Assembly: GCF_000143415.4 (NCBI RefSeq)
Contig: NW_003314261.1
Span: 3,650,880-3,714,879, forward strand
Source of the DNA: Selaginella moellendorffii
Taxonomy: Eukaryota > Plantae > Lycopodiophyta
Reading direction: 5' to 3'
DNA: 64,000 nt
Shown: piece by piece, positions 1 to 64,000 of the stretch
Layout: the number at the start of each line of letters is the position of its first letter
Numbering within the stretch: position 1 is the first letter of the stretch
Made by a program: the position numbers and the translations under genes
The notes under the pieces: generated by a model
The model's database searches: none
Seen by the model: the letters and a program-made list of their open reading frames with translations, nothing else
Told to the model about the DNA's origin: nothing

Positions 1-380
1 CCGGTGATGGGATTGCCCACCGCGATCTTGGACTTCAGCCGAGCGGCGACGAGGCCGCCGCTGGCGCCCTTGAGATGGAATCCACCCTCGGGGAGGAAGC
101 AAGCGTTGGGGAGATTGCACCATTTCTTCAGCGACGCGCTGTAGCACCTGGTAATCTTGCGAGCCGAGTACCTGGGCCGGATGAGGAAGGGAGCAGCCTC
201 GCGCGATCGATTGGCCTCCCTCCACTGCTCTTGGAACGCTGGGCAGGTGGTGATGTGCCTCAGCTCGCGGCACACTAGGCGGACACTGAGGATGAATTCC
301 ACAGGAAGCATGGCGAGGATGCGCTGGAGCAGCGCCATCGGCAGCCTCTCCCATACCTTCGTCTTGAGCTTCTTTCCCAT
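1..380 (-). CDS. F-box protein, 5' part (runs off the window start)
   Basis: ATG at 380-378 opens MGKKLKTKVWERLPMALLQRILAMLPVEFILSVRLVCRELR..., an F-box pattern (W..LP......IL..LP......R.VCR). The frame stays open to position 1 (...GASGGLV...AVGNPIT). Confidence 0.8.
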   Translation of the reverse strand, partial: MGKKLKTKVWERLPMALLQRILAMLPVEFILSVRLVCRELRHITTCPAFQEQWREANRSREAAPFLIRPRYSARKITRCYSASLKKWCNLPNACFLPEGGFHLKGASGGLVAARLKSKIAVGNPIT

Positions 381-462
381 TGCAAAAACCCTAAACGGTT
401 AAAAAATTAAAGAAGACTTTTAAAGGCAACCCTACATTATTTATGTGGCCCTAAAATGCCCT

Positions 463-503
463 ATCCCACATGCCCAAGCTCAACGAGTTTCTTCGATATA
501 TAA
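463..503 (+). promoter_or_regulatory. Plant type-3 (U6/7SL-like) Pol III promoter: USE + TATA
   Basis: ATCCCACATGC at 463-473 matches the plant USE consensus RTCCCACATCG. TATATAA lies at 497-503. The ~23-bp gap is the Pol III-type spacing. Confidence 0.85.
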
Positions 504-526
504 GAGCTCGGTAGAGAGGGTATGGT

Positions 527-682
527 ATAAGCGCGCCCGCTTCAAGGTGGGAGTCAGCACGGTGTTATCCTCGGAGGGGGATTGTGACGTGGCTGATAAT
601 GCGGGGCACATCGCGTCAGGCGGGTAACCGAGCATCGCTATAGCTCCAGCTCTTGCCAGTGAAGGGATCACGCGCTCTTTTT
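527..682 (+). ncRNA. SRP (7SL) RNA, S-domain-only form lacking the Alu domain
   Basis: Helix 8 is GCGUCAGG-CGG-GUAA-CCG-AGCAUCGC (613-638), with the SRP54-binding CAGG/AGCA loop and a GNRA tetraloop. Helix 6 spans 555-595 and is capped by AUCCUC-GGAG-GGGGAU. Helix 5 pairs 546-554 with 643-651 and CUUC with GAAG. A closing stem AGCGCG(530-535)/CGCGCU(671-676) is followed by TTTTT (678-682). The TSS is estimated from TATA distance. Confidence 0.85.
678..682 (+). terminator. Pol III oligo-T terminator
   Basis: T5 run immediately after the closing stem of the SRP-like RNA. Confidence 0.7.
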
Positions 683-1267
683 CGCACCGCGATTTTGATG
701 ATTTGTTTCACTTGCGTGATTGGAAATCTATTAAATTCTCACGAGTTTGATGGCGTCATGGAATTGATTGAAATGGTGCCTCGCTCGCATATCGAGCGCC
801 CACAATCAAGGATCTTCTCTCTTCCGAGCATTCGAATTCCAAGGGTTTACAGGTTTTCTCCTCGAGGCATCCAAAAGATACCGTGGTTCAGGCATAAAAT
901 TGTTTGCAGGAAAATCGAGAAATCAAGATCAACGGCTATCAAAGAGCTTGTTTAGATTGAGGCCAGCGTACGTGGTTCTACATTCGTCTAGATTATGAGA
1001 TGCAAAAAAATATTACGAGGATGATCGCAACACGTAAAACATTCGTGTCTTCTTAACAACTCTTCCATCCCAGCCTGGCTTCTTCCGATCTCATCAATGA
1101 AGCTCTTTGTCGATTGAGACGCTTAGGCCTGGTGGATCGAGTCCAGCAAGTTTAACCGCCTTAGACCACCTTTTCAGCGATTGCGACCATTCACTGGGGA
1201 GATTCTTTGGTTACAAATGAATATCTAGAAAACTCGATGGTTTGTGTGTAGAAAATGTTGGTGGCAA

Positions 1268-2998
1268 ATGCTTCATGGATTCAAGCAACTGGAGGCCCCA
1301 GACATCTCAGAATTCGTGAGATTGATTAAGCTTTGCGGCAATTCAAGGAATCTTGTTCGTGCAGCGCAGCTAGAAGCACAGATCCTCCACAGCCCCCACA
1401 GCCAAGAGCGCTACCTCTCCAATCTTCTGGTAGAGATGTACGGGAAGTGCCGTGCACCAGCCGAGGCACGTCGCGTTTTCGATTCCATCCACAACAGGAA
1501 TCTCTACTCGTGGAATTTTCTCGTCGGGGCATATGCTCAGAACGGGCATTTGCTCGAGGCCAGAGCAGCGTTCGATCTCATGGGCGAGAGGAACGCCATC
1601 TCATGGACGGCCGTGATCAAAGCATACGTGGAATCTGGCCAACTGGAAAATGCTAAGATCCTGTTTGACCAGATGCCCGACCCGGATGTGGTGGTAAGGA
1701 ATGTCATGATTGCCGCATATGGCGAGACCGGGGATCTGGAAGAATGTCGACGAATCTTCGACAGGATGCCCGAGAGAACGGTAGTGACGTGGAATGCACT
1801 GCTCCAGGCGTACGCGTCCAGCGGCCACGTGGACGAGGCGCGCTGCGTGTTCGACCAGACGCCCGACCAGGACGTGGTGACGTGGAGCGCCATGCTCCAG
1901 GCCTACGTGGAGGCTGGCGACGTGGATGGCGCGCGAAAGGTCTTCGGTTCGATGCCCCAGCGCAACGTGGTCGCATGGACGTCTATGGTACGAGCGTACG
2001 GTGCCGCCGGGGATATCCCGGAATCGACGGCCCTCTTCCACAAGATGCCCGAGTGGGACGTAGTGGCGTGGACGGCTATGGTGGCTGTTCTTGGGCAGGG
2101 CGGGCATCTGGAGGAGGCGAGGGCGATGTTTGATTCGCTGCCCCACCAGGACGCGATCGCCTGGAATGCGATGATCGGCTCGTACGCGCAGCGCGGCCGG
2201 ATTGCCGAGGCGCGGGATCTCTTCCAGGAATTAGGAAGCCTCCGCTGCTCGCACAATCTCGTCGCCTCGTCGTGGAATGCCATCATTGCGATGCACGGGC
2301 AGACTGGGCAGATCGTGGAGGCGAAGTGCGCGTTTGATTCCATGCCGGAACACAGCATCGTCTCCTGGAACGCGATTCTTGTTGCATTTGCCCAGGCCAG
2401 GGATCTTGGGGCGGTGAAGAGGCTCTTCGATTCAATGCCGGCGCGGGATCCAATCTCCTGGACGGCAATGCTCGCCGCCACCGGCCAGCAGCGCGGCCAG
2501 GCGGCACGCGCGCACGAGATATTCAACCAGATCCCTTGCCCGACGGTGACAGCGTGGAATGCGATCATCTCCGCGCACGGGCAGAGCGGCGAATGGGGCG
2601 CCGCCATTGCCCTCTTCCGTGAGATGCTGCTCGCGGGCGCGAGCCCTAACGAGATCACGTTCACAGCAGTGCTCGCGAGCTGCGGCCATGGCGGCGGCCT
2701 CGCGGATGGGCGGCACTGCTTCCACTCCATCGCAGCGGATTTCGGGCGGAGGGTGATCGCTGATCACTATTACTGCATGATTGATCTCCTGGGCCGTGCC
2801 AAGCAGCTCCGCCACGCTGAGGAGCTCGTCGCTGCCATGCCTTACGTGCCGGATCCAGCGGCCAGGATTGCACTGCTCAGTGCATCATGCAGTGACGTGG
2901 AGCGTGGGACGCGGGTGGCGGACCACTTGCTTCAGTTTAGCCCCGAGAATGCAGCGTCCTATAACTTGATTTCCAACGCTTTGCAAGGTTCCTCTTAA
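1268..2998 (+). CDS. PLS-class pentatricopeptide repeat protein (tandem ~31-aa repeats, truncated E-type C-terminus, no DYW)
   Basis: Intronless ORF (first ATG 1268) with repeated V(S/A)WNAM..AYAQ.G.L.EAR..FD.MP motifs, then ITFTAVLASCGHGG and HYYCMIDLLGRA. It ends at ...AASYNLISN. Confidence 0.93.
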   Translation: MLHGFKQLEAPDISEFVRLIKLCGNSRNLVRAAQLEAQILHSPHSQERYLSNLLVEMYGKCRAPAEARRVFDSIHNRNLYSWNFLVGAYAQNGHLLEARAAFDLMGERNAISWTAVIKAYVESGQLENAKILFDQMPDPDVVVRNVMIAAYGETGDLEECRRIFDRMPERTVVTWNALLQAYASSGHVDEARCVFDQTPDQDVVTWSAMLQAYVEAGDVDGARKVFGSMPQRNVVAWTSMVRAYGAAGDIPESTALFHKMPEWDVVAWTAMVAVLGQGGHLEEARAMFDSLPHQDAIAWNAMIGSYAQRGRIAEARDLFQELGSLRCSHNLVASSWNAIIAMHGQTGQIVEAKCAFDSMPEHSIVSWNAILVAFAQARDLGAVKRLFDSMPARDPISWTAMLAATGQQRGQAARAHEIFNQIPCPTVTAWNAIISAHGQSGEWGAAIALFREMLLAGASPNEITFTAVLASCGHGGGLADGRHCFHSIAADFGRRVIADHYYCMIDLLGRAKQLRHAEELVAAMPYVPDPAARIALLSASCSDVERGTRVADHLLQFSPENAASYNLISNALQGSS

Positions 2999-5616
2999 CG
3001 GGAATTATTTTCAAGAAAAAGTTTCATCACATATATAATAAATGCTATTTTGTTATCCTAATATTTATGAAAGGAAATTGATATTTTCTTTACTTAAAAT
3101 TTTAAAAAATAATTTAATTAAAAAATCTTCCAACTATAAAGTGTAAGTAATCTATATATTTGAGAAAATTAATTAAAAGCGTTTCAAAAATTTGTTTAGC
3201 AAACTAAAATTTAAAAATTTCTTTACTTGATGATTTTTTAGTAAAGATAAAGAAGTTTTAATACACAAATTACAGTGTATATATTGTAATCTTTATTATA
3301 TTTATAATCATCACTTGCCTCACCATGTGATCGGCTAAAATCATAAGGTGGGAATATGTTTAAAACATAAATATTTATTTTTTCGTTTCTTCGTTACTTC
3401 GTCATAAAAGTTTTTTATGTGTGGTAAGCAAAGTAAACTTAATGAGAGCATCCGACAAAAAAAAGGGAGAGAAGAAGAAAATGTTAAAGTATGAGTGTCG
3501 TGGGATCACTGAATCTCAGTAATTACATCAAAATAAAAAAAAATAAAAGAAAGTAACTTTATTATTTATTTTACACTTTCAATATATCTTTTACACTAAA
3601 AATACAAACATAATAGACAAATTACTTTTCTTTTTGTTCTTTATTTTTTCGTTTCCACCAACATTTTATTTACACTATAGAAAGTAAAAGAGATTATTCT
3701 CTTTGGAATATATCCTACCTTTAAATTCAAAATTGACATTAATGCTTTTGAGATACTAACATGAGCACTTACAGACTGTATTTGCAATTAATATTTTGTG
3801 AAGTCGCTTAGTATTATTTTGCCTTTAAATCACATTAATATTTGGATTACACATTGATAGTAATATTTTGCCCTCTAGAGTTGAGCTAGCCCCGATTGGA
3901 GGAGCTAGCATGGAGGACTTACAGAGGAGGGAACTTATGGATGTTATGGTGGTGGTGGGCCGCTGTGATCATCCTTTTCATTTGTCATCATCAATGCACT
4001 AATGAGTGTATCTATTTCCTAAGCATGCAGAAATAGCAATACCTACATGTGTGAATAGAAGAGGAGGAAATGCTGGATCTTCCAAAAGCATTAGATTCTT
4101 GCTGTAGCCATCACACTAAGGTTGGTATGTTTCTAGTTAGACAACTTGTCCAAATTAATGTGGTTTTGTAGGGATCACATAATCCAAAATACTCATTTCT
4201 CGGCATATGCCCATCATTCCAGCTTACCAGATCTCACTCGTCCATTTTCCTAAAGGTAATTTCTACTTTTATTTGTACCTCTAATCACCAAGAAAAAGAG
4301 AAAATCAGCGTGATTGTTGAGAAAAATCTAAAGAAGGCACAAATCTGAATCTCCAACTGCTTGATTCGTTTTTCCTATGAAACTCTAACTTAACAGAACC
4401 TCTTTTTAGCATATCTCTTTTGGCCCATTGTGTCTTCTAGTTTAAATGATAAAACCTTTCACCCCGTGGTCAATTAGACCCTTTGCTCGAGCTGCTACTT
4501 GGAGGCCACTTGGTGCGCCTTGAGTGGCCACCTCCTCATAGATCATTGGATGATCATCACTTTTGGATACATGTAGTTCAGCATCGACTACTGTATTCAA
4601 GGATCAGAGGAACCAAAGAGCTTGAATTCTTCAAGTGATGGTTTGACTCCACTGATGACTGAAGTTATGGGGTTAGGATGCAGGATCAGCTGGAGAGAGT
4701 TGGGCAGGAGTTGGGATGGAAGAGGAGGCAATGACACACGCTGCATGTCTTTGATGTTTCCTGGTCCTTGAAATCTCCTAGAGCAAGCTGGAAAAGTAAT
4801 AATCAATTCAACAAGGATTTAATACAATACATATATATGGGCTGGCAGGCTGTGGGGATTGGGTTGCTGTGGCACAACAATGCCAGGTTTGATCTAACAT
4901 GATTGAAGTAAGGCATTAAATTGAAAGAGTATATTTAATTCCCTTAGAGAACAGGTCATATCTAATCTTTGGTGCAATAACAAGATGCAAAGCAACAGTT
5001 TTACATGCCTTAGTTAGCACTGGCAGGGTGGTTGACGCTCTAAGATTACCACTAGACTTAGCAAAAGTCATTACCAGTGCCTAGCATTCTAATGATGCAA
5101 AATCAGTGGCAACTACCTAGCCCTAATATTCTATATCCACTTTAAAATTAAGGCTACTTACAATTATTAGAGAAAATGACACATTTATTAATTAGTAGCT
5201 ACTTAAAATATAATATACCCTTGAATAAAGTAAATCATATGTATTTAACATTCATGAGTATGTCTTTCATTTTGTAAGGCATCCATAAATGAAAATATTC
5301 ATCATAAAATTACGGTATGAGTGGATGATTAATTGCCTTATATAAAATAGCTCATGGGATGAAATTTGCCACTAAAGCCTCCCTCATCAAGTAATTACCT
5401 TTTTTTAAATTGGCTTCAGAGGAAAGAAATAAGGTGTAATATATCATCTTTCTTGTTTGTATAGCCCTTTCTTATTGCCTCAACCTTGGAACTCTGAATC
5501 ATTTGTCACTTTTGCATTGTCTTTAACCATCACCACTGGAGTAGCCTAAGAAGACGGTAATTACCTCTTCTGGGAAATAACCAACAGAGTTAACCACCCT
5601 TACTGCTCTAGGTGTC

Positions 5617-7328
5617 TATAAGCGACTAAATTTTCCATTCTACTTTAGTCACTTAACCACACCTCTGACCACTTGGAGGAGTCTCATTCGCAACCTCCAT
5701 AAGTCCAATCCAGGACTTGGGACTTGCTAGCCCCGAGAATGGCATCCATGCCACTCAACATTTGCACTTGGTCAAAGTGCTCCACGTGTCCGATCCCATG
5801 ACCGACACTCAAAGGTACCACCGACATAGCAGCCCGTTACGCTAAGGCCATGCCCAATCATCTTTGCCACACTGGTAGTCCAATACCACTTGCATCACCA
5901 TCTTGGCTCTCCAAGACTAGGCAAACCATCCGTGAGTGGTCATCTCAGATCCACTCCTTAGCATCCTTAGGATGCCCACCGACAAGGGGAATAGCCTTCC
6001 CCAATATCCCTCTGTCAGTCCCCACTAAGTCCCTTTCCGCCCCTGGCCGTGTTTGCCAACACTGCCACTGGATCGAGACCCACAGGCCCGACCACTAAGT
6101 CCCACGGTCCTCTGGGACTTCCTCACCACACGACTGTGTCCTTGGTCACTACCCCAGAGGACTGCTCCTCTTCCTTTCCACAGTCTGGGCCTTTGGGACA
6201 ACATTTCGGAACACCGTGGCCTTACGCGAGCCACCTGGGTACTCTCCTCGCCTTCTGCCCTGGGTGCTCTAGCCAGGGGCTTAGAGCGGGTTCCGTTGAG
6301 CCACACCAGGTATCCAAGTAGGTAGTGCCACCCACACTTGGACTGGGAGCATCGGCCAGTCGATCTCCCGGGGAAACTAGAGCCGGCTCTTGAACACTTC
6401 ACCAAGCTACCCCGCTTGTCGGTCCGTATTCACTCTAGTCTTGGACTTCCTAGTGGTCAGTTCATCACCCAACACTGGGTCTGGCCCTTCCTGGGCCAAA
6501 CTGGCCTTTCCTAGCCAAACTGGCTCCACTGCAGTCCTCCCCCTACTATACTTTTGGAGCTCACCAAACTCCCCAGGGTCTGGGAGACGAACGCTTTGGG
6601 CTTTCACCCTCTCAGACTTGAACTCGGACTCGGACTCGGACTCGGACTCGGACTCGGACTTGGACTCGGGCTCGGGCTCGGTCTCGGCCTCGGCCTCGGT
6701 CTCGTTCTCGGTCCCGATCTCGGTCCCGATCTCGGTCTCGACTTCGGACTCCATCTCGGACTCCATCTTGGACTCCATCTCGGGTCCATCTCGGACTCCA
6801 TCTCGGGTCCATCTCAGACTCCATTTCGGGTCCATCTCGGACTCCATCTCGGGTCCATCTCAGACTCCATCTCGGACTCCATTTCGGGTCCATCTTGGAC
6901 TCCATTTCGGGTCCATCTCGGGTCCACCTCGGACTCCATCTCGGGTCCATCTCGGACTCCACTTCGGACTCCAACTCGGGTCCATCTCGGACTCCACTTC
7001 GGACTCCAACTCGGTTCCATCTCGGACTCCACTTCGGACTCCAACTCGAGTCCATCTCGGACTCCACTTCGGACTCCAACTCGAGTCCATCTCGGACACT
7101 TCCACGTGTCATGTGTTGGTCCTTTTGGGTCCCTTTTTGGAGCCTCGCTTTTTGCTCGCTTTGTGCTCGTTCCTCGAGCACTTGTTTGGGAGTTCCACTC
7201 CCGCTCTTGACTTTTCAAGTCGGAGCTTTTGGTCCAAACGTGTTACGCTCGTTTGGCTCTCGCTTCAGCCAATACCACGTGGCACCCTTCCGGCTCCACT
7301 TTGGGGCCTAGAGATTTTATGTCTCACA
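5617..7328 (-). repeat. 3' LTR (1712 bp)
   Basis: Near-identical to 11424-13230 and adjacent to the PPT. Confidence 0.92.
6620..7097. repeat. Compound minisatellite in the 3' LTR (6-mer, 11/12-mer and 35-mer tiers)
   Basis: (GACTCG)n, then CTCGGACTCCAT/CTCGGGTCCAT units, then 4 copies of a 35-bp unit at 6951-7090. Confidence 0.95.
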
Positions 7329-10300
7329 ACTCCACCACCCATAAACGAAGTTCGATGTCCTCATCAAACGGTAAACCATTTTGTAAAGTAACACTCGTAT
7401 GTGTTACCATTTCCATCCTTGGCACCTAGCCAATATTTGTCAATGGTTTGACATTGAAGGCTCACCATGCCTTTTGCATATGCCTCAATGGTTTGACACC
7501 AAAGGCTCACCATGCCTTGCCTATCCTCTAAGGAGGGTAGTCTCTCCAACTTAGAGACTGATTGGACCACATGTAGTGGTTCTCTCCTTTTATTGGTTTA
7601 GTTCTCGCTAAACCTCTTAGAGACCCTTTTCTAAGTCAATCCCACTACTCCTTCTTGAGTAGTCTCAATTTCCATTTATGGAATGTTTGCACCTTGGAAC
7701 TTTTACTCTTTTGACTTTTGGAAGTCAATTTCCTAGGTGTCTCCAACACCTTGCATTGCACAGATTGTGCAACTCCACTTCCCTATCCTAGGAAGTTCAT
7801 TACTTGAGGGCACCATCATCCTCTCTTCTATTTCGTGCCACCTTGGGCACTAAGTTCCATTTATCACACTTTGTGCTAGGGTTGTCCATCGCCCTATCAT
7901 TTGGCTACCTTACCGCTCCCTCCCTTGGAGCTTCTACTTTCGCCAAATCGGAGCAATTCGGAATCCATCCTTGGAAACACACTTCCTTTCCCGCAATTTG
8001 TTAGCGTCCAACACATTAGTGTTCCTCGCCTAACTTTGTCACTTAGATTCCTTCCCAGGGATTCCACGGCCCTATCTTGGCCACTCATCTTTTGCTCCTA
8101 TCTGTTGATTGTTGCACCAAGCAACATCGAATCTCTACCTCCCTCCTTGAGGTATTCTTTTGATTCCATAGCAAAGGCTCTGCTTTGCCAAAACTTAGTA
8201 AGTCTCTTTTAGCATCTTCTGCTGTGGGCTCTATCCTCGGCCCAACTTTGTGACCCTCTCATGGGTCTCTTTAGAGACTACTTTCCTGGGACACACTATG
8301 CCATCGCAATGACATAGCTCATTTCCCTAAGGTGCTTTTCCCACTTGGTCACCTTGACCAAGCCACACCATCATCAATAGTTCAAATCAACACTTTGAAC
8401 TAGGAACCTTATTCCTTAACCCAAACAAGGACCTTGTCCTTATTTAGCCACAAGATCACCTAGTGATCTCACCTCGGCACCTTAACAGATTTGCCAATAG
8501 GTACTAGGTCTTCCAGACCTTTAACTTGTTAACTACGACCCCGGGGGCATCCCCCACACTTGGCGGTGCGCCCAAGCCAGCCCTTCTGGCCAAGGGTCCA
8601 TAGCAACTGAGATTAGGTGTCCCCATCTCACTCACCACGTCCTTGGTGCCACTTGCACCAAAGCGTTCAAGTTAGATATGCTGAGCTTTCACACTAAGCA
8701 ATCTAACCGTGCATCACGACTCCGAGGCATCCCTCGCTTGGCAGTGTGCCCAAACCAGTCTCCCCATTGAGAGTCCATGACCACCGAAATATGAGTGTCC
8801 TCATATTCCAAACCATCACCACGCCCTAGTGATTTGGGACTCGAACCCAAGCACTAGAGGGTCGGGACTCAAACCCAACCTCCGTATATGCATCTACGGA
8901 CGGCATCACACAAGATGCCTGGCGTGACTCCCCACACCGGTGCACCAACTTATACTTAAAGCGCGCTACAGATCACAGCTTAGGAACCTAGTTCCTCCAC
9001 ACTGCCAAGTCCTCTCACTTGACATGTCTGTGATCATGCATGGACTCCTCCATGCTCGGCCCCATGGCCCACCCTTTTTGAAGTTATCACCTTCAACTAG
9101 GGTATTTGTTCCCCCGACGTGCCAATCTCGCTTGGCAAGTCCTCCGACCACTGTAACATGGTTCCTGCATAAGCGTGAAAGTCCTTGACCATCAACTTTT
9201 GTTCAAAGCCCTCTCTTTGAACACTCGGGAACTACTTCCCTAACTTTGATAGCCTTGCCTCATGGCAAGCTTCAAGACCACGCTTCTGCTGCGCCACTCT
9301 GATTTTGCGCGTTCCATGAACCATTTACACTTGGCCTTTCTAGGTACTAAGCTACCTAGAATCGTCTCTGGGAACCTTGAAGGAACTCTGTCCCTCAGCT
9401 TGCTAAGGCCTCCCTTTTTGCAAGCCTTCCAAATGCCACCTAGTCTAACATGGATAATTCCATATTTTAGACTCTCTATGGCATCATGGTTGTTAGCGGC
9501 AACACCCTCGAGCCCCCACTTGATCCTCCACTCCCAGCTGGCATAACCAACCTTGGTTATGCCCTTTGATTCCTATGGTTCGGTTCTATCCCCTTACTTC
9601 TTGCTTTTTGGCTTCACACCTTTCCTTTGGTCATTCTCCTCCAGACCAGGAGGATAGCGTTGCACTTTCTATCATGCTTTAGCAAGTATTCTTAGGGATG
9701 AACCTACCCAATAGCCCAGGGAGTGGTTCCTCAATCCGGGTATGCTCACCTTATAATCCCACACACTGGGATTACATTGTTGCTTATGGGCCTTTACATG
9801 CCCATCACTAGCCTTGCCAAAATTTCATTTTTGGCTTTGTCCAACTCGGGTAGACAGTCCTCTCCTGTCTCCGCAACCTTGGACATTTAGATAGCACCTT
9901 CTATCCATCATTTGCTAGGGACTTAGTCCCTTGGGCTTTATCCATTGCCCTTGCGATATCAAACACCACCTTCTGGTGTTTTAGAGTGTTCGGGTGTCCC
10001 AATGATGGCTTTCTTGACAATGAGTATTTCCTTTTATGACATTGATTTACTATATCGCAACATAAGCAACTTATCCCCCATAAGGGTATATCCAACTTCC
10101 CTATGCCATTAAGAAGGCTTGGGTAGCTACTTTCTACCCATTTAACCAATTATTTTGCACCTCTTGCTTAGTTGCCTCATAATTGTCAAGTCCTACAACT
10201 CATTGTTGGTGCTTCCACACCTCCATCATTATCTGGGTCACCACACTCCAACTGCATGCTCTGCAACTTAGGCTATGCCATTCCCATTTCCATTGGGATT

Positions 10301-11423
10301 CCTTTGGCAAGGGGTTCTCATGAACCCACCAACATAGCCTCAAGGCATCACACCTTGGCACATTTGGTGTCTCCACACCATCGGCTCCACGAGCCTACCT
10401 CTATGACACTTTCCCTTCGTATCTAAGTCTTTGCCAAGACCAACACCACCCTTTCTCATGCCAACCATCCGTTAGCACTGCACCATAGAGGTCACACACA
10501 ACTTTGTGTCAAAGTTGTTTTCTCCTGGGAACACCTTTCCCATAACTTTAGCATGGCACATTTTGCCATCGATGAGATACCCTTTGTTCTCATCCTTGGA
10601 TCCTATAATCCCCCCCCATCCTTTGTGGGGTACAACACACCTCAGTCCAAATGCTTTCATCAATCCTTTTAGGACCATCCCTTGACTCTACTTGAGTCAT
10701 CCAACAGTTTTGGACTTGGTTAATCCTCAGACCTGTAAGGTCTTACTTGTGAGGCACTAGCTCACTGGAATACACTTCTTGCATTCCTGTCCTACTCAAA
10801 AGGACTATTTTCACAAGTGTTACTCCGACACTTGATTTTGTTCTCTGGGGGCAACTTTTGCCCCTTTAGGACTACTTGTCCATGCGATGAAAATACCACT
10901 CATCTCTAAGTACACCCCCTAACTCCTTGGGTTGTTCCAGCATTTATTAAAGGTAGCCCCGGCTACCATTTCAAGGACTTGAGTCCTCTTCCGTATTTGA
11001 CCTTCCACAGTCATTACCTTTGGTCTCACATTCATGAGCACCAACCTCAACTATATGAGGATAATTTTGTGACTCCTTTATTGTTTTGGAGTCTCTATCT
11101 TTCCCGTGATCCCAACTTTAGTTGTTTACCACAACAACCTTAGCCAATTTGCTGAGACAAATGCTCATCCGGATCACATCCTCAACTCAATGAGGAAAAC
11201 CTTGCACTGTTCCCAAGATCCCAAAGTCGTTCCATTATTGGCCCTTTTCTATCCACCACCTCGTCTACAAGTTCACACATGAACTGTAATGGAGAGCCAT
11301 GTCTTCCCGACTTGCTACTCCTCAAGGATAGGCCCACTCCTCGGACCTTCCAATGCCAACACTAGTGGTGATATACTTGAGCACCAATAAAAGTCGGACT
11401 AAGGAACAGCTCCGATACCAAAT

Positions 11424-13230
11424 TGTAAGCGACTAAATTTTCCATTCTACTTTAGTCACTTAACCACACCTCTGACCACTTGGAGGAGTCTCATTCGCAA
11501 CCTCCATAAGTCCAATCCAGGACTTGGGACTTGCTAGCCCCGAGAATGGCATCCATGCCACTCAACATTTGCACTTGGTCAAAGTGCTCCACGTGTCCGA
11601 TCCCATGACCGACACTCAAAGGTACCACCGACATAGCAGCCCGTTACGCTAAGGCCATGCCCGATCACCTTTGCCACACTGGTAGTCCAATACCACTTGC
11701 ATCACCATCTTGGCTCTCCAAGACTAGGCAAACCATCCGTGAGTGGTCATCTCAGATCCACTCCTTAGCATCCTTAGGATGCCCACCGACAAGGGGAATA
11801 GCCTTCCCCAATATTCCTCTGTCAGTCCCCACTAAGTCCCTTTCCGCCCCTGGCCGTGTTTGCCAACACTGCCACTGGATCGAGACCCACAGGCCCGACC
11901 ACTAAGTCCCACGGTCCTCTGGGACTTCCTCACCACACGACTGTGTCCTTGGTCACTACCCCAGAGGACTGCTCCTCTTCCTTTCCACAGTCTAGGCCTT
12001 TGGGACAACATTTCGGAACACCGTGGCCTTACGCGAGCCACCTGGGTACTCTCCTCGCCTTCTGCCCTTGGGTGCTCTAGCCAGGGGCTTAGAGCGGGTT
12101 CCGTTGAGCCACACCAGGTATCCAAGTAGGTAGTGCCACCCACACTTGGACTGGGAGCATCGGCCAGTCGATCTCCCGGGGAAACTAGAGCCGGCTCTTG
12201 AACACTTCACCAAGCTACCCCGCTTGTCGGTCCGTATTCACTCTAGTCTTGGACTTCCCAGTGGTCAGTTCATCACCCAACACTGGGTTTGGCCCTTCCT
12301 GGGCCAAACTGGCCTTTCCTGGCCAAATTGGCTCCACTGCAGTCCTCCCCCTACTATACTTTTGGAGCTCACCAAACTCCCCAGGGTCTGGGAGACGAAC
12401 GCTTTGGGCTTTCACCCTCTCAGACTTGAACTCGGACTCGGACTCGGACTTGGACTCGGACTCAGACTCGGACTCGGGCTCGGGCTCGGTCTCGGCCTCG
12501 GCCTCGGTCTCGTTCTCGGTCCCGATCTCAGTCTCGGTCTCGATCTCGACTTCGGACTCCATCTCGGACTCCATCTCGGACTCCATCTCGGGTCCATCTC
12601 AGACTCCATTTCGGGTCCATCTCGGACTCCATCTCGGATCCATCTCGGACTCCATCTCGGACTCCATTTCGGGTCCATCTCGGACTCCATCTCGGACTCC
12701 ATTTCGGGTCCATCTCGGACTCCATCTTGGACTCCATTTCGGGTCCATCTCGGGTCCACCTCGGACTCCATCTCAGGTCCATCTCGGACTCCACTTCGGA
12801 CTCCAACTCAGGTCCATCTCGAACTCCACTTCGGACTCCAACTCGGGTCCATCTCGGACTCCACTTCGGACTCCAACTCGGGTCCATCTCGGACTCCACT
12901 TCGGACTCCAACTTGGGTCCATCTCGGACTCCACTTCGGACTCCAACTCGGGTCCATCTCGGACTCCACTTCGGACTCCAACTCGAGTCCATCTCGGACA
13001 CTTCCACATGTCATGTGTTGGTCCTTTTGGGTCCCTTTTTGGAGCCTCGCTTTTTGCTCGCTTTGTGCTCGTTCCTCGAGCACTTGTTTGGGAGTTCCAC
13101 TCCCGCTCTTGACTTTTCAAGTCGGAGCTTTTGGTCCAAACGTGTTACGCTCGTTTGGCTCTCGCTTCAGCCACTACCACGTGGCACCCTTCCGGCTCCA
13201 CTTTGGGGCCTAGGGATTTTGTGTCTCACA
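11424..13230 (-). repeat. 5' LTR (1807 bp)
   Basis: TG...CA ends; adjacent to the PBS. Confidence 0.92.
12428..12999. repeat. Compound minisatellite in the 5' LTR
   Basis: Same tiers, with 6 copies of the 35-bp unit at 12783-12992. Confidence 0.95.
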
Positions 13231-13394
13231 GTATCACCCAGCTTACAAAAGTGTGATACGCCTCTACTTGCAGGGAATGGAGTAATTCCAAGAACCAAGT
13301 CCATCTTATGTTGAATCCCACATTCCAAAGGCAAACCATTAAATAGCTCATCCAAAAATACATCACTGAATTCCTCTTGAAGTCTCATGCCCAT
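13231..13394 (-). pseudogene. Older Ty3/gypsy pol remnant interrupted by the LTR element
   Basis: LQEEFSDVFLDELFNGLPLECGIQHKMDLVLG resembles the gypsy protease-RT linker. A PSS*ATPVVVK RT-start-like stretch lies on the other side of the insertion (~5520-5560). Confidence 0.65.
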
Positions 13395-15859
13395 AAACGT
13401 ACTCCAAATTAGACATGATCATGTTAAAAATAAATAAGTATACCACAAAAGAATTAACGATCTCATGCATGCACTTCACCAATTTCAAAGCAGTAATTAA
13501 TAGAATATCATTATTGTCTTTCCCAACAATCTTTTTTATAGTGCCACCAACTTTGATATGTAAAACATTATGTTCTCAATCAATCTTTGGCTTCTTATCA
13601 TAAAATCATTCCTTCCCAAAAATAACATTTATATAACCAAAATCTATAACCTAAAATAAAAGATACCATCAAAAGAACACTTAAAGCCCATTCACCACAT
13701 AAATGCTATGTCTATCTACTATAACCACATTATAAGGTATTGAACTCTTTTTCATAAGCAAACCAAATTTTTCTCTATATAAACTTGAGACTTTAGTTCT
13801 TAACCCTTTGCCTGTGGAAGAGCCACCACAACATATACTTAAGTTATATTTGTGATGGAGTTCACCACATTCACTTAAGTGTTAACTCAAGGCTAGGTAA
13901 GATGAATATAGAACACAAGGTAGGGAGTAAATACCTACCTAGATAGTTGGTTCTCCTCTAGCATTTTTTGACCCTTTTATAAAAAGATAATATTTGCTTT
14001 AATGTCTAGCTTTGTGGCAATGAAAATAATTACCTTCTATTTTCTTTTTTTTGTCACAAATGTGATTATAAGTACTTAAAGTTATATAGTGAGTCTTTTT
14101 AGATATTCTTCTTTTACTGCCATGATAGTAGAATATTGATATTGTTTATTATTTTTTCAATTCCTTTTATTCAAATGTTAATAAATTATTTTTAACATTT
14201 GTACCTAACAAGATAAATATAAGGTCATGTTAAGCATATTTGGTTTGGTTTTTAATTTTCTTTTGCTCATTTTAAGAACTCCTAAGTATTAAGCTTAATA
14301 TCTTAATATTGCTACATAATAGTTTACCATGTCTACCAAAACACCCTCATATGTTAGTTTCATTCTAATCCTATATATTATTTATAGTAAATGTCTAGAT
14401 TTGCATAAGGGGCATATTTATGGAATGTAGAGAGTGTCCTAATTTGCAATTTAGCAGTTTTCCATATTTAGTAATAAATTTGTGACTAACTCACATGAAA
14501 TTCTCTATTTAGTAAATTTCAAATTTATCTAACTCTTGGGACTCATGTGAAAGCCTAGAACATGATTTCATATAAGCATTGATTTAGACTTTGTCATGCA
14601 ATGTATGATCATACATGAAATAAAAGTTGTGCTCAAAAGTGAGTAATACATTATATTATGACAATTTAAGCACATATATGGATTTTTTTTTCATATATTT
14701 TGGAAGTGTGTAAAATTTTTCACCAAACAGCCCACCGCCACCAAAATTGCACCGAATAATATTTTATATTTAGACAAAAGTTATAATAACAAAAGTAAAA
14801 ATACAACACTCAATATTGATCTTCCAGGTGGAGATCTTTCGATCCAGAATGCTTCCAGAGATCCATGTCGAGCTTCTTCAAAGCGGGATCCAGGGAAGCA
14901 CAAGAAAGAGATGTGGAGAAAGGTCGAAGTGGCAGTGAAGATGGAAGAACTAGGCGGAGGTCTTCTTCCCGTGCAAGAAAGCCAACACCATCGCATGGAG
15001 AAGATGGAAGAACTAGGGGTAAATCTTTCTCACAGCATGACTCTGTCCCGGGGGTGACGAAGGTCTAATGAAAGAACTAGGCGTTCCCGGATGGATTGCA
15101 AGAAAGACGCCACCACCAAGGGAAGCATTGCATGAAGAAGATGGAAGAACTTGGCGCAAAGGTCTTCCCGGATTGCTGTAAGCCGGACACCACCAACGCA
15201 ACCATCGCCGTCACCACGAGCAAAGCACTGTTTGGAAAGCCTTTGTCACGGCGGCGAGCCGGCACTGATGCCGAGCGGGATCCAGCTCGGTAGTTCACGT
15301 CCACGAATCCATTCATCACGGCCAAGATGAACAGATCGCACGTTCGTACTTGCTCGATCGGAAGTTTCTAAGTCCAGCAGTTCGCGCAACAGCACTTGCC
15401 ATCGTAGCATGGTGCTCGTGGATTCGAGCGGGGCAGAGTGGATCAGTGGCGGGTGGAGGAAGTTTGCGCTGGATCACTCCTTGCTCGCGCGCGTTAGGGT
15501 TCTTCGATCTTATGGATGTAATCAGGTGATACGAGTTCATATCTAGTTTGTTTTTGGCGATGGATTGCGATGTAAAAAGGACCTATCCAGCCATTCATCG
15601 AGGGAAAACATGACAAGGCATCGAGAACTTCGGGACAGAGAAGTTCGCGATACGAGCTTCGAGCTATGGCGGTTGCTCGATCTTGCGGAGCTTGCAAGCC
15701 GCGAGCGAGGGATGGAAGGGCATGGAGTTCGATCACGCGTGTATCCGGGCTCTACGCTCTGGTCGGCCACCTGTTGATTGAAGAGGATTCCACATCTTTG
15801 TGTGTCTTTCCCGTCGGTCCCGCGAATGCGCCGCGGGGCTCTTCGAGATTCCCAGATCT

Positions 15860-15921
15860 GCAGCATATGCCCAGAATGGGCATCGGATCAAGCGCTCGAT
15901 CTCTTCCGGCAAATGGCAGCT
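15860..15921 (+). pseudogene. PPR gene fragment
   Basis: AAYAQNGH, then a frameshift, then DQALDLFRQMAA: a single PPR motif remnant. Confidence 0.55.
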
Positions 15922-17287
15922 AACATACAGATGGCAGACACCATACGCACATGTTTTCCTTGTAACTTCTTAAATTCTTGAAAGAAAGTTCTGAATCAGG
16001 GCTAATAAAGACATCAAACCAGACTGTGTACAAGTCCCCAGGTGTTGTGCAGTGGCCTCCATAAACCACAACCTTGGCATCACTCCCTTCTAAGCTTGAA
16101 AGGTAATCCTTGACCCTCTCCCACACCTCATCGTCCTTGACAATAGCATACCCTTTGCTCCTGCAATTCGTGACAGGGATTGAGACCCTCGACTTGAGTT
16201 GCTCCTTTTCATCGCCCAGGAAGAAGACGAAAGTGGCATAGTCACAACTCACCGGCTGCTCCAATTTGGCACAACACCAGATTCATGGGGTGCTGCCCCA
16301 GATCAAGCACATCCCTCTTTTGCAGCAGGTGCCTTGACTGTAATGACCCTCGTCGTCGTCACGGGGGGAATCAGGAAAGCTATCCATCGACTTGTAGATC
16401 ATCTTCCATCGACTTGTATCCTTAGGTAGTGTCTTTTCTTTTATTACCCCGTGGCCAGCCACGTGGCACAATGGGAAAACGAGGCTGAAGGAAATCTCCC
16501 ATCAGCATTTGCGTTTCCTTGCTGACACCCACAAGTTTTTAAGATGAAACTTTTTACATCGTGCTTCTCCTCCGCCACTATAAGTTCCTGCAATAATCTA
16601 AATGATTGAAGCCTTACCACTACCTAATCCTTTTTAGCCTCTTCTTGTATATGAAAGACGTTCTTGAAGTTGACGAGTCTGCAACGGTTTATATCAAGTG
16701 TAAGTTGAAATTCATCCACCTGTAATTAATTGCTCCGCATGTATCTGTTGCAACTCGAAGTTCAATACCAATGTTAGATTCCAGCAGCAAAGTTTCCATT
16801 TCATGATAAGCACCCTGCCAAGGCATTTATTAATTTAAAAGCTGTGCACAGAGTGAAGAAACGAAAAAACAGGAAAGCATTTACCGCCTCGAGAACCTGT
16901 TTGGCCTGTTTAGTGTTAGTTGCCTGAATTCTTGTGTATCAAGCTACCATTTCTGGAGTTTCCACCTGCAAGGTTAAAAAAATCATACTCCACAAGGTAT
17001 ATGAAAAGGTATACCTCCAAAGATCCAAATCCGAATGCATTTTTACCTCGTTCACTAGAGCACAGTTACTCTTATAGCTCGACTGACAAATTGCAGTGGA
17101 CCCTTAGCATGCACCTATAAATAAAATGACCATTCGTTAAGATAGAAAAAGAAGAGAAGTAAAGAAGAGAAAGAACGCTTACCTTTGCCAGTGTAACAAT
17201 GATAACTCTACCGAAAGCAGGCTGAAGTATCTGAGTTAATTTGCTATCCCAAAGATCGGGACGTGATATCTTGGAACAGCATCGTTT
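15920..17287 (-). pseudogene. Spliced pseudogene of unknown family
   Basis: ORFs 16283-16471 and 15920-16264 are in the same frame, separated by one TGA. Several short GT-AG-bounded exon-like blocks lie upstream, some with stops. Product not recognised. Confidence 0.35.
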
Positions 17288-18119
17288 CTGGGGAAGGACG
17301 TGACCAAAAAGCTATATGTCAAAAGGCACATACCGAGTTTCATATCCTTCACTTAGTATGTTGATTACAGTTCCGAGAGTGCCAATCTGCTGCCGAAGCG
17401 TCTCGCCCTTCACAGTGCCTTTGGAGGTTGGCTCCGGCCAGAAGAAGATTCTATCAAGGAGAAGAGCAAATAGTGGAGAACTTCCTAAACGCCATCGTCA
17501 AGCTGCACAAGGTTTGTTGCGGAGAATCCCCCCAGGGACTTTGTGGGCGTGATGCTATGTGTAGGCAGAAGATAGAGAGTTTTTTCTGCGGGTATTATAC
17601 ATGGAAATTTATGATTCTCGGGAGAACAGGAAATTATGAAACATTGAGAGGAGAAAGTTTCTTGCCTTGGAGAAGGTATGTGAAAAAAACCTCCATTCCT
17701 TGACTTACTGTGTTCACGATACGCTGGCCCGGCAGGCGCATGAAGAGCTTGACCGGGTCGTGAAGGAACCGCTGAGAGTCATTAGGTTAGCTTGAGGCTT
17801 GACAAGCTCTCGAGAGTTTTTCGCCTTCGTCTATCCCTCCCCCCATCCATCGAGCAAGTGGTAAAGCGAGGATTATGTTCATTCACGTGACCGAGGCGCT
17901 GGTGCCGCTACAAGTGGAAGGTGTGAAAGGTAGTTGATTGTGTGAGGCGCAAGAATTCTATTATTATCATCGTTTATTCTAGGAACTTGGCGATGTTTTC
18001 TTGGCAACATGAAAAAGAAAGGTCTTTGCATCACAAAAGCCAATTTCACTGGTTAGTATATTCTAAAGTTACCCATCTATATAAATACCCTAACTTCTCT
18101 TATGTAAACGAAGCTGCCA

Positions 18120-19834
18120 ATGAAGAAAAGGAAGGGAGAGTTTGTGGATGTGGGGGAGAAGAAGCAAAGAATAAGGGAGTCCTCCTCCTCCCAAAAACGG
18201 TTAATGACAATAAATCTGATGAATCACCAGAAGCAAGCGGTAGCCTGGATGCTAGAGCGCGCGAGTTTAGCACCACAAAAGGTGGTATCCTTGCAGACGA
18301 TCAGGGCTTGGGCAAAACCCTCTCAGCCATAGCTCTCATCGTCAAGGCGGGACCAAGGCCAAGGGGTACGGGTACCAACGTTAAGGGTGGTACGCTCATC
18401 GTTTGCCCAGTAAGTGTGATCCGGCAGTGGGAGCACGAGATCAGAACCAAGGTGGCGGCCAGTGCACCACTCTCCACACTAGTCTACCACGACCAAGGCA
18501 AACGCAAGGTGACGCTAGAGAAGCTGGCATCGTACGACGTGGTGATCACCACGTACGGAGTTGTGGCCAAGGAGCGGTGCTTGAACGTCGAAGTCTTTGA
18601 CACCGGTCGTGTAGCTTGGAGGGAGCGCTCCGGTCCACTAGCCAATGTGAAGTGGCATAGGGTGGTGTTGGACGAGGCACAATCCATCCGGAATGCCTAC
18701 ACTGATGTCTCAATGTCTTGCATGCGTCTCTCTGCAACCTACAGATGGGGTCTTTCGGGAACGCCATTCCAAAACAACATCAAGGATCTATATGCCTTCT
18801 TTTGCTTTCTTCGAGTCAAGCCCTAGTGTAGCGATTGGAGAGCTTTTGACCAGCAGTATGAGGAGTATGAGAAGACAGGCTACTCGGCAGAACTCAAGGT
18901 GGCGCTTGAGAGCATTGTGCTGCGGCGGAGCAAGAAATCGATCATTAATGGTGAGCCAGTGCTCCGGCTGCCGCCCAGGCTGGTCAACCGGGTGGAGGTG
19001 GAGCTCTCGCAGCAGGAGAGGGAACTCTATGAAAACCTTCGAAAGGAGTACCAGGATAGGATCAGTGAGTACAGGAGCAAAGGGACGTTACACATGAACA
19101 GGTTTATCATTTTGAGCATGCTGTTGCGGCTGAGGCAAATGTGTGACCATCCGGCTCTGCTCGACAGTGAACATCTCTTTCGAGTCGACGAAGAAGATGA
19201 TCTGATCACGGAGGATGGAAGTGGCCTGAAGGAGATGAGAGAGGCCGTCAGGAAGCTCCAGCTGGAGGCCCGGGAGAAGCAAGAGGATTTTGATCGCAGC
19301 GTGCAAGAGATTGGCCAGTCTGCAAAGCTGAAAGCCGCATTAAGAGTGCTCGACATGACCCCTCGGGGAGAGAAATCCCTCATCTTCTCGCAGTGGACAT
19401 CAATGCTCAACCTGATCGAGCCGGAGCTGGAAGGAGCCGGGATCCAGTTCTCCAGGATCGACGGGAGCATGAGTGCGGGAAAACGAGTTGCGGCAATCAA
19501 AAGATTTAGTGAGGATCCAGATGTGGTGGTGATGTTGATATCTCTCAGGGCTGGGCTCAACCTGGTGGCCGCGTCTCATGTGCTTTTAATGGATATGTGG
19601 TGGAACCCCACGACTGAAGACCAGGCAATTGACCGGACGCACCGCATTGGTCAAACCCGGCCAGTCCACGTGACCAGGTTTGTGGTCAAACAGACTGTCC
19701 AAGAACATGTGTTGGAGATCCAGGAGAAGAAAAAGAAGCTGGTAGAATTTGTGTTTGGGGAGAAAAGCTCTGAAGAGCAGAGTCTCAGCATTGATGAACT
19801 TGCTTCAATGTTTGAGCTCCAAAATTTGGCTTGA
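18120..19834 (+). pseudogene. Intronless SNF2-family (RAD5/RAD16-like) helicase pseudogene
   Basis: Motifs HQKQAVAWMLER, GGILADDQGLGKT, LDEAQ, LSGTP, FSQWTSML and QAIDRTHRIGQ. A 2-bp GC slip at ~18259-18262 causes a frameshift and there is an in-frame TAG at 18824-18826. No RING finger. Confidence 0.88.
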
Positions 19835-20638
19835 CTCAATTTTTTTAAGAATTGCATTTACTAATAGTTTGCTTCATTAACTTCATATAATATAAAAAAT
19901 TATGTCTAAATATAAAAATATTATCTAATATATGTATAATACACAATCTACATCAAAAATCATTTAATAAAGAGTATAATCTAAATAAATTGCTGCGTGT
20001 TAGCAATGTTTTCTTTACATAAATATTAGTGCTTATTATTTATTAATTAAATTAATCAATTGAAAGTTTATAATGATATACATGTTAATAATTTATAAAC
20101 ACAAGATTAATCTTATTACATATCAACCATTAGATTTTAGAATAAAATAGAATATACTAGAAAGTGCTTAGAAAAGTTTATAAATTATAAAAACAAGATT
20201 AATTTAAATAAATAGCAACTATTAGATTGTAGAATATTCTAAATATCCAAGTATATTCTATGTATATCTGACATATTATATCAAATTAAAAAACCTATTA
20301 GAGATGTTGAAAAGATAATACTTAAGAAAGATATCTCTTACAACATCTAAAATAATTATATTAGTTACCAGTCTTAAGTAGATTAAACATAGCCAAATTT
20401 CAGTAGACAAGGCTCCCTTAAAAAACTACCATTACTTAAGGAATGAATGTAATCCTTCATTTTCAAAAGATATTATTTTTCAAAATTAAGACAAAATCCT
20501 ACTTTGGGAGGAACATAGATACTCAGGCATGGGAAATATTTCATCATGTTAAGAGGATTCTCTTATAAGTCTCCATCACTTTTGCAAGAAAAAAATAAAA
20601 ATAAAAAAATTCTACTCTATAGTGATTTATCATAGAAT

Positions 20639-23305
20639 GAGCTGATTCGCACAATCCTAAAGTTAAGTATGATTTTTAGGACATTTTTACTTTGTATTTA
20701 GTCCTAAAGTTAGGACAAGTGTCTTAACTTAAGTTTAAGTTATTTTCACTAGAAAAATCCTGATTTGCACTTAATACTTTTTTAAGGTGGTTAACTTAAA
20801 TTTAGGATATCACATTGAAAAGTTAAGGATCCACACCCACCCCAATCTTTAACTTTTGTAGCTAAAATTCAATTGGCATATTCTTTGGGCCAGCATGGTA
20901 GGGAGTGGGTGTGGTGCAAGATCTGGTGGTGCCATAAGATCAACTGGTGGAGCTTGTGGGCGCCGCATGATGCCCCTTCAAGCCAATGCCACAACATCTG
21001 CAGCATTAGTGGCTGTAGTAGTGGAGCCCAAGACCCCAATAAGCTTTCTTTATTCTTTTTCTCTAGATTTGCATTCCAATCAATTTAGGAAACAATCAAG
21101 AAGGATGACCTAATCTAGGTAAACAAGGAGAATGAGCAAGGACAAGTTAAGTGTAGTTGGGGAAAGAATTGGTCACATTAGGAGACTATGTTCTTTATAG
21201 ACCTCAAGAGCCAAAACTTCATAAAGTAGTTAGAGTTGACAAGCTGTGAGAAAAGGGTTACAATTGCAAAGAGGTGGAACATCATTGAGGCCAAGTTGGT
21301 AGACTATGGTTTCAAGGATAGAGATGGAATGGCTTACCAATGGTGTTGGCTAAACATTTCTGATGAATACAAGAATATAAATAATTACCAAAACAAGAGT
21401 GTCAATTTCTTCACCCTTCCAAGGAGTAGATGCAAGATATTTACAAGGCTATGGATAGTTACATGGGAATTTGGGCTGCAACAAACCCTCTATATATTAC
21501 AGATAGCAATGCTGACTTTAAAACTACTGTTGCAGCCATTGTTGTTGAAAGGGCAAAGGAACTTGAAAGTTGGCTTCCTCATCTACATTTTCTTCTTCCA
21601 CTAAGTTGAATCATAATACTACAACATGAACTCATCCCACCAAGTTGAGCACCTAAGCTTCACCCACCAAATGCCTAGTATGCCTAGTCTATAGTTGAAA
21701 GCTACACCTAATTCCACTCAAGACTCATTATCATCTTTCAATTCATGCAAAGTGCAACATCTATCATCTAAAAACCTCTTAATACCTCAATCACTAAAAG
21801 AAGAGCCCAACTTATGATATGCCAAGTTTTATTCTCCACTCCATATGGTTCAATCTCCTCCATGTAGGGCTGGAGGATCTCTATCTCCTAGGTTTGGATC
21901 ATATCCATTTCCTAGGTTCTGCATGTGGGGATTATGAAGAAGAACACATAGTGGAGGAGATATAGATGTTTGGCTAGGGTTAACACTTTGCAAGCTCTTC
22001 AAGAACCTTGACTACAATGGGCTTTTTTCCAAGTTTGCTATTGGGGAATCTATAGCTCATGAGATATAGATACAACTACTGCTATAATTCAGATACTTGG
22101 CTACAAGATCATGTTCCTAGAAAATGCAGTTCAAGTTTAGGAGGTCATTAAACAATTCTAGAGGATTATACACACAAAGCTCCTGAATGTTGTAGGTGAT
22201 ATTGATTGCACATATTTTGAGATTGTGCAACCCTTGACTAGTGATGGTGTGGATTACTTCGATAGGAAGTAGAGGTACAGCATCATAATACAAGCTATTT
22301 ACAATGCAAGGAAGAGGCTTTTTAGCATCTACATTGGTTGGCTAGGTAAGCTTGGCTTCTAGTTTTCATTTTTAATTGCTTTTTTATATAAAAAGTGTTT
22401 ATGACATGTTGGAGGAATTCAAGGTTAAGGGTGAAGATTGCAAACGGGCAACTACTGCAATAGCTAGTTACCCTGGCTTTCAATGAGCGGGTGAGGCTAG
22501 ACCTCATTGGAGATAAAGGATACCAGCTTTAGTCATACTTGATATTCCCCATCTTGGTAAACTTTCAAGTTTTGGTTTAAAGATTTTATGCTTTTGGTTT
22601 TTGCAAGTGTAAACCTTGGGGTGGGTGAGAAAACCTTTAACGATCACTATTACATGGTAAGGATTATGGTTGAGCAAGCTTTCAACTTGCTTAAGTAGAG
22701 ATTTTGATGCCTGGATCAGAAGCAAAAGGTACACCCCAAGTACTTCACCACTTTCATCCAAGCATATTACATTTTACATAATGTTTTCATCAACTTGGGT
22801 GAAGTAAATGTTGAGCGAGAAATAGACGCTTGAATACTAAATGTGAGCAATGGAGACTTCAGTGAGGGGTACTCTTTAATTGCTATTGCCTTTTGGTTGA
22901 GTACCCAAACCCTATTAGCATTTGATAGCTTAGGATGATGTGGCTAAGGTCTACTTTACCTTTGGGCAACATCTTTGTTTCCCTGATCATTGAATTATAA
23001 GTTTTCCAAATTTCAAATTTAAAACTGAAGGGAAGTTCAAATTTGAAATTATTCCACTTTTAAGATAAATACCATGTTTGAATGAAAGAGTTTGTTTTCT
23101 TAAAATTTAAGATAAGATTATATGTGAAGTAGATGTGTTTTTAACATAAATTTGATTTATGAGAAGTTATATATTTGAAGCAAAATTTCCTTAAATTTTA
23201 TCTTAAAATGCTTAAGTAAGGACTAAATGCAAAATAACCATAATAGATAGCTTTAAGGTAGTACATAAGTTTAAGTTAGGATAAAGACTATGTACGAATG
23301 GACTC
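20639..23305 (+). mobile_element. Decayed PIF/Harbinger DNA transposon (Myb/trihelix-like ORF + DDE transposase)
   Basis: Transposase remnants VVGDIDCT..DYFDRK*RYSIIIQAI..IYIGWLG (~22185-22345), LIGDKGY (~22503) and RIMVEQAFNLLK*RF..ILHNVF (~22660-22790). Myb-like remnant at ~21160-21400. Imperfect 15-bp TIRs (11/15) flanked by AAT on both sides. Confidence 0.82.
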
Positions 23306-24622
23306 AATAACCACGGAGTGGAACTTAGACCTTTGGCTATATGTTTAAAGGCAATGGAGTGAAACTTAAGTTTCAAATTCTTGAATTATTGAACAAAGGG
23401 ACAGAGTTGAACTCTAAAATATGCAACTAAAGAGTGAAAGGATTAAAGTATGGAGTGACTCTTAAGCATTCAACCCAAGAAGAAAAGCATGAATGTTAAA
23501 ACATTTAACATCTCAATACCAGAACCAATATGCAAAACAAAGCTAAACAGAATTTGGCACTATTTCAATATAATAGTGGCATAACGTAATGATATAGATA
23601 CTTTACTAGCTAGTATAGTATCTATATCAGTGTGGAGTTTGAGCTTAGATGCAAGATGAATATAGAATAAGGACAACACAAGTAAAAATTAGACTACTCA
23701 ACCTACCCATTATCTCTATTATATATTTAGAACCTCAACAACATCACCCGCACTTTGTTCATCATAATTGCACACATTTTCTACAATTTGATGATGAACA
23801 TTGAATTTTAATCTAGCCATAGCCACAAATGCTACAAAACATTAATGGTTTTTTTCTTTCATAGTTTATTTATTTTCTAGGCTTATCTTTTTTGTTGGTT
23901 AACATCTCCTCAGAACTCACTTCAAGGATAAAAGTTCTTTCTCATTGCCTTGATACACTGTCAAATATCACTAATAGAGTTCTTAGTATCCTCATCTTAT
24001 ACTAGATGAAATGATTCTAGACATTGTTTAGACCGATTTTACTCTTCAATTTTGGTAAATTTAATTTCTAGCTTCCCAAAGATTGCTAAAGTTTTCTATT
24101 GTTTGGTTGTAAATCTTTAGTTATAAGTGAATTCCAGCTTATAGTCTCCACTAGCATGATCAACAACATGCAATGGCTCCATGTGTTGATGCACATGAGC
24201 TGGATTTAACACTCTTAACAATTTATTCTATCCCATGTTATTGAATTTGGTGGATACAATCATAGTGTTGACCAAGAGCAAAATTCACATGTTAATGTTA
24301 ATTCTCACAAGAGGCAATTAAGTCTACAACAACAAACCTCTGACAATGTTTTGTGCATAAAGATTTTAATTAGATGTAACCATTACAATATTTGAATAAT
24401 AATAAAATGCTTTTGGGTTTTCTAGCACTAAGTTGGAGCATAAGGCCCACTTTTGAATCTCCTTGTAAATATTCTGTTTTTTAATTTTTTGATTAATCAA
24501 AGTCTCTTGAAATTCTATATGTTGCATTTAGAGGGAGGATCCCACCTCAATTACTAATATCACTTTGGATTAATATATAACCCAACAAAAAAGGGATGTG
24601 ATGCAAATTTATTTCCAACTCC

Positions 24623-24627
<5 letters not shown>

Positions 24628-24682
<55 letters not shown>
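24628..24682. repeat. (TA)n microsatellite
   Basis: About 27 uninterrupted TA units. Confidence 0.97.
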
Positions 24683-24686
<4 letters not shown>

Positions 24687-27600
24687 TTCTAGAGTACTTA
24701 GAGGTGCTAAACAAAGGAAATATTTATTGGAGTCCTAAAAAGGACTTTATACTTAAGCCTAATTTTTGGCTGGATGCTTTTCAGAAAAGGATTGTGAGAA
24801 CCTCTAAATATGTTTCTGCTTTCTTACTTTTAAAAAAATTATAATTAAGAAAACAGCCAAAAAAAAACTTTTATAACTGCAAATAAAAATAACTGTATTA
24901 ATTTTATAGTACATATTTTTTAATAAAATGTACAAGAAATAATCTTTTTTGTTGGCCAAAAAAAAATAATACTGAATAAATATATGTTGATAAAGATGTT
25001 TAACTTTATTAGGGTATAGAATAATGAAATTAATTTTATTTATAGTTTTTATTGTTTTAACTACTGTTGCTGAAAATTTTGTTTGTCTATTAGATGCATT
25101 TACATTAGAAATTATAAAATATAATACTGAATATGCATTTTGAAATAGTAATTTAATGAAATATCTTGCTATAAGCTTTGGAAAGTAAAAATTATAAAAA
25201 TAAAATATTATACTTAGGAATTAAAGGTGCTTAGATCTCATTTAGTATAAAGCTTGTTGAGAGAGTATCCAAGAGCATAATTATGTATTTTATGTTATCT
25301 TCAGTATAAAAAATATTTTTTGAAAGTCACATAATATTGGTTAATACATTTAAATAGTCATCTAAAAGGTCTAATTCTTAATGTAAGTAAGTTTTCTTAA
25401 TGCTTAAGCTAGCTAGATTCATGGGATTTGTTAGAATAGGCAGAGAATATTGGCCATTAAATGGTTTGCTAAAAGTGTTTGTAGCAAAGTTGAGCTAATT
25501 GGAACAATTTAAACTTATAATTAAGATGATTATTTGGAATGAAATTTCTTACAATTAATAAAGTAATACAGCTTTTGAAGCAAGGAGTTTTGCACCAAAT
25601 TTATTTTCCTTTTTATTATTAATATAATTTAAAGTGTATAATTCTGGACCAAAAAGGGTGAAAAGAAAAAGGAGACACAAGCCCGCCAAAAGCTAACAGC
25701 AAAGCAGCAGGGTCCCTGAGCGAGCAATCAATGTCACATTTCCCGCTCCTGTGAGGTACAAAACCATTAAGAATGATCATTCTTATTTACGTGTCTTTGT
25801 GATACAATCACCAAGCCAAGCTTCAAGCGATTAAAAACCATAACCATCACCGGCGCGCAGTGTGACCCAGTAATAGTGACTTGGATGGGGATGGATGGGA
25901 TGTTGGAGATGGTGGATGGATGGGTGGATGGATGCGGTGGGAGGGTGACGATGAATGTTATGTGTGAGTGAGTGTGTGTCAGAGGGAAAGGTGCGTGAGT
26001 GAAACTAGTAGCAGTCGCAGTCGGGCTTTGACTGACACAGCACTACGGTAAATACGAGCGTAGCTGTACAAGGGCAAAACCCAGGGAGGTCGGGTTTGAT
26101 TCCAGCAGAGGGGATCTTCTCCAGGGCGAGGTGAAAAAAGAAGAAGCACAAAAGAGAGGAGAAATAAAAGAAGTGGAAGATTCGCCCAGAGCTCCATTCA
26201 TTCCTTCCGCCTTTGAAGCCCAGCCCAGCCCTAAGTAGCTCTACAAGAAGCTACATTCATATCAAAACGACACCACCAATTTGTTAGAGGGCGCCCACGC
26301 AATCGGAGCAGTGGCGCGGTACTTGCCCGGGAGCCTTGATTGCGAGCTTCTAGTACCGAGTTTGAATGACTCCATGACACCCATGCATGCGTGGCATGAT
26401 ATGCATGGACCATGGCATGCGGAGAATATTCGTGCCTGAGGCTAGCTTTTCTTTGGATTAACGTTGCTAATGTATGCAAACCCAGTACGGCTACCTAACA
26501 CCTTCCCGGGGCCAATCGCCATCGCACAAAAGCGTTGACCAAAGTGCTATGTCATGTGTCTGTTACCAATTCGGGATGCGGCCATGTATGTATCCCTGCA
26601 CCTCAAGCTATGGGGTCATGTCATGCAAATGGCCATGGCATGGTGATATAATGGCGCGTATGCGTATGCCTAGTGTATTGGAACTCGAGAGGGCGTCTCG
26701 AGACGAGCGTAGGGGATGGAAAAGAGGAGGTATCTTCGTAATCTGTTAGGTGGTTATGATGCCACCCATGTGATATCCTCATATTCCATGCATAGTAAGA
26801 TTCGCTTCCCATATCGAGACTCCATACGATATAGGACATACTTAATTAGATACATTTCTTCTATATCGATACACATACGTACCCCCCGGGCGTAAATGCC
26901 CTGTACAGTAGAAACACTAGGCGTCTAGGCTGCCCCCCCTGGCCGCCCGTCCCGTATGTATAGCGCATACATACGTACAAACACTGAGAGGGGGGCGTTC
27001 ACTGGTAGAGAATACGCCATACATCCTGCCACCGCTTTTATACACTGAGTAACTGAACAAGCTGTTGCTGTCGCTGGGCTTGCCTACAGTAGAGAGATAC
27101 GATTTGGCTACGATGCCTCCATACCTTCTACGTGTAGCGGGCCCCGTATATACATATATATAGTATTGGTTTTGAATGGACGAAAGGAAGTGTGAAGCTC
27201 GCATTCCACACGAGCGGCTGGCTGTGATACCACTGGCGGGACTCTTCTTTTGCGCTCTGTTTTCTTCTTCTTTCTTCTTCTTCTTCGTCTTCGTCTTCGC
27301 GTCTTCTTCTTCTTCCTCCTGGCATGACAACACACACTTGAGCTCGATCTTTCAGAACGTAAGATAGGAGGAAATCGAGAGCTTGCCTGGGTTATGAGAG
27401 GCTTCCTTTTGTCTCTTCTTCTCCAAACCACGCAGCGAAGAGCAACGATCGACGGCCACGGAACAGGGAAGCTCTCCTTTCTTTCTATCTCCCTCCCTCT
27501 CTCTCTCTCTTTCTCTCACTCTCTCTCTCAGTAGAGAACTTATAATCGAGTGTGTGAGGAGTGAGTGAGAGAGAGAGAGAGACTGATATCTTCCTGTGCT

Positions 27601-28068
27601 GCTGCTGCTCCTGCTACTGCTGTTGCATCATATCCACGCTAAGTTACTGAAACTTCCAATGTCCAAAATCTAAATCTTCTTACCATTAAAGTTCAGTTGG
27701 ATTTTCCTCGGCGCGACCATGCTGCTGCTGCTGCTTTTGCTGCTCCTCTCTTCCTTCTGTCTCTAGTTATCGTCTGTGCAGGCAGCAATGTGATGTAGTT
27801 CCAAGAGGAGCTTCTCATCCAGACCATCGCTCCTGCAACAATTTGTGAATCACAGCAGGCTAATATAGATCATCCAGAGGCTCAGAAGAGGAGGAAAATC
27901 AGCTGGGAGTTCGTTCTTACAAGGCAAAGCATACAGGCAAGTAGAGTTTCTAGTCTCGGGAAATTTGTTACAATACTGGCAAAGAGTGACACACGAAAGC
28001 AGCTCTCCATGATCAAGAGATAGAAGACGAAGAAGAAGAAGGAGGAGAGGAGAGTCCTAATCCAATCC

Positions 28069-29109
28069 ATGGCTGCCGACTGCACTGCAATCATCCCATT
28101 CGATGAGGCAGGCGAGGGCAGCGAGCGGCCGCGGGAGTACCGCAAAGGCAACTGGACGTTTCACGAGACGATGATCCTCATCACGGCCAAGAAGCTGGAC
28201 GACGAGCGGCGGGCCAAAGGTGGTGACAAGCGCGGCAAGTGCGCCGAGTACAGATGGAAATGGGTGGAGAACTACTGCTGGAAGAACGGGTGCCAGAGGA
28301 GCCAGAACCAGTGCAACGACAAATGGGACAACTTGCTACGCGACTACAAGAAGGTGCGGGACTACGAGACCAAGATCCAGCCGGGGCAGCAATCCTACTG
28401 GCAGCTGGAGAAGCACGAGAGAAAGGAACGGGGCTTACCTTCAAGCCTCATGATCCAAATCTATGATGCGCTCCACGACATTGTTGACAAGCGACTTCCA
28501 TCGTCCTCGTCGCGTTTGATGGCCGCGTCCGATAAAGCGCACACCACGTCTTATCTCCCACTGCCACCGCAGTCAACAGGTGAGCTTCTGGTCTCTCTTT
28601 CTCTGCTTTACGAAACTTTTCTTGCCTTGTGGATCAGAGGAGCTGCCTGCCTGCCTGGCTGACTGCAATTAAATGAAGTGAGACAAGAAAGAATGACAGA
28701 AGAAAAAGAGATTTTTACAGCTTACCAGGCATAAAAATGTGATTGTTTGCTTTATTCTTTGCTGGCAGCGTCGAGGAGCTCCGGAAGCAGCGAGCAGCTC
28801 GGGGATCCAAAGTCCCCGGCGAAGAAGCGGAAGTCGTCGTCAAGAGATCACCACCAGCAGGATGTGGAGGGCCTGGCGCCGGCGGTGGCGAGGAGCGCCT
28901 CGGATCTGTCTCACACTCTTATGCAGTGCGAGGAGAAGAAAGATCGGCGGCACAAGGACCTGCTGAGCGTCGAGGAGAGGAAGCTGATGCTGGAGGAGAC
29001 CAAGACGGAGATCAGCCGGCAAGGGATCGAGGGGCTCGTCGGTGCCGTCAACAATCTGGCCAATGCGATCCTCACTCTGGCCTCGGAGAGAGGGGGCTCG
29101 GGGGAGTGA
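28069..29109 (+). CDS. Trihelix transcription factor, SH4/SHA1 clade (2 exons: 28069-28579, 28769-29109)
   Basis: REYRKGNWTFHETMILITAKKLDDERR...RWKWVENYCWKNGCQRSQNQCNDKWDNLLRDYKKVRDYE. A phase-1 GT-AG intron joins to a coiled-coil C-terminus. Confidence 0.92.
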
Positions 29110-29683
29110 TATCGGACTGAACAAACAAAACCAACATCCCAAGTAAGAACCAAAAACTCATCTCTCACCTCTCTCACTCAAATCATCTCTCCTCTCTCTC
29201 TCTCCCCTCTTACCATATAAATGTTCCGAGAGATATATAAATCATTCGCACCCCGAGCCATTGGAAGTTTCTTGAATGATGAACTCTGTCGTTTGGCAGC
29301 ATGTTGTTCCGAGTCCTGAAACAGTCTAATCACGAGTGAAATCGAAAACAAATCATCAAAGAGAGATACCAACGTACCTCTCATTAGTATTAAGTAACAC
29401 ATAAGTGGTCGCCTGGGAAGCGAGCTAGAAACGCGAAAAGAGACGAGAATAACAGACAATACACAACAATTCATTGAAAAGTTAGAAGCCAAGTATGCAT
29501 ACACTGGTTCGCTTGCTTCTCTTCTTCTTACTCTTTAAACTTCTTTTCCTTCTTCTGGATCTTCTTTCTTCCTTCTCTCTTGTATGCAAACAAATTGTAA
29601 CATAAACAGGATACAGTCCATCGCCTGTGCCTCTGCTTGCTGCATAGCGTTGCCGAGTTAGCGGTGTACTTAATACAACAAAG

Positions 29684-31620
29684 TTAATACGGTCTGTAAC
29701 GCGTTTCCATTCGGGAAGGACGGTGACCAGCATCACCATAAAGCCACTGCAAGAAGAACAAAACCAATGGATCAAGCATCCAAGTGAAAGAGAGGAGGAA
29801 AAGATTCTTCTTTTTCCATTACTTACCGCTCCATTGTAGTCGTACCCGCCGAGGCCGTAAGCACTTCCAGCAATGGCGGACGCACCGCGCATAGGACCAC
29901 CTGCGCCTTGTAGAATGGACGAGGGTCCCATGTAGGAGGCGGTACCACTTCCAGCACCAGCTTCATCTTGCGGAGTGGCACGGTCCACTGCTATCTGCGC
30001 AGACGAGATCGCTAATTGAGCTACAAGACGACTGGAAAAAAGAAACCGCAAGTACCTGGACCCCGAGTAACTCATGTGATCTCAGAGCGACACGGTCAGC
30101 GACACTTTCATCTGCAAAAGTGACAAACCCGAAGCCACGGTGTGAAAGCTTCTTGGCGTCCTGCACAAGAGTACCAAGAGTTAGGAACACAGAACGGGAA
30201 AGAGAAAAACAGAAGGTGGGGCTACCTTGGGAACGTAGACGTCGAGAAGTCGGCCAAAGTTGCCAAAGTACCGCCGGAGGTCCTCGGCTGTCGCGTCCAG
30301 TGGCAGCCGGCCGACGAATATCTTCTTCCCAATGCCGCGGTTCTGAGACGATGAGATGTTCATCGGTGCCGATACAGGGCCTGCGGGGCCTCCCATCATA
30401 TTTGCTGGAGGGGGCGCGGGTGACGACCACAGTCCCGCACCATACGCTCCTCCAATACCCGATCCAGCAATCTCAGTTGCAAGGGCCGGAGGGTAGTCGT
30501 AAGCTCCAAATGCCGACGATCCAAAGTGCGTTCCGAAGGCTCCAAAGCGAGCCGCAGCATTTGTGTAAATGCCATAAGGACCATAAATGCTAGGATAGGA
30601 TTTCCCCCAAAACTTCATTGTTTCTTCCTGTAAGACACATATAAGAAACGAGAGAAGAAATGTACATGCCTGACCTTGGGAGTTGCCCGATCCACGGCTA
30701 TGGTTGATCCCGCAAGTTCGTGAGTTTTACCCATGAGCTTTTCCACGGAGTCTTTGAACAGAAGAAGAAGCGAGTGAGATGCTTGGATCGAAGTGCAGAG
30801 CAGTGGAAAACTACCTGGGTCTTCATACGTAACAAATCCAATACCTCGATGAGCTTTTGAACCTTGGTCCTGAAAGAAATTTCGTCCATGAGAACTATAG
30901 CAGGACTCCTGCAAAGGCATACCTTGGGCATGTAGGCGTCAGTTATCCGTCCATACTTTTCGAAATAGCTGAGAAGAGAGCAACAGGTTCAAAGTCATGC
31001 TTTTGAGGTATTAAGGTGTGGACTTACTTTCGAAATGTGTCGTCGTTGACACTCGGTGGTATTCTGGCAACAAACACCCTTGTAACCTTCGGCTTTAACA
31101 TCTCTTCCTGTGAAAACAACGATACACTCACACAATGACGCATACAAACCCAGCAAACCTTGGGTGTCGCAACTTTCACCTCCAGAATCCGGCCACTTAA
31201 CGAATGCTGAGCCAAGAGCGCTTTCTGCAACAAGGAAGTGTTAAGCGAGCACAACCAAAAACTCCATTTCTCTCACCTCAGCATCTTCCGAAGATGTAAA
31301 CGTGACATAGCCAAACCCACGGGACCGTCCTGTCGAGCGATCCTGTTATGAGATAAGAAAAACTTCAGTGTTTCGGTTTCCATGAGAAAAAGGGACTAAC
31401 CTTCATAACAATAACATCGTCGAGACCACCAAACTTTGTCATGTAAGATCGCAGGCCCTCGGTATCCACGTCCCAAGGGATTCCAAGAACCTTAAAGACC
31501 ACGGTTAAGTCTCACAAATAATGTCGCTAGACAAAGAGGAAGAACACAAAAACCAAGGCAAAAAAAGTAGCTTACCACAAGCTTGCGATTCCCCAGAGAC
31601 ATGCTAATGCCACCGGCCAT
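29684..31620 (-). CDS. hnRNP A/B-like RNA-binding protein with three RRMs (multi-exon)
   Basis: MAGGISMSLGNRKLV|VLGIPWDVD..., with RNP1 motifs SRGFGYVTF, HRGIGFVTY and HRGFGFVTF. The last exon ends RMETRYRPY* (PY-NLS-like). Confidence 0.9.
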
Positions 31621-32342
31621 GGAAGATTTCTCGTCGCCGAAGAGATGACCTTACGACTCTCCCTCTTCCTCTCAAACACACCTCACTCACTGGCTTGGCA
31701 TATCATCCCCACTCTCCTCTCGCTCTCTTCTTCTTCCCTGGAAATCCCGCTTGCATCACAATACCGTCATTAACATGAAATCGCAAATCCAAGCAGCCAG
31801 CAGCATCCAATCCAGCACATCTCATCACCGGCAGCTGCGAATCCGGGGCGCCGCGGCGGCGCCACAGCAGCGCCATAGCCATAAACCCTAGAACACTGGC
31901 AGCGCAGGCAAAGCAGGAAGAAATTTCTAAGCAGCTAGAAGAGGAACGAGGCATTCATCCACGAAAGCTGTGCGATTTGCTCTTACATACACAGCCAGCC
32001 TGATCGATCATCGTTCTAGGACGACGCTTCCACTCATGATCATCACTCCTCTCTCCATCGCGCCTGGCGCCATAGCCACTCCTCCATTGCGCAGCTACTA
32101 GTGGTTTAGTACTGCGAGATTCGCATCTGCCCAGAGAATATGCCCATGCCCTAAAACTGTAAAGAGCTCTAGTGGACGGCCGGGATTGCCCTAGAGCGGC
32201 GCTGGTGGAGGAGAGATCACAAAGGCCGGCCAGTCGAGGCGAGGGCTATCGAGCGATCGCGGCCGAGGCCGCCATCGCGGCTCCAGGAGCTGCCAAGGTA
32301 AGCGGGAATTCGTTGATGCGGCTGCGCGAGTGATCGAGGACG

Positions 32343-34238
32343 ATGCCGGCGCTTCTCAAGTACTCGGCGGAGCTCCGCGATGGAATCCCGGTGCTCTACG
32401 GCTCCAATGGATTCCCGTTGAAGTGTTCCAGGTTTGAGCCGGCAGGGCATTCCTTCCATGCCGCGGCGCTCAAGCTGCTAGGGCTTGGGGCCGCCATCGC
32501 GGAGGACGACGACGACGACGATGAAATATTGGGCTCCAAGAACGAGTTTGGGGATTCGTACTATGCCAAGGGGAAGAAGAAGGTCGGCGGATCGGAGCAG
32601 CAGGATCACTACGCGCTGCTGGGGCTGAGCCATCTCCGGTTTCTAGCCAGCGAGGAGCAAATTCGTAAGGCGTACAGGGAGGTCGCGCTCAAGCACCACC
32701 CGGACAAGCAGGCTGCGCTTATTCTCCTGGAAGATGGCGAGGACGCTAGAGAGGCCAAGAAGCAGGAGATTGATGCCCACTTCAAGGCGATCCAGGAGGC
32801 TTACGAGGTGCTCGTCGATCCTGTCAAGAGGAGGGCCTACGATTCCGTGGACGAGTTTGACGACGAGGTTCCATCGGATTGCGCGGTCGAGAGTTTCTTC
32901 CAGGTTTATGGGCCGGTGTTCTTGAGGAATGGACGGTGGTCGGTGATCCAACCGGTGCCAGAGCTCGGGCAGATGACCAGCTCGATGGCGGAGGTGGACA
33001 AGTTCTACGATTTCTGGTTTTCGTTTAAGAGCTGGAGGGAGTTCCCACACGCGGACGAGTTTGAGGTGGAGCAAGCCGAGGGGCGGGAGCACAGGAGGTG
33101 GATGGAGAGGCAGAACCTCAAGCTTCGCGAGAAGGCAAAGAAGGAGGAGTCCGCGAGAGTGAGGACCTTGGTGGAGAATGCGTACAAACGGGACCCCAGG
33201 ATCATACGTAGACGGGAGGACGAGAAGGCCGCGAAGTTGATGAAGAAGCAAGCAAAGCTTCTGGCCAAGAAGGAGAAGGAGGACCAGGCGGCCAAGGCTC
33301 TGGAGGAGGAGAGGTTGCGGAAGGAGGAGGAGGAGAAGCGTCTAGCGGAGGAAGCGGCGGCGCAGAAAAAGCTCAAGGAGAAGGAGAAGAAGCTGGTCCG
33401 AAAGGAGAGGTCGAGGCTGCGGAGTCTTGCGGCCGGGGTGGTGTCCAGCAAGGCGTTTGCAACGAAGGAGGAGGACGTCGAGGCGTTGTGCTCGAAGCTC
33501 GACTTGGCGCAGCTGAAAGCTTTGTGCGAGAAGCTGGAAGGCTGCGGTGGATCCATGACCGACGTTGGCTCGGCTCTCTCGGCGGCACTGGACGGGGCCG
33601 AGGGCGAGAGTAATGATCCCGCGGACGAAGATAAAAATGCGCAAGCTCCCGTGTTGATGGAAGAGAAGAAGGAGAAGGAGCGGCCGTGGACGAGGGAAGA
33701 AGTCGATTTGCTCCGCAAGGCGATGGCCAAGTATCCGAAAGGAACGTCACAGCGCTGGGAAGTCGTCAGTAACTACATCGGCACCGGCAGATCGGTGGAG
33801 GAGATACTCAAGGCGATCAAGACGGTGCTCCTGCAAAAGCCCGACTCCTCCAAGGCGTTTGATACGTTCTTGCAAAAGAGGAAGGCGCCGAGCTCCATAG
33901 CTTCGCCGCTGTCCACCAGGGCGGAGGAGGGGACAGAGCTGCCGGGCCAGGAGAATGGAGCAAGCGCCGCCCGCGTCCCTGAAAGTGGCGAGAAGGAGAA
34001 GGATAAAGAGCCGAGCTTGGCGAACGGGAAGACGAGCGTAGCAGAGGATGGTGGTGGTGGCGAGCAGGACGCCTGGAGTGAGACGCAAGAGCTAGCGCTC
34101 GTCAAGGCTCTCAAGACGTTCCCAAAGGAGACTGCGCAGAGGTGGGAGAGGATCGCCGCGGCTGTCCCTGGGAAGAGCAAAGCGCAGTGCTTCAAGAAGT
34201 TTGCTGCGCTACGCGAGAACTTCCGGTCCAAGAAGTAA
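32343..34238 (+). CDS. ZRF1: Zuotin-related factor / DNAJC2 (J domain, zuotin domain, two SANT domains)
   Basis: FEPAGHSF, J domain with HHPDKQ, FYDFWFSFKSWREF, and two SANT repeats (WTREEVDLL..RWE; WSETQELAL..RWE). Intronless CDS. Confidence 0.95.
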   Translation: MPALLKYSAELRDGIPVLYGSNGFPLKCSRFEPAGHSFHAAALKLLGLGAAIAEDDDDDDEILGSKNEFGDSYYAKGKKKVGGSEQQDHYALLGLSHLRFLASEEQIRKAYREVALKHHPDKQAALILLEDGEDAREAKKQEIDAHFKAIQEAYEVLVDPVKRRAYDSVDEFDDEVPSDCAVESFFQVYGPVFLRNGRWSVIQPVPELGQMTSSMAEVDKFYDFWFSFKSWREFPHADEFEVEQAEGREHRRWMERQNLKLREKAKKEESARVRTLVENAYKRDPRIIRRREDEKAAKLMKKQAKLLAKKEKEDQAAKALEEERLRKEEEEKRLAEEAAAQKKLKEKEKKLVRKERSRLRSLAAGVVSSKAFATKEEDVEALCSKLDLAQLKALCEKLEGCGGSMTDVGSALSAALDGAEGESNDPADEDKNAQAPVLMEEKKEKERPWTREEVDLLRKAMAKYPKGTSQRWEVVSNYIGTGRSVEEILKAIKTVLLQKPDSSKAFDTFLQKRKAPSSIASPLSTRAEEGTELPGQENGASAARVPESGEKEKDKEPSLANGKTSVAEDGGGGEQDAWSETQELALVKALKTFPKETAQRWERIAAAVPGKSKAQCFKKFAALRENFRSKK

Positions 34239-34280
34239 GCTTGGTTTCGAGGATGATTCTTTGGTTGTGTTTTTAACACC

Positions 34281-34470
34281 AGAGTCCTACCATTCTTTGC
34301 CTTGTCGGAACAAGGAAGAATAAGCTCTTTATATTTTTGTAGGCCAGACTGGAGAGAAACGTACCGCTTGTATCGACGACTTTCAATAGCTAAGTTGGTA
34401 TTCATATGCTTAAAGAGTAACCAGCAGGGATCGGTCTAGCTCGTTGGAAGCAACCATCTCCGAGAGCTAG
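34281..34470 (-). pseudogene. Internally deleted duplicate of the 3' end of the neighbouring minus-strand gene
   Basis: 34281-34418 matches 34682-34813 and 34428-34465 matches 34971-35007. It reads EMVASNELDRSLLVTL*. Confidence 0.8.
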
Positions 34471-34804
34471 CCATCACCGCTTGAACCCAGGGAAAAAGGA
34501 AAAAGATATCTGGAGCTGAGATTGAGGATTTTCAGCTCGCCGCCTCCAAACGCAGCACTTGGATCCCTCTTAATTCATAGCTTAGTAGCAGCTTAGACCG
34601 CAAACCAGCCATCGGGATCGTCACGATACGCCAAGCTTGAAGTGGACCCAAGGATCAGCCACCAAAACCAAGACGGGAGCAAGAGTTCTACCATTCTTTG
34701 CCTCGTCAACAAGGAAGAAAAGCTTCTCTTTTATATTTTTGTAGGCCAGAGAAACGTACCTCTTGTATCGACGACTTTCAATAGCTAAGTTGGTTATCTT
34801 ATGC

Positions 34805-35932
34805 TTAGAGAGTGATGTACTTGAGCACAGCACCGCGGATCTTTGTCATGAAGTCTGCCGCTTCTTTCTGGAAAAACGCGCACGATCAGTGGAAAAATCG
34901 AGTTTTGGAAAGGCTTGCCTGTCCAGCAGATCTTGCAGTGACAATGTTTTGATCCAGGAGAACTAGGAGAGATCGGTCTAGCTCGTTGGATGCAACCATC
35001 TCCAGCAGCTGAAATTCTGAGAGTTAGATTGGCGATGGCGATGAATGCTAACAGGTTACTGTGGCTTTCTTGTCTTTCGAGGCAAATATCCTTGCGACTC
35101 TTTCCTTGGCTTGGACTAGATCCGTAGCAAGCCTATCATATGCTTCTGCATTGAGCACGCGATTTAGATCACGGAAATAGAGGAGAGAAAAAACAGTTCT
35201 TTCTTTACCAATGCCTTCCGTTAAAACTTTTTGGAGTGCCTCTAGCTCCACGAGCCTATCCTCAATGTCCTGATAACGATACAATGATACAATGATACAA
35301 TGATTTGTGCTTAGCCAGGTACCTGAGTTCTATTGATTTTAAACTTCAAGGAAGCTATCTCCGTGTTTAAAAAGGAAAGGAACGAATCCGTTAATCTGTG
35401 GAAGAGAAAAGAAAAAGTTAGAACAAAGAATCACGCTTGAAACGCTTTGCACCTGAGTCTACATCGAGCAATCTCAAACTCGATCTCTTGCGCTTGAGTC
35501 TCAAGGAAAAATTCGATCAGCCCAGCATCACTCTCTGGAACAACTCGAGCCTAGATAGAGATTACTTAAACCCGGACTAGCAAAGTTTTCTTAATTACCT
35601 CTCGAGCAGCTCTTTGTCGATCCAATTGGCGCTGTGTCTCTTGCCTCGCAATCTCATCCTGCTCGGCATCGCTGCTGAGCTTCTTTTGGATCATCCGCCG
35701 CGTAATGTGGCCAGTCTGCGGCGCTCCAAACAGGTTCTCGGGATCCTAGGGTTTGATCGATGAGATTTCACCTCATTCTCCATCAAAAACATACCCAAAC
35801 CACTCGCGCAGTCGACCCAATTCTAGAATTTCGACCTCTCCTCGCCTGGAATTCGTGAGCGCCGACGCGCAGCCCATTCCCATACCGCAATGGCGTCCAT
35901 TGGCGCGCAACGAAGCTCTGTAGGACGAGCAT
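34805..35932 (-). CDS. Conserved green-plant uncharacterised protein with a likely plastid transit peptide (multi-exon)
   Basis: MLVLQSFVARQW...VVW|DPENLFGAPQTGHI...LIEFFLETQAQEIEFEIAR...DIEDRLVELEALQK...|KEAADFMTKIRGAVLKYITL*. The last intron (34868-34918) is GC-AG. Confidence 0.8.
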
Positions 35933-36179
35933 TTTGGTGTGTTCTATCTAGCTCGAGCTAAGTGGATGCCGCGTCAGCAAAACCGCGTCCAATTGCCAAC
36001 CGCCACGTGCCTATCTATATATTATACAGGAATTAGGTTTAGGGCGAGTGGCATTGTTTTTCTAGGGTTTTGATGCGTAAGAGCGCTCGATTCGATCGGG
36101 ATAAGGCTGCTCTTTCCAGCCTTGCGCTCCGCGCCGTTTGATCTCTCAGGGCTGTGGCGCCAGCAGCAGCAATCCTCGC

Positions 36180-39100
36180 ATGATATTCGGATCGAGCAGC
36201 CGTAAGTTTCTACATTCCAGTCGCTAGTGTCTCTGGAAATTCGCTCACTCTCTCCATTTCTCAGCCTTTGGGGCTTCTAGTCCCAGCCTCTTTGGCGGAG
36301 CGTCGGCTTCGTCCAGTCCGTTTGGCTCCACAACATCCACATCTCCGTTTGGGATGAACTCCGCGGCGACGAATCCATTTGCTGCCAAGCCATTTGGGAG
36401 TCCTACCTTTGGGCAGCAGACTGGCGGACTGTTTGGAAGTGGGACTGCTACCGGTGTGTTTGGTGCTTCCCAGGCAGCGCCATTTGGCTCGAGCTCCCCT
36501 GCATTTGGCTCGGCTACTGCGTCTCCCTTTGGCAACACACAATCAGCGTTTGGAGCCAGTGGTATGTGATCGGTCTATGTTTTCTCGTGCTTTGCTAACA
36601 TCTCTACTTTGGTTTTCACTGTGTTTTAGGAAGCCCTGTGTTCGGACAAATTGGACAGAAGCCAGCTTCGCCTTTTGGATCGTTTGGGAATACCTCGTCT
36701 CCCTCGAATCCATTTGCAGCTCCCGCGTTTGGGCAAACACAAGCATCTTTTGGGACACAACAGCTGCCTACTTTTGGTGCTAGTCAACCAGCTTTCGGAG
36801 CGAGCTCGACACCGGCCTTTGGATCGACGTCTGCGTTCAGTAGCCAGCCGGCTGCAAGCTTTGGAAATCCATTTGGAGCCACGAGCTCGGCCTTTGGAAG
36901 CAGCACTCCAGTGTTTGGCCAGTCGGCTCCTGCCTTTGGGACAGCTTCGTCTCCCGCTTTTGGCTCGACTCCTGCAGGTTTTGGCACCGGTGGTTTCAAT
37001 TCTCAGCCTACTTCTGCTTTTGGTAAGTTTTCCAGAGTGTTTTTGGTTGCTCTAACATGAGGTCCTCGCAGGGTCCACAATTTCATTTGGTGCTCGGCCT
37101 GGAAGCCGGGCAATCCCCTACGTTCCAAAGACCGAAATTGATGGATCCGCGACTTTGAAACTGTATTCGATCTCTGCTATAGAGGGATACCACAACAAAA
37201 GTCACGAGGAACTGCGATGGGAGGATTATCAGGCTGGAGACAAGGGTGGGTTTCTGGTTTTCATTCTTGATTGCTCACTAATTCTTTTGCGGTTTAGGTG
37301 GCCCGGCACCGAATAATACTGGGGTTTTTGGTCAGCCTTCAAGCAGCAGCCCATTCGGGTCATCATCTCTTACTCCAAGCGTAAATCCATTTGGTGCTTC
37401 AAGCTCTTTTTCCCAGCAACAAAAGCCTCAAACTAGTTTTCCGTCTTTTTCGACTACTTCCACTCCTACATTCGGTTCGTCACCTTCTATTTTCAATTCT
37501 GTGAGCGCTCCGGCCATTAGCAGCGCTCCCAGTTTTGGAACTTTCAACAGCTCCCCCTCCTTGTTTAATACCCAGTCGGCGTTCAGTACTCCCTCGAGTA
37601 CACCAGCATTTGGAAATAGTTCGTTTGGTGTCCAACAAGCTCCTATATTTCCATCGCCACAAACAACGCAACCAGTTTTCGGGCAGTCTTCTGCCCCCAT
37701 CTTTGGAAGTTCAAACTCTAGTAGCCTTTTCAACAACATGAGCCAACCCAAACCTGCTGGCGCCCCAAGTGTAAGTCTAATATCTTTGTGTGCTTTGTTT
37801 TCCTTATTGATGATAGATTTGTCTTCAGTTCTTTCCTTCATCTCAACCCAACACGACGTCATTCTCTTTTCCATCCCAGACCCAACCGCAAGGTATGATT
37901 CTTGATATTTACTGTTACAAACAACTGACACTTTTATTTTCAGGATTATTCCAAAGCACGCCCAGTTTGACACCCTTTGCACCTCCGTAAGTAGCTTTGA
38001 AAGAAATAAAATTTTCTTCTCTTTCTTCTCTTACATGTTTAATTTCAGGACCATTTCAACTACAATGGCTCCCATGCCTGCTCCTGTAAGTGCGCCATTT
38101 GGAACATTGCCGGCTATGCCGCAGATGTCTATCGGGCGAGCGGCAGGATCAAATCCAACTGTTCAATATGGAATATCGAGTATACCTGTAAGTTTCTTGA
38201 ACTTCTCTTGGAAGAACGCTGACGAAGATGAACTATGATTTGCAGGTGTCAGACAGGCCGGCGCAAATACATTCTAATTCCCTACTCATCCCAAGACACA
38301 TCACGCCCAGATCAAAAATCAGGATGCATGCGAGAAAATCCAATGCAAAGAAGGACTCTCCGAAGGTATCCTTTTTCAGTGAAGGTGAAGAAGCACCAGT
38401 GACTCCGAAGGCAGATGTATCTATTATTCCACGAGAGAATCCACGTGCGTTGTTTATACATCAAGTGAACCAGGCCCCTGTGACTGCAGTGGCTGCTAAG
38501 CGAGCACCTGATATCGTGAATTTGGAGCACAGTGAAGGTAGCTTTTACTCGTCAGTATCTTTTTCCTAACATGTTTGCTTGATTGACAGATTTATATAAC
38601 GAACCGAAATCTTTTCCTGTTGTTGGCGACGATTCATTGCCACCGGATATGTCAGGTTCGAAGCTTTCTTCCGTCGTATGTAACATGGAGCTGATTGTTT
38701 TTCTCTACAGGACTTGATTGGTCTATTCCAAGTACTACAGATGGTCTGCAAGCCGCCCCTCCTAAAAAGGTTTCGTCTAAGTCTCCATCAAAGCAGAATG
38801 GTGTTCGAGAAGAACTCAACCACAGGGGTAATGGATACATATCCCTGACGGGTCACAGGGCTGGAGAAGCAGCTATAGCTTATGAACATGGGGCTGATAT
38901 CGAAGCTTTGATGCCGAAACTCAAACACTCTGATTATTATACGGAACCGAGGGTGCAAGAGCTGGCAGCTAAAGAGCGTGCAGAACCAGGATACTGCCGG
39001 CGAGTGTCTGATTTTATAGTTGGCCGAAAAGGATATGGTCACATCAAATTTCTTGGAGAGACAGATGTCAGACGTCTTGATATCGAAGGGATCATCCAGT

Positions 39101-42100
39101 TCAACAAGTGTGAAGTGCTGGTCTATATGGATGAGAGTAAGAAGCCTCCTCTCGGACAGGGATTGAACAAGCCTGCGGAGGTCACTCTTTTAAATGTCAT
39201 GTGCATTGACAAATCTACTGGACGCAGCGTCACAGATGGGGCACAAGCGGAACGGTTTGAAAAGAAGTTGAAGAAGAAAACTCAAGCGCAGGGTGCAGAG
39301 TTCGTTTCTTTTGATGTCTTGAAAGGTGAATGGACATTTCGAGTGAAGCACTTCAGCCGTTATGCTTTTGATGAGTCGGAGGACTCGGAGGACGATGCTT
39401 TGGAATCTGGAAAACTGGTTCCCGCTGTTATGGATATGATGGAAGGGGTCGAGGATGAGGCTGCTTACAGGGAAAATGGCGCAGAGGTATTTCTGGAATC
39501 GCGAGGTCCGTCTTCTGTGGACGAAGGAGAAGAAGAGCTCATGGAGGATGTGAGATCAAGGAACCATAGGACAGCTCTGCCTCATTCATTGCCCGCGCAG
39601 CTTAAACTGGATCCATTGAAGTTGCACCAGCTCAAAGCATCGTTCTTTCCTCTGGATGAAAACGAGTCGGCAGAAATGACTGACGTTGGTACCTACAAGA
39701 AATCAACTCCGCCGTCGGTTATCAAGCAGTACAAGTCCAGTTTGGAAGAAGGCGAGTTAAAACGTCCATCGAAGCAGATAAAGCTGAGTCCTCATTCACT
39801 ATGGCAACGGTCACCAATGCTTCTGCCGCAGCAATCGTCCTTCCAGGCTCTTACTGCTCCAACGCCATCACTGGTGAAGACTTCGAGAAAGCTAACGTCT
39901 GGTTTCCGGCTTCAGGAATCTGACAGCGAAAAACTTTTGTCCACGAGCAATTCGGGTGGTGGTGTTGTCGATGCTGCACTTTTCATGGGGACCTCTTTCC
40001 GTGCCGGTTGGGGTCCAAACGGAGTGTTGGTACATTCTGGTTCCTCTGTGGGCCAGTCCAAAGCGACTACGGTGGTTTCGTCCTCCATAAAACTTGAGAC
40101 GGTTTCTCTCGACAGAACTGCAAGAGACGATCGAGGTAAAGTCAAGGATATCCTTCTTGATTTTCAGTTTAATGCTCCTCTCGCGCTGCACATGTCCCTG
40201 AGCAAGGTTGTGAGCGAAAGTAACGGCTTGAAGATGCGGAGCTTGGTTTGTAGCAAGGATCAGCTGGAAAGGCTCACCAACGACTACGAGGACCTGATCG
40301 AAAAGCAGCATGGTACTCCAGGTGTATCCGCAGCTGATCAGCTGGTTTTAAAGCATCAGGTGCTGGCATGGCAGCTCATCTGTGTTCTCTTCTCGGAGAA
40401 GGATGCTCTGGTCACCGAAACGGAAGAGGCTTCAGAAAGCATGGCTGAGATGAAAGCCCGTATAGCGAACATCGATCCGGGAACTGAAACTCTAGTGCGC
40501 AAGGCTGCATTTAGTGGCTGGCTACAGGACAGCGTCTTTCATCTGGTCCAGGCCGACTTAGACTCAACCGGGAAGGACGCGAGCCATATCAGGGATATAA
40601 TGGTCTTATTAACTGGCAAACAGGTGGAGCTGGGTGTGAGAAAGGCCATCCTTGCAGGGGACGTTCGTTTGGCGTGCCTGCTGAGCCAGGGCGGTGGACT
40701 GGTGGCAAACAGGGAGGACATCTTGTCGCAGTTGGAGGTCTGGGAGTCGGAGGGACTTTGCGACGGTCTCATCGAAAATGACAGGATATCGCTGTTCAGG
40801 CTGCTTGGAGGAGATATCCACGGTTCTCTCGGCGATCAAGAGATTGACTGGAAGCGCTTCATGGGGATGTTGATGTGGTACACGCTGCCTCCTGAGGCTG
40901 GGCTTCCGGACATCATCCTCGAGTTTCAACGTCTTGTTGAGGAGGGAGACGCGTTTAAGCCGGTTCCCATGTACATTGAAGAAGCACCAGTGGAGGTCAA
41001 GGAAGCTCCAGCACCACCGCCGGCCTATGACAGCGCTTACTATCTCATGCTTTTGCATGCGAGAGGGAGCCTTGACGAATCAGATGTGAACAAGATGTTT
41101 TCCTCCTCGGCATCTACATTTGATCGTCTGGATCACCGGGCCGCTTGGCATCAGAAGGAAGTTCTCCAGGCAATCGGCGTTTTGAATCAGTCGGATTCCT
41201 ACGCGCTGGACATGAGTTTTGTCTCACAGCTTCTTGCCGCCAACTTGATACATTGGGCAATTTACGTGGTACTCCATATGCCAGTGTGCCCGGAAACTAC
41301 AGGTTTGCACGAGAAGGTGGTCAAGGATATACTGAGCCAGTACTCTGAAGTTTGGAGCAACTCGGAGGTTCAGCAGAAGTTTATAGAGGACGAACTCGGT
41401 ATTCCACCGGAGTGGCTGCACGAGACTTTGGTAAGCTATGTGGGCTCAGTGCGTGTTCTTCTGACTCTTAGGATGTTTTTTCAGGCTATCTACTGGCTGT
41501 ACCGGGGAGACTTTGAGAAGAGCCTTGTGCATTACCTCAAAAGCTTTATGTGGCAAGAGGCTCACGTCGTGTTTATGACCAAGGTGTCCGCATCTTTGCT
41601 GCTAAATGGTAAGCAATTGGTTTTTGGTAGGCTATGGTCATCACCACTTGAACGCAGGGAAAAAGGAAGAGATTTGGAGCTACGCGAGCCAGATGGATGC
41701 GCATAAAATGGAGATCGAGAACTGGGACATTGGCTCCGGCTTGTACATAGACTTCTTTACTCTCCTGGGGTCCTTCGAGAACAGCGAGGCTTATGATACA
41801 GAGCTGGTACGTTCTTTCTAAAACCAATCTCGGTTCCACATTCTAAAGGCTGGTATTTCCTTCGTTTTGTAGGAATCTCCTGTGGAAGCCAAGATGTGTG
41901 CGTGCAAGGACTTCTTCGAGAGGCTCAAGGAGTCGCAACGATTGTGGGAAGCTAAAGCTTCGAAGCTACTGAGGTATAGTTCGTGTAGATTTTGTTTTTC
42001 TTCTCTTCGAGTGAGACTAATCGATCTTGTTAGCAGGCTTGCGTTGACGAGGATGGCCGATGAAGTGGCGGCGCTCCTGGTGAGCGAGAGCAAAGTTAAG

Positions 42101-42235
42101 CGCGTGGATGCGTCACTGGAGATGGAAATCCAGAGCGTCGCGATGGAGGCTGGAAGTCCCGAAGACGTCCAGCTTTGCCGCCTCCAAGGAGCCGTGTCAA
42201 GCTTCTCCAACTGGATCGTCCAAATCGCCGCGTGA
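36180..42235 (+). CDS. NUP98: Nup98-Nup96 precursor nucleoporin (multi-exon)
   Basis: FG-repeat exons, a GLEBS motif ([16 protein letters not shown]), an autoproteolytic domain ending FRVKHFSRY (HFS at 39349-39357), and in the same exon a Nup96 region ([30 protein letters not shown]). Confidence 0.93.
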
Positions 42236-42388
42236 AAGTTTGCCTGTGTGTTACAAATAAATGTGTGTGAAAGAAAAGAAAGATTCTTCCCGTGTGTAAT
42301 GGTATATTCTCTAGGGTTCTTGGGTCGATAATAAAAGGGTCCCATTTTCTTGCGTGGAATATTTCTAGGGTTCTTGGGCAAGGACAGG

Positions 42389-44645
42389 ATGTTGGAACAG
42401 CTCTTGATCTTCACGCGCGGCGGCCTCATCCTGTGGAGCTGCAAGGAGATCGGCAACGCGCTCAAGGGATCGCCGATCGACACGCTGATCCGGTCGTGCC
42501 TGCTCGAGGAGCGCAGCGGCGATCGATCCTTCCGCTACGATGCCCCAGGTGCGTCCTACACGCTCAAGTGGACGTTCCAGAACGAGCTGGGGCTCGTGTT
42601 CGTGGCCGTCTACCAGCAATTCTTGCAGCTCCTCTATGTTGACGAGCTGCTGGCCATGGTGAAGCGCGAATTCTCGGCGGTGTATTCTCCCCGGAAGGCC
42701 TCGTATCGGGACTTCGATGAGGTGTATCGGCAGCTCGAGAAGGAGGCGCTGGCTCGCGGCGAGGCCAACAAGGGACTTAACAAGGCAAACAGGAAGATCG
42801 AGGATGGAAGCAGCAAGAACACCGATCTGCGAGGGGGAACTGTGCTTCGCGGGTCGGTCAAGGGATCGGCAGGGACAAAGGGGCAAAAGGATGGGAAAGA
42901 GGATGACAGTGCTGCTGATCACAAGCCTGCCGCTGTTGTGGAGAAGGCTGGCCACGAGAATGGAGTGACAAATGGGAAATTGAGCAGCAGCGATGAGGAG
43001 TCCAAGCCGGTGGAGGTGGCCTTCGATCGGAGCAAGCTCCAGAAGCTGAAAGCGAAGGGGGGAAAGAAGACCAACGCTGCGAAGAAGGAGAAGGAGGATC
43101 CCAAGAAGAAAGTGAAGCAGGATAGAAAGCCGTGGGACGCTCCAGCGACTGGGAAGCTGGACTACTCCGAGCCTGTTCGTGACACCAACGACGAGGAGGT
43201 TGTGGAGGTTCACGGGAAAAGTTTGGTGGACTACGAGGAGGACGAGGAGTCCGATGACGAGGAGGCGAAGGACGAGAAGGCTCCTGCCAAGAAAGGATGG
43301 TTTTCGAGCGTTTTCCAGAGGTACTTTTCTTTAGTTTGCCGACACTGCTAGAGACTTTATGTTTCTCGATTTTTGTTTTTCTTGCGCAGCGTCACTGGGA
43401 AGGCGGCTCTTGAGAAGGCGGATTTGGTGCCCGCGATGAAGGCGCTGAAAGATCGTCTAATGACCAAGAATGTGGTACGTATGTTTTACGTTCTTGGGTT
43501 GTATACTCGGCAACTTTGCTTTGGCAGGCTGAAGAGATTGCTGAAAAGATATGCGAGTCTGTTGCTGCAAGTCTTCTCGGCAAGAAGCTTGGAACGTTTA
43601 CTCGAGTATCATCCGCTGTAAAGGTGCGTTTGCGTTGAAAGTCTTGGCTCCATCGAGCGCTTTAACTTTGTTTGTTTACTCAGGAGGCGATGGGAGACGC
43701 TTTACTGCGAATACTAACTCCAAAGCGTTCCATTGACATCCTGAGAGATGTAAAGTCGGCAAAGGACGAAGGTCGCCCCTATGTGATCGTATTTGTGGGA
43801 GTTAATGGAGTGGGGAAATCTACAAGTCTTGCCAAGGTTCTGCCATTGTTGTATTTGCTACTTGACTAATGCTTGCTCGTTACCAGGTGGCTTATTGGCT
43901 TAAAAGCCACGAACTGAGTGTCTTGATAGCCGCATGCGACACATTTCGTTCGGGAGCTGTGGAGCAGCTCCGTACTCACGCCAAAAGGCTCCAAACTACG
44001 CTGTACGAGAAAGGATACGAAAAAGATCCAGCAAATGTGGCCCGGGAGGCAATCGCCACAGCTGCTAAAACTAAGCACGACGTTGTGCTGGTTGATACTG
44101 CAGGTCGAATGCAGGCAAGTTTTTCAAAGCTTTGCTTCTCGTTGTTTTCTTTGCGTTCTTACAATACATATGTTTTTTTCTTCCAGGATAACGAGCCTCT
44201 TATGAGGGCCCTTGCGAATCTGATCAACGTAAACAAGCCAGATCTGGTGCTCTTTGTCGGAGAAGCGCTTGTGGGCAACGAGGCTGTGGACCAGCTCTCC
44301 AAATTCAATCAAGTCGGTGGCTTTTTCTTTTTTCTGGTTTCTTCCTCTGATGAGAGTTTCCCCTTGCAGACTTTGGCTGATCTCTCGGCAACGGCGAAGC
44401 GAAAGCCGATTGACGGGATACTTCTCACCAAGTTCGATACCATCGATGACAAGGTCTCAGTTCTATCTTTCATGCTTGCTTGCGAGCTTCTCTTATCAAC
44501 GTGTGTTTGTGTGTCGCAGGTGGGAGCAGCGTTGTCCATGGTCTATGTTTCTGGCGCACCGATCATGTTTCTTGGATGCGGTCAGAGTTACCATGACTTG
44601 AGGAGGCTCAATGTCAAGTCGATTATCAAGACTTTGTTGCAGTAG
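42389..44645 (+). CDS. SRPRA: Signal recognition particle receptor alpha subunit (multi-exon)
   Basis: N-terminal [16 protein letters not shown] longin-type domain. GTPase motifs [16 protein letters not shown] and TKFDT. GC-AG intron at 44115-44186. Confidence 0.96.
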
Positions 44646-44710
44646 TGATACTACCCGCAGTGTGCTGGTTGTGGAGGTGTGTTCTTGGTAATAAAAGACG
44701 AGCTTGCTGG

Positions 44711-47102
44711 TTACTTATCATCCGCGTATGCAAACTCCGACGAGTATATATCCTCTACAAAGTCGTCGCAGAAGAGCAAGAGCTCGGCAGAGATTTCTTC
44801 CACTTGTTCGTCCATGATCATGGCAAGTAGTTTTTCGTGCTTTTCATTCCTTGGCTTCTCCCTTGTTTGCCTGCGATATTTTCTATGAGTGTCAAATAGG
44901 AAAACTCAAAACTTACAAGTCGTTCCCCACTGTGCTGCCAGTGCTTCGATGCCTTGTCGGTTCCTCTCTGCGAGATTTCTGTGAGCTGAGATCGCGAATA
45001 GTGAAAAACTCAAACTTACATCTCGGTCATTATACTGTCAATCTTTGTTGGTTCCTCCTTTGTTTGCCTGCGAGATTTATGTGAGCTGAGATCGCGAATG
45101 GTGAAAAATTCAAACTTACAACTCGGTCACCACTAAATGATCAATGCCTCGGTGCATTGTTAGATCCTCTTTTGTTTGCCTACGAGTTTTTCTGTGAGCA
45201 GAGATCGTGAAAACTCAAAACTTACGCCGGTGTACTGTGATGCCTTGCTGGAAACTCTTTCGTTTGACTGCAGCCAATTTCACTTTGAGCGGGAACTGTG
45301 CAAGGGATGGTTAAAAACTTACGAGATGGTTTCCATGGTCTTCTCAGGATTTCTGTATATAAAGTCTTAGAACCTTTTAAAGAAAGAGTAAAAGCTCGTC
45401 CAACCTTGGAGCCATTTCATTCATCAATTCATCGAGTATAAATTTTCCAATGTCCTTCCCTTCGTCTTGGTCGGATACAAGCCACCGTTGCTTCAACTCG
45501 TCTTCCTGGGAGAGGAAGAAAGGAAAACTGAGTTTAAAACTCGGCAAACTTCACTTACATGTTTTAGCACTGCTAGCATCGAGTCTAAAATTTTATCCTC
45601 AAGCTGCTTCGCGTTGTCATTTCTAAGATCCAGTACTTCATGCCTCTCTTCGATTATCGGTCTAAGAAAGGCGTTAGAACGAAAATGTCTGAAAGACTCT
45701 GAAAGAGATTACTTACCGATGATGCTCGGTGCGGCTGCGATGACGATGACACTTAGCATTGTTATGTTTCGGCTGAGTTGCGGCTGAAGATGTGGTTGCA
45801 GCTGCGAAGAAAGTAAAAAAAAAAAATTAACGAAGATAGAAAACCAAAGAAAACAGACCTTGACGAGCAGTCTTCTCCCGTTTTCGTGCGGATTGCTTTT
45901 GCGACCTTCGCTTACATTTTGCATAGAGGAGCGCAACGAGAGGCACCTTCTTGGTCTTTTTGGGAGAAGGTTTTCTTGCTTTCTCTACACTTCTAGCAGA
46001 CTCTGGGGCAGGCTCGGTTGGAACGGACACTGGCGGACTTCTTCTGTGGCCACGCCTACGCGTTCCTCCAAAAGTTGTCCTGGTCCTGTCACTTCCCGAG
46101 TCATACTTGTGCAGGTCACTGTGGATAGATGATCTCCTTAACGGACGAAAACCGTGAGCCGGATGCCTATAATGCTTACCAGCTTGTCTGTGATTGTTGT
46201 GAAGCCATGTAAGCGTGTGATACTCTTGCGGTGTTTGCCCGTGTGTTGTGTGAATATAAGCAGGCCTGCGGGGAGACTTGGAACGCTGCTGTTTTGCTTG
46301 CACCGTGGCGAGCATGTCTAGTAGCTGCTGCTGGATGCTTGTCTGGAAGATCAAAAAAAGAGAAGAAACACCACAATCAGCTCCAAAGGTTTTAATGAAT
46401 CGAAGCAAAAATGTTGTAAGTATTGAGATACCTGATGATCATCAAGAAAAAGAGCAACATAGTACAGCATTTCACGCGTAAGCTTTCACGAACAACACAG
46501 ACTAGTACTCCCAGACAAGGTAGAAGAAGAAACCATACGCTCAAGAAAAAATCGAAAGCATTGGATACTGCATACGTGATGATCATCAAGAAAAAGAGCG
46601 ACAAATCGCCAAGCACAGCATTTTCACGCGTAAAAAGAAAACTTCCAAGACAAGGTAGAAGAAGAAAACCATTCAATCAAGCAAGAAAAAAAATCGACTG
46701 CTTTGCTATCGGGAAGAAACGAAGATTTACCTGAGCACAGTGACCCACTGTGAGCGCCTTGAGCTGCCGATTTTGCTCCTCCAATTGCCTCCTCATGGCA
46801 TCAACCTGTTCTCCCATCCCCACCGCCATTTCCACCACTTGCCTCACGCTCGCCTGATGCTCGCTCTCCCTCCTCTCCTGATCCAGAGCCGCCATCTCCC
46901 TCCGCCGCCGCCGCGCGATCCATGGCGGCTCCAGCGCCTGGAGGGAGGAAGACGAAGAAGCACAAGTACCTCCCCTCACCACCAGCGCCGATAATCCATC
47001 AGCCTCAGCGTAGCAGTCCAAATTCCTCCTTACAACCTCGGCAATCCGGCTGAATCGATCTGCGCGACTCGCCACAGCCGCGACGGTGGTGTCGTCCGCC
47101 AT
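44711..47102 (-). CDS. Coiled-coil protein with a Moonraker/KIAA0753-like C-terminus (multi-exon, micro-exon array)
   Basis: ATG at 47102 and a chain of GT-AG-bounded exons. The terminal exon 44870-44711 reads ...LLAMIMDEQVEEISAELLLFCDDFVEDIYSSEFAYADDK*. The family call is from recalled similarity only. Confidence 0.6.
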
Positions 47103-47370
47103 AGCCTTAGTTCAAATCTTTCCTTGCGCTCAAACAAAATAGGGCAATCCGGACCGCTCGCTTGTATGGGGCCAATCCTAGCCATTGGTTCTGGGAGAGT
47201 ACGATCACTAGAAGAGTAGTGTTTGATGATCGCTGGAAAGATGGAAGAGAGCACCTTGATCATGTCCTTCTCCTCGATAGCTCGCTTTCCTCCATCTCCA
47301 TATGTGCTCGCGATGCCATGGAATTAGGGTTTATATTATGGAGCATGGCTGAGGCGCTGCGACGGTGGCA

Positions 47371-50300
47371 ATGGCCTTCCCCAGCGCGAGGATTAGGGCT
47401 TGGCGGAGCGCATTTGGAGGCCTACGTCGCGGATTCGACGAGGCCGCTGCTGTGCAGGAGATTCTGGGCCAGGCGCCGGCGCTAGCGCGCTCGTCTCTCG
47501 AGATTCCATCGCAAGAGGTGTGTGTATTGGATTATAGATCGTCTACATTGTCCCCTGTTCGATCTTTCTCAGGCGCTGGGAGACATCTTGGCGCTGTTAG
47601 ACGCGGCGTCCAAGTTCGTGAGTGACAATGTGGCCCTCAGCAAAGCTTCCATTCTGGTAATCTAGTTTCTTTGTGTTGTTGTTTCCTTTGGTGCGATGTT
47701 TCCCTTTCTTCCAGGTGGTGGATTTGATATCCTCCGCCCAGCTCGAATTTCGAAAGGAGTCGGCTGCTCAGGTTTTTAGTTTTCTTCGCGGAGCGATTGA
47801 GCAGGGAGTGTCGAGCATCCAGAAGGCTGGCCTCGAGAACCATCCTTGCGATCACGTCTTTGAGACTGTCAACGCTCTTGCGTAGGTTCTTTCGCATTTC
47901 GTTTTTCCGTTTTAAAGCTTTTTTGTTTCAGGTTCTTCGTTCACGGTCATGGACAGCATCTATCATCCGACGAAGCAAACGCTCTTGTGCTCGGACTTGT
48001 GCCGTTGGTGGCGTCCACGCGCAACTCAGTCAGAGCACGTAAAGGAGGGCGATTTGATTCCAGCGTTTACACTGCTATTGCGAATGTCTTTACTCGGGCT
48101 GGATCTCTTGTTACCAAAGATACCTGGCAAAAAGTCGTGCAGGTTAGCCTTGATCAGTAGAAAATTTGTAGGTAACCACTCGTGTCGTCGCCAGGCTTTT
48201 CGCAAAGTGCTGGACCAGGTTGGAGTTGAACTTTTAGAAGAGACCGCGGCTTCCAGGTTTGTGAACTAAGTACGGTGTCTTTCTAACCTGATTCACAATT
48301 ATGTGCAGGTATTACGCCGCAATCTTACGTGCCCTGCATATTGTTTTCTCTGATGCTAAAGCTCCCCTTGATGACAACGTGAGTATTCAAAGCCAGGTTT
48401 TGGTTTTCGTACTGATTTTTTAGCAGATCGGTGGTTTTGTGGCCGTGCTGCGCATGTTTGTGTCATACGGTCTTCCCGGAAATCGCACTCGAGCTTTCCC
48501 CGATGCAACAGTCCCATCACCTCGAAGTTCACAGGCAGCACCTCAAGAAGTTTTGAAAGGCAAAGGCAGCAGTTTGTACAGGCCTCCACATTTGCGTTCT
48601 CGGATGCAAGATGGTGGAGAGTCTAGCAGTCCAAGCTTGGACTCAGACAAACGAACGCTATTTTCAGATTCGGAACAAAGTGATAACGATAATTCGCAAG
48701 AGACTGACCAATTCAGAAGCTCGAAGGCTCGGACAAACGCAATTCTTTGTATCCAAGTACGCAGCTATTCTTTTAGGTTGTTTTGATTTCTTGTTTTATT
48801 TTTATTTTTTATTTTTTTTTGCTTATGCAGGCCATAGCTCGAGCTGACCCGAAATCTCTGCATGCACATTGGACGTTACTGCTACCAACTCATAACGTTT
48901 TACATCCACGGTAAGTTAATCGACTTAAAATCTTATTTTTGATTAATAAACAGGTTTGTAACTCAGTTTCATCGTGGATAATGCAGTCTGTATCAACCAA
49001 CATTGGTAACAACACTAATTTTTGATCCAGTTTCAAAGGTACATATTGGTTTTTCTTACGTTTGAAATTGAACTAGCGCGTAGTGTAGACCCGTCTTGCT
49101 GCAGCGTCTACGATTTCTGCTTTATTGGAAGGTCCAGCCAAAGCTTTTCTCCAAGTAGCAGAGTACAAGGACTCGGGAAAAGCCGGCTCGTTTACAACAT
49201 TGTCCACATCCCTTGGGCAGATCATTGTCCAACTTTATACAGGTACATGCTCAGGATTTGACTTTAAAATGGGGCTTACTGGATCGTCATTTCTTAGGAC
49301 TGCTTCATTCGGTTTCAAATGAGTCTCAATCTGGCGTTCTTGTTGCGATATTAAAAGCCTTGTCACTACTCGTATCTTCTAGCCCGTAAGCTTTCTTTGT
49401 TTCATAGTTATCTTCTCAAAATATTGTTTTTCTTTTGCTACAAAATTTGACAGATTCGATCGTCTTCCAATAGGAGTACTGAATGACGTTATCAACACTG
49501 TACACAAAAGAATATTTGAGCTTACACCCTCTTCCGATCAGACACTTTTGGTGAGGAAGTCTGCAGTTGTCAACATGACTGATTCTTTTTCAATGAGCAG
49601 GTTCCAGGACTTAGCTGTTTGTCTGTAGCTTTGGCGGCTTCTTCAGGATCGTCACAAGTCTTGAGCTCTATACTCGAGCAGAATCAAGGTGAGGCTTGAT
49701 TATTTGTAGTTAGCCATTTGCTAATACTAGTACTTGCAGTTTCTAAAAAGTCAGTACTAGCAAATTTAATCTATCTTGCAAGAGCGTCACCATTTTCAGG
49801 TGTTCGTATCGAAGCTCTCCAGGTAAAAGGTTTTCTGTGCTCATGCATGTTGCCTCACGTCTAAAATTGTGTAGGCATTGAAGGCTGCTGTCCACAGTCA
49901 CTCTACTTTGGCTTCTCTTTACTGGAATGAACTAGCGGAGGTGGTTCACGAAGTCATAGAGCATGAAAGCGCTACACATATTACTGAGGTTCCATGTCCA
50001 GTCGGGAATTTTCGGGCCGTGGATGAAAAAACTGTATATCATTCGCTAAAGGTACACGGGAAGCATTTGGTTTTCGGGTTTGTGATCATTGCAAAATGGC
50101 AGCTTTTAGACGAGTTGCTGCGAGTGTTATCTGGTTTCAACGGTGCAGACGATATGTTCGACTTTCCAACAACATCGCCGAGTCCGTCTTTGGTGCCTCA
50201 ACCAATAAAGCTGCTAACTGCTACTGGAAGAACTGTTCAGAATGTCCCCGATAAGCTCGATCCTGCAGCATCTCAGTGGCTTGAAGTCATGAATAAGTTT

Positions 50301-52054
50301 CTTCCACTAGTACTGTACCACGGTACCCCTATGGTTAGTTGTTGCCGTGTTTTTTGTCCTCGTGCTCACCACGGCTTACAGGTCCGAGCAGCTGCATTAA
50401 CCTGTTTTGCCGGTCTAACACCAGGCGTCTACTCTAACTTATCAGAGAAACACCAGGAGTACATATTGTCCACTGTCGTAAGCAAACTCTGAAAATTCCG
50501 CGCGTCTTTGTCTGATTCTTGTTCTTTTCAGATAAATGCGGCTATTAGAGATGATACAGCATCTGTACGCTCGGCAGCTTCCAGAGCAATTGGAGTTTTA
50601 GTGGGCTGTAGTGAGATCGTTGAAAGGTGGTCTAGCTGCTTGCTTAGTTATTCTGCTAACAAGTTCCCTCCAGGAATCAAAGATTAAACTCCGTCGTTGC
50701 CACTATCCAGGCTGCTATCTCAGATGCTGCCTTATCGGTTAGTTTCTTTTTGCCCGTGATTAACTCCACAGCTGTAACTAGCTGAAAATGATGCAGGTAC
50801 GAATCACGTCTTGCTGGGCTTTAGCAAATATCTGTGACGCCTTCTGCAAAAGCTTTGAAAATGGATTCCCATGTACGTATGTCCATGTTAATGTATTGAT
50901 GCTTCTTATGCTGCTTTTATAACAGCTATTGCCCGTGACTCGAAATTATTGACTACTTTGGCAGAGGTTGCACTGAAGGCAGCTAAAGATGGAGATAAGG
51001 TAGGTGGTTTGTGTATGCAGACAAACTCTGAAGTCTTTCCAGGTCCGCGCAAATGCCGTCAGAGCATTGGGCAACCTTGCGAAGTTTGCAGACTTCTCTG
51101 ACGGCGTTGCGACCGATGAAAACCGGAGTCCACCACTTTTATGGCTGGGGCGCATGGTCCAGACGCTGGTGTCGTGCATCACAACAGGCAACGTGAAGGT
51201 ATTTTGACCAGCGTTTATTGCCTCAATTGTGCCAGTCACGTGCTTTTTTCAGGTTCAATGGAATGTGTGCCACGCACTCGGTAATTTATTTCTCAACAGA
51301 ACCATTTCTCTACCAGAGATGCCATGGTGAGTTTGTTGGTTTCGTTTTCACTACAGTACCATAACCAGTGTTGTCTTCCTCAACAGGTCTTCTTCGGTGT
51401 TTAGCATCTTGCTGCTGCTTTTACGCGATTCTGGAAACTTCAAAATCCGTATACACGCGGCATCTGCATTGGCTGTTCCCAGCTGTCGGGATGGTAATGT
51501 GAAATCTCCAAGTGTTTTATCAATTGCTAAGACTTTGGTTGATGGATGTAGACTTTGGCGAATCCTTTGGTGATGTCCTTCACGGGCTAGTCCATGCGCT
51601 CGAGTCACTAGACTCTGGCAAAACTGCGCCATCGAGTTTTAAATACATGTCAACACTATCAGAGCAGGTCTTTCTTTCTCCTTTTTAACCTCTCTTTCTT
51701 TCCCATCAACTTTTGATTGCCGATTTTACAGCTAGACACAACACTCCTCCAAATCCTTTCATATGCAAGCCCTGAGGACTACTGCTCGCTCAAGGACTTC
51801 TTACACAAGGTGAGCTTTTTCCAGAACTTACATCTCGCAAACTTAGTGCTTCTGTTTGTGACTAGCGTGCGGCGTTTCTACACGGCTGGCTACATTCCTT
51901 ACTGAGATCGCCGGCACCAAACTTAGAAGGACTCGAAAGAGTGAGTACGAAGCAAACGCAGGCTCTCCAAGCAGCTCAAGCGCTGGGCAGCTTGTTTTCC
52001 AGTGGAGGAGACAAAACTTTACAGGAGAGATTTGAGAACCTGCGAGTAAGCTGA
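47371..52054 (+). CDS. HEATR6: HEAT repeat-containing protein 6-like (DUF4042), many exons
   Basis: N-terminal AWRSAF, YRPPHLR, SKARTNAILCIQAIARADPKSLHAHWTLLLP, VRANAVRALGNL, NVKVQWNVCHALGNLF and NFKIRIHAASAL. Confidence 0.88.
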
Positions 52055-52224
52055 CTCGATCGAGCCAAACCAAAAAAAATATCCAAAGTCTGTCCATCCA
52101 GAACGAACCAGGTAGCAAACACAGTGATTGATGTAATGGAACGTAACTTTGATACAAGTCTCGGATAAAAGCATGGATATTTTCGATTTCGCCTTGTCTC
52201 TGATGATTGTTCCGGGGTCCATAT

Positions 52225-53720
52225 CCTAGTAATCTGGAGCTAGCCTCGGCCAACTCTCTGCAAAAATCCTGCTAGAAGAGATTTCATCCTTCTTTTTCTA
52301 CGCCAGAAAGCGAACCTTTTTCTTGGTGTTGCTTGCGTAAGAGGACATTGTGTACCCGCAGTGGTGGACGTCTCGCGTCGGGAATAAAAATCATAGCCGC
52401 TGGATTCTTTCTCCTCCCAGCACAGCGCACCCCTCCAAGCGTAACAATCGATGGCGACGTATTTGGCCGGCAAATAGCGCTGCTGCAAGAACCATCGGAG
52501 AAGAAGACGAGTATGTGTCTTTAGCGGCTGGAAACAAAGCCAACAAGCACAAAGCCAAGCTTACCCGGCACTCAGCTTCCAAAGTTCTGTCCGGGACCAG
52601 TTTGCGCTGCGAGGCTCCCATGATCCCACACACAACAGTGAATGCGACAAAAGCTGCGTAGAGTTTTTCGAAGTGTTCACTTAGTCAACAAGAACATCAA
52701 AGCCGAGAGAGAAGCAGCCCCAGATACTTTACTCTCGGCTCGGGTCGGCGTCGTTCGTGTCCACCTCCGCCGCTTAAAGGTTTTCTAGGCCACCTCTGCC
52801 ACTCCGGAGGTACGCAGAGTGTCTTTCTCTTTCCTTCCTTTTTTTTAAAGCTTTGAGCTTTAATTCCCAGGAATGCTGTGTCCCACCGCTGGCTGCCGCT
52901 GCTGGGACGAAGCACAAAAAGCAAGTGTCCGAAAGCACAAGAAAAAATGTAAGATAAGACACAAAGCTTTCTCCAAAAGCCTTTGCTTACCGGGTGGTTC
53001 TCCGCTTAGAATTATACGATCGACAAAGTGGTCCCTGCTTGAGGCGGCAGCTTGATTTGTGGAATCGTCCTCAGTGAGCTGAAGACACAAGGCAAGGAGG
53101 CTAAAGTATTAGCCTTTGGTTGTTGCTGCTGGGCTCCGGACCCCCGAAAACAACGTTTGAGGTTTCCTAGGCGCAAACCATGTGAGCCCGCTCTATAAAA
53201 TAAAGACCGCCTGTGTAAGTAGAACGTTGGGGAAGCAATTGCAAGAAAGAAACCTCGTGTGTACCCCATTTTCTTCATTTTTTTTTTCTTGGCTGGCTGG
53301 TAATAGCAATCAGATCTCGTGGCTTGCACGCGTACGAGTGGCTGGCAGAACGGGCATGCCGTACGCCTTTTGTTTTCTCCACGTTTGCTCTGAGTAGATA
53401 AACATGCCAAGAATTAGCTAATAGCTAAGACAATCAGATCTAGGAGGAGACGCGCTATAGAAAAATAAAAAAACGTACGTACCAATGCAACCACCGCACT
53501 GCCGGGACTCTAAACAACGTCCTTGGTAGTAGAAACCTGAAAAAGTAGAGCAGCCACCTCAATCAATGTAAAAGGAGATAAAAAAGCAAGCACTTACCTC
53601 GTTTAGTGCTCCAGTAAAGAGCTAAAATCACCACAAAAGTTCAGTAAGTCATCACTAACTATATGTATAGCCTTACCTCCGCGTTGCTAGCCTTTGACGC
53701 GAGCTTGTTGAGATTCATTC
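52225..53720 (-). other. Spliced transcription unit of unknown nature (possible small ORF MGASQRKL... behind a multi-exon leader)
   Basis: Repeated GTAAG donors with polypyrimidine-AG acceptors on the minus strand. The exons at ~52657-52566 and 52527-52316 join in frame, while upstream exons contain stops. Confidence 0.3.
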
Positions 53721-54488
53721 CTCCTGCGTTTGGGATTCGCTTGCCGGTGGCAGCCTGGAAAGGCCAATGAGTACCTCTCAGTGTGGTATACGGAGCAGAA
53801 AAAAGCCAGCCCGGAATGACATGATATTTTGGTGACTTGCTCGCTGCTTCTTCTCGTCTTCCCTTCCGCCCCCGCGTTTCTGCTATACTCTCTTTTTCTA
53901 GCGTCACGAGCCAGCCGCTCATCCACTCGCTGCTCGCCACCACTCCAGTTCCCTGCACCGCTGCTGCTGCTGCTGCTGCTCAGCTCCTGGAATTGCCACT
54001 CTTTCTTTGCTTTCACGACTGCCTCAGCTCCGCTCAGTCCCAAAAGCACGCCTGGAAGCACGGACTGTCGACCATCAAAATACAGCTTCTCCCTGATCGC
54101 TTGCTAGGCTCTTGCAGCAGTAGGAGGAGGAAACGACTAACTTTGAGTGAGATCAGCCCCTTATTCTACTCTTCCTCTTTCCTCGGTTTTGCTCGGTCCT
54201 TGCGTAGCTTAGGAGCTCCAGCTAGTGCACTGTGGCCGCATTGCTTTTTCTCCTTTCCAGGTTGTCGATGTGAAGCTCCTTCCCAGAGTGTGCCTGCCTC
54301 CTGCGCTCTGATATATACTCATGGCTTTTCTTCCAAGGCTCTTGCTCTAGCGCCTCCATTCTATAAAACATATCGTGTCTGTACGACAGTTGCTTCCTGA
54401 GTCGCACAGGAAACGCATCCCGCTCGGCTTTGATAGTCGTCTTCAAATCCAGAATCTGCCTTCAAATCTATGTGTTGCATCTTCTACA

Positions 54489-56243
54489 ATGACCAACACC
54501 ATAGCCACCACCACCACCACCAGCATGCAGGTAAGAAGAAGCAGGTCGTCCTCGAACTCGTTTTTCTGACGCATAGCTTGAAAACTTGCAGACCGTGATA
54601 CTCAAAGTCGGATTGCACTGCGAAGGCTGCGAGCGGAGAGTGAAGAAGGCACTGTTTAACGTCAAAGGTGAGCTATTGCGAGTGATCTTCAGTGTGGCCT
54701 CCTCACACATTGCTTTCTTCGTCCAGGCACCGCCTCAGTTGATGTAGATAAAAACAGAGAATGGATCAAAGTAACCGGATTTGTCGATCCGTCGAAGCTC
54801 TTGAAAGCGGTGAAGAAAACTGGGAAGCCTGTGGAGCTGTGGAACTATCCAAACGGCAACGGCAACAAGAACCTGTATGGATCTCAGCCTGTCATGACCA
54901 CCCCGAGCAAAGCTTCGAAAGGAGGTCCGAAGGGAAACAACGGTAACAAAAGCTTCCAAGGCAGCAACAAGTCGAACGAACACGACCGTTCCTTCCATCC
55001 TCAGCCCGAATACTTGTCTGAAGCCTCCGACTACGAGCATTCACCCAAAATGCAGTTTTACGGCAAGGACGGCGGCAAATCCGACTTGTATGGCGATTTC
55101 AAGTCCCCCAAAAACCAGATGTCCGACTTCTACAGCGATCTCAAGCCCCAGAAAAGTCAGAAGACCGACTACTTCGGCGATCTCAAGCCTCAAAAGAACC
55201 AGAAGTCCGACTTCTACGGCGACCTCAAGCCTCAGAAGAACCAGAATTCCGGCGGCTACGGTGATTTCAAGTCCCCCAAGAGCCAAAAGTCCTCCGACTT
55301 CCACACCGATGCCAAGCCCCAGAAGAACCAAAAGAACCAGAAGTCTGACTCGTTCTTTGGCAGCTTCAAGTCCTCCAAGAACCAAAAGTCCGACTTCTAC
55401 AGCGATGCCAAGCCTCAAAAGAACCAGCAGAAGTCCGACTTCTACGATGACATCAAGCCTCAAAAGAACCAGCAGAAGTCCGACTTCTATGGCGATGCAA
55501 AGCCTCAAAAGAACCAGCACATGTCCGACTTCTATGGCGATGTCAAGCCTCAAAAGCACCAGCAGAAGTCCGACTTCTATGGCGATTTCAAGTCCCCCAA
55601 GAACGAGAAGTTTGATCACTATGGCGAATTCAAGTCCCCGAAGAGCCAAAAGTCCGAAGGTTTCAAGTCGGAAAAGAAGGCCAATTACAAGGTCGATACC
55701 CGGTCCGAGTACGATGATCTCTCACATTCTGGCTCGGAAGACGACAGTGACTTCAGCGACAGTGTCAAGAAGCCCAACATCCGTTCAGGCTACGATGACG
55801 AGAATTCCACTGGACTTTATGGTAATCATCATAAGCAGTCCGGCCACGAGTTTAAAAAGTCGGGATATGGCGCGTCCACCTACAACAATGAGCACAAGTC
55901 ATCAGGCTCCACTTACAGCAATGAGCACAACAAATCACCGTACATGGATACCTCTCGCTTTGACGGTGATCGAAAGTCCAATAGCAACCAGAAGAAGCAA
56001 AAGTCGCAGGTAGCTCCGAAGTATGTCTCGTTCGAGGATGACTACGAGCAGCCAAGGTATCGACAACAACCTGAAGGAAATTACCGAAATCAGGACCGCG
56101 GACATGAGCAAAAGTTCTATACCACCGAGCAGAGCTACCACCCAGGTTACAGCTACGCGTACCACGACCGTGTTCCTCCTGCCAACACTGGATTCAGTAC
56201 TATGTTCAGTGAAGAAAATCCCAATGCCTGTTCAATCATGTAA
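54489..56243 (+). CDS. Heavy-metal-associated isoprenylated plant protein (HIPP) with an internal repeat array
   Basis: HMA domain LKVGLHCEGCERRVKKAL..VTGFVDPSKLLKAVKKTGK, and a C-terminal FSEENPNACSIM* CaaX motif. Two short introns. Confidence 0.94.
55080..55651 (+). repeat. Coding tandem repeat (13 units of 14-17 aa)
   Basis: SDFYGD(L/A/F)K(PQ/SP)KNQ(Q)K units, mostly 42-45 bp. Confidence 0.92.
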
Positions 56244-56546
56244 GTTTATTCTTCCTCTTCAACAGTCAGCTTTTCTTCCAGCTTATACATAACTTGCCTG
56301 CCGTTGCCCTCGTATTTGCGATCGCAGTTTTTCTTTCATTGAGTTTCAAATAAAACGTTCGAGTAGATTATAGTTAAAAAGATCTTGTCAAGCCTTCGAA
56401 AATAAAACACGCAGATCCATTAAAAGGCAATCGTTTTACAAGTACCTGAATCAGCTGAGATTCTCGCAGACCTCGCTACGTGAAAATTGGTATCACGTTA
56501 GCACAGATCCACTCGTAATCAGAAGCTTAACAATATATACCACCGA

Positions 56547-57301
56547 TCAAACTCCCAGTAAGGATATCAAGTACAAGATGTAGGCGATGATGCACCCAAG
56601 AGCAGCACCGGCAGCAACCTGGGACAGAAAATCGATGCAGAAGAAACGAGAAGTACGCAACGTTACCTGTGGTGGAGTATGTCCAAGAGGCTCTCTCAAG
56701 GGTCTAGAGTCTGCCAAAGGATGCTCCGGTGGTAGCTCAAACACTATCTGGTTCAACACCTGGATCACGCAAAACTCTTTCGGAATGAGCGAAGAAGTGA
56801 CTCGCAAACAAAAGCACTTTTACCTCGGCTTGCCTCCCAGCATGAAACCTGACACTAGACGCATCGTACATAACCTGGGAGAAAAATAAAAAAAGAAGAG
56901 AAAGTTCACATATTTCTCGACGTCAACGAGGAAGAAACTTACTATGCTCGCCAAGACCAGCGCAATCGCAAAGAGAGATCCTCCAGTGCCGTCCCGGAGC
57001 CCAATCGCAACAGTGAGCCCGATCACAGTGGCGGAATGCGACGACGGCATTCCCCCCGATCCAGCCATTCTCTTCAAATCCCACCGCTTCTCCTTGTACC
57101 TGCGGACCTAGCACCGAGCGCATTGATCCTAGGGATCGAAAACCCCAGAAATCCCTACCAGGTGGTGACGATCTTGAGCGATTGCGCGGCCACGAACGAA
57201 ACGAAGGCTGCTACCAGCGGCAGATTCGAGAAGGAAGAGTAGGCCGATGGAACAGCGGCAGGATCGAGCGATTGATCCGCAGCTGCCACCGCGCCTTCCA
57301 T
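56547..57301 (-). CDS. DUF212 acid phosphatase/vanadium haloperoxidase-related membrane protein (multi-exon)
   Basis: AQSLKIVTTW|YKEKRWD..GSGGMPSSHSATV, VMYDASGFMLGG, and GHTPPQ|VAAGAALG. Confidence 0.9.
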
Positions 57302-57501
57302 CGCTCCCCCTCTCATAATTTATTTAGGGTTCTTCGCGAGAACAAGCATCGTATTTACTTAGGACGAGCAAGCTAATCTAATGTCGAAACTAATCTCGCG
57401 GCTTAACAGTCCCTGGCCAGCAAGGGTCGGTCTCGTCTTTGTGGCTCCAAAGAATGACACGAAGATAGATACCCACATTTTCTAGGGTTCTTCCAGCAGC
57501 T

Positions 57502-59825
57502 ATGGCGGCATCGGCGTCGTGTGCCTTGGCGTTCCATCCGCTTCTACAAGGTACTAGCGCTACTCGCTTGAGACGATCGGCATTCACACCGCACAAATCT
57601 CCTCCCCAGCAATGCATCGTCATCGCTCGCGCTTCGCAGTCGAAATTCCCGGCGGCGACGCTGGCATCGGTTGTTCTAGCAATCTCTGGCGCCACTCCCG
57701 CCATGGCCGTGGACGTCCAGCCTCCTCCAGCCCCCCAGGCACAACAAATCGAGCAGACTCCAGCGGCGGGGTCGCCATTCTCGCTCATGGAAGCTCCGCC
57801 GGTGGAGGCCCGGAAGAAACTCGATCTTCCAGAGGGGAACCAGTGGCGATACAGCGAGTTTTTGAACGCGGTGAAGGGAGGGAAGGTGGAGAGAGTGAGG
57901 TTTAGCAGGGATGGCAGCGTTCTCCAGCTCACCGCCGTGGACGGGCGACGAGCAGCAGTGATCGTTCCAAACGATCCCGACCTGGTCGATATCCTTGCCA
58001 TGAATGGAGTGGATATCTCGGTCTCGGAGGGAGAGTCCGGCAACAATCTCTTCAACATCCTCGGCAATCTCCTCTTTCCACTGCTCGCTTTCGGAGGCTT
58101 GTTCTTGCTCTTCCGGAGAGCTCAGGGAGGCCCTGGCGGTCCCGGAGGCCTTGGAGGTCCCATGGACTTTGGACGATCGAAATCCAAGTTCCAAGAGGTT
58201 CCAGAGACGGGGGTTACATTCGCGGACGTTGCTGGAGCCGACCAGGCAAAGCTGGAGCTCCAGGAGGTGGTCGACTTCTTGAAGAACCCGGAGAAGTACA
58301 CGGCCTTGGGTGCTAAAATTCCAAAAGGCTGCCTGCTCGTCGGCCCTCCAGGGACTGGGAAAACTTTGCTAGCGAGGGCTGTTGCTGGTGAAGCCGGTGT
58401 GCCGTTCTTCTCGTGCGCCGCCTCTGAATTCGTGGAGCTCTTTGTCGGTGTTGGAGCCTCCCGTGTAAGGGACTTGTTCGAGAAGGCCAAGGGGAAGGCT
58501 CCATGCATTGTGTTCATCGACGAGATTGATGCCGTCGGCAGGCAGAGAGGTGCTGGCCTGGGTGGTGGAAATGACGAGCGCGAGCAAACTATCAACCAGC
58601 TGCTCACTGAGATGGATGGTTTTTCTGGGAACAGTGGAGTCATAGTTTTGGCCGCCACGAACAGGCCCGACGTGCTCGACTCTGCTCTCTTGAGACCTGG
58701 CCGATTTGATCGGCAAGTCACGGTTGACAGACCTGATGTGGCTGGACGAGTGAGGATTTTGGAGGTAAAGCTGCAGTTTTGATAACGTTCTTACTTACGT
58801 TTTCCTTTTCTTTTCTTTTCAGGTCCATTCTAAAGGAAAATCCCTGGGCAAGGATGTCGACTTTGAGAAGATCGCAAGAAGAACTCCGGGCTTTACCGGC
58901 GCGGACTTGCAAAACCTCATGAACGAAGCGGCCATCCTGGCGGCCAGGAGAGATCTCAAAGAGATTAGCAAAGATGAGATCTCTGATGCTCTGGAACGAA
59001 TCATCGCTGGACCTGAGAAGAAGAATGCTGTGGTTTCGGAGGAGAGGAAGAAGCTGGTTGCTTACCACGGTAAGCAAACTCTCACTTTTAGTTTCGTCGG
59101 GGACTTACTCGAGTTTTTGTTGGAGTAGAGGCTGGCCACGCACTCGTTGGAGCACTGATGCCCGAGTATGATCCAGTCGCGAAAATTTCCATCATCCCCC
59201 GGGGTGGAGCCGGAGGTTTGACATTTTTCGCACCCAGCGAGGAGAGACTTGAGTCAGGTTTATACAGCCGAAGCTACTTGGAGAACCAGATGGCGGTGGC
59301 TCTTGGGGGAAGGTACGTGATCTAATCTTCCCATTTTCTTTGCTTTAAGCGTGCGATTCCAGAATCGCGGAGGAGGTGATCTTCGGCCCCGAGAACGTCA
59401 CCACCGGAGCTTCAAACGATTTCCAGCAAGTGTCGCGGGTTGCACGCCAGATGGTGGAGCGATTTGGATTCAGCAACAAGATTGGCCAGGTCGCTCTCGG
59501 TGGCTCTGGCGGAAATCCTTTCCTCGGCCAACAGGTTCTTGCGCAAAATCAGAAACAAAGTAGAAACTGAAACTTACTCTCTTTCTTTCTTTGTTCTTCG
59601 CAGCTTTCTCAGCAATCCGATTACTCCATGGCCACCGCTGACGTTGTCGACGCCGAGGTTCGCGAGCTCGTCGAGTCGGCCTACGCTCGAGCCAAGCATC
59701 TCATCACGACTCACGTTGAGATCTTGCACAAGCTCGCCAATCTCTTGATCGAGAAAGAGACTGTGGATGGCGAGGAGTTTTTGAGCCTCTTTGTGGATGG
59801 AAACGCGGAGCTTTACTTGGGATAG
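57502..59825 (+). CDS. FTSH1: Chloroplast ATP-dependent zinc metalloprotease FtsH, type A (FtsH1/FtsH5-like)
   Basis: Transit peptide, [17 protein letters not shown], Walker A GPPGTGKT, Walker B FIDEID, and HEAGH split by an intron at ~59070-59128. Confidence 0.96.
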
Positions 59826-60455
59826 ATTCGCAAATGTAAAGTCATGAGAACTTAAATAAATAAATAAAATTAAACCCTTAGGCTAACCGCTAATATATAC
59901 CTTGTTACGAATTTCTCTGGCTTACACGGGACAGTATTCGAACCCCCAACCTTAGCAACGGGACAAATCTTATGGTTTGCGGTATAGCCAAGGGGTCCCT
60001 TGGGTAGCCATTACAATTTTCACGAAAAAAAGGCTTGACCAAGTGAGTAATCTTTTGGGTTAAAAAATAACATTTAGCTTCAGTTGTTTTATCCCTTATA
60101 ATCCATATACTTTCTGTCATATATATGAATTTACAAGTTTGAACTGGAGTAGCTTGTGAGCCATTACCCATGAAGGGGTGATAATTACATTGTAAACTCT
60201 CGTCATATGTAAACATATAAAGAGAGCACGGGATGATTGCATTCAAAAGGAATGCTAAAAACAGATTTGTATTTGGATCTAAACACCGTGAAGCTTTCAA
60301 GCAAAATTTTTAAAGCCTATTGTTAAGGAACCAGCTCTAGGAACTAGAGAGTATTTTGTGCATCAGCCCAAGATATAGTTAAAACCTTCTGTAATTTCCT
60401 AAGGAGTCTGTTACTTCAACAGAACATATCACTCTCTATATGTAGTTTAGGGTTT

Positions 60456-63326
60456 ATGGAGTTCCTCGCGGTGTTGCTAGGAGCGATCGTGCTGCTGCGC
60501 TCCATTGCCGGTGCCGCGGAGCTACAATGGAAGCCGCTCCAGAGCTGGGGCGAGCTCCAGGACCACGATCTAATCCTCTGCCTCGCTACTTTTCCATGTA
60601 AGTCTTCCACTCTTAGATTTCCCGAGATGAACTGGAATTTGGATGGATCCAGGGAATGGCGAGGCCAAGAGCTTCATGCGCGAGTTTCTCGAGCTCCTGA
60701 GCCGCGAGAGGCCAGAATGCGCTGGAAATCTGGAGCTGCGCATCGCGCACACACACAGGGACGAACAAAGAACTTGGATGTACCTCACACTGCACAAGTC
60801 GGGAGAAACTTTCCAGTACAGAGGCAAGCTCTCGGCCGAGCGAGTGCTAGCTGCGGTGGATCACGCCTTGGTATCGGAGTTATTCCAGCCTCTCCACACA
60901 TTTGGCGTTTTGCAGGAATTCATCGGCTCCACGGACAGAGCTTTTGTCTTGGTGGATCTCTGTGGCTGGACGCTAGAGACTGGCAGGATCGTGGAAGACT
61001 ACGAGAACAACGAGCCAAAGTTTGGACAGCCCGAGAGCCTACTATATGAGACAGCGAACGAGACTTCTTCGTGTGGCTCTCGACGTGATGAGCTCGTCTT
61101 TAGTTCCTTCTACCGCAACCTCACGGAGGCTGCGAGCGCGAGCTTTCTTACACCGCTATCAGCGAGGTTTGGAGTTATCACGCTGGCTCAGGTGCTCGAA
61201 GATGCAGGGCTTGAGATTCCAGACGGCAAGCCATGGTTTCTCTTGAGACGCACCGAAGACATCTCTCGCTCTTGGCGAGTTTTGGATGATCCGGCTTTGC
61301 TCGACGACTTTTTAGAGAACACTGGTGTAGTTGTGGATGAGGTACGTTTCGAGGCAAGTTTTTCTAGCTTGGATAGTGGAGCTCACTCGCTATATTCGTC
61401 TTTTAGGTGGACCAGGACACACAAGAAATCCCTCGCGACAGGCCGTCGGTATTTCTCTTCTTATCTTTCTCACCGGAACTTAGAGGTGAAAGCATCGAGG
61501 CATTGCGTATCGTCCGCGAAGTTGCCAGGTACTATGAAAGTTCGCCCCAGTGGAAGACCTCTCGTAACGATTCCAAAGTAGTCCCCGTGGTTATTGAGCA
61601 GGACCAGCCGGTAATGTTTCGTGGTGTCGTCGTGAAAAATGGTCAGACCATCACACTCGGCCAGAAAGATTTAGGAGCAGGCATAGCAAGGATCTTGCAG
61701 CTTTTGCTCCAAGGTACAGGTGGCAAAGATGATCCAGAAACTACTGCGGTCGTTGACAAAGGAACTTCGCAAGATATAACAGCAGAATCTGTTCATGAAA
61801 CCAGCCAAGGGGACTTTGGTGCAGAATCTCAAGCGAATGGAGAAGATGAAGGAATGCAGGGGCAGGAAAACAGCAAGGTGGCCCAGGATGTTACCATGGA
61901 GATATCGACAGAAGGAACTAATGAAGCCATGCAAGAGCACGAGGATATGAAGTCTCAAGAAGACGTAGACGAGTGGAGGTTCAACTTTGGCTTCTTTGAT
62001 AGTGCGTATGCACTGCAAGAATTTCTAACTGGAACAAGCAACAGCAGGCCGTCATTGGTAGCAGTTTTTCCCGACAGGAACGCACGATATGTCTATCCAG
62101 ACGACATTCCTCTAAGTTTTGAAGGCCTTGTGGAATTCCTCGATGGAACTCTATCCGGTGGTGTCCTGGCTACGCTGAAATCAACTCGAGCTCCAGTTGT
62201 TTCACGAAAAGCGGTCACACCTCCATTCGTGAATCGAGATTTTCACCGAACTCATCCCGTTCCTAGCGTGTCACTCGAGACGTTTCCAGAACTGGTGATG
62301 GGATTTAGAAAAGGCCGGACAAATTCTTCTAAAAGCAGTTCGACTTCCTTGGTTATGTTTACGCTCCCATGGTGCGGGTTCTGCAAGAGAATGGAGCTTG
62401 CTATGCATGAAGTATACAAATACTTCTTGATCCAGGGTAAAGACGGTAAGATTTGGATCAGCTACTCAAGAAGTTAACCTTTCCTTGTTTTGCAGATTCA
62501 AAAAGCGTGGAGCTAATAGTTCCCAGCTTCTATCAGATGGACTGTGGAAGCAACGATTGTAGCCATATACTAGCAAATGTTGTGGAGGTAATGCACAAAT
62601 TCATTGCGCATAGACACTCCTGTTTATAACGTTTTTTTTTTTCTTTTGTAGAATCAAGAGTTTCCATCTCTTCTATTATTTCCTTCGAAAGACAAAGACA
62701 AAGTCTCCGTATACAAAGGTGCCCCGACGGTAAGCGGCATCCTACATTTTATCGCAAAGCACGGGACCTCGACCGTTCAGCCACCCTCGACGATAACAAT
62801 CCAGCAAAACCTCGACGAGACTTCACAAGAGGGAGAACGCATCGGAATTGGTCACGTCCTTTTAGCCACCGAGAAACTTTCGGCCAACTCTCCAAACTTC
62901 GCAAACTCGGCAGTCCTCATTGTTTCCGTGACAGACAACTACGTTGTGGGGCTGGTTATGAACAAGGACATGCCAAAGGAGGAACTTTTAGCTGTTGATC
63001 AGCGGCACAACGTGAAGATTGGCTACGGGGGACCTCTGTACACGCGTCCCAAGTACATATTCACCTTCACTAGGCTCCAGAACCTGGAAGGCTTCGGTAC
63101 AGTTTCGTATGGCCTCTCTGCGGGTGGTCCCTCTGCAACCGAGAAAGTCTTCGAAATTATTGAAGCCAACAAGCTGCCAGCGTCGGAGTTCAAGTTTGTA
63201 GCGGGGCATTGCGGGTGGACTCCACTGCAGTTACGGGAGGAACTAGCTGATGGTTACTGGCAGCTAACGCAATATCGAGAAGACATGTTTCAGTGGGAAG
63301 GCGAGCTGCAACAGACAAACACTTGA
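60456..63326 (+). CDS. Signal-peptide thioredoxin-fold protein with a C-terminal DUF179 (AlgH/YqgE-like) domain (multi-exon)
   Basis: Hydrophobic N-terminus, FTLPWCGFCKRM, and LLATEKL..FANSAVLIV..VGLVMNK..GYGGP..GHCGWTPLQLREELADGYW. Confidence 0.85.
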
Positions 63327-64000
63327 ATTGCCGTGGAACGGTGGCTTCAAAGTTCAAAGGTAATGCTCTTTACTCTCGATCCAAAAGCTGCTGACCAGTG
63401 GCTTTTTCAGGTGGATCGATCGAGCTTGGACATGATCAGGAACAAAGTGCCGCGGATCACGATCATGCTCTGCAGCTTGTGGTATGAGTCAGTCCGCTTT
63501 TTTTTCCCTCTTTTTCTTTTCCATTTATTTACTCCTCTTTACTTTGGTTTTTGCAGCCGAAGAATTAAGAAAGAGAGCAGAGTCACCGTCTCACTTTTCC
63601 CAAGATTTAAAAGATACCAAGGACAACACAACAGGCAGAGAGGGAGGGGCGCTGAAAACATTCAAGCCAGTGTGACTCATTGGTTGAAGAACAGCGTGCA
63701 GTAAGGAGCCAGCGGCAGTGGATTGCGCACCGTGGTGTTACCGTTGAAGGAGATGCTCTGGGATTTGGTCACGAGTATCCGACCGACCCTCGGCTCACGA
63801 GAGGAGCGGAGGCTAGAGTGAGATAGACTAGGCAGAGACAGGAGGAGCATCGTAACCCCGTGGCATGGTGGTAGTGGTAGTAGCGCTAGCGTAGAACTCC
63901 GCGCTGTTTAAAAGCCGAGCTCGGTGGTGGATCACGGCAGTGGGCTTGTGTGGTGAGAACTTCAGGCACGGCGATCACGCACTCTACTCCGGCTGAGAAG

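Follow-up and report, generated by a model that had tools for sequence, protein, structure and literature searches.

A small gene resembling that for SRP (7SL) RNA lies between an F-box protein gene and an intronless PPR open reading frame (ORF) in a 64-kb window of the spikemoss Selaginella moellendorffii genome, the window being the whole stretch of DNA that was analysed (Table 1). An Rfam cmscan returned a single SRP match in the window, at 530-676 on the plus strand, and eukaryotic SRP models were the best Rfam matches for this unit. The Plant_SRP match (RF01855; model positions 101-248 of 305) reached 74.6 bits, below the gathering score of 105, with E 1e-20. The Metazoa_SRP match (model positions 103-248 of 299) reached 77.6 bits, above the gathering score of 70, with E 9.7e-18. 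The aligned segment lies within the model, and no sequence end cuts it short. It contains the S domain alone: helix 6, helix 8 and the distal part of helix 5 with its 5e loop (the S domain is defined in PMC4418401). A truncated match restricted to the S domain was what the first-pass annotation of this DNA had led us to expect from such a scan. Model positions 1-100 and 249-305, which comprise Alu domain helices 2-4, the UGUNR motif and proximal helix 5, have no counterpart at the locus. A permissive Rfam scan of positions 1-4000 found no Alu-like fragment at E ≤ 10, and none was found anywhere in the 64 kb. The S domain is directly abutted by a promoter on its 5′ side and by a terminator on its 3′ side.

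Table 1. Features of the S-domain gene and its neighbours, in window coordinates.
Feature	Position	Strand	Description and basis
F-box protein gene, N-terminus	1-380	-	Pfam F-box, E 3.7e-06
USE, TCCCACATGC	464-473	+	Plant type-3 snRNA-type promoter element; sequence
TATA box, TATATAA	497-503	+	23 nt after USE, 26 nt before unit
Predicted transcript, S domain of SRP RNA	530-677	+	~148-153 nt; Rfam matches, fold, DNA depth step
Closing helix-5 stem, 5′ arm AGCGCG	530-535	+	Pairs with CGCGCU 671-676; agrees with Rfam helix 5 pairs
Helix 6, SRP19-binding hairpin	555-595	+	GGAG tetraloop (GNAR-type) at 573-576; Rfam alignment
Helix 8, SRP54 M-domain site	602-648	+	Rfam alignment, both SRP models
Helix 5 3′ strand and closing-stem 3′ arm	660-676	+	Rfam alignment, model ~232-248
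T5 run, Pol III terminator	678-682	+	Directly after closing stem; sequence
PPR ORF, intronless	starts 1244/1268 (1268-2995, 576 aa)	+	Downstream of SRP-like unit

The minimum-free-energy fold of the unit (-59.4 to -60 kcal/mol) reproduced the three-way shape of the S domain, with a closing stem of six perfect pairs (530-676 to 535-671). The z-score of this fold was unremarkable (-1.47), so the case for the unit rests on covariance-model homology and not on thermodynamic stability. The core of helix 8 (617-634) reads CAGG/CGG/GUAA/CCG/AGCA, with a symmetric loop formed by CAGG at 617-620 and AGCA at 631-634, and the GUAA tetraloop at 624-627. GGGAUC at 664-669 falls in the 5e-loop region, the SRP72/68 site, and aligns to GGAU of the model; the role of the 5e motif with SRP72/68 is described in PMC4605306. 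All of the features that had been claimed at first reading (the USE, the TATA box, the T5 run, the parts of helices 5, 6 and 8 and the 6-bp closing stem) are present where they had been placed. From this anatomy, we infer that the unit RNA could be bound by SRP19, SRP54 and SRP68/72.

The USE 10-mer occurs once in the 64-kb window, compared with 0.44 occurrences expected by chance. In Arabidopsis, a USE-TATA spacing of 23 to 24 bp marks Pol III genes and one of 32 to 34 bp marks Pol II snRNA genes, and SRP RNA is counted among the type-3 Pol III genes (PMC8287931). Judged from its sequence, the layout of USE, TATA box and T5 run is that of a canonical plant Pol III type-3 gene, and its spacing fits the rule of PMC8287931. 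Transcription would start at about A529-G531, 26 to 28 nt after the TATA box, and would stop within the T5 run, leaving a 3′ U-run. The promoter region also contains a near-duplicate pair, TATAAGAGC at 499-507 and TATAAGCGC at 526-534. The second member overlaps the predicted start site, so that a second TATA-like element adjoins the unit, and one paralog in the reads carries a TATA-like stretch exactly at the 526-534 position.

The F-box gene and the Pol III gene are arranged head-to-head, with the F-box start codon, at 380, lying 84 nt upstream of the USE. F-box RNA contigs end at about 385. On the other side, the small-RNA gene lies upstream of the PPR ORF (window 463-2998). No exact or near-identical counterpart of the 576-aa product of this ORF was found in the protein collection; the search returned only paralogs at no more than 39% identity, the best named ones from Selaginella moellendorffii. 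The ORF may lack an annotation or be recorded as a pseudogene. A protein search with a minus-strand ORF of 63 aa that runs over the unit gave no candidates, and the 64-kb window contains no tRNA genes.

To place the locus against sequencing reads, a 601-letter query was compared with contigs from one DNA run (X10) and three RNA-labelled runs (X1, X4 and X16). The first-pass annotation had named an assembly deletion as one way in which the truncation might be unreal. Both junctions of the unit are bridged by contigs from independent runs, at 477-653 in X1, from 558 to beyond 900 in X4 and from 624 to beyond 900 in X16, and these extend more than 31 letters to either side of the junction. We found no point in favor of an assembly artefact or a mis-joined contig, and the bridging contigs refute it, leaving it a probability close to nil. 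A transposable element, SINE or retroposed pseudogene was likewise rejected: the unit lacks an A-tail, is not flanked by target-site duplications beyond the level of chance and occurs only once in the window. The sole repeat flanking the unit is an 8-mer at chance level, and the unit combines an S-part origin with an external promoter, as opposed to the internal promoter and Alu-part origin of SINEs.

In the independent DNA run, word depth was about 15 over the flanks and 130 to 500 over 531-677. The steps in depth, at about 530 and at 677, coincide with the boundaries of the Rfam match. The rise is about 10 to 30 fold; the depth sum is inflated by overlapping short unitigs, and we read it as roughly 10 to 30 copy-equivalents. 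The unit region was matched by 69 contigs of this run at 85 to 100% identity. Depth alone does not distinguish S-only copies from full-length 7SL, and it is the junction sequences that separate them. One other copy has a TATA-like stretch upstream of 525, followed by the shared non-7SL letters GTATAAGCGCGCC. Another reads CTATGAGTGTGCCCGC; here the junction is identical apart from CpG to TpG changes, which still permit G.U pairs. One contig (457-554; record 3 of the DNA run) is homologous across the promoter, and two paralogous contigs have T-runs immediately after 675 and 682. Judged from these shared junctions, S-only copies with identical ends number at least three or four besides the one in the window. 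In other copies of the family, the flanks are unrelated to those of the window. The truncated unit is not private, and the window locus is one member of a small gene family. The original description of a stand-alone Pol III S-domain gene thus holds insofar as a Pol III-type gene carries the S domain alone and gives way to that of a family member. No helix-5 extension was present at any visible paralog junction, although assembly into short unitigs biases which junctions show, and full-length 7SL copies may be among the roughly 10 to 30 copies of the unit.

RNA contigs on the unit were found in all three RNA runs, at a low depth of 3 to 9. The X1 contig begins upstream of the TATA box and enters the unit. 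The X4 contig runs from 558, where it abuts adapter sequence, to about 1018, and the X16 contig runs from 624 to about 993; both pass the T5 run. These two contigs thus start inside the unit and continue for about 340 nt past the T5 run toward the PPR ORF, at a depth of about 9. Coverage in X4 and X16 was absent between about 386 and 557 or 623, respectively, but present over the F-box exon, and this unevenness indicates that the RNA signal is not uniform DNA contamination. Candidates for its source are Pol III read-through, a Pol II transcript from the same promoter region and antisense RNA, the contigs being strandless. We conclude that some longer transcript overlaps the unit.

One alternative is that the unit is no free small RNA and acts as part of a longer transcript, either a structured 5′ leader or noncoding RNA toward the PPR gene or a Pol III read-through product. 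In favor of this explanation, the contigs begin at 558 or 624, cross the T5 run and end at about 993-1018, with 386-557 uncovered. However, they carry no strand information and stop short of the PPR ORF, which starts about 590 nt beyond the unit. The Pol III-type USE-TATA spacing, the T5 run after the closing stem and the unrelated flanks of other family copies also argue against it, and we regard it as quite improbable.

No discrete or abundant RNA of unit length (~150 nt) was seen in the three RNA runs, whose library type is not on record; the libraries may exclude a 150-nt non-polyadenylated RNA, so this is weak evidence either way. Nor did these three runs contain an abundant S-domain RNA with at least 85% identity, indicating that canonical 7SL was either not captured or has diverged beyond 85% identity.

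Another alternative is that the unit is the regular SRP RNA of the lineage, in which case spikemoss would have lost the Alu domain altogether and all of its 7SL genes would be about 150 nt long. In favor of this explanation, the visible paralog junctions are all promoter-like or T-runs, and genes of this kind would be missed by the Plant_SRP threshold (74.6 bits versus 105). Roughly 10 to 30 copies would also be a plausible size for the complete 7SL family of a plant. On the other hand, the visible junctions are a biased subset, and an SRP RNA would be expected to give far greater RNA depth than the unit shows. To our knowledge, all known land plants have kept the Alu domain and SRP9/14. We consider a lineage-wide loss of the Alu domain improbable.

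Across the contigs of the DNA run, the unit is far better conserved than its flanks. Conservation extends to the promoter boxes. In the paralog that is homologous across the promoter (457-554), the differences listed (seven substitutions and three indels, within an overall count of 11 substitutions and 3 gaps) all fall in 487-520. The USE, the TATA box and 521-554 are free of listed differences (Fisher p 0.001-0.01), and avoidance of the two boxes by the listed differences has a p of 0.013-0.046. The spacers of this paralog have diverged by about 15 to 20% with USE and TATA box intact, and its indels bring the USE-TATA spacing to 24 and leave the TATA-to-start distance unchanged. A contig that follows the flank of the window locus (300-550) differs by about 6% in the flank and has no differences in 521-550, a contrast that is not significant alone (p 0.16).

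Within the unit, only 583, 584 and 641 carry substitutions at a share of at least 10% among copies. The family majority at 584 is A (177/222), which changes a U.G pair of helix 6 to U-A. A at 583, a minority in the DNA run (about one copy's depth), changes a U.U opposition in helix 6 to U-A. With both changes the fold moves from -59.4 to -64.5 kcal/mol and helix 6 is strengthened. With 583T/584G and 641T, the window allele differs from what most of the family carries, and its helix 6 is the weakest among the variants seen. At 583, 584 and 641, the window reads T, G, T, the DNA family majority T, A, C and the flank-matching RNA contigs A, A, T/C. These differences are probably allelic or haplotype variation, and chimeric unitigs are also possible. 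Since they carry 583A/584A together with the flanks of the locus, the RNA contigs appear to come from another allele of the window locus and not from the family majority. Some copies have CpG to TpG changes in the closing stem, deletions of 1 to 2 nt or a 96-nt skip; the small deletions and the skip indicate that part of the family is decaying.

The signs of decay raise the question of whether the family as a whole is a set of truncated 7SL pseudogenes that lost both Alu arms, spread by segmental duplication and are unused, with the S domain homogenized by gene conversion with full-length 7SL. Concerted evolution is common in snRNA and 7SL gene families, and conversion from canonical 7SL could mimic constraint on the unit. 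The decayed copies (CpG to TpG changes, small deletions and the 96-nt skip), the weakened helix 6 of the window allele and the lack of abundant RNA in the three RNA runs are all in keeping with disuse. Other observations are harder to accommodate. Loss of the two Alu arms requires two separate deletions at paired helix-5 positions, with a terminator right after the stem, an outcome that is unlikely by neutral decay. Gene conversion that crossed the junctions from full-length genes would bring the Alu arms back. T-runs stand at the same place in several copies, and one paralog with diverged spacers retains the USE, the TATA box and Pol III spacing. On balance, a family of unused pseudogenes seems rather unlikely, though it is the main alternative.

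We tentatively favor a conserved, transcribed family of mini-7SL genes in spikemoss, to which we assign a probability of roughly 40%. This reading is preferred because neutral decay does not readily explain why both Alu arms were lost symmetrically at paired positions of helix 5, why the terminator comes right after the stem, why the same ends recur in several copies despite diverged flanks, or why the USE, the TATA box and their spacing are preserved. The suggestion made at first reading that the unit does not look like random decay is supported to the extent that the symmetric truncation is no one-off decay event: the same truncated unit with the same ends is found in several copies and is far better conserved than the flanks. 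Under the mini-gene reading, each family member would produce an RNA of about 150 nt consisting of the 7SL/SRP S domain only, in which distal helix 5, sealed by the 6-bp stem, would be joined by helix 6 with its GGAG loop and helix 8 with its GNRA and CAGG/AGCA loops. The predicted RNA would keep the sites for SRP19, SRP54 and SRP68/72, would lack that for SRP9/14 and would be unable to reach the elongation-factor site of the ribosome. Its most likely role would be in an Alu-less subparticle beside canonical SRP, or as a buffer or decoy for S-domain proteins. The end of helix 5 has been proposed as a recognition feature for Exportin-5 in vertebrates (PMC4418401). The stem end of the unit, with its predicted 3′ U-overhang, resembles this feature, and export of the RNA by analogy is conceivable.

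Neither an S-domain-only nuclear SRP gene in plants nor 7SL of Selaginella was described in the literature that our searches covered, in line with the earlier statement that no description of such a nuclear variant in plants was known. A scan of JGI metagenomes with a helix-8 18-mer returned 20 loci; none was an SRP RNA by Rfam, and these were set aside as chance matches. What is new here is that S-only units form a multicopy family, an unusual finding in a plant. In eukaryotic SRP, the Alu domain together with SRP9/14 is viewed as an invariant part, and it is this part that couples targeting to elongation arrest. It is doubtful that spikemoss runs an Alu-less SRP, with the ~150-nt RNA either as its only cytosolic SRP RNA or as a second, arrest-free class beside the canonical particle. 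If it did, this would be the first nuclear-encoded, gene-level split of the targeting half of SRP from the elongation-arrest half in a land plant. A conserved S-only RNA with its own Pol III promoter would be a natural experiment on the targeting half alone in a plant cell, and might be informative about arrest-free targeting, titration of SRP19/54/68/72 or a nucleolar role. The locus also carries a warning for annotation, as S-only genes fall below the Plant_SRP threshold and surface only as partial Metazoa_SRP matches.

Compared with nuclear 7SL of plants (RF01855), the unit has the same promoter type, a T-run and homologous distal helix 5, 5e loop, helix 6 and helix 8. It differs in lacking the parts of the model on either side of the S domain and in scoring below the gathering score of Plant_SRP, and helix 8 ends in a GNRA tetraloop (GUAA), whereas the Plant_SRP consensus has a longer loop. 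Bacterial 4.5S/small SRP RNAs and plastid SRP RNAs are natural examples that function with neither an Alu domain nor elongation arrest. Their structure is confined to helix 8 and part of helix 5, with no helix 6 and no SRP19 or SRP68/72 sites, and they are non-nuclear, with no USE or TATA box. The likeness of the unit to these RNAs is limited to the absence of arrest capacity, since the unit has helix 6 and the 5e region. SRP RNAs of the Dikarya fungi have a reduced Alu domain from which helices 3 and 4 have been lost (PMC4605306). They nevertheless keep a 5′ domain with UGUNR and a full helix 5 and bind Srp14/Srp21, whereas the unit has nothing outside the S domain. SINEs derived from 7SL (Alu, B1 and hagfish SINE1) are known only from primates, rodents and hagfish, and no 7SL-derived TRIM is known (PMC10886601). 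SINE1 elements share with the unit the status of a multicopy 7SL derivative and have an Alu-part origin, internal promoters and A-rich tails. Unlike SINEs and TRIMs, the unit is of S-part origin, has an external promoter and a terminator and lacks a target-site duplication and an A-tail. Laboratory S-domain constructs (human 7SL nucleotides ~101-255) assemble with SRP19, SRP54 and SRP68/72 in vitro, and an S-domain fragment of 7SL occurs in minimal retroviral particles. The boundaries of the spikemoss unit almost equal those of the laboratory constructs, which serve in structural biology. The laboratory and retroviral S-domain RNAs, however, arise by cloning or by cleavage of full-length 7SL and not from separate genes.

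Follow-up and report, generated by a model that had tools for sequence, protein, structure and literature searches.

A spikemoss gene encodes a candidate microtubule-associated scaffold with a short Moonraker-like C-terminal tail

In this work, we asked whether a gene of the spikemoss Selaginella moellendorffii could be a land-plant counterpart of the animal centriolar protein Moonraker (MNR/KIAA0753/OFIP). The gene lies in a 64,000-nt stretch of genomic DNA (contig NW_003314261.1, positions 3,650,880 to 3,714,879 of the forward strand), here called the window, to which all coordinates refer. Human MNR is a microtubule-binding scaffold that brings in OFD1, FOPNL, and CEP90 (PMC9484695); its binding to FOPNL/OFD1 and to microtubules and its distal-centriole location have been described (PMC13507227, PMC9484695). 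A passage of PMC13507227, citing Chevrier 2016, gives the C-terminus of KIAA0753 as both necessary and sufficient for FOPNL binding. The Pfam family of MNR, PF15718, is regarded as metazoan (PMC13358043). In Paramecium, OFIP has been called conserved (PMC5374602), and a later paper described MNR there as "not functionally conserved" (PMC9484695). We found no paper naming a plant homologue of MNR, and a text search found none giving the vertebrate tail sequence. A preliminary description of the locus had proposed that the spikemoss gene is a candidate Moonraker homologue, on the strength of a short peptide encoded by its last exon.

The gene occupies 44711-47102 on the minus strand. It consists of 11 exons with 1536 nt of coding sequence, i.e., 511 codons and a stop, and none of the 11 exons contains an in-frame stop. 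Its features are as follows.

46731-47102, minus strand: exon 1, 124 codons with the start codon; open reading frame followed by a GT donor at 46730
45859-46342, minus strand: exon 2, 161 codons; splice joints 46342/46731 and 45801/45859
45717-45801, minus strand: exon 3, a His/Arg-rich basic linker
45559-45661, minus strand: exon 4, a helical acidic segment
45405-45505, minus strand: exon 5, acidic; contains a sequence that weakly resembles the tail motif (ILDEL.NEMA)
45323-45352, minus strand: exon 6, mini-exon of 30 nt, phase 2
45226-45267, minus strand: exon 7, mini-exon of 42 nt, phase 2
45120-45179, minus strand: exon 8, mini-exon of 60 nt, phase 2
45020-45067, minus strand: exon 9, mini-exon of 48 nt, phase 2
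44917-44967, minus strand: exon 10, mini-exon of 51 nt, phase 2
44711-44870, minus strand: exon 11, 52 codons and the stop; a single long amphipathic acidic helix
44732-44818, minus strand: Moonraker-like tail motif (I..SEF) of 29 residues, corresponding to positions 936-964 of the PF15718 profile and aligned without gaps to the last exon of a true MNR gene

All ten introns are of the GT..AG type, and their plus-strand joints show the matching CT..AC ends in RNA contigs. The introns are short, in keeping with Selaginella moellendorffii. The RNA support came from four public runs belonging to four studies, whose contigs were mapped over 44650-47200. Since each of the ten introns was recovered as a splice joint, in contigs from up to four of these runs, the gene is transcribed and spliced precisely as modelled. 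The transcript was assembled in all four runs examined, each from a different study, and the contigs extend to 47158, which gives a 5′ UTR of at least 56 nt. In addition, 12 RNA-like runs contain 28-59% of the words sampled.

The contigs also carried some variation. An alternative, frameshifting GT..AG intron of 61 nt within exon 2 (46119-46179) was present at low depth in two runs. Variants (alleles or strains) occurred in minor contigs over 46202-46327 and 46986-47117 and at position 45441; four were located in exon 1 (two synonymous, E>K, and N>D), four in exon 2 (two synonymous, R>P, and A>T), and one in exon 5 (F>S). Exon 11 showed no variant across the four RNA runs. One low-depth contig of run X1 fell entirely within intron 1 (46417-46707), with a 7-nt insertion and a 1-nt deletion, and could represent unspliced RNA, DNA carry-over, or another allele.

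Another feature of the gene is a repeat array that precedes the tail. Five tandem copies of a unit of ~100 nt lie on the minus strand (44820-45322); they are formed by exons 7-10 and the first part of exon 11, every one with the intron before it. Aligned, the five intron-plus-exon units have a mean column identity of 67%. QT(K/R)E-like residues recur at each exon start, and all of the mini-exons share phase 2. The array consists of tandemly duplicated mini-exons that are spliced as such.

The convergent neighbour (42350-44645, plus strand) encodes SRP receptor alpha, with SRP-alpha_N and SRP54 GTPase domains. Its stop codon is 65 nt from that of the spikemoss gene studied here, and RNA contigs cross both 3′ ends, indicating that the 3′ UTRs of the two genes overlap. 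Elsewhere in the window, long single-ORF genes at 1244-2998, 32343-34238, 38695-41706, and 57502-58782 encode a PPR protein, a zuotin-like DnaJ/Myb protein, Nup98-96, and an FtsH-type AAA protease; these are ordinary housekeeping neighbours, none of them cilium-related. An AT-rich region (20000-26000; GC 0.30-0.34) is situated between genes of ~0.5 GC. Two direct segment copies ~5.8 kb apart (6000-7400 and 11800-13300) hold minisatellite arrays of CTCGGACTCCAT with periods of 12, 23, 35, and 70. The surrounding DNA has a strongly negative GC skew, and the two copies have the appearance of long terminal repeats from a non-autonomous retroelement.

Consistent with the preliminary description, which had characterized the upstream exons as coiled-coil and low-complexity, AlphaFold2 modelled exon 1 as a short N-terminal helix followed by a long helix of 64 residues (residues 60-123; pLDDT >90), and exons 2 and 3 are very basic and low-complexity. 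Exon 2 is S/P/R/K/H-rich, with K/R/H at 48 of its 161 residues and a pI of 11.6, and had no Pfam match; the pI of exon 3 is 10.9. Exons 4-5 are acidic. When exon 11 was modelled alone, AlphaFold2 predicted a single helix spanning residues 4-43, with pLDDT values of 92-96 over residues 11-40. The peptide quoted earlier is indeed encoded by this exon, at 44732-44818 on the minus strand. It had been placed at the extreme C-terminus, and it does lie near the end of the protein, but six residues (AYADDK) separate SEF from the stop at 44713-44711. A second, weaker resemblance to the motif was also considered. Retention of intron 5 would carry the frame of exon 5 on to a stop after eight further codons (45377-45505, minus strand), and the resulting end, ILDEL.NEMA..LDELLLFL, weakly resembles the first half of the tail motif. 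As a second motif copy, this read-through of exon 5 into intron 5 was not significant by BLASTP or Pfam, and no contig retaining intron 5 was seen among the RNA contigs.

The preliminary description had quoted an animal tail, and it is this quoted sequence that stands for the human tail in the comparison here. A true MNR tail was obtained from metagenome contigs, which were scanned with a degenerate DNA pattern made from the last 13 residues of the motif and unique in the window. Because the quoted animal sequence guided the design of this pattern, its retrieval of MNR is not independent evidence. It matched seven metagenome loci (L001-L007). Two of these, L003 and L004 (contigs Ga0065711_1005330 and Ga0181612_163171), are vertebrate host DNA containing the 3′ half of a Moonraker gene, and represent two species whose sequences are ~4% apart. 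Neither was taken for human: Alu signatures were absent from the 5 kb and 14.5 kb of sequence, the two differ from one another, and their tail departs at several positions from the quoted human one. The analysis drew on nothing but the MNR exons of these contigs. The ORFs of L004 match PF15718 at profile positions 303-372, 369-441, 518-573, 744-789, and 870-934, and the last exon of L003/L004 scores 51.7-55 bits over positions 932/936-964. That exon reads DE-like, AEL, C.D..E....SEF, with five residues between SEF and the stop. Hence, a true MNR gene confirms the animal pattern given in the preliminary description, and the spikemoss and MNR motifs each end 5-6 residues from the stop. The other loci (L001, L002, and L005-L007) are unrelated and were kept as controls.

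How strong, then, is the resemblance of the two tails? By BLASTP, exon 11 and the last exon of L004 align ungapped over 29 residues, with 10/29 identical and 22/29 similar. The score is 25.8 bits, and the corresponding E-value of 9e-7 applies to one single comparison and overstates the significance, as the hypothesis arose post hoc from the match itself. Thirteen hydrophobic positions of exon 11 are in register with those of the MNR tail, and the Smith-Waterman local score of the pair has a z of 8.5 relative to composition-preserving shuffles. Using phmmer, the pair scored 19.0 and 19.7 bits in the two directions (E 0.012 and 0.008 at Z = 177,635). The same program run with either peptide against the whole PDB (177,635 distinct sequences) returned chance matches only and no MNR structure, with a top chance score of 14.2-14.3 bits; the exon 11/MNR pair is thus ~5 bits over that score in both directions. 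Among the controls, four unrelated metagenome peptide types that satisfy the 13-residue pattern gave zero MNR matches in Pfam, and the Pfam match of exon 11 must therefore also depend on the upstream half of the tail, outside the pattern. Taken as a helix of the FOPNL-binding, C-terminal type, the spikemoss tail shows the resemblance, at a statistical weight that is only moderate.

The profile search was less favourable. Exon 11 matched PF15718 at 11.2-11.6 bits (E 0.07-0.09), relative to a gathering score of 27 bits. The match spans positions 934/936-964 of the 964 in the profile, and its end coincides with SEF. Exons 1-5, scanned one by one, gave no match to PF15718 at E-values up to 10. The same residues of exon 11 also match unrelated families at equal or better E-values, including TFIID_20kDa (14-15 bits) and Mre11_C_bact, which suggests that Pfam E-values overrate the matches of this acidic helix. 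The preliminary description had named the lack of a significant MNR profile match as counting against its own proposal, and at 11 bits versus a cut-off of 27 such a match is, formally, lacking. The search with DUF4378 (PF14309), which we take to be the C-terminal region of the TRM and CAP350 proteins including the M2 motif, gave no match to exon 11 at E-values up to 10. Among the Pfam families that make biological sense, the MNR end is the one that the spikemoss tail resembles most by profile comparison.

Beyond the tail, the two proteins have little in common that can be aligned. In an exon-by-exon comparison with the MNR exons of L004, only the exon 11/tail pair stood out, and the conserved internal blocks of MNR (~303-441, 518-573, 744-789, and 870-934), among them the strongly conserved ones at 303-372 and 870-934, had no counterpart among the spikemoss exons. 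A score between exon 3 and MNR 870-934 (z = 4.4) was set aside, as the segment is His-rich and the match likely due to chance. The middle MNR exons of L004 and exon 2 of the spikemoss gene are alike in composition alone (basic, S/P/K-rich). Regarding the proposal of a Moonraker homologue, then, what stands is a tail resemblance in register at the profile positions of true MNR; the profile score remains below threshold, and the remainder of the protein has no MNR match.

Searches for other relatives of the gene were blank. An exhaustive phmmer search with exon 11 of 1.84 billion representatives, a collection that does not hold this gene itself, returned no matches, and neither the ESM Atlas (exons 11 and 1) nor a metagenome protein scan with exon 11 contained relatives. 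Word searches with exons 1 and 2, which see only proteins of 0.55-1.75 times the exon length, were likewise blank. Exact look-ups of the exon 1 ORF and the last-exon ORF found nothing, the gene itself being absent from these collections. Because the collections lack even the gene, these blank searches say little about its relatives. In the collections searched, no orthologue in another plant showing conservation of the tail was found.

By analogy with the animal protein, we propose that the spikemoss protein may be a scaffold associated with microtubules, whose tail, like that of MNR, docks a FOP-family protein (TON1 or FOPNL); we put this forward as quite possible, if somewhat short of probable. 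From N- to C-terminus, the 511-residue scaffold would comprise a long helix, a basic disordered middle, an acidic helical part, the mini-exon repeat array, and an acidic amphipathic helix. The strongly basic, disordered middle is of the kind that binds microtubules, and it could do so in this protein. The docking site of the last helix would be the TOF-LisH dimer of its FOP-family partner, presumably TONNEAU1 or a FOPNL/OFD1-type protein in spikemoss. Such docking would resemble the way in which the C-terminus of animal Moonraker holds FOPNL, and would bring the FOP-family partner to microtubules.

Whether this likeness reflects descent is a separate question. The spikemoss helix, like the end of MNR, is amphipathic and C-terminal, in a register equal to profile positions 936-964, and the two tails share 13 hydrophobic positions along with those of AEL, C.D..E, and SEF. 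Their overall make-up is also similar, since both proteins combine helices with a basic, S/P/K-rich disordered middle. In contrast, the spikemoss protein is half as long (511 residues vs. ~960 profile positions), lacks the conserved blocks at 303-372, 744-789, and 870-934, and has a tail scoring 11 bits on Pfam, whereas the true MNR tail scores ~52. The tandem mini-exon repeat before the tail is a spikemoss feature and sets the two apart, as does the seemingly broad expression of the spikemoss gene. Given these differences, we regard it as less likely than not that the gene is a genuine, though highly diverged, orthologue of Moonraker in a land plant. If it is, the association of an MNR tail with a partner from the FOP family would be older than the split of plants and animals. 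Plants would have kept it as a component of the TON1-based machinery that organises microtubules, and it would serve sperm basal bodies as well as acentrosomal cells; this scenario is as doubtful as the orthology on which it depends.

The preliminary description had tied the gene to plants with motile sperm, and its expression bears on this point. The authors who rebuilt spikemoss BLD10 described Selaginella sperm-tissue RNA as insufficient (bioRxiv 10.1101/2021.07.25.453666). The transcript of our gene was nonetheless present in each of the four RNA runs, which suggests, from runs whose tissues are given as codes, that expression extends beyond sperm. Expression in all four runs speaks against, and weakens, a basal-body role restricted to sperm, while a TON1-type role fits.

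The most serious alternative is that the gene encodes a coiled-coil and disordered protein that evolves fast and is restricted to its lineage, and whose C-terminal acidic amphipathic helix merely looks like the MNR tail, its function having nothing to do with the FOP family. We regard this as less likely than the docking scaffold, although a good part of the evidence is compatible with it. The Pfam score is below threshold and stands beside clearly spurious matches to the same residues, the likeness covers ~30 residues and no other exon, and relatives were absent from the 1.84 billion representatives searched with exon 11, the word searches with exons 1 and 2, and the atlas. In exons 1 and 2, half of the allelic variants change an amino acid, the mini-exons are recent tandem duplicates, and very many peptides had been surveyed, so that some coincidences are to be expected. 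However, a chance likeness would have to account for a z of 8.5 relative to shuffles and for a pair score 5 bits over every chance score in the PDB in both directions. Register, near-C-terminal position, and helix are all concordant, the control peptides matching the same pattern had no MNR match, and the part of MNR that is matched is exactly its functional, partner-binding end.

A further alternative, which we consider rather improbable, is that the protein is a TRM-type scaffold, non-orthologous to MNR and with relatives in flowering plants, whose divergent C-terminal M2 motif brings TON1 to the cortical arrays of ordinary cells. Land plants retain TON1, a member of the FOP family, and a variety of TRM scaffolds recruit it by means of a short motif (M2) at their C-terminal end (PMC6300067, PMC4357431, PMC11014585). 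The sole element common to all 34 Arabidopsis TRMs, which are diverse, often basic, and microtubule-associated, is the C-terminal TON1-binding M2 (PMC6300067), and CAP350 binds FOP via a motif of the same kind (PMC4357431). The presence of the transcript in every run of four studies, given the scarcity of sperm-tissue RNA (bioRxiv 10.1101/2021.07.25.453666), fits a vegetative role. In fact, the logic that we propose for the spikemoss protein, a basic microtubule-associated scaffold with a C-terminal TOF-LisH-binding motif, would be that of the TRM superfamily and CAP350/CEP350 (PMC6300067, PMC4357431, PMC11014585). On the other hand, exon 11 matches MNR and yet has no match to PF14309, a comparison made by profile rather than with TRM M2 sequences, and neither an ARLMGL-type M3 nor any other TRM motif was visible by eye in the exon translations. 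The presence of a match to MNR but not to DUF4378 leans toward descent from MNR over a TRM-like analogue.

We therefore return to the proposed FOP-family-docking scaffold as a testable candidate, and not as a proven plant Moonraker; the tail match is real, though it is short and stays under the family thresholds. If the tail binds neither TON1 nor FOPNL, the gene would be a cautionary example of how a short acidic helix can mimic a family signature. Mammalian MNR tethers OFD1, FOPNL, and CEP90 to the centriole wall, which raises the question of how this module is tethered outside of animals. A plant protein with an MNR-like partner-binding tail turns this into a concrete question that is cheap to test, namely whether the tail binds TON1 or FOPNL, and the gene may thereby provide a possible link between the TON1-TRM-PP2A system of plants and the distal-centriole complex of animals.
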